Notes under the pieces: model-generated
The model's input: only the letters and a program-made list of their open reading frames with translations
The model's database searches: none
Told to the model about the DNA's origin: nothing
Assembly: GCA_032718475.1 (NCBI GenBank)
Contig: JAUCBJ010005699.1
Location: 1-57,746, forward strand
DNA: 57,746 nucleotides
Reading direction: 5' to 3'
Origin: Nemertoderma westbladi
Taxonomy: Eukaryota; Animalia; Xenacoelomorpha
Program-made: the position numbers and the translations under genes
Shown here: piece after piece, positions 1 through 57,746 of the stretch
Position numbering within the stretch: the first letter of the stretch is position 1
Layout: each line of letters starts with the position of its first letter

Positions 1-594
1 CCCTCTATTTAATTTGCCAGTTTTACGGTTACCTAAAAATGGATCTTTGTAGCCACTAATTTTTATACTGTTACCAGGTGAGTTGTCCGTTAGAAATGTT
101 TCAGAAAAGGTAAGTATGTCAAATTTGTTGTCAATTGTCAATAAAAAATCAGTTATGGCAGATAAATTGGCTGGTAAACTACGGCAGTTAAACTGAAACA
201 CAGAAAGCGAAGGATTATTGTCTGTAAATTTATTTTCGTTATTAAACATTTTCTCAGTGTAAGTACCTCCGTCTATATTTAGGTTTGTTAAATTACTATC
301 AGGGTCGAGATGAGAAAATGTTTGATTAAAAATATTAATTTGGGATGATACATTATAACCAGGAAATATGTCTAAATCATCTGTACTAACTGTGGAAAAA
401 GGGAAAATTTGAGAATAACAGTATATACAATAAATGTCAGTTCGATTTCGCTCAGCAATGAATAGTTCAGTCGGAAGTAGGTATGAGCCACAGGGTAAGT
501 GATATTGATCGGTGCATAGACTACAAGTTATTATACTATCAGTAGGATCGAATCTAGAATAGCAAAAATTACAGAAGTCGGGGGTGTGAGACAT
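1..594 (-). CDS. LINE ORF2 N-terminus: PHD finger plus APE-type endonuclease (partial, not in ORF track)
   Basis: Manual translation from ATG 594 is open to the window edge: CNFC-x12-CSLC-x4-HLPC...CIYC..IFPF, then FQFNCRSL...FDILTFSETFL...KISGY...NR. Confidence 0.88.
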   Translation of the reverse strand, partial: MSHTPDFCNFCYSRFDPTDSIITCSLCTDQYHLPCGSYLLPTELFIAERNRTDIYCIYCYSQIFPFSTVSTDDLDIFPGYNVSSQINIFNQTFSHLDPDSNLTNLNIDGGTYTEKMFNNENKFTDNNPSLSVFQFNCRSLPANLSAITDFLLTIDNKFDILTFSETFLTDNSPGNSIKISGYKDPFLGNRKTGKLNRG

Positions 595-949
595 GGAGCA
601 GTAGAACGCGGGGAAGGAGGAGGAAGGGGGAGGGGGGGGGGGGGGGGGGGTTACAACAATATATCCTAGAGTTTACGTAGACAACAAAAAAGCACACACT
701 AAAAGTAACACAGAATGACCTACGTGAGGTACCGATAAGTTATACCGCTACACTGCACTAACATAAGGAAAAGCCTCTACTGAGATTTATAATGTAGCAT
801 TAAAAACTAGTCCTAATTAACGAATATATAGTGGATATTGTTCTTGAGAATTATTACAGTTCTAAATTGGACTTATTCTTAATTAGTATAAAATTAGAGT
901 GACCCATCATGGCAGTAAACAACCATCAAGTATAAAGTGGCCTATTACT

Positions 950-1810
950 CTAGATATCAGTTTCGGGATCATCGATGATCGGGGTAAAACTCGAGCGCAA
1001 TCGACGAACGGAAGTGTTTGGGCCGTGGTCGCCGGGAGATCCGTGGACCGGGATGCCGACGTCGGAGGATTCGTTAACAGCTTCCTCGTTAGGAGTAGCG
1101 GGAGGACTCCGCTTAAAAGTATCGAGATCGGAAAGGGTGTAGATGAGCGTTGGTTTGTCGGCGAGTTTATGTTTAACGAAGACACTCCCGTTCCTGGTGT
1201 AGGCCGAGTGGAGCGCCTTCGATTTTTTAAGGGATTTGGCCTCACGTAGGATTGCCGACCGTCGAGTGGTTAAGTGCTCAGATGCGTAAACCCCACGAGG
1301 AAGATCGCCTTTATGGGAGAGGATATAATTCCGCGACGAGTGGCGAGTAAATCGAATTATTATCGGTCGAGATGTAGGCTGGCTAGTCGTCTTAGTTGGT
1401 TTAGACTTTGGTTTGGGACCGAGGCGGTGTAGAAGGTCGACATCATCCGCTACACCGAGAGATGTTAGTAGGGTTCTAACCGTTTGTTCATCTCGTTCGT
1501 TTGATGACTCCGGAAGGCCATGCAACAGTAGATTGTTACGATGCAGATATTGCAGTAGGTTGTCGTTGTCCTTGGTTAGTGTATCTACGTCGCGCCGCAG
1601 TAATGAGTTTTCTTTTTTCAGTATCTCGTTTTGAGATTGAACCTTTTGGAGTTCAGACTTGATATCTTTCAGGTCGTCACTCAACGATTGGAAGTGAGAA
1701 TCTAATTTGGTGTTCAGCTTAGACATCGCGTCAGCAGATTTAGCCATTTGAGAGTAGAGTGTAAATGTAAATAGAGATCGAAATTTAAACTTATTTGGTT
1801 CGGGGGGCAA
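950..1810 (-). CDS. LINE ORF1 protein (coiled coil plus RRM/CTD, L1 ORF1p-like); likely ATG at 1747
   Basis: Heptad-rich N-terminal half, then NNLLLHGLPE...HRLG...RPIIIRF...VYASEHLT...AYTRNGSVFVK. Confidence 0.85.
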   Translation of the reverse strand: MPPEPNKFKFRSLFTFTLYSQMAKSADAMSKLNTKLDSHFQSLSDDLKDIKSELQKVQSQNEILKKENSLLRRDVDTLTKDNDNLLQYLHRNNLLLHGLPESSNERDEQTVRTLLTSLGVADDVDLLHRLGPKPKSKPTKTTSQPTSRPIIIRFTRHSSRNYILSHKGDLPRGVYASEHLTTRRSAILREAKSLKKSKALHSAYTRNGSVFVKHKLADKPTLIYTLSDLDTFKRSPPATPNEEAVNESSDVGIPVHGSPGDHGPNTSVRRLRSSFTPIIDDPETDI

Positions 1811-1913
1811 TTGAAATACAGGGTTGTTATAGGGCTAGGTAGTGCTGTACAGCTGTAGTGCAGTGTAGCAGGTAGGTACCGGTACTACTGGCTTAAGTAC
1901 ATGCTTCTAAAGG

Positions 1914-2906
1914 ACTCTTGATACAGTGTAGTTCAGATGACGACATCTATCAGCTGATATGTCCACATAGAGCTTTTTCTTTGTTCTTTGTTCGGCTCGA
2001 CCAATCAGAGCAATTTTCATTTTATTTGCACAGAAGCCTCCGGGAAATCGCGCAATGCATTATGGTCTTTGTTTACCTTTTTTCCTGAGCCCAGAACATC
2101 GGCTGTGGAATTATTCTGTGTTTCAGACTTTAGCCAAACATTAGAACGGCTTTGATCATAGAAACGTATAACTGTTATCAAACTACAAAGCAGACTCATA
2201 GCAAATCAACTCAATCTTTTACCGCATTATTTTACTGCTATTTACTGTCGGTTATTAATTGTTATCAGTTGATGGAATATTGTTATATTTGGAGAATATC
2301 GATAAATAATCATAAAACCCCAATCTTCTTGATATACTAAAGGTTAGAGAGACCGGTTACATATAGCAATTGCGACTTACATTATAGTGGTTTTGGAGTG
2401 AATTGAATGCTATTTCATAGACCCTACATGTGTCAGTTGCTGTTCTCCTTATATATGATTAAAATCAGTGAAGGTCGGCAGATCAGTGTGCAGCAGTGTG
2501 CGGTAGTGTGCATGATTGTGATAGATAACAAAGCATTTCCTAAAGAATGCGCCTTATACGTGAATCATTAGCCATCCCGTTGTGTTTAGTGTAAGTCATA
2601 ACTCTGTTTACATACTTAGAGCGCCACGTCCTAAAGGAACTGTTAATATTTCCCGAAAGTGAATAATATTTGTCAGAGATTATATATTAACGATCAATCG
2701 AATAGTACCGTAAGCCTACACCGCAATAAGGTCAGAGCATCCGAATCCAGTCTCCCTTAACCGTGGGTGAATGATCGCGCATAGGCTGGCTTCGGCTAAT
2801 GTAACTTATGTGTATCAAATACTTGTTATAGGCTAAAGTCGATTTATAACCTAGAAGACACCTAAATTTGGCAGGTTAAACTGCTAAAGGTCTAAAAGCG
2901 CGAACA
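1914..2906 (+). repeat. 5'-truncated LTR of BEL/Pao family A (more diverged copy)
   Basis: Aligns to 18365-19346 and about 44706-45687; ends ...GCGCGAACA; first ~182 bp of the LTR absent. Confidence 0.85.
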
Positions 2907-3446
2907 ATAACAGTTATTGGTTCTTTATTGCAACGTAGGCAATAAAAGGCAAAAGTACCGGTCGACCGGTAACCAGTAGGCCTAACTACCTAACCACCCG
3001 AACCGGTACTTACAGCAGTACAGGTACATCAGTATTATTCGATTTTGATAATTATATACCGGTAGGTATTGATATTTAATCAGGGACTGCAGCCCTGGTT
3101 TTTTATATACCCCAAGTTTATTCCTACAGTAATTGTGCTTGTTATACATACCGTTATAGTTAAATTAACCCCGGTACTACATCAGGGCTGTTTGGCGTAG
3201 GTAAAGACTGGTGATTTTATGCTCTGGTCACTCCGGCAGATACCGTGGTTCTTTTAGCTGTACAAGTATTTTTAACTGCTGGTTATTTGTTGTATAAGTA
3301 CTTGTACCTAATTTAGGGTTTAGTGTACAGTGCTTTCCGAAGGTAATTAGTGTGTAGGCAGTATATTTGTGTTGTAAAGTGGTTAATAGGCACGTTAGCT
3401 ATAGTATCAACAGAATGGAGAATCAACAGACGCTGCCTTTTCTCAG

Positions 3447-5423
3447 GTGGAAAGCGAGGTTACATTAGAGAAACCTCAGAAGAAGGATGCTATTGACATC
3501 TATCTGTCGGACTATCAACGATTTGTAGGAGACGAAGAGTTGAGGAGACGGCTGGCTGGACTTCGCCCTAATAGTGAAGGAGCCAAGTTTGTGTTGGACG
3601 CAATAGATGCGGAAAGGTTAGAAGCGGATCGAGCTAAATTTGATGAAAGAATCCGCATCGTTAGGGAACAGGAAGAACAATTAAAGAAAAAACAAATAGA
3701 AGACAGAAAGGCAGCAACAGCAGCAGCGGCAGAAGTGAAAAGAAACGCTGCAGTGGCAGAGGCAGAAAGAAAAGCTGCAGCGGCAGAGGCAGAAAGAAAA
3801 GCGACAGTGGCAGAGGCAGAAAGAAAAGCGGCAGCGGCAGAGGCAGAAAGAAAAGCGGCAGTGGCAGAGGCAGAAAGAAAAGCGACAGTGGCAGAGGCAG
3901 AAAGAAAAGCGGCAGAGGCAGAAAGAAAAGCGGCAGTGGCAGAGGCAGAAAGAAAAGCGGCAGCGGCGGAAGCCGAAAGAACTGCGGCGGAGGCAGTGGT
4001 AGAAGCAGAAAGGAAGGCATCTGAAGAGACAACCCAACTAGAGTTGGAAAATCTTCAAGAGAAGCAAGACTACTTAAATAAACAGATAACATCTAGTCAG
4101 ATGCAGCTGATAAGTCGATCCACCCCCAAGCGACAGGGCTTTACATCATCGGATGAAGGCGATACAACAGATCCCGAAGGCGGAGGAAATAGATCTCATC
4201 TCAGCAGGCATAGAAGAATGCCCCACTGTCAGAAATTGCCTGATTTGCCCCCAGCTGTGAGAAGGCAATTAGCTAGCACAGACTTAGGTAGTACAGAACC
4301 CACAGACCAAATTATTAGAGTAGAAAGACTCCCTACTATAGTAGATGAGCCTGAAATAATTAAGCCTGTTCTCGAAGCCACCCCCTCTGTGATAGAGACC
4401 CCTGTACTTCCAGAACCCAACTCTAAATTCCCTTTGCACAGCACTAAACTACCTGTGCCCAGCAGAACAGTCCCTGAGACAGTTCCTGTCCTGGACTCCG
4501 AGCGAAATATCAATGATTTGTCGCCCGTTGTCCCTCGTCTACCCGCTACTATGTTGGCGGCTCCCGCTTCGGCGGTCGAGTGGGTGGATGAGAGACGGCG
4601 GGGGATGGATCTCCTGCTCGGGCAGATGCAGGAGTCTGTTCAACAGTTCAAGGGAACAGTAAGGGAAAGTAGGTTAGAGTTGCAAGAAGTGCAGCAGAGC
4701 ATCGCGTTGGAACGCGATAAATTAGTAAATACAAAAAAGGGTATACCACCACCTCCTGTCACAATGTGTCAACCTGTTAGGTCTGAAGTATTTCATGCGC
4801 AAGGTGTGGAGCCTACACGCATCTATACTGCTAGTGAAGTAGAAACTCCTATAGTAAACCCTATTAAGGGTAATTATAAACCTGTTGACAATGATATTCC
4901 ATATAGACCTGATCATAATCCGAGAAATTTATATACCGATAACTCGATATTAAATAACACGATGGCCCCAGAAAGTTTTACGCGTCAAATGGCTAGAACC
5001 GAAGCCCGTCAAGCGGTAAAGGTGGGAGAGATCATCAAGTTCAATGGAGATGAGATGAAATGGTTACCTTTTAATGAATATTATAAAGATAACATACAGA
5101 ACTCTGTGCTATCTAACGGAGAGAAACTTAGATTCCTCATCGAGTGCTTGGAAGGATCTCCCAAGTTAATGGCGTTAAAGTTTATTGGACATCCAGATGG
5201 ATTAAGACAAGTTTGGGATACACTAAACATCAGGTATGGTAATAGGAATAACATAGCTAGGTATTTGTATGCAAAATTGGTAGCGCCCCGAAAGTTCATT
5301 AGCAGCGGGATTATAGAGTTTTCCGATGAGATTCAGGAGATCTGTAGACAATTAGATTGGCTAGGTAAGTCTCATGAATATCAGAGTTCTATGGTTATTG
5401 GAGCCGTGGCAACCGGAAAATAA
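3447..5423 (+). pseudogene. gag: BEL/Pao gag (AERKA alanine-rich coiled-coil repeats, DUF1759-like capsid region)
   Basis: IKFNGDEMKWLPF...EKLRFLIECLEG...WDTLNIRYG; N-terminus missing; deletion near 5413 relative to ~39790-39950 causes a frameshift. Confidence 0.85.
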
Positions 5424-7014
5424 GGTAAGTGAGAAACCCGTTTCTAGGAGAAAGGTAACACCAGTGTGTTATACAGACGACGGCGAAAGCCAGGCCTCTC
5501 AAGAAGAAGACAGTGGGAAAGACACTGAAAGATCTTACTATGTCAACAAAGCGTCTAAAGACGTAAGTAAATATAAGTCTCGAACCAATGACAGGAGAGA
5601 ACAGGTAAGAAAAACTCCTCCTACGTCTCCTAATAGAGTTCTCGGAAGAAAGCCCGAGGAAAGAACGAGAGTGCACAACGTTATCCAAAGTAAGGTAAGT
5701 AACATCAAACCAAAATGTGCGCTGTGCGACGGGCCCCACCGTTTAAGTGCGTGTGATGAATTTTTAAAGAAGTCACTAAAAGATAGACGTGAAGTCATGT
5801 GGGATAAGCGGTTGTGTTATAATTGCCTCAGACAAGGACACCAACGGCGAACCTGTTACTCCGACGCAAGGTGTGCAAAGTGCGGCGCGAAACATCATAT
5901 CTTGTTGCACACTGAATTCGAAAGAAACAGCCCGAGTCAGGTAAGTGAGTCCGAACTACATGTCCAATTCAGTGATGTGAACGACACTGACCAAAGTTCT
6001 GAGATGGAAGGATTCTATACGGACGAATTCTCCGACGAAAACGAATCCTGTTACCTAATAAATACCGCAGTGTATCGAGCACTTACGTATGAGAAGGAAA
6101 CCGACAGTGAGCTCCCCCTAACTACTCCTGACCGACAACCATCTTGGAAAACACCAACTTCCAACGTAGGAATCCGAGAATTTCCCATAGTGCAGTTGAG
6201 AGTCCACGGGCCTGAAAAGAGCTATATAGTGAACGCCCTCCTTGACTCCGGCAGCACAGGAACATTCATCGACTAAGAACTAGCCGAAGACATCTTTGCT
6301 GGACAACCCAAGTTCCGAACTAAGTTGAACATGTCAGGAATTATGCAGGTTTGGAAATCTACAGTAACTACAGATTACTATGTAGGCGCGTTGTCCACCC
6401 CCCAGGATGAACTAGGAGAACACAGTATAAGGTCAGTAAAAATGGTGGTGATAAAGAACTTCGCTACCAGCCAAGTGGAACCTTATAACTGGGATGAGGA
6501 CGATTTCACCCAGCAGCATAAGATACCTAGATTCAACACAGACTACCCTGGAGTGCAAATACTCAGTGGCCAAAATGCGCATGAGGCGCTTGAGACATTG
6601 GAGAAACGGCCTGCTCAACTGCAACCACTACAAACCTATGCGGGAAGAACTAGAGTAGGTTGGTACTTTACTGGCCCTTCCCGTAGAACTCTCATGGAAA
6701 GGTTACCCAAAGAACGGGTCTACCAGGTAAGTGAATGGGAAGAGGAGATCAGTGAGGTAGACGACACAACTGAGGGAACACCATACTCCTCAGATAATGA
6801 CGATATCCACCAACTCTTCGACGAGGAGAATACCATCGACCTCCTTACGGAAAACGAAACTTGGCAAAACCAAGTGAACCTATGTCACCTCATTCATCCA
6901 GCAGGACAAGACGACTACAACGACGAACTGAATGAAGTGATAGATCGCTACAACGCGAAGTCTCGTGATGAACACGCCGTACGATTCTTTACAGTTTCTA
7001 TTTCTTTGCTGTAG
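5374..7014 (+). pseudogene. BEL/Pao gag zinc knuckles and aspartic protease
   Basis: CALCDGPHRLSAC, CYNCLRQGHQRRTC, CAKCGAKHHILLH; protease ALLDSGSTGTF; nonsense codon at 6274-6276. Confidence 0.88.
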
Positions 7015-7166
7015 AGCCCAATTCCTACGATAAGGCCCTATCGGTAGAAGAAGAAAGAGCCAAGCGGATACAAGAAACGACGACACGTTTTCTTAAAGAT
7101 CAAGGTAGATATGAGATTGGTCTGCCCTTCCGACGGCGAGAACCCAATTTTATAAACAACCGACCC

Positions 7167-9026
7167 TTGGCGGAGAAGAGAATTGTGCAACTACATCGAT
7201 GCCTTACGGCAAATGCTTCAGCTAAGGAGATGTACAAGACCCAGCTGAAGAAATTCATTGACAAGGGATATGCGGAGCGAGTACCGGAAGGAACACCCAT
7301 AACTGAGAGAACGTACTATTTAACACATCATTACATTCCCAAACCCTGTAAACCCAATGAAGTCCGGGTAGTATTTGACGGCTCCGCCCTCTACATGGGC
7401 CAATCCCTTAACTCCGAGTTGTTGCCAGGACCCAACTTACTACAATCCTTGTTGGGAATACTCTTAAGATTACGACAATATTCAATTGCTTTCGCCTCTG
7501 ATATAGAAGGCATGTTCTTACAAGTTAAAGCGCTGGATAGGGATCGAGACAGCCTACGATTTCTGTGGTGGCCTGAAGGAGACCTCAACCAGAAACCGGT
7601 GGAGTACTGGATGACCATCCAGGCTTTTGGGATCATCTCGAGCCCTTCAAACGCCTGTTCAGTAGTGTGTACCACTGCTGATGACAACCGGGACGCCTTC
7701 TCCAAAGAGGTTATCGACAACATCAAACGGGATATATACATGGACGACAATTTAAAGTCCCTCCCATCGGTGGAAGAAGCCATTGATGTCGCCAAAGGAA
7801 CGGTAGAGTGCTTGAAAAGAGGTGGATTTCGATTAACTAAATTCACCAGCAACTCCCGTGAGTTTCTGGAATCGATCCCGGTAGAAGACCGAGGAGTTAA
7901 AGATCTAGACCTAATCAAGGACGATCTTCCAGAAACCAAGACGCTTGGTTTGAAATGGGACACAGAGAGAGATATCCTGTTTTTCCAGCTAAAACAGCGA
8001 GATAATCCAGTTCGGACTAAACGGATTTGTTTAAGTATTCTGAGCACTTATTTCGATCCATTGGGATTTATTAGCCCAGTTATATTGATTGCTCGGAGTT
8101 TAGTACAACAAATGTGGCTTGAAAACCACTCATGGGACGATCCACTTAAGGGAGAACTATTAAAGAAGTGGATGAAATGGGAAGATTCTCTACCATCCAT
8201 CGAGAACTTTATAATTTCCCGTTCATATTTTGGTCATGTTCTCCCTACGTATTCCTATCAACTCCATGTGTTTGGAGATGCCAGCGATATGGGAATAGGT
8301 ATAGTAGCCTACCTGAGAGTTGAAACTCCGGATGGAATTAAGGTCGCCTTGGTTACCTCTAAGGCCTTGATAAACAACAAGTTGAAAGTTCCTCGAGCGG
8401 AGTTAAAAGCGGCTCTATACGCTACAGCCATCGGCCGGAATGTAACAGAACAGATCGACTATCCACTGGAGAAAACTGTCTATTGGACCGATGCTTTACT
8501 CGTGTTGGAGTATATAACCAATGAAGTCTGTCAGTTCAGCGTCTTCGTTACCAACAGAGTAGCCATTATACTTAGTCGCACGAAGATAGATCAATGGAGA
8601 CATTGCCCCGGGACGATTAATCCAGCCGACATCGCCTCCAGGGGAGCAACTCCACAAGAACTGATAGATACTCCAGACTGGTTAGGTGGACCCGACTTCC
8701 TAAGCAAGGAAGAGGATGAATGGCCTCCTCATCTTACTACGGCGGAGATTAGACAAGCCAAGGGAGCGGAGAAAGTCAAACCTAAAACCCGGGCGAGTAA
8801 ATCGAAGTTATTTAAACCCGCGATAGATCTGTCTGTACTACACACTTCCGGAGACGACGCTTTGGATCCGAAACCCACAGCCACAAATAAGTCTGTTGTG
8901 GAAATCAGAGAGAGAGATTGGAAATCTGGAATACCAGACGTCTCGCAAGGACTCTCACCCCTCCTGCAGAGAGCGATACATCACTATAGTTCCTGGAATC
9001 GGCTCTGTAAGGCAGTTGCTTATTGA
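7167..9026 (+). pseudogene. pol: BEL/Pao reverse transcriptase and RNase H
   Basis: VRVVFDGS, DIEGMFLQV, YMDD, LGLKW, FDPLG; RNase H LHVFGDAS...PRAEL...WTD...NPADIASRG. Confidence 0.92.
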
Positions 9027-10614
9027 AAGCGATGTTTTCATCATCACTACTCCAGGACGAAGACCACCAGTGATACCGCTCCACTGACATCTGCGCAGGT
9101 CCTTGTTGTTAAAGATCTTCCCAAATACAAGATATCCGACAGGTTTCTGAAGGAGAAGATCAGTTACCAGGAGCATGAAGAAACCAATAAGCAGATACTG
9201 AGACTCCTGCAATGCTATGAGGATTCCGATAAGTATTTCCTGTTGTTGAGAAATCCACAGATGCGCTTAAGGGATCGTTTCTCTAGTACAATGGTGGATG
9301 GGTTAATACGTGTTGGAGGAAGATTAACTAATGCTCCATTATCCTTTGACACTAAGTTTCCCATACTCATTAGAAATCTTGAAATACAAATCAAGATGAT
9401 TGTAGATGTTCACAGTAAGCTTTATCATGCTGGTAGAGAACGAGTTCTTAGCGAAATTCGAACTCGCTATTATTTTTATAAACCCCGTAGAGCTCTGAAC
9501 CAAGTTCTTAGGAACTGCATACCCTGTAGGAAAGCATTCAGTAGGCCTTTAACACAGCGAGAGGCAGAATTACCTAGGGAATGAGTAAGCTTCTATGAAC
9601 CACCCTTTACTCATACCAGTGTGGATTTATTTGGCCCTATTGAAGTATATCGTGCTAGGACTATAGTCAAGAGATGGTGTGTCATCTTTGTCTGTATGAC
9701 TTGTAGAGCTATCCATCTCGATATGGTGAAGATTTATCTACCAATAGCTTCATATTGAGCTTACGCCGACAGATCGCTCGCTTTGGAACTAGTAACACGA
9801 TGAGATCTGATAAGGGAACGAACTTCATTGGTGCCAACAATGAAATCAAGGCTTACGTCAAAGATTGGAACCAAAGACAGGTGGACGATCAGCTAAGGGT
9901 AACAGCATCTAGCTGGACCTTCAACGCCGCCGACGCCCCTTGGTGGGGAGGAAGTTGGGAGAGATTAATCAGGAGTGTGAAGACAGCATTTCACTTTATA
10001 GTGCCGTGCCGCGCGTATCTCACCGACGAACTTTTGCGGATGTTAATGGAGGAAATCGCCGCCTATCTCAACGAGAGACCGCTTATGCCAGTCTCATCGA
10101 GTCCCGATTCCCTGGAAGCGCTAACACCCGCGCACTTCCTACTGAAGAAACCCGTAGCCATGCTCCCACGATCGGAAATCACGGACGGAGATGAATACTG
10201 CCGGCAAACTTGGCAACTTACTTATCCCGTCGTTTCGCTGACCATTTCGAAAAACATTATCTGCCTACGCTACAACTTCGAACTAAATGGTTTGAGCAGC
10301 AAGAAAACGTCAGCGCCAGAGACATGGTCCTTATTGTGGATTCAGATCTTCCACGCAAGCGTTGGCAGACAAGTCATATCATCGAGACTCATATCTCGGA
10401 TGATGGTTTGGTGCGATCGGTATAACTCGTCGTCATGCGACGTAACTTTAAGAAACCGGGAATTGTCTTCGAGACGCAGCAGCGCAATCGCCCAATTGGT
10501 CATTTATGTTTACTGGAAAGAGACAGAGAACTCTCCGGAAACTATGGAAGGCAAGATACTCTTCCCACGACCACCTCCCTAATCCAACAAACATCTAGGG
10601 ACTCCCCAACGTAA
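9027..10614 (+). pseudogene. BEL/Pao integrase with stops and frameshifts
   Basis: GLIRVGGRL, H-x4-H...CIPC, VDLFGP, SDKGTNF, WWGGSWERLI, LTPAHFL. Confidence 0.9.
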
Positions 10615-12324
10615 CAGCGTCTGGAGTGGGTGTGTGACTATATTATTTCATATATTTTTATTATTTTATATTTATGTATGTATTATTATGTAATTTTATT
10701 ATAATCGTTTTCTTTAATTTTATTTAGTAGAATGTTATTTTAGCGATTATTTAGTAGATTAGTGCAATATATATTAGTCTTATTACTTAATTACTTATAT
10801 ATTATATATTTAGTGCGACGGCGAGAAATAATTCTTTTTTCTCTTTCCTTACTGTCCGTAGTACATTATAAATATGTGACTACAGTAAGATGAAATGTCC
10901 GTACTTATTAAAGTGCAATAAAGCTCCTACTATATTCAAGTATTATTGGTAAGTAGAGTATTAGGAATGCAAAATTCAGATCCTCGTGTCTCAGCTAAAC
11001 CAAGCTCTGGGTAGACCTTGGAAACGACTTGCCTCTTCTCACTGACATTGCTTCTTGCGATATTGCGCTCATACTGTATATTGAATAATACATATAGTAG
11101 CGTGATGTCCCTTTAACAGTAGCGTAAAACGCAAAATAAATCTGTTAAACCCTTTGACCATCTGTAATTCTAGTCGATTAAGATATCGCGGCACCCACCG
11201 ATATACTTGAAAGACAAAATTCTAGAATCAGTGGTTAACGTCCCCAGACATGTTCTGGAATAAACCGGTGCCCATCTTAAATATTAACTATTAATATTTA
11301 TAACATCTGTCAAATAGATACAATGGAGTAATTACTTACAAGTTAACTCTAAAAAATCTATAAATTAAAATCTGTAAAATTTTAGATCCTTTAAAATTCT
11401 AGTCTATTAAGATATCGTAGCACTTACCGGTACCGATACTCTTAAAAGGACAAATTTCCTAGAATTAAGGATCCTAGTCCCCAGACATGCTCTGGAATAA
11501 AATTATGTCTGTTTTTAAGGATAAATAATAAAATTTACGGGAATAAATTTAAATTCATCTCTTTTAATGAATTTGATAAATTGTCATTTTATACAATTTA
11601 TAACATTCCCAAAATTCCATTAATTAATAGATCAAGGGAGCGGAGATTCACCCTATTAAGTGTATTAGTGTGCGAGAATCTCCAATATATAGTCAATAGC
11701 CGATAAAATTCATAAAATCATGAATAAAGGGGATATTGACAATTAAAGAATTACTATTAAATAGCATCCCAGATCTGTATGCATGAGAATTACCCTAATT
11801 CTACTGCTAGCTTTCCATAATGTCACCATGGCAACAACCACGCTAGAATTAGAAGCGAGTTAAAAGAACAATAGAAAGCTTGCCCCATTGAATAGCATAG
11901 GGAATAAATAGCACACTGCTAGTATCCAAGGATACATAATAATAACGTAGCATTCTGGAAGGCACTTGACTAACGGACAAATGGCCTGAATGTGTACAAT
12001 TTGTGACAGTTGTGTGGAATTTGTGCGTTTATAGGTGAATGTTACTACTAAAGTGTGTTTACAGTAGCGAGTCGCAATTGTGAAAGTAGCCCTAACTCTG
12101 CAGTAAGAACCTGAAGTAAATCTAAGCCTTTGGGACGGACAGTGGAGTGACTTGTGCCGGTTATCGTTGTCGTTGTGTAGCTACTACGTTGGCGAAAAAC
12201 ACAGCGATGACGGTACATCGGCGCTGAGGATCTTGCACTGTCCGGGGGCCGAGAGGGGTAGGCAGCGACTCCCGCTAGCCTAATTATAAACTCATTATAA
12301 TATTAATAAACTCATATAGCAGCT

Positions 12325-13152
12325 ATGACTGAGTTGATAGAAGATGATCTTGGTATCAGGGAGCGATATACTCTACCTTTACAAGCGTTTGTTGATAGCT
12401 TGATACGCGGCGACGCTAGTCCAACTACTACGGAGGACAATGGTCGTTATATCGAACCGCCAATGTCCCAGGAGCAACTTACGCGTGAATTGGACTATAG
12501 AAAATTCACCGCTCGCTATACGCATCGTAATGGTACGTATATGGACTTCTTAACTACTGGCCATCCTATCGATTTACACGATACGGACGATGTAGACACC
12601 GAAAGGGAAATGGTTTTATTTAAATATCATACCCAGCGGAGTCGGAACGATAAACTGAGAATAGAACACGAGAATTCTATTCGGAACCGACTCGAAAGAG
12701 AAGACGTTGAAGAGCCGGATAAACGCAGCGACTTCAACGATTATCTGGAATTCTTGAGAGAAACATATCTCAATATTGCCAGTCAACAAAATCTAGAAAC
12801 TCGATATCCTCAAGGTATACATCATGACCCTATGATAGAACTCAAACGGCTCTATTTCACTATGATGTATCTTACCGCCGATCGACCGCTACCTGTCGTC
12901 CCAGATAGCTTTGAACAGATGGAGGAATATTGTAAAACTGGAGAACGATCACCCGCGTTTCCCCTGCAGGACGTGCGTCTTTGGTATTACTGCGATGAAT
13001 GCCCTAGACCCAATCAGCAAACGGAAAGACATAAGCATCCGCGGAGACGTTGCGCTAAACACAGTTTTACACGATATACTTATGGAAGTTTCGAGCGAAA
13101 CCTGTTCGACATATCACCTACGCTCGCTCAACTCTCGTTACCAACAGAGTAG
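12325..13152 (+). CDS. Accessory 3' ORF (ORF3) of BEL family A, unknown function; truncated near 13130
   Basis: ATG-initiated 275-aa ORF; homologous sequence at 43181-43535 in the same position of copy 2; CDEC...H-x-H...C-x2-H cluster. Confidence 0.65.
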   Translation: MTELIEDDLGIRERYTLPLQAFVDSLIRGDASPTTTEDNGRYIEPPMSQEQLTRELDYRKFTARYTHRNGTYMDFLTTGHPIDLHDTDDVDTEREMVLFKYHTQRSRNDKLRIEHENSIRNRLEREDVEEPDKRSDFNDYLEFLRETYLNIASQQNLETRYPQGIHHDPMIELKRLYFTMMYLTADRPLPVVPDSFEQMEEYCKTGERSPAFPLQDVRLWYYCDECPRPNQQTERHKHPRRRCAKHSFTRYTYGSFERNLFDISPTLAQLSLPTE

Positions 13153-14650
13153 CCATTATACTCAGTCGCTCTAATGTAGATCAATGGTGACATTGCCCTG
13201 GGACGATTAATCCAGCCGACATCACTTCCAGAGGAGCAACTCCTCAAGAACTGATAGATACTCCAGACTGGTTAGGTGGACCCGACTTCCTGAGTAAAGA
13301 AGATGATGAATGGCCCCCTCATCTCACCACGGCGGAGATTAGTCAAGCCAAGGGAGCGGAGAAAGTCAAACCTAAAACCCATACGAGTAAATCAAAGTTA
13401 TTTAAACCCGTGATAGATCTGTCTGTACTACACATTTCCAGGGACGACGCTGTGGATCTAAACTCCCCCGCCACAAATAAATCTGTTATAGACATCAGAG
13501 AAAGAGACTGGAAATCTGGAACACCAGATGTCTCGCAAGGACTCTCACCTCTCCTGCAGAGAGCAATAAATCACTATAGCTCCTGGAATCGGCTTTGTAA
13601 GGCCATCGTGTATTTGAAGCGATGCTTCCATCATCACTATTCCAGGACGAAGATCGCTAGTGATACTGCTCCACTGACATCCGAGCAGGTCCATGCTATT
13701 AAAGATCTTCCCACATACAAAGTGTCGGATAGGTTTCTGACAGAGAAGATCAGTTATCAAGAGCATGAAAAAACCAATAAGCAGATACTGAGACTCCTGC
13801 AATGCTATGAAGATTCCGATAAGTATTTCCTGTTGTTGAGAAATCCACAGATGCGCTTAAGGGATCGTTTCTCTAGCACAATGATAGATGGGTTAATACG
13901 TGTTGGAGGGAGACTAACTAATGCTCCATTATCCTTTGACACTAAGTTTCCCATACTCATTAGAAATCTTGAAATACAAACCAAGATGATTGTAGATGTT
14001 CACAGTAGGCTTTACCATGCTGGTAGAGAACGAGTTCTTAGCGAAATTCGAACTCGCTATTATTTCCATAAACCCCGTAGAGCTCTGAACCAAGTTCGTA
14101 GGAACTGTATACCCTGTAGGAAAGCATTCAGTAGGCCTTTGACACAGCGAGAGGCAGAATTACCTAGGGAGCGAGTAAGCTTCTATGAACCACCCTTTAC
14201 TAATACCAGTGTGGATTCATTTGGCCCTATTGAAGTATATCGTGCTAGGACTATAGTCAAGCGATGGTGTGTCATCTTTGTCTGTATGACTTGTAGAGCG
14301 ATCCATCTAGATATGGTGAATGATCTATCTACCAACAGCTTCATACTGAGTTTACGCCGACAGATCGCTCATTTTGGAACTAGCAACACCATGAGATCCG
14401 ACAAAGGAACGAACTTCATTGGCGCCAATAATGAGATCAAAGCTTATGTGAAAGATTGGAACCAAAGACAGGTGGACGATCAGCTAAGGGTAACAGCATC
14501 TAGCTGGACCTTCAACGCCGCCGACACCCCTTGGTGTTGAGGAAGTTGGGAGAGATTAATACGGAGCGTGAAGACCGCATTTCACTTTATAGTGCCGTGC
14601 CGCGCGTATCTCACCGACGAACTTTTGCGGACGTTAATGGAAGAAATCGC
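13135..14650 (+). pseudogene. Second family A pol fragment (end of RNase H to integrase core)
   Basis: Aligns to about 8545-10060 with scattered substitutions; stops near 13190 and at 14540. Confidence 0.88.
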
Positions 14651-17600
14651 TACGAAGTTGGGCTTCTCTGACGGTCCCCTCACCCTAAACTATTTAATAA
14701 TGAGACACTCGTGTATAAACGCATCTCCCAACTGGAAAGGCGTCTCACCGTCAACCCTGCAGCTCATGTGCTATACAAAGAGCAGATGACAAAGTTCATA
14801 AGTAAGGGATACGCGGAAATAGTTCTGCCAGTCGCCCCCAAGACTGACCGAACATACTACCTTACTCATCATTACGTTGAACGGGAAGACAAACGGGGAT
14901 GTATTAGAGTAGTGTTTGACGGTTCGGCTAAGTACCAAGGACAGTCCCTTAACTCAGAACTGCTACCCGGACCCAACTTGTTACAGTCTTTGCCCGGGAT
15001 ATTAATGTGCATGAGACAATATGCCGTCGCCTTTGATTCGGACATAGAGGGTATGTTTCTGCAAGTAAAAGCCTTAGACATCGACCAGGACAGCATGCGT
15101 TTCTTGTGGTGGACAGAAGGTGACTTGAATTCTAATCCAGTTGAGTATCATATGACCATTCAATCATTCGGTATCATTTCCAGTCTGTCCAACTCATGTT
15201 CAGTGTTACACCGGACAGCTGACGATCATCGGGATGCATTTCCGCCATTCGTCGTAGATAATATCAAAAGGGATATCTACATGGACAATAACTTGAAATC
15301 AGCCCCGACAGTTAAGGAAGCCATAAACATTGCCCAAGGGACAGTTAACTGCCTGAAACTTGGAGGATTTCGCTTGACGAAATTCACTGCAATTCTCGCG
15401 AGTTTCTAAAGGCCATACCCCCCGCAGAGCGTGGCGATACCGAGCTTAACTTAAATAAGGACGATCTGCCCGAGACTAAGACATTAGGACTTCGTTGGCT
15501 GACAGAAAGCGACACCATGGAGTTTAAAGTTAAGTTAAGAAAGGGTAACACTCGAACCAAGCGCATTTGCCTCAGCATACTTAGCACTTATTTAGACCCC
15601 CTCGGCTTTATTAGTCCAGTTATTTTACTGGCTCGAGACCTCATTCACCGAATGTGGAAGGAAAACGACACTTGGGACGACCCCTTGACAGGGACACTGC
15701 TAGAAGACTGGTGGAAATGGGAACGGTCCTTGCCTGACCTCGAGAAGTTCTCTCTACCTAGGGCATATTTCCCAAATGTCAACTCCCTGCAGACCTATGA
15801 ACTCCATGTATTCGGTGATGCGAGCAACAAGGGTAGCGGGATTGTAGCTTACTTTAGATGCGAAACCCCAGATGGTGTCTCAGTAGCATTAGTTGCCTCA
15901 AAGGCCCTGATAAGACCAATCACCAAGACCAAAGACACCTTAACCATTTCCCGAACTATTTTTTCCATCCTATCATTTTTATCCATTCCTACTATCATCG
16001 CTAAAAACATACTAACACAGACAGACTATAAGGTAGTAAGGACAGTTTACTGGACAGACTGCATTGGTTTTAGAATATCTGACCAACACGACATGCCAGT
16101 TCAGTGTGCATGGATGATACTAAAGGACACAAATCTTGATCAGTGGAGACATTGTCCAGGATTGTTAAATCACGCTGACATTGCGTCTCGCGGTGCCACC
16201 CCTCAGGAACTGATAGACACCAAGTGTTGGTTGCCGGGACCTGCCTTTTTACAAGGCCCCGAGAATAGTTGGCCCCCAAATATAACGCCTGCGGAAATAA
16301 GGCAACAAGTGAAGGGCACGGAAATTGCTAAGTCTAAAAACAAAGCGTCCAAGTTAAAACTATTCAAAAATATCGACATATCTTCACTGCATGTAAGTGA
16401 GAATGTGAACCAAACAAGCACCCCAGACAGTGAAGCCCTTATTACCCTTTCAGTCCCAGACCTGACTGGCGGCCTTTCACCGCTCGTTAGCAAAGCCATG
16501 GATCATTACAGTTCCTGGCATAAGCTTTGTCGTGCTATCATAACATTAAAACGTTATGTTTACTACCGCTGTAACTGACGCAAATTTACACAACGCAAAT
16601 TGTTGGATCACGAAGTAGACTATACTAACAGGCAACTACTCCGACTATCTCAAATCCAAGAAAGGGCTCCAACATACGAATACCACCTGAAACACCCCGC
16701 TACGCAGTCGAACGATAAATTTTCCAGTGTGATGTTCGACGGCCTGATTAGAGTGGGAGGTCGACTTACCAACGCCCCCCTTTCCCGCGACACGATATTT
16801 CCTATTATTATCTACGATTCCGTCATTCAACGCAAAATAATACAGGACGTGCACAATCAGCTGTTGCATGTGGGGAGGGACCATATACTTAGTGAAATAC
16901 GCACTAGGTATTATCTTGTAAAGCCCAGGAAAGCCTTAAACAAAGTTCTGCGTAACTGTTTACCCTGTAGGAAACTGTATTGCCAGCCTATGACTCAGTT
17001 AGAAGCACCCTTACCAAAGGAGCGCGTCAGCTGTTACGAGCCCCCCTTTACACATACATGCGTAGATCTGTTTGGACCAATAGAAGTCAAGAGGGCTCGA
17101 ACCATGGTTAAAAGATGGTGCGTCATCTTCGTCTGTATGACTTGCCGCGCCGTACAACTAGACATGGTTAATGATATCTCCATGAACAGCTTTATCATGT
17201 GCTTACGTAGGCAAATTAGACGATACGGCACTAGCAATACAATGAAATCCGACAAAGGGACGAACTTTATAGGAGCAAACAACGAAATAGCACGCTCTAT
17301 AGAAGAATGGAACCAGGACCAGGTTGATGAGATGTTGAAGATTTCCACTTCCAGTTGGACCTTCAACGCCGCAAACGCACCCTGGTGGGGCGGGAGCTGG
17401 GTGAGATTAATTTGTAGTGTAAAGGTAGCCTTTCATCACATACTATCTTGCAAGGCCTACCTCACAGATGAAATTCTCCGAATCATCTTAGAGGAAGTGA
17501 CCGCCTATCTAAACAGTCGGCCCCTAATGCCCGTTTCGACCAACCCCAAAGCACTAGAGGCCCTCACACCAGCCCACTTTCTAATGAAAAAGAAAGTAGT

Positions 17601-18048
17601 AATGTTGCCGGTCTCAACACCAGAAGACGGTGATGAGCTATTGCGACAGACCTGGAAGATGACACAATTACTGTCATCCCGATTTGCAAACCACTTTGAG
17701 CACTTTTACCTCCCCAGTATACAACTTAGAAACAAGTGGTTTTCGGTAAAAGACAATGCCAGAGTGGGCGACATGGTCTTAGTTGTAGACCCCGATCTTC
17801 CCCGCAAATGTTGGCAGACAGCGCGCATCGTAGAGACACATGTTAGCGTGGACGGCCTAGTAAGATCAGTGGATTTAGTAGTGCTCAGGGAAAAAGGCAA
17901 GCTAAATTTCGTTCCACAGAGGCTCAACCGTCCCATAGGACGCCTCTGCCTACTAGAAATGGCACGGGAAGAATCTGGCAATTATGGAAAGCGGGAAGTT
18001 AAGCCAACGAACTTAACTTACTTCCTGCTATATATGGTAAACTCCTAG
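14651..18048 (+). pseudogene. pol: pol (RT, RNase H, integrase) of a related but distinct BEL/Pao family B
   Basis: DIEGMFLQV, YMDN, LHVFGDAS, HVG...CLPC, VDLFGP, SDKGTNF; protein-level similarity to family A with clearly different DNA; frameshifts. Confidence 0.88.
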
Positions 18049-18182
18049 GTAATGCTTGAGTGCGCCGCATATCACTCTCGAGCGTGGGAACGGGTTAGGT
18101 GAAGTTAACCACCGACTCCATCGCTGACCCATTTTTTCAAAATATGCCATATACTCAGCTTGACAGGCTAACAAAATATTAT

Positions 18183-19346
18183 TGTAAAGGCTTTTGCGGA
18201 TCTAGCTAGTCATTTTTCCCACAAAGTACTCTGTAGGTGTTTTAGCGGACATAAAAAGCCGTTTTCTTACTGTGTAGGTGTTTTAGTGGACATAAAAAGC
18301 CATTTTTCTGTATGTGTACTTTAGCGGACATAACTAGCGATTTTATGCCGCAATACGCCAAAATACTCTTGATACAGTGTAGTTCAGATGACGACATCTA
18401 TCAGCTGAGATGTCGACGTGTAGCTTTTGGCTTTCTTTGTTTGGCTCGACCAATCAGAGCGGTTTTCTCTCTGTGTTGGACAGTGCATACAGAAACTCAC
18501 GCAATTCAGTCAGTGTGTATTTTTCCTAAGCCTAGAACACCGGCTGTGGAATTATTCTGTGTTTCAGACTTTAGCCAAACATTAGAACGGCTTTGATCAT
18601 AGAAACGTATAACTGTTATTCTATCTACCACTTATCATATTATATTATACGTACCTTTCACCGCATTATTTTACTGCTATTTACTGTCGGTTATTAATTG
18701 TATCAGTTTATGGAATATTGTTATATTTGGAGAATATCGATAAATAATCATAAAACCCCAATCTTCTTGATATACTGAAGGTGAGAGACCGGTTACATAT
18801 AGCAATTGCGACTTACATTATAGTGGTTTTGGAGTGAATTTAATGCTATTTCATAGGCCCTACAGGTGTCAGTCGCTGTTCTCTTTATATGTGACTAAAA
18901 TTAGTGAAGGTCGGCAGATCGGTGTGCAGCATTGTGCGGTAGTGTGCATGAGTGTGATAGATAACAAAGCATCTCCTAAAGAATGCGCTTTATACGTGAA
19001 TCAATAGCCATCCCGTTGAGTTTAGTGTAAGTCATAACTCTGTTTACATACTTAGAGCGCCACGTCCTAAAGGAACTGTTAATATTTCCCGAAAGTGAAT
19101 AATATTTGTCAGAGATTATATTAATGATCAATCGAATAATACAGTAGGCCTACACCGCAATAAGGTCAGAGCTTCCGAATCCAGTCTCCCGGGTAAATCC
19201 AGCGGGTGAATGGTCGCGCATAGGCTGGCTTCGGCTAATGTAGTTTTATGTGTATCAAATACTTGTCATAGGCTAAAGTTGATTTATAAACTAGAATACA
19301 CCTATATTTGGCAGGTTAAACTGCTAAAGGTCTAAAAGCGCGAACA
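18183..19346 (+). repeat. 5' LTR (1164 bp)
   Basis: TGTAAAGG...GCGAACA; about 15 substitutions versus 44524-45687 by eye. Confidence 0.93.
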
Positions 19347-21169
19347 ATAACAGTTTTATCTTCTGATTGCAGTGTAGGCAATAAATATAGTTGTCTATTG
19401 TTCTGGTAAGAACAATAACAGTTATTGCTTCTTTATTGCAACGTAGGCAATAAAGGAAAAGTACCGGTCGACTGGTAACCAGTAGGCCTAACTACCTAAC
19501 CACCCGAACCGGTACTTACAGCAGTACAGGTACATCAGTATTATTCGATTTTGATAATTATATACCGGTAGGTCTTGATATTTAATCAGGGACGGCCGCC
19601 CTAGTTTTTTATTGGGATTTTACTTATTTCTGTCAGTTTTATTTATTTGTAAGTTAATATTGAGCAGAAGGCGTGTAAGCCTGCTCAGATTGTACAGATA
19701 ATTTGTAGGCTGGACTGTTGTCTGACTGTTGTTAAGTCTGAAGAGATTGCAGTGTGTGTAGAGTGTATGTCCGATAAAGTACTAGTTAGGAACGTGGGTG
19801 GCATCCAGTGCTGTAAGGTAAATCCCCCCTGAAAGAATAAGTCGTACTACTCGGTTAGAACGCATACTAACTAACCATTTCGGAGTCTGCATATACTGTA
19901 GTTTATTTAGGCTTGATAGTAGTCTGCCAGCGTTTGGTCTGTATTTTGTTTGTGTAGTCTGTACGGGTAGCGTAATATTTATTATTCAGAGTTTATGCGA
20001 TTATTCGCAACATACATAACCCCAAGTTTATTCCTATAGTAATTGTGCTTGTTATACATACCGTTATAGTTAAATTAACCCCGGTACTACATCAGGGCTG
20101 TTTGGCGTAGGTAAAGACTGGTGATTTTATGCTCTAGTCACTCCGGCAGATACCGTGGTTCTTTTAGCTGTACAAGTATTTTTAACTGCTGGTTATTTGT
20201 TGTATAAGTACTTGTACCTAATTTAGGGTTTAGTGTACAGTGCTTTCCGAAGGTAATTAGTGTGTAGGCAGTATATTTGTGTTGTAAAGTGGTTAATAGG
20301 CACGTTGGCTCTGGTAGGCCGCGGTAATTAACTTCTAGGTAGGAACACTCCGTGTACATAGCGTAGTACTTATAGCGCTACGGCTATAAGTCGTCAGACG
20401 GTGGTATTTTTCCTATCTGGACAACACAATATATTTACTACTGCTTTATTATTTTCAAATACCGTAGTATCCTGTCCGTTTGTAATAACCAGAAATTCTA
20501 ACACCTTGTTAGGCTAGTTTTTAGATTTCTTGTAAAATTAACCCTAAAAATTCGTACGTGTAATTTTTGTGTTTATTTAGAGATTGTAATCTCACCCCGT
20601 AATTGTACATAATTCGTAGTAATAAGAAACTTAGGCAAGTATAATTATTTGTTTTAGTGTCCAATCCAACAAGTAGCACTTCACTGAGAGCATACAGCTT
20701 CTGTGTAGTGACTCCTTCCCAGAAATAATAACATTTATTTCAAACATTGACAAAACCCATTAAACGGGTATATATATATTATAAATCAACTCAAACGATT
20801 TATAAAATAGTAGGCCTGTCATACAACAATTAGGTCTTAATATCAGTTGGACTACTGCTTAAAATAACGGTAATAAAGTGAAGTAAAGTAACTAAGTAAC
20901 TCTAAAAATTCAGAAATTCAATTATTCTAAAATAATTGATATACCGGTATTCACGATAGGCTTATTACATTTATTTCTATAAATTTAAGCTGAAATTATA
21001 TACCGGTATTCTGTAATTAATTCTAGTCTATAGTTATACTTTTATATTATAAGTGTAAGTTGTATACCGGTATCCACGATAGGCTTATTATATATTTATA
21101 TATATTTGTGCTGAAATTATATACCGGTATTCTGTGACAAACCTAGTCTGTAATAATACTTATATATTA

Positions 21170-21245
21170 TAATACTAATATAATATAATAATACTATAAT
21201 ATAATATAATATAATATAATATAATATAATATATATAATACTATA
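21170..21245. repeat. (TAATA)n microsatellite in the 5' UTR
   Basis: Direct reading. Confidence 0.85.
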
Positions 21246-21397
21246 AGTGTATACCGGTACTCTAATATATTGTATATACATCACGTTACATAGAGTAACG
21301 ATATCGGTAATTAATTACTAGGCTAACAGTTGATACCGAATTACTAGACTTGCTTTAACTGTAATATAGCAGTAGGCATTCAACTGTACAAACAAAC

Positions 21398-22770
21398 ATG
21401 TCTGACACAAAGCAAAACCTGTCAGACAGTCTCCTAGATACAACCATCTGTGACCCAGATAGGAGTGCTGAACGTTTGAGACCGAAGTTCAACTCACCTC
21501 CTACTGTAAGAAAGGTCATCCCTCCAGTAGTAGTATCAGACCCTAGGCTAGTCCAACACCGTAGGTCTATCATAGGCACTCGGGCTCAAGTCAAGCGGGA
21601 TCAAGAAGCAGCTGTCAAACAGCAGCAACACCCTAGCCGAGAACTTATTTTTCAGCGGCCCGATAGCTCCAGTAGTTCGGATACTGTAGAGCTGACACCC
21701 GAGCGCGGACCAAAGATGGCAGATGCGGTTTATTCGGATCCCCTTCTCATTCTTCCTGCAGCCATACTCACTAGGGTATTGATTGCGGTGGAGGAACAAC
21801 AAATTGATTGGGCGAGAAGTAAGCGATCGACCAAGGACAGTTATGCGGGATACACAAGAGAGGAACTGAAGTCTATTGTCGAGTCGCAATGGAACTTCCC
21901 CGGACCTGGACTCCCGTTTGACTTATCGAAAGCTGCCTGGGAAGACATACACAGGATGGGAGTGACAGAAGACACTAGTGATCCAGCTGTGTGGAAGAGG
22001 TCGGCAGCAGGATATGTACAGGGATTCTTCAGCTCTTTGGAGCGATTAAAGGAACAACTGTTTCAACAAACCCAAGGACCTCAATAGCAGGGAGAGCTGC
22101 TTTATCAAGTTCGCGAAATAATTCTAAGAATCAGACTAATCCTATCGGCCTTTGAGGAAGCTTCGAAAAGAAGACAAGACACGTCGTTGCAAGTTGCCGT
22201 AAAGACTTGGTTCCAGCGGGTGAGTCTCAAGGTTCAAGGAACGGCCCAGTGGAAATTTCAGCTGGCTGAGCGCTCCACCCATGGAGAATCAACAGACGCT
22301 ACCTTTTCTCAAGTGGAAAGCGAAGCGACAGCAGAGAAACCGCAGAAGAGGGACGCTATTGACATCTATCTGTCAGACTATCAACGATTTCTAGGTGATG
22401 AAGAGTTGAGGAGACGGCTGGCTGGACTTCACCCTAATAGTGAAGGAGCCAAGTTTGTGCTGGACGCAATAGATGCGGAAATGCTAGCTGCGAACCAAGC
22501 TAAATTTGATGAAAGCATCCGCATCGCTAAGGTTCAAGAAGAACAAGTAAAGAAAAAACGTATAGAAGATCGAAAGGCGGCAGCAGCGGCAGCTGCAGAA
22601 GTTGAAAGAAAAGCGGCAGAAGCAGAAGCGGAAAGAAAGGCAGCAGAAGTGGAAAGGAAAGCGGCAGCGGCAGAAGCAGAAGCGGAAAGAAAGGCAGCAG
22701 AAGTGGAAAGGAAAGCGGCAATGGCAGCGGCAGAAGCGGAAAGAAAAGCGGCCGAAGTGGAAAGAAAAGC
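21398..22770 (+). pseudogene. gag: BEL gag N-terminal part (in-frame TAG at 22085-22087), cut by the Polinton
   Basis: ORFs 21398-22087 and 22187 onward share a frame; from ~22281 it aligns to copy 1 (KPQKRDAIDIYLSDYQRF, AERKA repeats). Confidence 0.85.
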
Positions 22771-23029
22771 AGTAGCATATTTTGGTCTTTTGAATTTTGG
22801 TCGCATATGACCGTAATTAATCAATCAACATTAACTCGAATGATATTACTATATCTATAGTTCATCCGTTTTAAATAAAGCCAATAAAATATTGATCCCG
22901 CGCATATACTGTAGAAGATGCGCGACAATGAACGTGGTCACAGATGTCTATAATTTAACATTATACTGTACTGTATGTACAATGGAGTCAAGTAGAGAGA
23001 GAGAGAGAGCTTAAATAATAATAATAATA

Positions 23030-23909
23030 ATGGCCACAGACACATATATCACTCTACTTTCAGATAGCTCATAAAACACTTACCCCAATAATAATCCTAG
23101 CGAGTTTACTGTTGATTTAGCCGAAGAATTATATATTGGTCCAAACGCTAAAATTGGGCTTGCCGAGCTTCAATACCAAGCAACATACAGTAATATTACG
23201 CTGCAAACTCAAATCTCGCTGTCAATCGGGGTAGATGCAAAAGATGCCAAATTATATAGTTTATTTCCTGGTATGCATAACTCTATTCAAGTCATTATTG
23301 ATGATATAAATAAACTGTTTAATTCTGAAGCGAAATATAGAGATTTCGAATTCATTTTTAATACAAATAATTATAGAATTAAATTTAAATTTCCTAAAAA
23401 GTTGAAAAAAATACAATTAAGTCTACGTGGTGATTTAATACAAATTCTAGGCTTAAAACCGTTATTGGATCGGAATCATCCGGATATTCCGAATTGGGAT
23501 ATATACAGTACCACTACAGTAGATGAATTAAGCAATATAGAACAGCCGATATTAATTTTAAATTATAGCGGACCAAAAATTTCGGAAATTGGCATTTTAG
23601 ATTTTCCAGCTCCCACGAATATAACACGTAATAAAGACACTATCTTTATATACACAGATATTATTAAGAGCTCATTTGTTGGTGACGCTTTAGCTCCGCT
23701 CTTAAGAACCTGCCCTTTAACGCAATTAAATCGAAAATATATTAATCACGAATACGAGAGCATTTGCTATTACCCGTTGTTGAATAAAAAACTAATTACT
23801 TTAATCAATCTTAATTACTTTACGTGACGGACAAGGCGAATTAATTAACTTCAGCGGAGGTCGCACTGTTATAACACTTAAGTTAATACGGGGTGGCAGT
23901 GATGGATGA
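23030..23909 (+). pseudogene. Minor capsid protein (penton) paralogue 1
   Basis: MATDTYITLLSDSS*NTYPNNNPSEFTVDL (TAA 23072-23074), in frame with ORF 23273; IFIYTDIIKSSFVGDALAPLLR; frameshifted tail TLRDGQGELINFSGGRTVITL. Confidence 0.85.
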
Positions 23910-24756
23910 ATTCTACGTAAGACTACCAAGTAACTCCTGTCCAATTGATTTTCCCCGCAATAGCGCTAGTAATTATCAGATTAATTTCCATGGCGCCTTA
24001 CCTATAAACCCAAACGAAAACTGGGTGGTAGGTATAAAAAGTATATTTTACTTAGCTATGTTGCCGTCCATGTATAACAATGTAGAGAATGTTATTTTAT
24101 TAAAAAAAGGAAAAAAAAATTTTGAGGATACACTTCCATCCGGTTTGTTCTACAGTATCAATGACATTATAGATTATTTTAACACGGGGGCGTTGAAAGA
24201 TAAATTACAAATAGTTGAAAATACTCAGCAAAATAGGTTGCAATTTATTTTAGGGAAAACTGTGCGAGAGTTATTTATAGGTCAACAATTAGCCTATTAT
24301 TTTGGAATTACTGAAAATAATCTCGGCGTGAATTTAAATCCAAATTTTAAAATTATTTTGAAGACGAAAAATAATATAAAGGGTTATTTAATAAAGGTTA
24401 TCGGAAATGGAGAAAAAGCTTACCAGATGGTATTTTTATGCCCTCAACCACCCAATTCTATTCCAGAACCTAAGTCGAACATGTACGTGACTACTAATAT
24501 AATTGAAAATCAATATATTAATGACTTTGGTTTAGCTTTACTTCGTCGTGTTGCGATACCTGATGACGTGAAATATGGTAGCGTAATAAATAAAGAATTT
24601 GTCAAGGATACAATTCATTATATCCCTGTAAAAAAATCATATAAGATAACATACATTCATATTGAAATAACAGACAAAGAAGGAAAAGATTTGAATTTTG
24701 AATATGGGACAACATCTATTACATTACACTTTAAACGCTTTAAACGAATAAATTAA
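23902..24756 (+). CDS. Minor capsid protein (penton) paralogue 2
   Basis: MDEFYVRLPSNS...FPRNSASNY...WVVGI; MYVTTNIIENQ...LLR; HYIPV...IHIEITDKEG..LNF...ITLHFKR, the Polinton penton pattern. Confidence 0.88.
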   Translation: MDEFYVRLPSNSCPIDFPRNSASNYQINFHGALPINPNENWVVGIKSIFYLAMLPSMYNNVENVILLKKGKKNFEDTLPSGLFYSINDIIDYFNTGALKDKLQIVENTQQNRLQFILGKTVRELFIGQQLAYYFGITENNLGVNLNPNFKIILKTKNNIKGYLIKVIGNGEKAYQMVFLCPQPPNSIPEPKSNMYVTTNIIENQYINDFGLALLRRVAIPDDVKYGSVINKEFVKDTIHYIPVKKSYKITYIHIEITDKEGKDLNFEYGTTSITLHFKRFKRIN

Positions 24757-24757
24757 A

Positions 24758-25321
24758 ATGGATTCTGATTTATTTCAAAGATACAGTAAACCTCAATATG
24801 GTGGTGCAGACTCGAATCTTGCTGTTTTTAAAGGTGGAAGAAGTACCAGAGGGTCGATGCAAGTTCCTGTTTTTCGAGGTGGTTCATATATTGACCCTTA
24901 CGGTCAACAAATTGGCACATTTGGTACAAACTTAAAACAACGTCGTTTTCAGCGTTATCGTAGAGGTATGCGGGCAAATCAACACGGAGAAGGTATATTT
25001 ACAGACGCTTTATCGACATTGAAAAAATTTGGTAAGCCATTAGCTAAAAAAGTTTTACAGAAAGCTTTACCATTTACCACAAAATTTATGAGACAACACG
25101 TAATACCAAAAGGTAAGCGGGTCTTACATCAGCAGGCTAATACGGTTATTAATAAAGCATTAAATAAAATGAAACCGTCAACAAGGTCAGTTGTAGAAAA
25201 AGTTTATAGAGATTTAAAGCGACCCGCTAGACCAATGTCTATGAACATACATCATCGACGTAGTAATAAAAATAAAAAAATAAAGGGCAAACTGAAACAC
25301 TGCGAAAAAAGTATTTTTTAA
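24758..25321 (+). CDS. Basic virion core / membrane-active protein with probable adenain cleavage sites
   Basis: Between penton and hexon; R/K rich; QYGG, FKGG, FRGG, QHGEG motifs followed by amphipathic IFTDALSTLKKFGKPLAKKVL. Confidence 0.7.
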   Translation: MDSDLFQRYSKPQYGGADSNLAVFKGGRSTRGSMQVPVFRGGSYIDPYGQQIGTFGTNLKQRRFQRYRRGMRANQHGEGIFTDALSTLKKFGKPLAKKVLQKALPFTTKFMRQHVIPKGKRVLHQQANTVINKALNKMKPSTRSVVEKVYRDLKRPARPMSMNIHHRRSNKNKKIKGKLKHCEKSIF

Positions 25322-25323
25322 TA

Positions 25324-26583
25324 ATGTCAATTATTAAGGAATTAGATTTATTTTCTACACAGCCAATACAGACTGAATTTAAAGCAAAGCATTATGAAAC
25401 AATTTACCCCGTATCTAATCTCAGAAGTGAATCTAGGGAGGTCACGTTCCTTGTACCGAGATCCAATGAATTCTATACGAAACGACAAGACGCGTTATTA
25501 ATTACAAAATGTACTGTACGATGGGATAGACGACTTGAAAACTCCCATATATATATGTTGAATTACCCCGCTGAAACTATGTGGAGTGATATTAAAATAG
25601 ACCTTAATGAGAAGCAGGTTGAAAATAGCAATAACCATTATTTCTACAAGTCGTACTTATCCAATTTATTATTTACAACTTACAAGGATAAAAATGGGCT
25701 ACTGGGTGCGGGTGGCTTTCATCAACCTTTATCTGAACATGGAAATGAAATTGACCCAGGCGCGCATCCTATTGGTGATGCCTTTAGTAAATAAATGCAA
25801 TTTGTAAGTGGATTGACAATTGATTTTGATACTGAAACTAAAATAATACAACCCGGGTATGATTTAAGAATGCATTTTAGAAAAGTATCAAATTCGTTTA
25901 TTTTTAAAATCACTCCAAACGCAAACGCTGTGACAAATCTTCGGTTAGAATTAGATGAAATAAAGATCCTAATCCCTAGAATGGAGGTTAATCCGGTAAT
26001 AGAAAGCAGTCACCTAAAAGGTTTAGAGAGTTACGATATTGAATATCAATTCCAAAAAAAGGAGGTGACAACATTTACTATTCCCGCACAAACCACAAAT
26101 TACACCCAAACAAACATATTTGATGGTAAAAAACCCAAATTAGTTATTATCGGCTTCATAACAAATAACGCTTATTCGGGAGAATTAATTAGCAATCCCT
26201 TGAAATTTGAACATTTTAACCATAGACGCGCAGAACTGATTGTAGACGGTCTTCCAGTAGGTGGTGTAATATACGAGCCTAATTTTACAGATGGAACATA
26301 TATTTTTGAGTATACTCAATTAATGAAGAACATTAATACATATATTAACGGTTATGGAGGTAATAATATAGACCATGAAACCTACTTAGGTAATTGCCCC
26401 ATCCTATCCTGGGACCTAACCGCCAACGGCTATGTTAGAGATCCGCAACCGTCGATATATACTAACGGTCAATTAAAATTAAGATTTGCCGAACCGTTGG
26501 TTGAAACCATAAATGTAATCGTTTTTAATATTTATGATCAATCATTAAGTTTAAATAGCAGGAAAGAAATACATATCGATTAA
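25324..26583 (+). pseudogene. Major capsid protein (hexon, double jelly-roll) with one in-frame TAA at 25792-25794
   Basis: ELDLF..PIQT...YETIYP, NY...MWSDI..LN, Y.YKSYL..LL, IFDGKKPKLVIIGF...AYSG...NPLKFEHFN, WDLT, LKLRFAEPL; both ORFs share a frame. Confidence 0.9.
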
Positions 26584-26585
26584 GT

Positions 26586-26984
26586 ATGTTATCTACAGAG
26601 GACCTTGATATGTTTCCAGTGGGTGGTCACTATTTGGGTGCGTTTCCAGCTAATAAATTACCTAAATTAGATAATAATAAGCGGCAGGATTATGGGCTAA
26701 TAGTAAATACCGATAAAGAGCATCTGCCTGGTATTCATTGGATCGCAATATATATACGAGATAATGAGGCCGAAGTATTTGACTCGTTTGGACCAAAATA
26801 TCCAAACAGATGCATCAAAAAATGGCTTGAGAAAAATTCCGCAAGGTGGCGTACTACTCGCAAACAATTTCAAGACCCAAGGAGGACCACATGCGGTCTG
26901 TACTGTCTTTATTATTTGGTAAATCGTATTCACACAATCTATCCAATGAGAGCGTTTACATATAATGTGGAAATAAATAAATAA
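26586..26984 (+). CDS. Adenain-like cysteine maturation protease (C-terminus possibly clipped)
   Basis: YLGAFPAN, IVNTD...PGIHWIAI, FDSFG, Q...TCGLYC (His/Asp/Gln/Cys set). Confidence 0.92.
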   Translation: MLSTEDLDMFPVGGHYLGAFPANKLPKLDNNKRQDYGLIVNTDKEHLPGIHWIAIYIRDNEAEVFDSFGPKYPNRCIKKWLEKNSARWRTTRKQFQDPRRTTCGLYCLYYLVNRIHTIYPMRAFTYNVEINK

Positions 26985-27072
26985 TATTATATAAATGGCT
27001 TGTTAATTATTATAAAATAAACCAACATGCGTTGTAATTAATCATTTAACTTGCTTTTGTTTATCAGATAAA

Positions 27073-27672
27073 ATGGATAATATTATTTTTGTTGATTTTC
27101 AATATTATAAGATAGACAATAAAGTGTATCTGGTAGTATTTAAAGAATTTGCAATATTCGATTCTAATTACACCAAAACTAATGTAAAGACGTTTTTAAT
27201 TAAAGGCCCGTCTAATATTAAGTTATCAGCTTTAGATGCAGCCCACGTAAACAATTTACGGGATATGACTTCTCACTTGCCCTGGGACTATGGGGACATT
27301 TCTCAAGATGACTTTAAAAAATATATGAAGAGACATTTAAAATATAAAAAAAATATTCATGTATTTGGGTTGCTGAAGCAGGCAATATTAGTTTCCCAAC
27401 TCGATGTTCTCGAGCCAAATTCGGTGGAGAGATTGGGAATATATAAGCAATATCACGATTATTTAACCCCTTGTCGGTTTCACGACCGATTCACTACAGT
27501 AGAAAATAAATGTGCGTTCCACTTAAACATAAGGGATAACTGTCTGCGATACTGCTCAGCAAAACGCGTTGGGGGGTATGAGATGCTACACTTTTTCATG
27601 AGAAAGCGTTTAACTGCGACTGATGATGATGATAAACAGAAAGAAATAACTGCGGTGGAAGATGTACTGTAG
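27073..27672 (+). CDS. DEDD/DnaQ-like nuclease-fold protein of Polintons
   Basis: IFVDFQ...FKEFAI...FLIKGP...HLPWDYGDI...IHVFG..K, with a C-terminal Cys/His cluster. Confidence 0.6.
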   Translation: MDNIIFVDFQYYKIDNKVYLVVFKEFAIFDSNYTKTNVKTFLIKGPSNIKLSALDAAHVNNLRDMTSHLPWDYGDISQDDFKKYMKRHLKYKKNIHVFGLLKQAILVSQLDVLEPNSVERLGIYKQYHDYLTPCRFHDRFTTVENKCAFHLNIRDNCLRYCSAKRVGGYEMLHFFMRKRLTATDDDDKQKEITAVEDVL

Positions 27673-28039
27673 GTTTACTCTAAGCATGTAATGTGATGGG
27701 ATATAATATAATTTTATTTTGGTGATGATCTTGATGTTAATATAAAAATATAATAAAATATAATTTTTTTACAACAAGTTCTCTAAAAAGAGTCAATTGC
27801 GCTAGGTTAACCATACACATTTAACAATATGATGTAGACGTAACATGTACAGTAAGTATTCTCGATATCATTCTAATATAGATGTACTGGTATTGCGAAA
27901 CATCCTATACATCGCAAACTAATAACACATACAGTAGTTGACTAGTAATATTAGTCAGAAATGCAACATAAACTGTATAGGATGTAGTGTTAACCTGTTG
28001 GTACCGGTACTGATAAATTCAATAATTTATTATAGGCCT

Positions 28040-28835
28040 AACCACAACTGTCATCCGCTTTATCAGTACCGGTAGTGTTTTACTCTTCCAACACTGTAGT
28101 CACAGTCTACTGGTATCAGTACAGCAGTAATCTGAAGCAATAGCATACTGCTGTCATGATCCGGATTACACGCAGGGGTCTCACATATAGGGATTAGATC
28201 ACCTACCCAAACAATACAGTACTGCAGTACAGTCGTTGTTGTTGTAACAGCATAGTTAGATACAGCATACTGATTTCCTTTGATTAGCATTGTACCGCAG
28301 TACCGGTACCGCAGTATTAATGTAACAGTACCCGCAGTAACAAACTAGGCTAATGTATACAATATCGTGAGCCAGTTACATCAGATGTGTACGCTGTCAG
28401 CCACACTGCGGGGGATGCGGTCAACCTCGCAGCTCCTATCCACAACTGTCATCCACTTTATCAGTACAGCAGTAATCTGATGCAATAGCATTTGTTTTTT
28501 TTCACCTATAAGGATACTGCTGTCTACCCGAACCTTGATTAGCATACTGCTGTCATAACCTAGAAGGCACGCGTGGCTCTCACATATAGGGATTAGATCA
28601 CCTACCCAAACAATACAGTACTGCAGTACTGTCGTTGTTGTTGTTGTAACAGTATAGTCAGATACAGCATGTTGATTTCCTTTAATTAGCATTGTACCGC
28701 AGTACCGCTACTACAGTATTAATGTAACAGTACCCGCAGTAACAAACTAAACCATTGTATACAATATCGTGAGCCAGTTACAATCGGATGTGCGCACAGT
28801 CAGCCACGCTGCTGGGAAGCGGTCCACCTCGCAGC
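28040..28835. repeat. Imperfect ~400-bp tandem duplication
   Basis: Shared blocks CCACAACTGTCATCC, TCTCACATATAGGGATTAGATCACCTACCC and GTATACAATATCGTGAGCCAGTTACA occur twice. Confidence 0.8.
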
Positions 28836-28859
28836 CGCCCAGCCACCCTCGCAGCTAGT

Positions 28860-29022
28860 CACGCAGTCAGCCTCGCGGCACGCAGTCAGCCTCGCGGCAT
28901 GCAGTCAGCCTCGCGGCACGCAGTCAGCATCGCGGCACGCAGTCAGCCTCGCGGCACGCAGTCAGCCTCGTGGTCGGTCATGCAGTCAGCCAGCCAGCCA
29001 CGCGGCTTGGCACGCAGTCAGC
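28860..29022. repeat. GC-rich ~19-bp minisatellite CGCAGTCAGCCTCGCGGCA
   Basis: About 7-8 degenerate copies. Confidence 0.85.
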
Positions 29023-29345
29023 CCGTGAGAGTCATACTTATTCAAACGAGGTTAGTTTTCCCTAACTACCGATAGATTGATTAAAAAAATAATAATGTTT
29101 AATTTTCACCTTCTAATCACCAACACCTAAAGTCACAACACCAAACATTAATAAATAATTAACAAGTTTACTAAATATAGGGTAATAAATGTGAAATTTG
29201 CTAGGTGAACACATTAAAGTACATTTACCAGTATGAAAGCAGCAAATGACTACGGTATTATTTATTCTTATTTTGCAATTATTAAAAATTTCAGGTTCAT
29301 ATATAACTTGAAGTTGCACATTATCAAAGACAACATAAAACCCGG

Positions 29346-31897
29346 TGTAACAGAAAAATATGCCCCCCCGGGAAATGTGCCCGGGGGGGCATATTTTCCT
29401 AGGAAAAAATGCCCCCCCGGGCAAATTTCCCTAGGAAAAAATGCCCCCCCTTAGGAAATTATGCCCCCCCTGAATTATACTATTTAACTGAAGACTGTCT
29501 GACTCTTTATCAACATCATATATTAATGATAGTAAATGGCTGAATGGCCAACCAAATTAAATCTTTAATAATTGAATTAGCAAATCAAGTTTTGTAATAT
29601 TTTGTATTTTACTGAAGACTGTCTGACTCTTTATTATCAACATCATATATTAATGATAGTAAATGGCTGAATGGCCAACCAAATTAAATCTTTAATAATT
29701 GAATTAGCAAATCAAGTTTTGTAATATAGACAATGTGTCCACGTCGTCGGAGGGAGACTGGTGATTTATCTTTCGGGTTTTCTTACCCTTCTTGGTTAGG
29801 TTCACTTGAAAATCTTCCAATGAATGGAATTTTTTCAGTTTACTACCATTAGCTGTACTTTTTAATTCTATTCCAAGGCTGTTCTTCAGCTTATAGACAC
29901 CCTTTGACAGTATAGCTGAAATTGAATATGGACCCAACCAAGAAGGTTGCAACTTACCACCCTTGCGCTGATCATTACGGGAATTTCGCAACAAAACGTT
30001 GTCATCAATTTTATAACTTGTGGCATTCCGTCGACTATTATACGCCTTCTGTTGTCGTTCCTGCGCTTTGCCAATATTCGATAGCGCTGCAGAAGTGATT
30101 GCAGCGCGAGTAGATTTCATCCTTTGAACAGCCTCCTCTACTTCCGCCTCTTCGAGATTAGTACCTTTCTCTGACATTACGTAATCATGATCAGCATGGT
30201 CAACGTGACCAGTGGAATTGGGTCTGGGATTAAAAGTCAATTCAATAGGTAGTATCGGTTTGCGCCCAAACATCAACTCAAAAGGACTAAAACGTGTGGA
30301 TGCGTTAACACTTGTCCGATATCCAAAAAGGACAGCATTGATGTAGATGTCCCAGTCGTTCTGGTTATCGTTGACAAACTTAACCAGAGCTGTCTTGAGC
30401 GTTTTATTAAAACGCTCATCGAGGCCGTTCGTTTGAGGATGGTAGGCGGAGGAAACACGATGGTCTGTCCCTGTAAATGAAAACAACGCATCGTTGACGT
30501 TTGCGACAAATTCACGACCTTGGTCCGACATAACTATCTCAGCAACTCCGTATCGGGTTAACAGCTCATATAGAAACTCGGCAACAAGGTAAGCATCTTT
30601 GCTGGGTATAGCTTTAGCTTCAGGCCACTTCGAAAAATAGTCGGTACATGTAATAATATACTTGTTCCCCTTTGAAGTAACCGTAAGTGGGCCGACTAAA
30701 TCGATACCGATGCGACTCCAAACTGTACCGTGGATTTCAATGGACTGGAGCTCTAATCCGGTTTTAGAAATCAACTTTGATGAACGTTGGCATATTTCGC
30801 AGTGCTTCACAAATTCTCCTACGTCCCGAGACAATGAATACCAGAAATATCTCGTACAGATTTTTTCCAGGGTCTTGTCCCGCCCGAGATGGGCAGCGAT
30901 AGCATCTGAATGGCAGGCTCCGATTATCTTCAGTTGATCGGAAGAAGAGGCAACCCAACGTCTGGGCTTTCTGGCTTCAACACCGTCGTTTTCCTTTCCT
31001 TCCTTTGACTTTTTACTGAGGTTGTAGAACAGTTGAGAATCTTTCAGATAAAACCTTGTGGCTTTCCGACGAATCTCCCGTTTATTTTCCTTTGAAGTTC
31101 CGTCGTTATAAGTACCGTTCGATAAGTAACGGAATATAGCATTGTAATCGGCGCATTCAGACTCACCCATGTCTAGTTTGAGTAGGTAGCTGGGTAGTCC
31201 TAACACTGTGAGACTGTACCAGTAGGCCTATAACTCGATATGGTGATATGGTCTGAACTATAAACTCCAACTATGAAACTTCATATAGTACAGTTACAGT
31301 TCTGCAGTTAGTACCGGTGGTGTTACAGTGGTGGTGTTTTCTAACCAAAACAATAAACTAATCTCCATTACTTAATTAACGGAAAGGATCAGGTTACAGT
31401 GGTGGGCTTTTCTAACCAAAACAATAAACAATATCTCAATAACATAGCGTATTTCATACTTATAGTCTTATTTTTGCAATACGAAAATACCAACGGTACG
31501 GATATGAACTATAACTCACACCCGCACTGCTGTTATACCAGTACCGTACTTACTACAGTAGCCTACTGACTTAGATACTTCAGTATGCTGTTCTACATCC
31601 CTTACTGCCTTACCTGCTTACCTACTGGCAGACCAGTACCGTACTATTCTTCCAACTATTACAAGTTCTGCAGTTGGTAGATTAAAAGTGGCTACCAGCA
31701 GACCGGTATCGTACCAGTTTTCAGACTTTTGACAGTTTGAGGGGGGGCTAATTTTCCTGAGGGGAGGCATTATTTCCTAAGGAGAAAATGCCCCCCCGGG
31801 CTAAATTTCCTAGGAAAAATTGCCCGGGGGGACATAATATCCTAGGAAATAATGCCCCGGGGGGCATATTCTAGGGGGGGCTGATTTCCTTGTGACA
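29346..31897 (-). mobile_element. Ginger1-type DNA transposon
   Basis: Ends TGTAACA / TGTGACA; imperfect ~130-160-bp TIRs built from CCTAGGAAA and GCCCCCCGGG units; CCGG duplicated at 29342-29345 and 31898-31901. Confidence 0.92.
29704..31206 (-). CDS. Ginger transposase (Gypsy-like integrase); likely ATG at 31170
   Basis: YL...Y N-terminal motif, H...HLG...CEIC zinc finger, GIDLVGP / SDQGREF / NGLDER triad, WLGPY motif; no RT; uninterrupted ORF. Confidence 0.92.
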   Translation of the reverse strand: MLGLPSYLLKLDMGESECADYNAIFRYLSNGTYNDGTSKENKREIRRKATRFYLKDSQLFYNLSKKSKEGKENDGVEARKPRRWVASSSDQLKIIGACHSDAIAAHLGRDKTLEKICTRYFWYSLSRDVGEFVKHCEICQRSSKLISKTGLELQSIEIHGTVWSRIGIDLVGPLTVTSKGNKYIITCTDYFSKWPEAKAIPSKDAYLVAEFLYELLTRYGVAEIVMSDQGREFVANVNDALFSFTGTDHRVSSAYHPQTNGLDERFNKTLKTALVKFVNDNQNDWDIYINAVLFGYRTSVNASTRFSPFELMFGRKPILPIELTFNPRPNSTGHVDHADHDYVMSEKGTNLEEAEVEEAVQRMKSTRAAITSAALSNIGKAQERQQKAYNSRRNATSYKIDDNVLLRNSRNDQRKGGKLQPSWLGPYSISAILSKGVYKLKNSLGIELKSTANGSKLKKFHSLEDFQVNLTKKGKKTRKINHQSPSDDVDTLSILQNLIC

Positions 31898-32196
31898 CCG
31901 GTATTGTTTATCAATAACCTATAGACTACAGACTTAATACTAAAAATATAAGTACATAAATTAACAGATTTTAAAATCAAATTAATACTAGTTTTATCAA
32001 ATATATGCTTTTTTACTTTTTGGAAATTATACTTACTGCCTAATAATGTAATACGACCATTTTTAAATATTAATAATGTGGCACCAAATATCTTAGATAT
32101 ATAAACTGACTTGGTTTGAGTATGTGTTTACCAGATAATTGATTTTTTAATTCTTTAAAATTAATCGCTGACACTTGCTGGCAACTTACATTCTTA

Positions 32197-35100
32197 TTAA
32201 CTATCTGATAGTTCATTGTTTGGTTCCCGATAAATAGGTATATTGTTTTTTTTTACGGGTTTTTCAACCTTTGTTTGATAGTGACCCCAGGGAAGCGAAT
32301 GATTTTTATTAACCCAATAAAGTTTATCGTCAAATGCGCTGAGAGCAAACTTATCTCGTGCTACAGTATACACTTTGTGTAATTGACTCTGAAATTGGTG
32401 CGTTTCCTTGGAAATTTCTAAGTTATCCTTATATGCACTTAAATAATCCTCGTGGCAAATATTTTTATCCACGACAGCTCTTGTTATTCCTTTCGCCCGT
32501 CGTATATTTGTTTCATTGAATTCTAAAATTGAATATAACTTTGGTCTTAAAAATACTGCTTGTTTAATTTTACGTGAGGCTAGTTCATCTTTACAGTAAT
32601 AGAGCCTGGATTTATTTTTATCGCTGTAGAGAGGGTGATCCTTGGGGTAATTGGATGTATCTAAAATATTATTTTTAATTAAGGCTTTTAAGAAATTACT
32701 CTGCGATGTATTATAGTAACACCCTATTAAAGAGTCCGTATCTGATGCTACAATTTCAATTCGGCAGTTTAATTCTTTCTCAATAGGTAGCAATTTATCG
32801 TAATACAGCTGATACATATCCAATTTAGCTAAGTCCAAGACAGTACTACCTACATAGACCGGCTTATCGAGAGTTACAGAGTCTTTCACTAATAAATGTC
32901 CCGATAAGGAATCGTTATAAATCATGAAATTTTCGTGATTTATACGTTTGACCAATAGGTCGCATTTCTCTTTACTATTAGCGATACGAAAGTTGCAACG
33001 GTCCCTTATCTTCTCTATCGTTTTTCCAAATAACGAATTATTTAGAAGCTTCGCAACAGCTGTTTCAATGTAACTTTTTGCTACGCGCCTTTGATTAATA
33101 TTAAAATCTATATAGGGTTTAAATACAAAGTCTTGATGGAAAGAATACAATTTATGGAGCTTAGTAACAATTAAACCTTGTTTTATATAAAATTTTAACA
33201 GTTTTAAATTTACATGATAGAATTCCTTATCGAATTGTGTCAACATAAGTTTTGGTGCACACATCTTATAATTGCTATTAGTACCTCTTTGTTTACAAAC
33301 ATGATTATATTGTTCCCTCATATATGGTGAAAGCATTATCTCATTTATACTTAAATGTTCTGGAGCTAAGGGTAGTTCTAATGTACGATCATGAATATCT
33401 TTGGGATATTTCAAATCGCAAATTAAGAAAAACCCAATATCACCTTCAGTATCAAGATTTGTCAAATAGTTTATTAGTTCTTCTGGAGCAGCATTCTCTA
33501 AATATGTAACGTTGACTTGTTCAAACCCTGAAACAGGTAGCTTTTTACTTAAATTACCAGAATACAAGGAATTAAAATCTATATTGAAAATATGACACTC
33601 TTCCTTGCTTGGATCATAATTATCAGTATCTGGTATATTTGATTCTATGTAATGCTTTCGACAGAATGATACCCCTCCTCTAATAGATGCTTCAAAATCT
33701 CTATATGTTTGGTAATCTTTTATTAATGCTAACTTACATTTATTGTATTTCAGGGCGCAATCATAAGTGAAAGCTGCGATACTGCAATAATAAACTACTT
33801 CTAATTCGTAGTTTTGTCTACACACTCTCCTAAAGTTCTCAAATATATCAGCGAGGAGACAAACATTGAGTTTTAAGTATGCTAAAAGATAATCCTTGAG
33901 ATTCACACAGTCAAACTGACTCCATGATGCGTTGGCAAAACTATATTCCTCGGGTGTACAGGTATTTTGTGTTAATTTACTATAAAATTTGTCTATTGAT
34001 GGTAATTTCGAATCATTGAATTTATTTAAATCTGTCAGATACTCGTAGGGAAATATACCTTTTCGTTTAATTGTTGCATTATTTAAATTTGGATAAAAAT
34101 ATTTCATTTGCTGTTCAGTAATTGGTAGAACTGATGTTATATCCTCGCTGTCTATATCCTTTGTTGAACAATCAACTAAAGTACTTAGGGAAAAGGATAA
34201 AAATTGATATGTGTCTAAGACACGTAGCTCGATCTTAGTTTTTTCATCTTTCACCGGTATATGCATGCTTAGTGAAATATACCTTTCAGAATTTTTAGGG
34301 ATCACCTTTATATCCCAATCGGAATATTTATTGTTGGTAAAACCAACTTGTAAAAGAAAATGCAAATCGTAGAGATTGCAGTTGTGTGCAGCGAGTATAT
34401 ACATGTGTCGTTTCAATGATAAAGAGCGGTTACACGCGTTACAAGCGGCTGCTATATAGTTACCAGTAATATGTGAGTGATGTTTATTTTTCTCAGACTT
34501 ATCCTTAAATAAAACATTGCAATAAAAGCAAGTTTTAGCTTTCCAAAAACTTAACTTATCTACTTCGTTAAGTATAATCTTCTCTCGCGTATGGGTTTCT
34601 GCCCACTTATATAATTGGGTGATGTCATTATATACAGAGTCTAAAAAGTCTTGAATACAGTTGTTGTCGATTGTTTTTGTAAAGGTCTTCAAATAAAATT
34701 TTGGTGGATTGATTAATTCACTACTAGGAACAATTAAATAACTTACAGCGCATGGAATATGATTCTGAATAAATTTACTGTTGGTGGCTGGCTCCAAAAT
34801 AGATTCTATGTCAAAATATATTACAAACAATGCTGGTAATGTTCTATCTAAATTTCTTAACCTAATGTGAGTTCTTTTTTCAGACGATAGCTTCTCAACT
34901 TGACTTTTTCCTCGATAACAAGCAAGACGGTGACGTTCTAGAACATCCTTGCTGTAGAAATGAGACAAACACCGTTCACAAAATTTCCTACATCTAATAT
35001 GCTTACCTGTTGTATTCAACAAACGATTCAAGTTAGTTATGCAAACATAATGTGATTGTTTACTCGTATTCTTATTTTTTACAAGTAATATATTCAATAA

Positions 35101-36210
35101 CTCTTTATCTGGAGTGATTTTACTAAATGGAGCCTGTCTTAATATAGATACTCGATTGTTATCGTAGAGTAATAAATTAATTATATATGCTGAATTCTGT
35201 TTTTCAAAAAGTTTAATTGCAAGCAGCCATTCTGTTGGATAATCTTTGTTCCCGTTGTCAAAAATAAAATGACTCATATAATTTTTGTACGATGAAGTAC
35301 GGTTTTTGTTGTTTTTTACTTTGCTACTAAATTTTGTGGCTATAATTGCCCATTTGAAACAGTCATTATCAGCCGTTTGTATATTTATAACACATTTTTT
35401 AACTGATAGAGTGTTAGGTAACTCCATATAACCGTGACCTTTATATTCCAGTGACCTACACTTGGATTCAGCTACTTTAATTTCCACTCTTAATAAAGAT
35501 TTAACGCGCCACCCTGAGCCACGAGTGTTAAATATGGCTATTTTTTGCATTAATTTTTCTAGTACATACTCAAACCATGTGTCAAAACTTTCATGTGAAT
35601 CTATGGTATTAACTGCACCACCTGAAGAACTAAAATAGAAAGCTTCTTCTTGATCTCCCTCTGAAAAATGTGATCGATACATGAGTATATTCACACCTAG
35701 CCAGGGTCTAAGTACATTCATTTCGCTAAGTTTTCCTAATAATAACGTTTTGATGTGTGGCAGAATTTTTAGTATCGATGAATGAATATCAGGAAAATCT
35801 TCATCATTCGGAAGATTGTAAACATAGATTTCTAAACGGTTATCGTGTGCAGCTCGTTCGATGCTAAAAATTGATGGACCTTGACCAGATTTCAGTCTTT
35901 TTCTAGATGCGACAGTATTGTTTTGGTTCGCTCGTGGTCTAACATGATAATAACGTTGGTGACAGTCGTGACGTAAATAATTATCATATAAATACTCTTT
36001 ATTACAAGTAGGACAAGTTTTTTCATACACGTAAAACTTCATTTCTTTACATCCCGTAGGTGTTTCGTGTCGTTTGCATATTTCTTCTGTAGGTGTAAAA
36101 ACATGACACTTAAAACAAGAATAACCTTCAAAATGTGACCTTAGGTGGCGTAAATAATTTCGTTTAGAAATTTGAAGAGGACAAAATGGACATTTCAATT
36201 GTTTATCCAT
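32197..36210 (-). CDS. polB: Protein-primed family B DNA polymerase with N-terminal zinc fingers and endonuclease VII/HNH-like insertion
   Basis: GSGW, NDCFKWAI, exonuclease YFDIES and HN...YD, DFNSLY, KLLNNSLFGKT, DTDS; CFYC...HHSHITG...ACNACN insertion; 1337 aa uninterrupted. Confidence 0.95.
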   Translation of the reverse strand: MDKQLKCPFCPLQISKRNYLRHLRSHFEGYSCFKCHVFTPTEEICKRHETPTGCKEMKFYVYEKTCPTCNKEYLYDNYLRHDCHQRYYHVRPRANQNNTVASRKRLKSGQGPSIFSIERAAHDNRLEIYVYNLPNDEDFPDIHSSILKILPHIKTLLLGKLSEMNVLRPWLGVNILMYRSHFSEGDQEEAFYFSSSGGAVNTIDSHESFDTWFEYVLEKLMQKIAIFNTRGSGWRVKSLLRVEIKVAESKCRSLEYKGHGYMELPNTLSVKKCVINIQTADNDCFKWAIIATKFSSKVKNNKNRTSSYKNYMSHFIFDNGNKDYPTEWLLAIKLFEKQNSAYIINLLLYDNNRVSILRQAPFSKITPDKELLNILLVKNKNTSKQSHYVCITNLNRLLNTTGKHIRCRKFCERCLSHFYSKDVLERHRLACYRGKSQVEKLSSEKRTHIRLRNLDRTLPALFVIYFDIESILEPATNSKFIQNHIPCAVSYLIVPSSELINPPKFYLKTFTKTIDNNCIQDFLDSVYNDITQLYKWAETHTREKIILNEVDKLSFWKAKTCFYCNVLFKDKSEKNKHHSHITGNYIAAACNACNRSLSLKRHMYILAAHNCNLYDLHFLLQVGFTNNKYSDWDIKVIPKNSERYISLSMHIPVKDEKTKIELRVLDTYQFLSFSLSTLVDCSTKDIDSEDITSVLPITEQQMKYFYPNLNNATIKRKGIFPYEYLTDLNKFNDSKLPSIDKFYSKLTQNTCTPEEYSFANASWSQFDCVNLKDYLLAYLKLNVCLLADIFENFRRVCRQNYELEVVYYCSIAAFTYDCALKYNKCKLALIKDYQTYRDFEASIRGGVSFCRKHYIESNIPDTDNYDPSKEECHIFNIDFNSLYSGNLSKKLPVSGFEQVNVTYLENAAPEELINYLTNLDTEGDIGFFLICDLKYPKDIHDRTLELPLAPEHLSINEIMLSPYMREQYNHVCKQRGTNSNYKMCAPKLMLTQFDKEFYHVNLKLLKFYIKQGLIVTKLHKLYSFHQDFVFKPYIDFNINQRRVAKSYIETAVAKLLNNSLFGKTIEKIRDRCNFRIANSKEKCDLLVKRINHENFMIYNDSLSGHLLVKDSVTLDKPVYVGSTVLDLAKLDMYQLYYDKLLPIEKELNCRIEIVASDTDSLIGCYYNTSQSNFLKALIKNNILDTSNYPKDHPLYSDKNKSRLYYCKDELASRKIKQAVFLRPKLYSILEFNETNIRRAKGITRAVVDKNICHEDYLSAYKDNLEISKETHQFQSQLHKVYTVARDKFALSAFDDKLYWVNKNHSLPWGHYQTKVEKPVKKNNIPIYREPNNELSDS

Positions 36211-36760
36211 CTCTTTATTATCCTAAAAACAATTTAAAATTAATATGAATATTGTTATATATATAATCAAAAAAAATTCATAAGCTACTCAACACAAATA
36301 AAATATAATATCTAAACTTTAATTAATTTAATATTTTCAGAATGAGCTCGATTGAATCAGTTGAGCTCTTTATATATATATATATATTTCAAGTTTCTAC
36401 TTATACCAACCAATCATAAATAACAGTTACATTGGAAACTAATATCATAAATAAAGTTGCTTTTACAACTGAATTCTTTATAATAAAATCAAGTCTAAGC
36501 AAAGATGTGCATAATGCGTTTTTAATTTTCATTGATAAAGTAGGTTTTACATGCTAATGTTTTATTATGGTGGTGTAAACTCATGCATTTACATGCGAAT
36601 GTTTTATACCTAATCCCATGCTCACATTAAACTATCACCAATATTTACTCAATAAAGTCACCTTTACATGCAAATACTTTATAATAATCACGCTTTGTGA
36701 TAAAAAGTTACCTTTACAAGTCAGTGTGAAACTGAAAAAAAGTCTCTAGTTAATAATAAA

Positions 36761-37804
36761 TCAATCTGATACTGTTTTTATATGTTCCTTATTGTAATCT
36801 GCTACCTCTTCACTTGCTTTTGTAACTTTTATTTTCTTTGTAGGTATAGAATCATTGTTGGGAATGGAAGATGTTTGAGATGTAGATCTGCGCTTTCTAT
36901 CACTCGATGTCTCTTCGATGTATGTCTTTGGATTAAATGTGGATGAAACTACTTCTGGAAATGACTTATTAACCTTAAACTTCCAAGTTGGTTGATATAG
37001 AATCGCGAAACCGTCTGCTATATCAGTTGATGAAACCTTTAACATCATATCGTAGAGAAACTCTATATGTGGTATGTCTTTATCGTAATGTAACTGTAAA
37101 TATTTGCTTTCCTTGTCTGTAATAATTACTTTTTTTTCTTGTACATTTATTTTTACTTTAAGTCGGTCAGATAAAGCTTTATCGCCCGTATCTAGCTCTG
37201 AAAAGACACCTTCGTTTCTAATTTCATAATTCCATTCATACCACAATGAATTTACTTCCGACGCTGTTAAGTTAAACCCATTATAATACTTAAGACCAAT
37301 AGCATCAGAATATCTAGCTGAAATCTCCCATAGTCCCATATAAGTTGTTCCTTTATATTTGCTTACAAAACCAACAAAAGATGGGTTGGTTAAATTAACA
37401 ACAGAGCACTGATTTATTATTTCGAGTGGTGGTGATAACAATTCTAATATTTCTGTCTTACTCTGAAGCAATAAATTAATGAGTGATTTGTTTAGAATTT
37501 GACATTTGCCTTGCTTCTGAATATATACGTTTTCAGTAATAACACAGGTGGAAATATTTAACTTTCCTCTTGTAAATTCTATATTAGGATAAATATTACC
37601 TCTTGAAACTGGTGATTCCTTTTGTCGGTTGATTAATATTTCTAAGACATCTAGAAGGTAGAGTGTATCCTGGTAAGAGAAGCATGTTGTTACATTGCTA
37701 TCGCTTGAGAGTAATATAAAGTACTTGCCATAAACAATACTACAGGTATATTTATTACATGTAAATTTCCAAGTATTGTTTGAAGTTTTTTTAAATAAAT
37801 CCAT
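36761..37804 (-). CDS. Polinton accessory protein with a PC4-like ssDNA-binding/coactivator domain
   Basis: FVGFVSKYKGTTYMGLWE...NGFNLTASEVNSL resembles PC4 (V..FKG...IDIRE...KGISL..EQW..L); basic C-terminal tail. Confidence 0.55.
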   Translation of the reverse strand: MDLFKKTSNNTWKFTCNKYTCSIVYGKYFILLSSDSNVTTCFSYQDTLYLLDVLEILINRQKESPVSRGNIYPNIEFTRGKLNISTCVITENVYIQKQGKCQILNKSLINLLLQSKTEILELLSPPLEIINQCSVVNLTNPSFVGFVSKYKGTTYMGLWEISARYSDAIGLKYYNGFNLTASEVNSLWYEWNYEIRNEGVFSELDTGDKALSDRLKVKINVQEKKVIITDKESKYLQLHYDKDIPHIEFLYDMMLKVSSTDIADGFAILYQPTWKFKVNKSFPEVVSSTFNPKTYIEETSSDRKRRSTSQTSSIPNNDSIPTKKIKVTKASEEVADYNKEHIKTVSD

Positions 37805-38353
37805 AATTAGAATGAAAACTATTTTGAAAAATAAAAACCAAATAAATGATTATTAGAATGTAAAACTTCTGTTTATATGGTTGCTTTATTACAACAGAGT
37901 GACTTACAGTGAGGAATATAGTAGCTTCGTGTAACAGATGCAACGTGTACAGCTAAATTTATTACATTAGCGTGAGTTAGAGAGTGAAATAGCAGTAACA
38001 TGTAACAGATGCAACGTGATCAATGCTAGCCCTGTCATTCTAACTTATATTTTAACTTAGTTGACCGGTCAGTCACATCGATAAAAGAAATCGATTATTA
38101 TTAATAGTCGAATTAATGTATTCTATGCTATAGTAATTATGTTAAGGAACTAGAAGCTATTTATAAACATCTGCTACCAGTGATGAAGATGAAGAATTCA
38201 ATGACTATGGTATAACTCAGATATTTATCGCCTTTTTCTCTCGAGGTTGGATGGAAGAGTGATTGGTGAGTTGTGAGGAGTTATATCGGTCCCGGGTTCG
38301 AACCCTGTTGAATATTTTGTTATCTGAAAAATTGCAAAATTAAATTTAGTTAC

Positions 38354-38742
38354 TGGTGAAAAATAGCGATTTGAAAAATAGTAGAAGTTACCTGTAGACA
38401 CCTCTAGCGTCTGTAAAATAATGGTTGGTGAAAAATAGCGATTTGAAAAATAGTAGAAGTTACCTGATGCTAAGTGTAGACACCCGAACACCTGTAAAAT
38501 AAAGGTTGGTTATTGGACGGAGTACTAGCGTTGGGTGACTAATAACGCCTCTAGCGGAAGATGCGGGAACTTGAGAAGTTGCCATGGTTACGGATGAAAT
38601 GCTGACATCTGATTGGTTGAAATAATAACGACCACTGCTAAAGGTTGAAATGGTGGCTTCTGATTGGATGGATTACTAAAAATGGACGGTAATGATGGGC
38701 TACGGGTGACTTTGATCGAGGTGGCTAGCTTCTTATACTACT
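38354..38742. repeat. Polinton right terminal region with subterminal direct repeats
   Basis: TGGTGAAAAATAGCGATTTGAAAAATAGTAGAAGTTACCTG at 38354 and 38426; terminus ACTACT. Confidence 0.7.
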
Positions 38743-41700
38743 CACCTGTACTCCTAGAACCTACCTCTAAATTCCCTTTGCACAGCACTAAACTACCTGT
38801 GCCCAGCAGAACAACCCCTGAGACAGTTCCTGTCCTGGACTCCGAGCGAAATATCAATGATTTGTCGCCCATTGTCCCTCGTCCACACGCTACTATGTTG
38901 GCGGCTCCCGCTTCGGCGGTAGAGTGGGTGGATGAGGGACGACGGGAGATGGGTCTACTGCTCGGGCAGCTGAGGGAACACCGTTTGTGCTCCTCTCAGC
39001 AGGTCCGAGAGATGGAAGGGACTGTTCAGCAGTTAAAGGGAACAGTCAGAGAGGGTAGGTTAGAGTTGCAAGAAGTGCAGCAGAGTATCGCGTTAGAACG
39101 CGATAAATTAGTAAATACACAAAAGGGTATACCACCACCCCCTGTAACAATGTGTCAACCTGTTAGGTCTTAAGTATTTCATGCGCAAGGTGTGGAGCCT
39201 ACACGCATCTATACTGCTAGTGAAGTAGAAACTCCTATAGTAAACCCTATTAAGGGTAATTATAAACCTGTTGACAATGATATTCCATATAGACCTGATC
39301 ATAATCCGAGAAATTTATATACCGATAGCTCGATATTAAATAACACGATGGCCCAAGAAAGTTTTACACGTCAAATGGCTAGAACCGAAGCCCGTCAAGC
39401 GGTAAAGGTGGGAGAGATTGTCAAGTTCAATGGAGATGAGATGAAATGGTTACCTTTTAATGAATATTACAAAGATAACATACAGAATTCTGTGCTATCT
39501 AACGGAGAGAAACTTAGATTCCTCATCGAGTGCTTGGAAGGATCTCCCAAGTTAATGGCGTTAAAGTTTATTGGACATCCGGATGGATTAAGACAAGTTT
39601 GGGATACACTAAACATCAGGTATGGTAATAGGAATAACATAGCTAGGTATTTGTATGCGAAATTAATGGCGCCCCGAAAGTTTCTTAGCAGCGGGATTAT
39701 AGAGTTTTCCGACGAGATTCAGGAGATCTGTAGACAACTAGATTGGTTAGTCTCATGAATACCAGAATTCTATGGTTATTGGACCCGTAGCATCTGCTTT
39801 GCCAAAGGGTGGAGTAGGTACACGCTGGGACAAGAAAGTGTTATATATGATGGAACAAGAACGAAGAGACCCTACCATGGCTGATCTCATGTCATTCTTA
39901 GATGGAGAGGTAAAATTACAGCTCCTAAAGCAGTCCAGAGAGAAGACACCGGAAAATAAGGTAAGTGAGAAACCCGCTTCTAGGAGAAAGGTAACACCAG
40001 TGTGTTATACAGGCGACGGTGAAAGCCAGGCTTCTCAAGAGGAGGACAGCGGGAAAGACACTGAACGATCTTACTATAACAACAAAGCGCCTAAAGACGT
40101 AAGTAAATTTAAGTCTCGAACCAATGACAGGAGAGAACAGGTAAGAAAAACTCCTCCTACGTCTCCTAAGAGAATTCATGGAAGAAAGCCCGAGGAAAGA
40201 ACGAGTGTGCACAACGTTACCCAAAGTAAGGTAAGTAACATCAAACCAAAATGTGTGCTGTGCGACGGGCCACACCGTTTAAGTGTGTGTGATGAATTCT
40301 TAAAAAAAATCCTTAAAGGATAGACGTGAAGTCATATGGGATAAGCGATTGTGTTATAATTGTCTCAGACGAGGACACCAATGGCGGACCTGTTACTCCG
40401 ACGCAAGGTGTGCTAAGTGCGGCGCGAAACATCATATCTTGTTGCACACTGAATTCGAAAGAAACAGCCCGAGTCAGGTAAGTGAGTCCGAACTACATGT
40501 CCAATTCAGTGATGTGAACGACACTGATCAAAGTTCTGAGATGGAAGGATTCTATACGGATGAATTCTCTGACGAAAACGAATCCTGTTACATAATAAAT
40601 ACCGCAGTGTATCGAGCACTTACGTATGAGAAAGAAACCGATATTGAGCTCCCCCTAACTACTCCTGACCGACAACCATCTTGGAAAGCACCAACTTCCA
40701 ACGTGGGAATCCGAGAATTTCCCGTAGTGCAGTTGAGAGTCCACGGCCCACGAAAGAGTTATATAGTGAACACCCTCCTTGACTCCGGCAGCACAGGAAC
40801 ATTAATCGATAAAGAACTAGCCAAAGACATCTTTGCTGGACAACCCAAGTTCCGAACTAAGTTGAACATGTCAGGAATTATGCAGGTTTGGAAATCTACA
40901 GTAGCTACAGACTACTATGTAGGCGCGTTGTCCACCCCCCAGGATGAACTAGGAGAACACAGTATAAGGTCAGTAAAAATGGTGGCGATAAAGAACTTCG
41001 CTACCAGCCAAGTAGAACCTTATAACTGGGATGAGGACTATTTCACCCAGCAGCATAAGATACCTAGATTCAACACAGACTACCCTGGAGTGCAAATACT
41101 CATCGGCCAAAATGCGCATGAGGCGCTTGAGACATTGGAGAAACGGCCTGCTCAACCGCAACCACTGCAAACCTATGCGGGAATAACAAGAGTAGGTTGT
41201 TACCTCACTGGACCTTCCCGTAGGACACTCATGGAAAGGCTACCCAAAGATCGGGTCCATCAGGAGAGTGAATGGGAAGAAGACATCAGTGAGGGAGAGA
41301 CGACCATAACTGAGGGAACACCATACTCCTCAGATAATGACGATATTAACTCCAATGTAGATCAATGGAGACATTGCCCCGAGACAATTAATCTAGCCGA
41401 CATCGCTTCCAGAGGAGCAACTCCTCAAGAACTGACAGATACTCCAGACTGGTTAGGTGGACCCGACTTCCTAAGTAAAGAAGATGAATGGTCTCCCCAT
41501 CTTACCACGGCTGAGATTAGACAAGCCAAGGGAGCGGAGAAAGTCAAACCTAAAACCCGGACGAGTAAATCAAGGTTATTTAAACCCGTGATAGATCTGT
41601 CTGTACTACACATTGCCAGGGACGACGCTGTGGATCTAAACTCCCCCACCGCGAACAGATCTGTTGTGGAGATCAGAGAGAGAGACTGGAGATCTGGAAC

Positions 41701-41995
41701 ACCAGACGTCTCGCAGGGACTCTCACCTCTCCTGCCGGGAGCGATGGACCACTATAGCTCCTGGAATCGGCTTTGTAAGGCCGTCGTGTATTTGAAGCGA
41801 TGTTTCTATCGTCACTATTCCAGGACGAAGAGGAAACCTGGAATTGTATTCGAAACACAACAACTCAATCGCCCAGTTGGTCGTTTATGTTTACTGGAAA
41901 GAGACCGAGAACTGTCCGGAAACTATGGAAGGCAAGATACTCTTCCCACGACCACCTCCCTAATCCAACAAACATCTAGGGACTCCCCAACGTAG
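38743..41995 (+). pseudogene. Rest of BEL gag-protease with RT, most of RNase H and integrase deleted
   Basis: Aligns to copy 1 from ~4399; deletion junctions near 41348 (copy 1 ~6807 to ~8580) and 41830 (~9062 to ~10450). Confidence 0.88.
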
Positions 41996-43170
41996 CAGCG
42001 TCTGGAGTGGGTGTATGACTATATTATTTATATTTGTTTTTATTATTTTATATTTATGTATGTATTATTATTTAATTTTATTATAATCGTTTTCTTTAAT
42101 TTTATTTAGTAGAATGTTATTCTAGCGATTATCTAGTAGATTAGTGCAATATATATTAGTCTTATTACTTAATTACTTATATATTATATATTTAGTGCGA
42201 CGGCGAGAAATAATTCTTTTTCTCTTTCCTTACTGTCCGTATTACATTATAAATACGTGACTACAGTAAGATGAAATGTCCGTACTTATTAAAGTACAAT
42301 AAAGCTCCAACTATATTCAAGTATTATTGGTAAGTAGAGTATTAGGAATGCAAAGTTCAGATCCTCGTGTCTCAGCTAAACCAAGCTCTGGGTAGACCTT
42401 GGAAACGACTTGCCTCTTCTCACTGACATTGCTTCTTACGATATTGCTCTCATACCGTATATTAAATAATACATATAGTAGCGTGATGTCCCTTTAACAG
42501 TAGCGTAAAACGCAAAATAAATCTGTTAAACCCTTTGACCATCTGTAATTCTAGTCGATTAAGATATCGCGGCACCCACCGATATACTTGAAAGACAAAA
42601 TTCTAGAATCAGTGGTTAACGTCCCCAGACGATTTCTGGAATAAACCGGTGCCCATCTTAAATATTAACTATTAATATTTATAAAATCTGTCAAACAAAT
42701 ACAATAGAGTAAATACTTACAAGTTAACTCTAGAAAATCTATAAATCAAAATCTGTTAAAATTGAGATCCTTTAAAATTCTAGTCGATTAAGATATCGTA
42801 GCACTTACCGATACTCTTAAAGGACAAATTTCCTAGAATTCAGGATCATAGTCCCCAGACATGCTCTGGAATAAAATTGTGTCTATTTAATATTAAATAA
42901 TAAAATTTATGGGAATAAATTTAAATTCATATCTTTTAATGAATTTGATAAATTGTCATTTTTATACAATTTATAACATTCCCAAAATTCCATTAATTAA
43001 TAGATCATGGGAGCGGAGATTCACCCTATTAAGTATATTAGTGTGCGAGAATCTCCAATATATAGTCAATAGCCGATAAAATTTATAAAATCATGTATAA
43101 AGAGGAATATTGACAATTAAAGAATTACTATTAAATAGCATCCCAGATCTGTATGCATGAGAATTACCCC
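41996..43170 (+). repeat. Conserved non-coding post-pol region of family A
   Basis: Near-identical to about 10615-11795. Confidence 0.85.
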
Positions 43171-43180
43171 CCTGCATGAG

Positions 43181-44445
43181 AATGGTACTATTTAAATATC
43201 CTACCCAGCGGAGTCGGAATGATAAACTGAAAATCGAATACGAAAATTCTATTCGAAATCGACTTGAAAGAGAAGACTTTAAAGAACCGGATAAACGCGG
43301 TAACTCCAACGTATATTTGGAATTCTTGAGAGAAACATTGTAAAACCGAATAAATATCACCCGCGTTTCCCCTACAAGACGTGCGTCTTTGGTATTATCG
43401 CGATGAATGCCCAAGACCCAACCAACAAACGGAAAGATATAAACATCCGCGGAGACGTTGCTTTAAACACGGTTTTACTCGCTATATTTACGGGAGTTTC
43501 GAGCGAAACTTGTTCGATGTATCACCTACGCTCGTTCGATTCAAACGATCCTTAAATAAACCTATGATCAGAGTTCCGGAATACTCGGTCAGACCTCCTC
43601 ATTCCCTAGTTAGACCTCAGACTCTTGATCCTAATAGTATCACGGATCCTCCCGAGCTGTACTCACTGTTCAAAGATCTAGTGTTACCCGAACAGTTAGT
43701 CGGTGGCACTCCGGTTGTGGGCTCCCTAAATATTCGCCCATCTTACCTAGCCGGATTGGGACGCGGACATCTAATATTGCCATTCAACCGTATCATCGTC
43801 CCGGTTTAACCCGATACAACCTGTCACCGAGGCGGAGGAGAGAGTTGTACGAAACGCGTTGGACACTATTATTCAAAAGATCGCAAAAGGAACCTACAAT
43901 TGTTTAGAGAAACGTAAATTGCAGCAGCAAGTCCAAGCGGTAAACGAATTAACTTTATCTCAGTTCGATCAGGAAATTCAGAATCTCTAAGAAAATATCG
44001 AACTTAGACGACTCTACTCTAAAAGAGATTTAGACGAATGCTTCCAACAACAAGCGGAGGAAAATCAGCTCGAGGAGAAGCATATCGATTCCTATAGAGC
44101 CCGAGAACGCGAGTTGAAAAGAATCATCAAACCGAGTAAATTCTCACTACACATGGTCCACCTACCGCTTTCGTGCAAACGACCCGACGGGGACCAATAA
44201 GAGCTGCCGTCTTAAAATGCGCTCTCAAGGTTGTTCGACCTCGTTCCACTGAGGTTGATACCGATCAACCAGGTACCTCGACCGGCGGATACACCGACCG
44301 TAACCCTAAACCTTCTGATGCAATTGTATTGCACCCTTCACCCAGGAGTTATAGCCCTCCTAGTAAAGTGGCTCGCCCCAAAGAGAAAAGGACTCTTGCA
44401 AGCCACAAAAAACTGCGTAAACGCCGTCCACGCAAGAAAGACTAA
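43181..44445 (+). pseudogene. Decayed copy of accessory ORF3 including its C-terminal half
   Basis: Homology to 12609-13128, then Pro-rich, coiled-coil-like and basic KKLRKRRPRKKD segments, ending ~80 bp before the 3' LTR. Confidence 0.65.
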
Positions 44446-44523
44446 CTGTTTAGAGTATTTTTATATTTTAGAAACTGTGATTTTTTATATTTTATAGAAT
44501 TAAATCCCATTTTCTGGGAGCGG

Positions 44524-45687
44524 TGTAAAGGCTTTTGCGGATCTAGCTAGTCATTTTTCCCGCAAAGTACTCTGTAGGTGTTTTAGCGGACATAAAAAGC
44601 CGTTTTCTTACTGTGTAGGTGTTTTAGTGGACATAAAAAGCCATTTTTCTGTATGTGTACTTTAGCGGACATAACTAGCGATTTTATGCCGCAATACGCC
44701 AAAATACTCTTGATACAGTGTAGTTCAGATGACGACATCTATCAGCTGAGATGTCAACGTGTAGCTTTTGGCTTTCTTTGTTCGGCTCGACCAATCAGAG
44801 CGGTTTTCCCTCTGTGTTGGACAGTGCATACAGAAACTCACGCAATTCAGTCAGTGTGTATTTTTCCTAAGCCTAGAACACCGGCTGTGGAATTATTCTG
44901 TGTTTCAGACTTTAGCCAAACATTAGAACGGCGTTGATCATAGAAACGTATAACTGTTATTCTATCTACCACTTATCATATTATATTGTACGTACCTTTC
45001 ACCGCATTATTTTACTGCTATTTACTGTCGGTTATTAATTGTATCAGTTGATGGAATATTGTTATATTTGGAGAATATCGATAAATAATCATAAAACCCC
45101 AATCTTCTTGATATACTGAAGGTGAGAGACCGGTTACATATAGCAATTGCGACTTACATTATAGTGGTTTTGGAGTGAATTTAATGCTATTTCATAGGCC
45201 CTACAGGTGTCAGTTGCTGTTCTCTTTATATGTGACTAAAATTAGTGAAGGTCGGCAGATCGGTGTGCAGCATTGTGCGGTAGTGTGCATGAGTGTGATA
45301 GATAACAAAGCATCTCCTAAAGAATGCGCTTTATACGTGAATCAATAGCCATCCCGTTGTGTTTAGTGTAAGTCATAACTCTGTTTACATACTTAGAGCG
45401 CCACGTCCTAAAGGAACTGTTAATATTTCCCGAAAGTGAATAATATTTGTCAGAGATTATATTAACGATCAATCGAATAATACAGTATGCCTACACCGCA
45501 ATAAGGTCAGAGCTTCCGAATCCAGTCTCCCGGGTAAATCCAGCGGGTGAATGGTCGCGCATAGGCTGGCTTCGGCTAATGTAGTTTTATGTGTATCAAA
45601 TACTTGTCATAGGCTAAAGTCGATTTATAACCTAGAAGACACCTAAATTTGGCAGGTTAAACTGCTAAAGGTCTAAAAGCGCGAACA
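44524..45687 (+). repeat. 3' LTR (1164 bp)
   Basis: TG...CA; preceded by short purine tract GGGAGCGG; followed by ATTAT. Confidence 0.93.
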
Positions 45688-45716
45688 ATTATCCTTATAA
45701 CGCTTTGTCCCCAACA

Positions 45717-45890
45717 AACAATAGGACTATGGGATGTTTCATGATAAATCGTTTTATACACGGTGCATGAAACTTGATCTCAGTTCTAGAACAACTATAA
45801 ACAAAATGACATAAACAATAGGACTGTGGGATATTTCATGATAAACTGTTCTATACACAGTGCATGAAATTTGATCTCAGTTCTAGAACA
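45717..45890. repeat. ~97-bp tandem duplication
   Basis: AACAATAGGACT...TTTCATGATAAA...TGCATGAAA.TTGATCTCAGTTCTAGAACA occurs twice. Confidence 0.75.
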
Positions 45891-48610
45891 TGCTAAAATA
45901 TACTAATGGGAGGTTCATGATAAGCCGTTATACACACGACGCATGAAACCCGAACCCAACATCAATAACATGTTGCGATAAGTCATTATTAAACATGACG
46001 CGCAGCCAACCAAAACCTTTTAACTGTATGATGACGGTGATAATACAATTGAACGCGGAATCCATATCCTTTATTTCGGTTAAACCAAACTCTGGGTAAA
46101 TTCTGGAGACGGCCCGCCACTTCTTGTATAACCCGAGTACAAAGGGAGTAACAAATAAAATTATAATAAACTACACTAGTCATGATAAGTCATTATTAAA
46201 AATGGCGCATGACAATAACAAACCTTGGTCTTACTGTATTACGATGGCCCAATCACACTTGAATGCCGAGTCTTAATTATTACTCCCGCTTCTTGTCAAT
46301 TGCCAGAGTACAGTAAGAGATGTCAATTAGTTGGCTTGAAACTTCAAGAACCAACATAGCTCGATATTGACTAATACAATATCACCTCCATAAATCCGTT
46401 CAAGTCACTGTAATAATGAGCATTACGGGAACGGTTGCGGTCCATTTTGTGGCTCTCTCCCAAGGGATGAGTAAACTTAGTTTAAGTCACCAGATCGCGT
46501 AAATCTTTATTATGTTATTTATCAATAACTCAATATCATCAACCCTCAACTATGACATTAATATCCCGATAGTACAAACACCGATACTATACAGACAAAC
46601 ACTACATTAAAATAAAAAATAAATTAAATAATAACCAACAAAGACGTAATAATATCACAGTAAACCCAGATCTGTGTGAATGAGCAATACCCTATTCTAC
46701 CGCTATATTTACCGGATGTTGATCTTCGATAAATTAATAATTAATTCAGAACATTGGAACGCTGGTGTGTCGCTCGCGCAACCCCTGTTTTTTATTAAAG
46801 TTCTAAAGTTTATCGTATTTGCTAAATTTAATATCTTTAGATATATTTGGTGAGTATACATGGAAACTAATATCAACATTCGGGAAATAGTAGATTTGTG
46901 ATAAACACTTCATACCGGTCGACCGGTACGTGTTGTGATATTGTGTGCGTTAGTTTGCATGACAGTATGAATAGCAACTGCTCTACGTATGTTTACTGTA
47001 GCGAACCAAAGCCTTATTGCTGACTAACTGCAATTGCATTGCAATATTAGTTACCCCAGACGAATAGCCCTTGGATAAGACCGTCCTCGAGCTTTTCCTG
47101 CGCGTTAGCCGTTGCGTCATCCACCCGTTCATCCACGCCTGCCTGTTGGATAGGGAATTGGCGTAGCGGCGCAATTGGCGTATCTTTCTCAATTTTATAG
47201 TTTATATTATGCGATCAATTTTCACTCATCTCGTCATGAACCCAACATGTATGTAACCCTTTGTTAAATTTGTTGGCTATGGGTTTGCGGCTGTTTGGGC
47301 GGGGTGTGGTAGGTCTACACTTTTCACACTGAAACATTTTGGTTGTGAAATGTTACAGGGCACAGCGATCAGAGATATTTCATTTATATTTTATTATGAG
47401 AGGAAGAAGAACATACAACGTTATTTACTATATATGTAACGAAATAAATGTTTTCGGGTTTAACTTGGAAGCCTCCCGAAATAGTTGATATACAATTATA
47501 TTTAAAATTATTTCCATGGTCATGGTCATTCACCCGTCTTTAATTATAAATTTGTTTGCATGAAAGACAGTTTAGTTTGGTTTTTACTGATCATTATCTC
47601 TTATCTGACTGGGGTAATAATAAAGGATAGGATAAATGGAAGCAAAGTGTGACAGTAACAAATATTTCCCTGACAACCTAGCATGTCTTAAGTATATGAT
47701 ATCTCAAAGGGGGAAGTTTGGATTCACTGCATAAATACAGTTCACCAAACTTCCCCCGAATGCACACTGTAACTTCCCCCTTCCCCCAAATATCTACTGT
47801 TGAATTAATTTGAAGCGATATAATAAGTACAAAATTGTGCGAGTTTTTAATTGTGTGGTCCATTTGTAATTTGATCTCTATTTATTGTTTAAAGTGCATT
47901 TAATATCACACTGTTTTTTTAGAATATTACTACCTTATGTTTTATTAATTTACCCAATCGAAGCCTCATAAGGTCCGCTTATTTGTACGCATATCCCTAA
48001 TGCGCTCAGTATGAGCCAAACAACATATTAATATGAAAATAAAGTATCTGCAAAGAAAATAACCCAATGCTATATAATTTGACCTTATTAAAAAATTTGC
48101 ACTTTTGCACACTTATTTGTACAAGTGCACTTTAGCAGATCGTAATGGTGGTTCTTATTTAACAAACTTATGTTTATCCTCTACCGATCTACGATGGTGT
48201 ATGATCGATCAAGTGCCAGTCGCTAAAAGTGTCAAAAATCCAATTTAATAAATCTCAACATTAGCGATTTTGGACCATATTCATGGACATTTAAATCACT
48301 TTATAGACATAAAAAGTAAAACAAATGTTACGATTATAGTTAGAAATCACTCCAAACTACATTTTAATCCAAAAAATAACATTCTACGATGAATAGAACT
48401 GGAAATAATAGTGTTTGAAATATAGAAAAAATGTGCACTTTTTAAGTGCATTTTGCACTAAGTGCACATAAGTCTTTTCCCAAGTTTTATCCTATTTCGC
48501 ACACTACAATCTATCCTCTATCCAATGAAAAAAGTTTCAGATTAAACGGCCCATTAGAATCGAAGTCATTGATGTTTAAAAATAGTCACGCGAAAATTTC
48601 AAATTCTCTT

Positions 48611-48684
48611 GGTCACGTAGTCTAGTGGTTCTCAATCACGTTAATGAAACCTAAGTTCGCGGGTACGAAATCCAATATTGACCA
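48611..48684 (+). pseudogene. tRNA-like relic (tRNA pseudogene or SINE head)
   Basis: GGTCA...TGACC-A acceptor-like ends, A box TAGTCTAGTGG, degenerate B box GGTACGAAATCC, T run downstream; no convincing anticodon arm. Confidence 0.5.
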
Positions 48685-48988
48685 TTCTTAATTTTTTGCA
48701 AAAAAAAATCTTTTTATTTTTTCACTAAAATCGCTCTAACTTCGGTTCTGATGGTCCAAATTCAATAAAATTGGTATATTCTTTGCCGTAATTGTTTTTC
48801 TATCTTTTGAGACGGGGTCATTTTTGGCCCCAAAAAAAATGAAAAAAAAGGGCCAAAATGACGCGATATTTTTCGACCCTTAAAATTCGTAATTTTAATT
48901 ATAAATGTTAAGAAAAAAGATAGCCGAGTTAATTTTCTACATTTTACAGGTAGTTTTGGCGCAAAAAGCTAAATTATAATAGAGTAGC

Positions 48989-49910
48989 AATTGGGAAACA
49001 AAGGTTATTAGGACGTAATGGTTAAACTAACTAGGAAACGAAGGTTATTAGGACGTAATGGTTAAACTAATTGGGAAACAAAGGTTATTAGGACGTAATG
49101 GTTAAACTAACTAGGAAACGAAGGTTATTAGGACGTAATGGTTAAACTAACTGGGAAACAAAGGTTATTGGGACGTAATGGTTAAACTAACTGGGAAACA
49201 AAGGTTATTAGGACGTAATGGTTAAACTAACTGGGAAACAAAGGTTATTAGGACGTAATGGTTAAACTAACTGGGAAACAAAGGTTATTAGGACGTAATG
49301 GTTAAACTAATTGGGAAACAAAGGTTATTAGGACGTAATGGTTAAACTAACTGGGAAACAAAGGTTATTAGGACGTAATGGTTAAACTAACTGGGAAACA
49401 AAGGTTATTAGGACGTAATGGTTAAACTAACTGGGAAACAAAGGTTATTAGGACGTAATGGTTAAACTAATTGGGAAACAAAGGTTATTAGGACGTAATG
49501 GTTAAACTAACTGGGAAACAAAGGTTATTAGGACGTAATGGTTAAACTAACTGGGAAACAAAGGTTATTAGGACGTAATGGTTAAACTAACTGGGAAACA
49601 AAGGTTATTAGGACGTAATGGTTAAACTAATTGGGAAACAAAGGTTATTAGGACGTAATGGTTAAACTAATTGGGAAACAAAGGCTATTAGGACGTAATG
49701 GTTAAACTAACTGGGAAACAAAGGTTAGTAGGACGTAATGGTTAAACTAACTGGGAAACAAAGGTTATTAGGACGTAATGGTTAAACTAATTGGGAAACA
49801 AAGGTTATTAGGACGTAATGGTTAAACTAATTGGGAAACAAAGGTTATTAGGACGTAATGGTTAAACTAATTGGGGAAACAAAGGTTATTATGACGTAAC
49901 ACTAACTGGG
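48989..49910. repeat. 40-bp minisatellite, about 22-23 copies
   Basis: Unit YTGGGAAACAAAGGTTATTAGGACGTAATGGTTAAACTAA, head to tail, no spacers. Confidence 0.97.
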
Positions 49911-52354
49911 AAACGAAGTTTAGTTAACAACGGTTAAGTTATGGTGTAAAATATTGAATTTCGAACGATATGATAATAGGAATGAAATTGAGTTTTTATT
50001 AAAGCAGATTTCACTTTATGGTTAAGGTTAAGGATTTATGAACTCTCTATGGTCTATGGCGGTTTAGTTCTGCATCAGGTAGGTAGCGTGTTTCGTATCT
50101 CACTTTTGAGAAACTTGGCAATATCTGGCCGTGGATCAAAGTTCACAGTACCATAAGAGTTTAGAGCAATACACAACCTGTTATTAACAGGTTTTCAGGA
50201 CAGTTGTTCAGTTTTTAGTAATGTGTGATTGCTTTCTGTAATTGCTGTGTGGGCACATAATAAAGTACTGCATGAATTAGTATATTCAATATACTGCCCC
50301 TGGAACTTCCTTTAAGTAGTTGATACATGTTCGTGGGGCCTTCCCGCAGCACGAAACTCGGCTAACCCGTGAACGGTTAACGCGAGAAATCTGTAATCCT
50401 AGTACTTGTTTGCTCTACTATTTCGTTTGCTTGCCTACTGGTTCTAATTAAGTAATGCTCATAGGACATGTAACACTTTTAGTAAAATATGTTCTTTCAA
50501 TCTCAATTTCATATATTTTGACTCTTTTGATACTTTGTGTAGGGATTATATACATTTAGGGCATTTAGATACTGGTCTGACACAATAAACGGGATTGCGC
50601 TAGTGTACCTGGCACCGAGGACCGCTTACTGTATCGATCGCTTCCCCTTTGCCTTCCTCTCATGTATTGGTTTACTCTATAACTTATTTGGTTCAATACG
50701 GTATTTGATTAATTTTTGTATTTGACTGAGATACGATACCGGGAGGGTGTGACAACAAAGAATAACAAACAAATGACTGACTAATTAATTCTGTAAGGAC
50801 TCAAGTTCAGTGTTTGTGTTTCCCTTTAGGGGAAACGTATTTTGACTTGTCTTTATGTACAATTATATAAATATTTCTATCGTAATTAATTTATGACAAC
50901 TCTCAATCGTGATACAATTAATAATAAGTGGCTTTCTTATATTAATGGTCTGGTATATCGCCATATATTAATTATTTAGTAAAACAACACACGAATCTAA
51001 TACAATTGTCCAGATTATCACTAATACTTAATTGTAGAGTCCCCCACCTTGTTATGGCGCGTGTAAAACCTTCTTGATTTCGTAATATCGGCGATATATT
51101 AAACAAATAAGAGAGCAAATTGAGTTTAACGACAGAATATCAATTAATAATAATGTTAATGACAAAAATACAAAGCATACATAAAGGCATGTAATAAACA
51201 TTGATCGTCAGTAATCTGACCGTGTCTAAGGACCTGCATGGGAAGCAACTCCTCTGCAGGACGCAAAAGTAACAAGTGCCTAAAAAGGCCAACCAGCGAA
51301 CATTATATACTAGGTTCACTTAATACAATAATTTGGACCAATAAGACATCACGTATCTCATTGAGGCTTAACAGGCTCAATAAATCAGTTCGAATATGGG
51401 TATAATAGCACTAGATGGCGTAAGAAACCTTACTAGAGAATAATTCGATAGAAATAATTAATATGACACCGTAACTGGTCCTTTATAAATAAAAATATAG
51501 TTTTGTACTAAAATTGGTAAAATAAGTAATTTAAAGGCAGAATTTATGACTGCAGCAACAGGACACTCCTACAAATGTCAGATGAATATGATTGTTAGTA
51601 ACTATAATTCCAGCTACATCTACATTTCTGACTATTCGGCCCCTGGCGACAGGCAGAGGATCTATAGAAGTCTGTCTGTGTGTCCAATTGCGAAACCTTT
51701 GACAGACCACATGATTACCAAGTCTAGTTTAATTTAATCAATGATTGACAGACTTATTTCGGTTTTTATCCGAGGTAACATTTTAAACTATTGTAGAGCC
51801 CCATGTTGCGCGAACAAACTTAATACATCATTGGCAAATTCATCCACAGCATCTTCCCCAAAAACTTCAGCAACCAATTATCTCCCAGCGTCAATAATTT
51901 CTTGTGAATTAGCTGACTTCGACAGATTAATGATTTGTGCAACTTCTTTCTTTACACCGTCAGCGGTGTCATGCTGTACACCACAATACACCATTGGAAA
52001 CCTTCATCTTCACCATGAGACTAGAAAGCGAAATAAATGTGAAAGCGGGTGCGTGAAGTTGAACTCCTCACCTTCAACCCTCTTATATTATATGCGTTTG
52101 GTGATACTTCACCGGCAGCCACCCAGTTCATTAAGAACCTGGGTCAAGGTCATCTCGTAGACACTCTATAGAGGCTTCTATCCCATTATCCAATGCGGCT
52201 ACAATGCTGCAGACTAAAACTTCGTTTTTGTTTTAAATTGTTTTACAATTACTCTGTTTTTCGTGTATATCTCTCACTATATGTTCGTCTGTGCTGCAAT
52301 ATTTTTTATTTTTCTTCTTTTTAAATTTTTTTTACACTAATCTTTTAATAAGAT

Positions 52355-53190
52355 AAATATAATAATATAAAATATATGATACAGTAATATAAAATATATG
52401 ATAATATAAAATATGTTATAATATAAAATATATGATAATATAAAATATATGATAATATAAAATATGTTATAATATAAAATATATGATAAGATAATATAAA
52501 ATATATGATAATATAAAATATGTTATAATATAAAATATATGATAATATAAAATATATGATAATATAAAATATGTTATAATATAAAATATATGATAATATA
52601 AAATATATGATAATATAAAATATATGATAATATAAAATATATGATAATATAAAATATATGATAATATAAAATATGTTATAATATAAAATATGTTATAATA
52701 TAAAATATATGATAATATAAAATATATGATAATATAAAATATATGATAATATAAAATATATGATAATATAAAATATGTTATAATATAAAATATATGATAA
52801 GATAATATAAAATATATGATAATATAAAATATGTTATAATATAAAATATATGATAATATAAAATATGTTATAATATAAAATATGTTATAATATAAAATAT
52901 ATGATAATATAAAATATATGATAATATAAAATATATGATAATATAAAATATAAAATATATGATAATATAAAATATATGATAATATAAAATATATGATAAT
53001 ATAAAATATATGATAATATAAAATATATGATAATATAAAATATATGATAATATAAAATATATGATAATATAAAATATATGATAATATAAAATATATGATA
53101 ATATAAAATATATGATAATATAAAATATATGATAATATAAAATATATGATAATATAATATATATGATAATCATATAGGATAATAATATAA
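52355..53190. repeat. 17-bp AT-rich minisatellite ATAATATAAAATATATG
   Basis: Direct reading; variant ...ATATGTT interspersed. Confidence 0.97.
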
Positions 53191-53279
53191 TATATTATTT
53201 TGCAATATTTCCAAAACATCAATCCTTCTAGCCAATGCGGACATGGACCCAGCACAGAACTGCAATCGTCACAGCACAG

Positions 53280-53410
53280 AAATCCAAGTCTGAGTAGATT
53301 TGATTGATTGGCCGTTGAAAAGAACTTGGAGATCCGGAGGCAGCGGGGATTTGGAATTAGAAAAGATTATGTACTCAGTTTTTATTAGATTTTGAGATAA
53401 TTTATTAGTA
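53280..53410 (-). mobile_element. Short CR1/L2-type LINE RT C-terminal fragment
   Basis: NKLSQNLIKTEYIIF...VLFNGQSI matches the NKLSLN..KT..IIF...ING..I pattern. Confidence 0.55.
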
Positions 53411-55197
53411 ATATAAATTATCAGTAAGTAAGTAATAGTAATACTAATAGTAAGTAAGTAGATAGTATGATAGCACAGGGGCAAACATGGGTGAAACAAA
53501 AATAAAAGTGAAAGTTAAGAATATCAGGATCACCTCCGAACTACAGAAGGGCCTTCTAGGCGGCCTTCGGAGGTCTGGTAGACCGCCCGGGGCTGGAGGG
53601 CGAGTCGGTGTAATACAACAGCCGGCATCTAGTAGACAGGGAGGTGGATACACAAGAGAGCTGGGAGAAGTTGGAAGCGGATAGACTGGAGGGCAAGCGA
53701 CTGGAAGAAGTCGCCAGGCGAGAAAGGCGGAGAGAGAGTAGTGGGTAGTAGGAATGAAGCGCGTTAAGTAGTCAAGCATATAATATAATACATATAATAA
53801 TAATAATTATAATACTATGAAAAAATTATATAATAATTCGTATATATATTATACAGTATGTACCGTAGTCAAGCACAACCTTTTCCAATTAGCTACTGGG
53901 ACTGGGGATTAATTGACTAGGGCGACAGGACGGGACTTGGACGGCTCCCACTGACATGAGCGCTCATGTGCGGGGCCCGATAAGTGTGTGGTCATTGAAC
54001 AACAGGACGGAGCTCAGGATTTATTGTGAAAGCTCGTATCCTGCGGGATAAGAATCGTGCAGATGGGCACTACCGGGATACGAGTAGGAGGGGCACTTGG
54101 TGGGACCACAGGCGTGGAGAGTGAGGAGTATGAGAGGAGAACGCAAGAAAGATAGCGAGAGGTTGAGTAGAGAACGCGAGGAGAGAGTGCGAGTGCAATT
54201 CAAGTGTGGGGGGGGAGGAGTGAGAGATAGAGTGAGGGACAAGGAGGTCCGAGGGTTAGAGCGAGAGTGAGGAGAAGTAGAGAAGAGTTAGGGTGAAAGT
54301 GGAGCGGAGTTAGCGGTGAAAGTGTTGGGGAAACAAAAGTCGTGTGAGAGGAAGTCACGATCGGCCCGACACGGGACGCCATATGTCTTGGTACAAGATA
54401 GGTACAAGATAGGTAGAGTTGTACCAAGACGGGGTAGCAATATCATACCCATAGGGAGCGGCCTGGAAAGCCGCCTCCGAGAAAATAGCTCCCCCCCACA
54501 CCCGATACTAGATCGGGATCCAGCGGAATTGTAGCGCACTAGAGGTGGATGCTATCTTCTCACCGGGAAGATAGCATGGGGGGGAGTGTTAGCTTATTCA
54601 ATTCCGCTAACCACCCCATGAAGTGAGCCTTAAGCAATATTGGGGAACACGAGGGTGACTATCAATCAACCTCGTGTCACCCCAACAAAGTGGGAAGGAG
54701 AAACCCCAGAGAACACACACACAATAGGGGTCAGGGGTTACACCCCTGAGAGAGAGGGAATAACAGCACCGAAGGGAAACACTCCAAGGGAGGTGAAAGG
54801 GCGACAATTAGGTTATCAGCCAATAGGGGGGAAGCATCGACTGAGTAACACCACATGGCCAACCGTGCAATATATATATTACCGGTAACCGTGTCATTCA
54901 TTCAGTTCAGCTAGTCAGTGCAGTTAGGGTGGAGCGGGAACTTCTATCACCGTCCGCTACCGCCATCACATGTAATACTTTACCGGTATATCATTCACCT
55001 ATCTTCTGTGTCTATGTTCTACTTATTATTTATACATATGCCTATCAACAACATCGGGACTCTCATTGCAACAAACTCTTTTCATACACGGCGGGGACGC
55101 GTAAGGTAGAAAACCCAAAAGGATAAATCGGGGTCGACCGATCCCGTCACAGTGATAGAATCCAAACTGCCAGAACTGCCAGCTAGTTAATAAAGCA

Positions 55198-56220
55198 ATG
55201 AGTCAAGAAGGAGAGACGACACCGCTGCGGACCCCGGACGACAACCTAACGATCCGCAAGGCCACGGCGAGACGGTATCGACCCACGACGCCGGATCCGT
55301 CGACGAACGATCCAGCAATCCAAGCGGAGGGGGGCCATCTACAACGAGAAGGGAGAGACGAGTCGAGAGGGGAGAAAGACGAGTCGACACACGACGGCGG
55401 TCGACGTGCCGATGTCGCCGGCCAGCCACAGGCCGAGGGCGACGGACGGCCCACCGGAACGGCGATGGTGGGGCCGCCGGTACGACGCCGGACACGGAGG
55501 GATAGAGGAAACGTCGGCGACGAGGACGTCGGGGTTAGCGACCGACTCCGACGGGCCTACAACGCCACTCAAAAGCAACTGAGGGAAGCTAGAGGAGGGG
55601 CCAGGATAGACCAGGTGAAGTTAGGAAAGCGGCTAGGTGAGTCGAACAGACATTTTGATTTCCTAGTGCATTTTGGGCAGGGAGAACTAGCCGATGAGAG
55701 AGCGAGAGGGGTTGCCAGCGAACTGTTCGAGTTATGGGAATGTAGGGGTATGGAGCCTAGTGTAGTGTACATAGGGCCATACTTAGTCGATGCCCGGGGA
55801 ATAAAATTAGTGGGTTGGAGGAGACTGCAGGAGGGCGAATCCGAGGTTAACCCAGAGGATTCGGTCTCGTCGGTCGGAGGAAACCCCGGAGAGCGGGGGA
55901 AAGTTAGTAGGACGGAGGGGCGACGGGAGTCCGTCGCAACCGATAAGTCTGTTACATCCTCCGCAAAAGAAAGAAGGGTGCGGGAGATAAATCTGGCGTG
56001 TCAGCGTGAAGAGCGCGAGGCAAGAAGGGCGAGTGAGCGAAGAGAGCGCGAGGTGAGACGACTTGAGGGGGTTGCGAGAGAGACAGAGTTGGCCGAACAA
56101 GGTTTGCGAGAGGATGGAGAGAGAGGAACGTTTGTTAATACCCCACTTTCAGGGACAGGACGACAGACCCAAGACTGGTGTGACCGTACGGGCGGGGGGG
56201 GGGTAATGACAGTAGGCTAG
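55198..56220 (+). pseudogene. Probable LTR-retrotransposon gag N-terminal region, continuing frameshifted into Asn-rich sequence
   Basis: 340-aa ATG ORF, R/E rich; NPEDSVSSVG followed by a coiled coil, as often seen in BEL-type gag; no knuckle or pol in the window. Confidence 0.4.
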
Positions 56221-57452
56221 AAAATGTTAATATTAATAGTACCGTAGTAAATAACCCTAATCCCTTTATTACAGGAAATATTTTACCCGGTAATTTAAAT
56301 TTAAATTCAAATAATAATATTAATTCAAATATTCAGGATAATTCAGATAATTCAAATAATAATTTAAATTTAGGAAATAATAATAATTCTAATTTAAATA
56401 ATTTAAATAATTTAAATAATAATCCCGTTTCAAATTCTAATAATTCTAATAATTTAATTGATTTAGGGGATTTAATTGATTTAACAAATAATATTGGGAA
56501 TGGTGCTATTAATATGAGCGTGTCGGACGTGCATAACCCGGCAAATGAGGGCCTGGTAGGCCACGTAGTTAGTAGGCAGAGAGAGAAGGGGTTGAGTCAA
56601 CCCGAGGTGGGCCTGGTAGGCCACGCAGTAGTAGAGAGAGAGGCGGGGGTGAATAGACCCAGCCGCAGTAGAGACAGTGCGTCGACTAGAGAGGGGTGTA
56701 GAAGTGGAGTAAGAGATAGTGAAGTAAGATGTGGCGAGTGGGGGGGGGGGGGGGGGGGGGGGGCTACTGGGCGCCCCACCACGAGAGATTAGTAGCGAGT
56801 GGGGTCGAACTTCGGGAGATTGCCGTCGCCCCGGAGAAACGCACCGCATGCCAGGAGAGCGGTACAGGATGTACCGATACGAAGACGAGAGCAGGATAGG
56901 GGATCGAAGAGAAACTTCCCGACGGGATCTAGCTGCCGATCGAGAGTACGGTAGTCGCGGGGAGATTCGAGAGAATTAAACTTCGGTTCGGAAGGGCACA
57001 TGCAGACTGCAGGACATACTGTAGGCCTTACTGCACATACTATTATAGGCCATGCTGGGAGAGATAGAATAGGCGATAGGGTAGCGCGGACGACGGGATT
57101 AAACCCGGAAGTCGCGGAGTACATGCCGGTAGGTAGGCCAGCACAGCACCATGACTATATTATCCAGGGGTATAACAAAGACCCGGTTGAGGGGGATATT
57201 GCAGATAGATGGATGGGCCCCAATATATTAACATCAACCCCAGTACCAAACATAACACTGGTGGGGGGGGGGGACAGGGTGACATTCCCCCATTACAAAA
57301 TATCCGCAGTATAGACAACCAAGAACAAACAAGTAGGGTGAGAACGTAGGGAGGACAAGTAGGGTGAGCTAGAAGGGTAAGTAGAGAATAAGTAGGGCAC
57401 GGGTGTGATGACGTGTTTGATGTAAGAGCAGGGTATGTTAATTAGAGTTAGT

Positions 57453-57746
57453 TAGATAGAGGTAGAGTTAGTAAGAGGGTACGTAGTACCGGTTGTGGTT
57501 GTGGGCACCGCAAGCGCCACGTAGATAGAGGTAGAGTTAGTAAGAGGGTACGTAGTACCGGTTGTGGTTGTGGGCACCGTTAGCGCCACGTAGATGGAGG
57601 TAGAGTTAGTAAGAGGGTACGTAGTACCGGTTGTGGTTGTGGGCACCGTTAGCGCCACGTAGATGGAGGTAGAGTTAGTAAGAGGGTACGTAGTACCGGT
57701 TGTGGTTGTGGGCACTGTTAGCGCCACGTAGATGGAGGTAGAGTTA
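57453..57746. repeat. 69-bp tandem repeat, at least 4 copies, runs off the right edge
   Basis: TAGATGGAGGTAGAGTTAGTAAGAGGGTACGTAGTACCGGTTGTGGTTGTGGGCACCGTTAGCGCCACG. Confidence 0.95.

What the first reader, a model, noticed from the sequence alone, without database searches (positions are those of the whole stretch)
29113..32216. Hidden TBP-like gene in the Polinton, revealed by excising the Ginger
Seen: deleting the transposon and one CCGG restores an in-frame ~180-codon gene (one extra frameshift) whose start overlaps the PolB stop. Its two halves echo the TBP repeats: TLLIFKNGRITLLG versus TALIFSSGKMVCTG, and YEPEIF...CFHTGKCTL versus YEPELF...IFVSGKVVL. Known: TBP is not a core Polinton gene. 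Inference: an element-encoded, highly diverged basal transcription factor that could redirect host polymerase to element promoters. I cannot confirm whether this has been reported.
Basis: partly seen in the sequence, partly recalled or inferred. Interest (0 to 1): 0.8.

Follow-up and report, generated by a model that had tools for sequence, protein, structure and literature searches.

The report
Broken viral TBP in Polinton-like element
A virus-like mobile element carries its own highly diverged TATA-binding-protein gene, broken in this copy by a transposon and a frameshift, which in working copies likely steers the host's transcription machinery to the element's own genes; such genes were already noted in related elements.

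Summary
Three pieces downstream of PolB (32216-32100, 32094-31903, 29340-29116, minus strand) are the top 3 of 887 window segments against a profile of 120 TBP-like proteins, and they map in order. They keep all four DNA-wedging Phe sites and both acidic TFIIB-stirrup sites. A Ginger1-type transposon (29346-31897, CCGG duplication) and a frameshift break this copy. The frameshift lies at the TA run near 32095-32103. Contigs without the transposon exist, and listed variants are mostly synonymous (14 of 20). Intact TBP genes lie in 3 of 111 other PolB loci; one folds as TBP. Function is untested, and no shared promoter box was found. This is not new: Starrett 2021 labels TBP in such elements, and this scan found Polinton TBPs on other DNA at least 8 times. 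The odder feature is the setting. The block has no detected integrase, ATPase or long terminal inverted repeats, and sits inside a 27.5-kb BEL/Pao LTR element.

The parts
32100..32216 (-). TBP-like gene, N-terminal piece (start codon, first Asn, first Phe site); ends at the frameshift
   Evidence: (profile 6-43, 0 of 500 shuffles)
32095..32103 (.). Short TA run where the reading frame of this copy breaks
   Evidence: (length difference in one X4 contig; loose end at 32101 in X1)
31902..32094 (-). TBP-like gene, middle piece (second Phe; start of repeat 2)
29346..31897 (-). Ginger1-type DNA transposon: TG...CA ends, imperfect TIRs, 4-bp CCGG duplication at 29342-29345 and 31898-31901, integrase ORF 29704-31227
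   Evidence: family features from PMC6839031 passages
29113..29341 (-). TBP-like gene, C-terminal piece (YEPEIF stirrup, third and fourth Phe, stop)
32197..36210 (-). Open Polinton/adintovirus-type PolB gene (no Pfam hit; closest relative 38% identical)
36761..37804 (-). 347-aa ORF upstream of PolB, unassigned
   Evidence: no family, no atlas hit, fold failed, no relative in the loci
23030..24756 (+). Two tandem minor-capsid (penton)-like genes; the first has a stop near its start. The label is inferred from homology and recalled gene order
24758..25321 (+). Basic, Gly/Arg-rich core-protein-like ORF (label recalled, no tool hit)
25324..26583 (+). Major-capsid-like gene with an internal stop at 25792-25794; label inferred from homology to 430-470-aa ORFs of Polinton-type loci
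26586..26984 (+). Adenain-like maturation protease
   Evidence: (Peptidase_C5, 23.9 bits, cut-off 21.3)
27073..27672 (+). 199-aa ORF, exonuclease-like by recalled motif only
   Evidence: no Pfam hit
22771..38742 (.). Polinton-like block, from AGTAGC at the left gag junction to ACTACT at the right; no long TIR, no 6-bp duplication; no integrase or ATPase detected
   Evidence: end motifs per PMC8097293 passage
18183..45687 (+). BEL/Pao-type LTR element holding the block inside its gag: LTRs 18183-19346 and 44524-45687 (1164 nt, 15 mismatches), ATTAT duplication; the stretches matching the RT/RNase H and most of the integrase region of the copy at 3405-10582 are missing

Best explanation
This is a broken copy of a TBP-family gene of a Polinton-like element; in intact copies the protein likely binds and bends AT-rich element promoters and would recruit host TFIIB and RNA polymerase II to them. 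Shown: TBP homology of all three pieces, in order; the four Phe wedge sites and both acidic stirrup sites; the two breaks; contigs lacking the transposon; mostly synonymous variation among copies; a position overlapping the end of PolB; no TFIIB gene detected in the window. Inferred: it is made early with PolB, acts once the element's DNA is copied, and serves mainly the virion-gene cluster on the other strand. It would use host TFIIB because it keeps the acidic stirrup that the herpesvirus mimic ORF24 lacks. Changed DNA-face sites (second Asn site to Ser, Pro after the third Phe to Asn) would shift its sequence preference away from the host TATA box.
For: Homology. Residue map: (Phe at 32105, 32067, 29286, 29238; Asn 32198; Glu 29298, 29292). 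Selection: 14 of 20 listed variants in the TBP pieces are synonymous and 15 of 20 fall on third positions (p 1.7e-4); PolB control 7 of 11 synonymous. Site without the transposon: joint 29341-31898 in X1 and X4; summed contig depth 7,000-28,000 on the flanks against 54-72 in the transposon core. Intact relatives: L033, L030 (followed by a TFIIB gene, Pfam E 5e-11) and L038 (third ORF downstream of PolB) pass the Pfam TBP cut-off. The L033 protein folds at pLDDT 92, and the best PDB matches are all TBPs, most at TM 0.74-0.83. Precedent: KSHV ORF24 needs the same four Phe for late-gene activation (PMC12529657, abstract and passages).
Against: No binding or expression data were obtained. No k-mer is shared upstream of the six virion-side genes beyond the random expectation. 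The window's own protein was not folded; the fold is that of a relative with 29 of 143 aligned residues identical. Each piece alone stays under the Pfam cut-off. The last Gly of repeat 2 did not align. Only 3 of 111 PolB loci (2 of the 37 of 10 kb or more) hold a detected TBP, though many loci are fragments. The variant test saw only the best-supported 40 of 175 rows, pooled from 4 runs, and the antiparallel frame also scores 9 of 14 synonymous. The joints have only 24-28 letters on the short side, below the tool's 31-letter bridging mark.
Confidence: 0.6

Rival explanations
1. It is a decoy or repressor: the protein would tie up host TFIIB or other TBP partners, or sit on host TATA boxes, damping host transcription rather than starting element transcription.
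For: The acidic stirrup is kept, no element-specific box was found, and no TFIIB is detected in the window.
Against: All four Phe sites are kept. L030 pairs TBP with its own TFIIB, which fits initiation better than a decoy role.
Confidence: 0.15
2. It is a DNA-bending helper for replication or genome condensation, not a transcription factor.
For: It overlaps the end of PolB here and lies just downstream of PolB in L038.
Against: In L033 it precedes the ATPase and in L030 it precedes TFIIB. The YEPE stirrup is nearly invariant in 62 relatives, which a pure bending role would not need.
Confidence: 0.15
3. It is a captured host TBP/TRF fragment riding along without function.
For: This copy is broken twice, and most PolB loci lack a detected TBP.
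Against: Synonymous bias among copies; intronless, compact layout overlapping PolB; low GC (25-28%), nearer the block's 33% than the gag's 46-49%; only weak similarity to solved cellular TBPs.
Confidence: 0.05
4. The resemblance to TBP is chance in AT-rich sequence.
For: No piece passes the Pfam cut-off alone; atlas score 0.81 is only a lead; two homologue searches with single pieces found nothing.
Against: The pieces are the top 3 of 887 segments, lie in order, and the X read-through scores 42 bits against a shuffle maximum of 8.
Confidence: 0.02

Closest known systems
TBP-labelled gene in MELD viruses with adintovirus-like PolB (Starrett et al. 2021, PMC8502044; bioRxiv 10.1101/697771)
   Same: A TBP-like gene in an element with this class of PolB. 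I saw it only as a label in the Figure 5 legend. The paper also describes a divergent PolB type under 30% identical to pfam03175, which fits the missing Pfam hit here.
   Different: The passages I read give no analysis of the gene. I could not see the figure, so I cannot say which element carries it, nor whether it is the one labelled Matrix/Capsid/NC/Pro in the same legend.
Cellular TBP (Pfam PF00352)
   Same: Two-repeat layout, four Phe sites, first Asn, both Gly turns and the YEPE stirrup; the fold shown for a natural relative.
   Different: Very low identity; no N-terminal extension; second Asn site is Ser, Pro after the third Phe is Asn; encoded by a mobile element.
Beta/gammaherpesvirus TBP mimics (KSHV ORF24; PMC12529657, abstract and passages read)
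   Same: A viral TBP fold with four Phe in a virus that has no RNA polymerase of its own.
   Different: ORF24 is a large multi-domain protein in a six-protein complex, lacks the acidic TFIIB residues and reads TATTWAA. This gene is a bare 180-codon core that keeps them, and no box was found for it.
TBP homologues of giant viruses and mirusviruses (PMC10132985 passages)
   Same: Diverged viral TBP fold.
   Different: Those viruses are far larger; mirusviruses encode their own RNA polymerase, as do most giant viruses (recalled).
Polintons/Mavericks (PMC8097293 passages)
   Same: PolB, protease, capsid-like genes, and AGTAG/ACTACT-type end motifs.
   Different: No integrase, ATPase, long TIRs or 6-bp duplication detected; the block lies inside a BEL/Pao LTR element.

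Membership tests
TBP family (PF00352) | Sequence match over two repeats | tested here: met
   both repeats matched in order; each piece alone is under the curated cut-off; X read-through 42 bits on a profile of 120 relatives
TBP family (PF00352) | Four DNA-intercalating Phe | tested here: met
   32105, 32067, 29286, 29238; feature as stated in PMC12529657
TBP family (PF00352) | Two central Asn of the DNA face | tested here: inconclusive
   First kept (32198); second site aligns to Ser (31932), as in L033, in a weakly aligned stretch
TBP family (PF00352) | Acidic second stirrup that contacts TFIIB | tested here: met
   Glu at 29298 and 29292; residues only, binding not tested
TBP family (PF00352) | Saddle fold | tested here: inconclusive
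   Shown for natural relative L033, not for the window's own broken gene
TBP family (PF00352) | Binds and bends a TATA-like box and seeds initiation | not testable with these tools
   Needs bench work; motif scan negative
Polinton/Maverick/adintovirus | Polinton-type PolB | tested here: met
   relatives lie beside integrase, ATPase, protease and capsid-like genes; no Pfam hit
Polinton/Maverick/adintovirus | Adenain protease and major/minor capsid genes | tested here: met
   Protease by Pfam; capsid labels by homology to neighbours in other loci, with no database label
Polinton/Maverick/adintovirus | Retrovirus-like integrase | tested here: not met
   Polinton integrases of L033 and L030 hit only the Ginger ORF
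Polinton/Maverick/adintovirus | Packaging ATPase | tested here: not met
   No tblastn hit at E<=1 (that single query finds only 7 of 37 large loci); the only Walker-A-like string lies antisense to PolB, just before a stop
Polinton/Maverick/adintovirus | Long TIRs and 6-bp target duplication | tested here: not met
   no similarity of the two ends above shuffles; about 470 nt of gag are missing at the site
Polinton/Maverick/adintovirus | (AGT)2...(ACT)2 end motifs | tested here: inconclusive
   AGTAGC at 22771 (5 of 6) and ACTACT ending at 38742 (6 of 6), both at the gag junctions; noticed after the fact, no chance test run
Ginger1 DNA transposon | TG...CA ends, TIRs, 4-bp duplication, Gypsy-like integrase with H2C2 finger and GPY motif | tested here: met
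   features from PMC6839031; no tree built
Herpesvirus vTBP system | Large vTBP without acidic stirrup, partner activators, TATTWAA box | tested here: not met

The most novel reading that the evidence does not exclude
The family is a Polinton derivative that has given up its integrase, ATPase and TIRs and now spreads as cargo of a 27.5-kb BEL/Pao LTR retroelement, while still selecting for its own TBP, PolB and capsid genes: a dsDNA-virus gene set moved through an RNA intermediate. For: the LTR pair is 98.7% identical with a 5-bp duplication; the block has no duplication of its own; and the whole block has high contig depth. Against: simple nesting in a transposon-dense region explains one copy equally well; 27 kb is long for retrotransposition (own knowledge); and no listed contig spans a gag-block junction. 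Starrett's Figure 5 legend lists Gag/protease labels, so such an element may already be drawn there.
Probability: 0.12. Interest if true: 0.75.

Novelty: new member of a known kind. Interest (0 to 1): 0.42.

Why it matters
How Polintons switch on their virion genes without an RNA polymerase of their own is open (own knowledge). A small element-borne TBP that keeps the TFIIB stirrup gives a one-protein, testable handle on that question, and a contrast to the herpesvirus mimics. This window adds a distant family (closest PolB 38% identical) with signs of purifying selection. The copy itself is dead and the kind of gene is already noted, so the gain is confirmation rather than discovery. The LTR setting would matter more if it proves to be shared by many copies.

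Tried and rejected
No own genome is held. Homologue searches with single pieces found nothing (word-limited, weak evidence). The Pfam TBP search over virus records could reach only 7 of 31 handles, with 1 of 7 positive. A viral scan with the TBP alignment gave one weak locus, L115, which has no Polinton gene hit; set aside. No RNA holder was listed; X5 is only guessed to be RNA, so expression is untested. The 347-aa ORF gave no atlas hit and a failed fold, pLDDT 32; a PC4-like reading by eye is unsupported. Late-promoter box: an exact 6-8-mer search over six upstream regions did not exceed 1000 random draws. A TTAA[AG] string 19-41 nt before four of six genes, also present before PolB, is after-the-fact and not claimed. 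TIR search between the block ends was negative. Contig depth was not converted into a copy number, as the tool warns against it. No tree and no complex prediction were run. Literature: eight searches listed no paper whose title or abstract start deals with a Polinton TBP or a Polinton-in-LTR chimera; most subscription papers are outside the library. The Starrett supplement (one zip, 3,999,981 characters searched, possibly cut) had no TBP, TATA, Matrix or Gag hit; figures and bioRxiv supplements were not visible and may bear on novelty. Searches of earlier scan notes for this genome and for an LTR chimera returned nothing.
Full report
Observation. The sequence shows a 2552-nt insert at 29346-31897 with TGT...ACA ends, flanked by CCGG on both sides. 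It has imperfect terminal inverted repeats and one integrase-type ORF with an H2C2 finger, an rve core and a GPY motif. These match the Ginger1 features given in PMC6839031 (passages). On the minus strand, coding pieces lie on both sides of it. They begin at an ATG at 32216, which is 20 nt inside the end of a 1,337-codon PolB gene.

Is it TBP? Singly the pieces are weak: Pfam TBP at E 2.4e-4 and 0.041, both under the cut-off. All 3 PDB hits for the middle piece were TBPs, and the one hit for the C piece was not. The atlas gave TBP clusters at 0.81, a lead only. Two homologue searches with single pieces were empty. I therefore gathered PolB relatives (best 38% identity), fetched 111 loci with their alignment, and found intact TBP-like ORFs in three: L033, L030 and L038. 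All three pass the Pfam cut-off on their own. They seeded a search that listed the best 120 of 296 relatives. Against a profile of those 120, the window pieces ranked first, second and third among 887 six-frame segments and covered profile positions 6-43, 48-74 and 117-150 in order. Shuffles reaching the observed scores numbered 0, 1 and 0 of 500, and the X read-through scored 42 bits against a shuffle maximum of 8. The natural L033 protein folded at pLDDT 92, and its best PDB matches were all TBPs, most at TM 0.74-0.83. The window's own gene was not folded.

Where it is broken. The N-terminal frame matches TBP through the first Phe site at 32105, so the frameshift lies at the TA run near 32095-32103; one X4 contig differs in length there. 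The second break is the transposon. Contigs in X1 (2 contigs) and X4 (1 contig) join 29341 to 31898, with only 24-28 letters on the short side; none was listed for X3. Summed depth is 7,000-28,000 on the flanks and 54-72 in the transposon core. This is not a copy number, but it fits a large family in which this insertion is rare. Of the 40 variant rows shown (of 175), 20 fall in the TBP pieces: 14 are synonymous and 15 lie on third positions, against 7 of 11 synonymous in PolB. For the C piece the other frames give 2, 2, 2, 3 and 9 of 14, the last being the antiparallel frame. This copy also has stops in the major-capsid-like and first penton-like genes, so it is decaying.

Residues and mechanism. 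All four Phe sites, the first Asn, both turn Gly and both Glu of the YEPE stirrup are kept. The second Asn site aligns to Ser, the Pro after the third Phe is Asn, and the last Gly did not align (read). PMC12529657 (abstract and passages) states that four Phe bend DNA in TBP and are required in KSHV ORF24, and that ORF24 lacks the acidic residues used for TFIIB. No TFIIB gene was detected in the window, whereas L030 carries one next to its TBP. My inference is an early-made factor that binds element promoters and uses host TFIIB and polymerase II (confidence 0.6). Prompted by earlier scan notes on a variant TATA box, I looked for a shared motif before the six virion-side genes and found none beyond chance. 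The target sequence is therefore unknown. Decoy and non-transcriptional DNA-bending roles remain at about 0.15 each.

How common. The profile found TBP in 3 of 111 PolB loci. This test is circular for those three, which is why the Pfam result is the independent one. Two of the three are among the 37 loci of 10 kb or more; many loci are fragments. TBP thus looks like an accessory gene in varied positions: before the ATPase (L033), before TFIIB (L030), and shortly after PolB (L038; and here).

The setting. The block 22771-38742 holds two penton-like genes, a basic ORF, a major-capsid-like gene, an adenain protease, a 199-aa ORF, repeats, TBP, PolB and a 347-aa ORF. The capsid labels are inferred from homology to neighbours in other loci and from recalled gene order. 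No Polinton integrase or ATPase was detected, and no long TIR or 6-bp duplication. Maverick-like end motifs sit at both junctions. It is therefore filed as Polinton-like, not as a complete Polinton. It lies within the gag of a BEL/Pao-type element bounded by 1164-nt LTRs with 15 mismatches and an ATTAT duplication, which lacks the stretches matching RT/RNase H and most of the integrase region of the neighbouring copy. The whole block has high depth in two DNA runs, but no listed contig spans a gag-block junction. Nesting is the likelier reading and cargo is not excluded. The animal host is inferred from the element types and was not determined.

What is known. [quoted passage not shown] The figure itself was not visible. 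Viral TBPs are known from herpesviruses, mirusviruses (PMC10132985 passages) and giant viruses. PMC10675990 (passages) mentions TBP only in mirusvirus-like elements. Eight literature searches listed no study devoted to a Polinton TBP. The scan's own notes hold 8 listed findings of this kind in other genomes; they are unchecked and are not counted as support. One of them reports lost partner surfaces, while this family keeps the acidic stirrup.

Verdict. The feature is real and was well spotted. It is a dead copy of a TBP-family accessory gene that appears selected in its family: a new member of a known kind whose function is untested. Interest 0.42. The LTR-cargo reading has probability 0.12 and would deserve 0.75.

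Noticed in passing
window 18183-45687: A 27.5-kb BEL/Pao-type LTR element (LTRs 98.7% identical, ATTAT duplication) holds the whole Polinton-like block inside its gag and lacks the stretches matching RT/RNase H and most of the integrase region; whether this is cargo or nesting is unresolved.
   Followed up: partly
window 22771-22779 and 38734-38742: Maverick-like end motifs sit at both gag junctions (8 of 9 letters inverted match) with no long TIR behind them, and about 470 nt of gag are missing. This could be a chimera of two insertions.
   Followed up: partly
window 22851-27786 versus 29021-38275: Summed contig depth in X1 and X3 is higher over the virion-gene half (51,000-99,000) than over most of the PolB half (about 5,000-44,000, outside the transposon); the halves may not always travel together.
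   Followed up: no
window 36761-37804: Open 347-aa gene upstream of PolB with no family, atlas or locus relative; the fold failed.
   Followed up: partly
window 31322-31445: A short repeated stretch inside the Ginger element has very high depth and many unrelated flanks in the runs, which suggests a separate dispersed repeat.
   Followed up: no
window 28020-29030: A duplicated ~300-nt unit (28141-28433 and 28540-28835, 88%) and a 19-nt GC-rich tandem array (28841-28992) lie where the two convergent gene sets meet; copy number varies among contigs.
   Followed up: no
L030:9876-11074: Adjacent TBP and TFIIB genes in a Polinton-type contig that IMG/VR files in a giant-virus bin.
   Followed up: partly
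L033:14633-15142 and alignment A4: A family of about 170-aa TBP-like proteins has Leu instead of the first Phe in 59 of 62 members, whereas the window gene keeps Phe there.
   Followed up: partly
window 950-1834: 294-aa minus-strand ORF with coiled-coil hits and a weak baculovirus-FP-domain hit, probably an ORF1-like retroelement gene.
   Followed up: no
window 48869-50048, 52211-53366, 57442-57717: Tandem arrays of 40-, 17- and 69-nt units.
   Followed up: no
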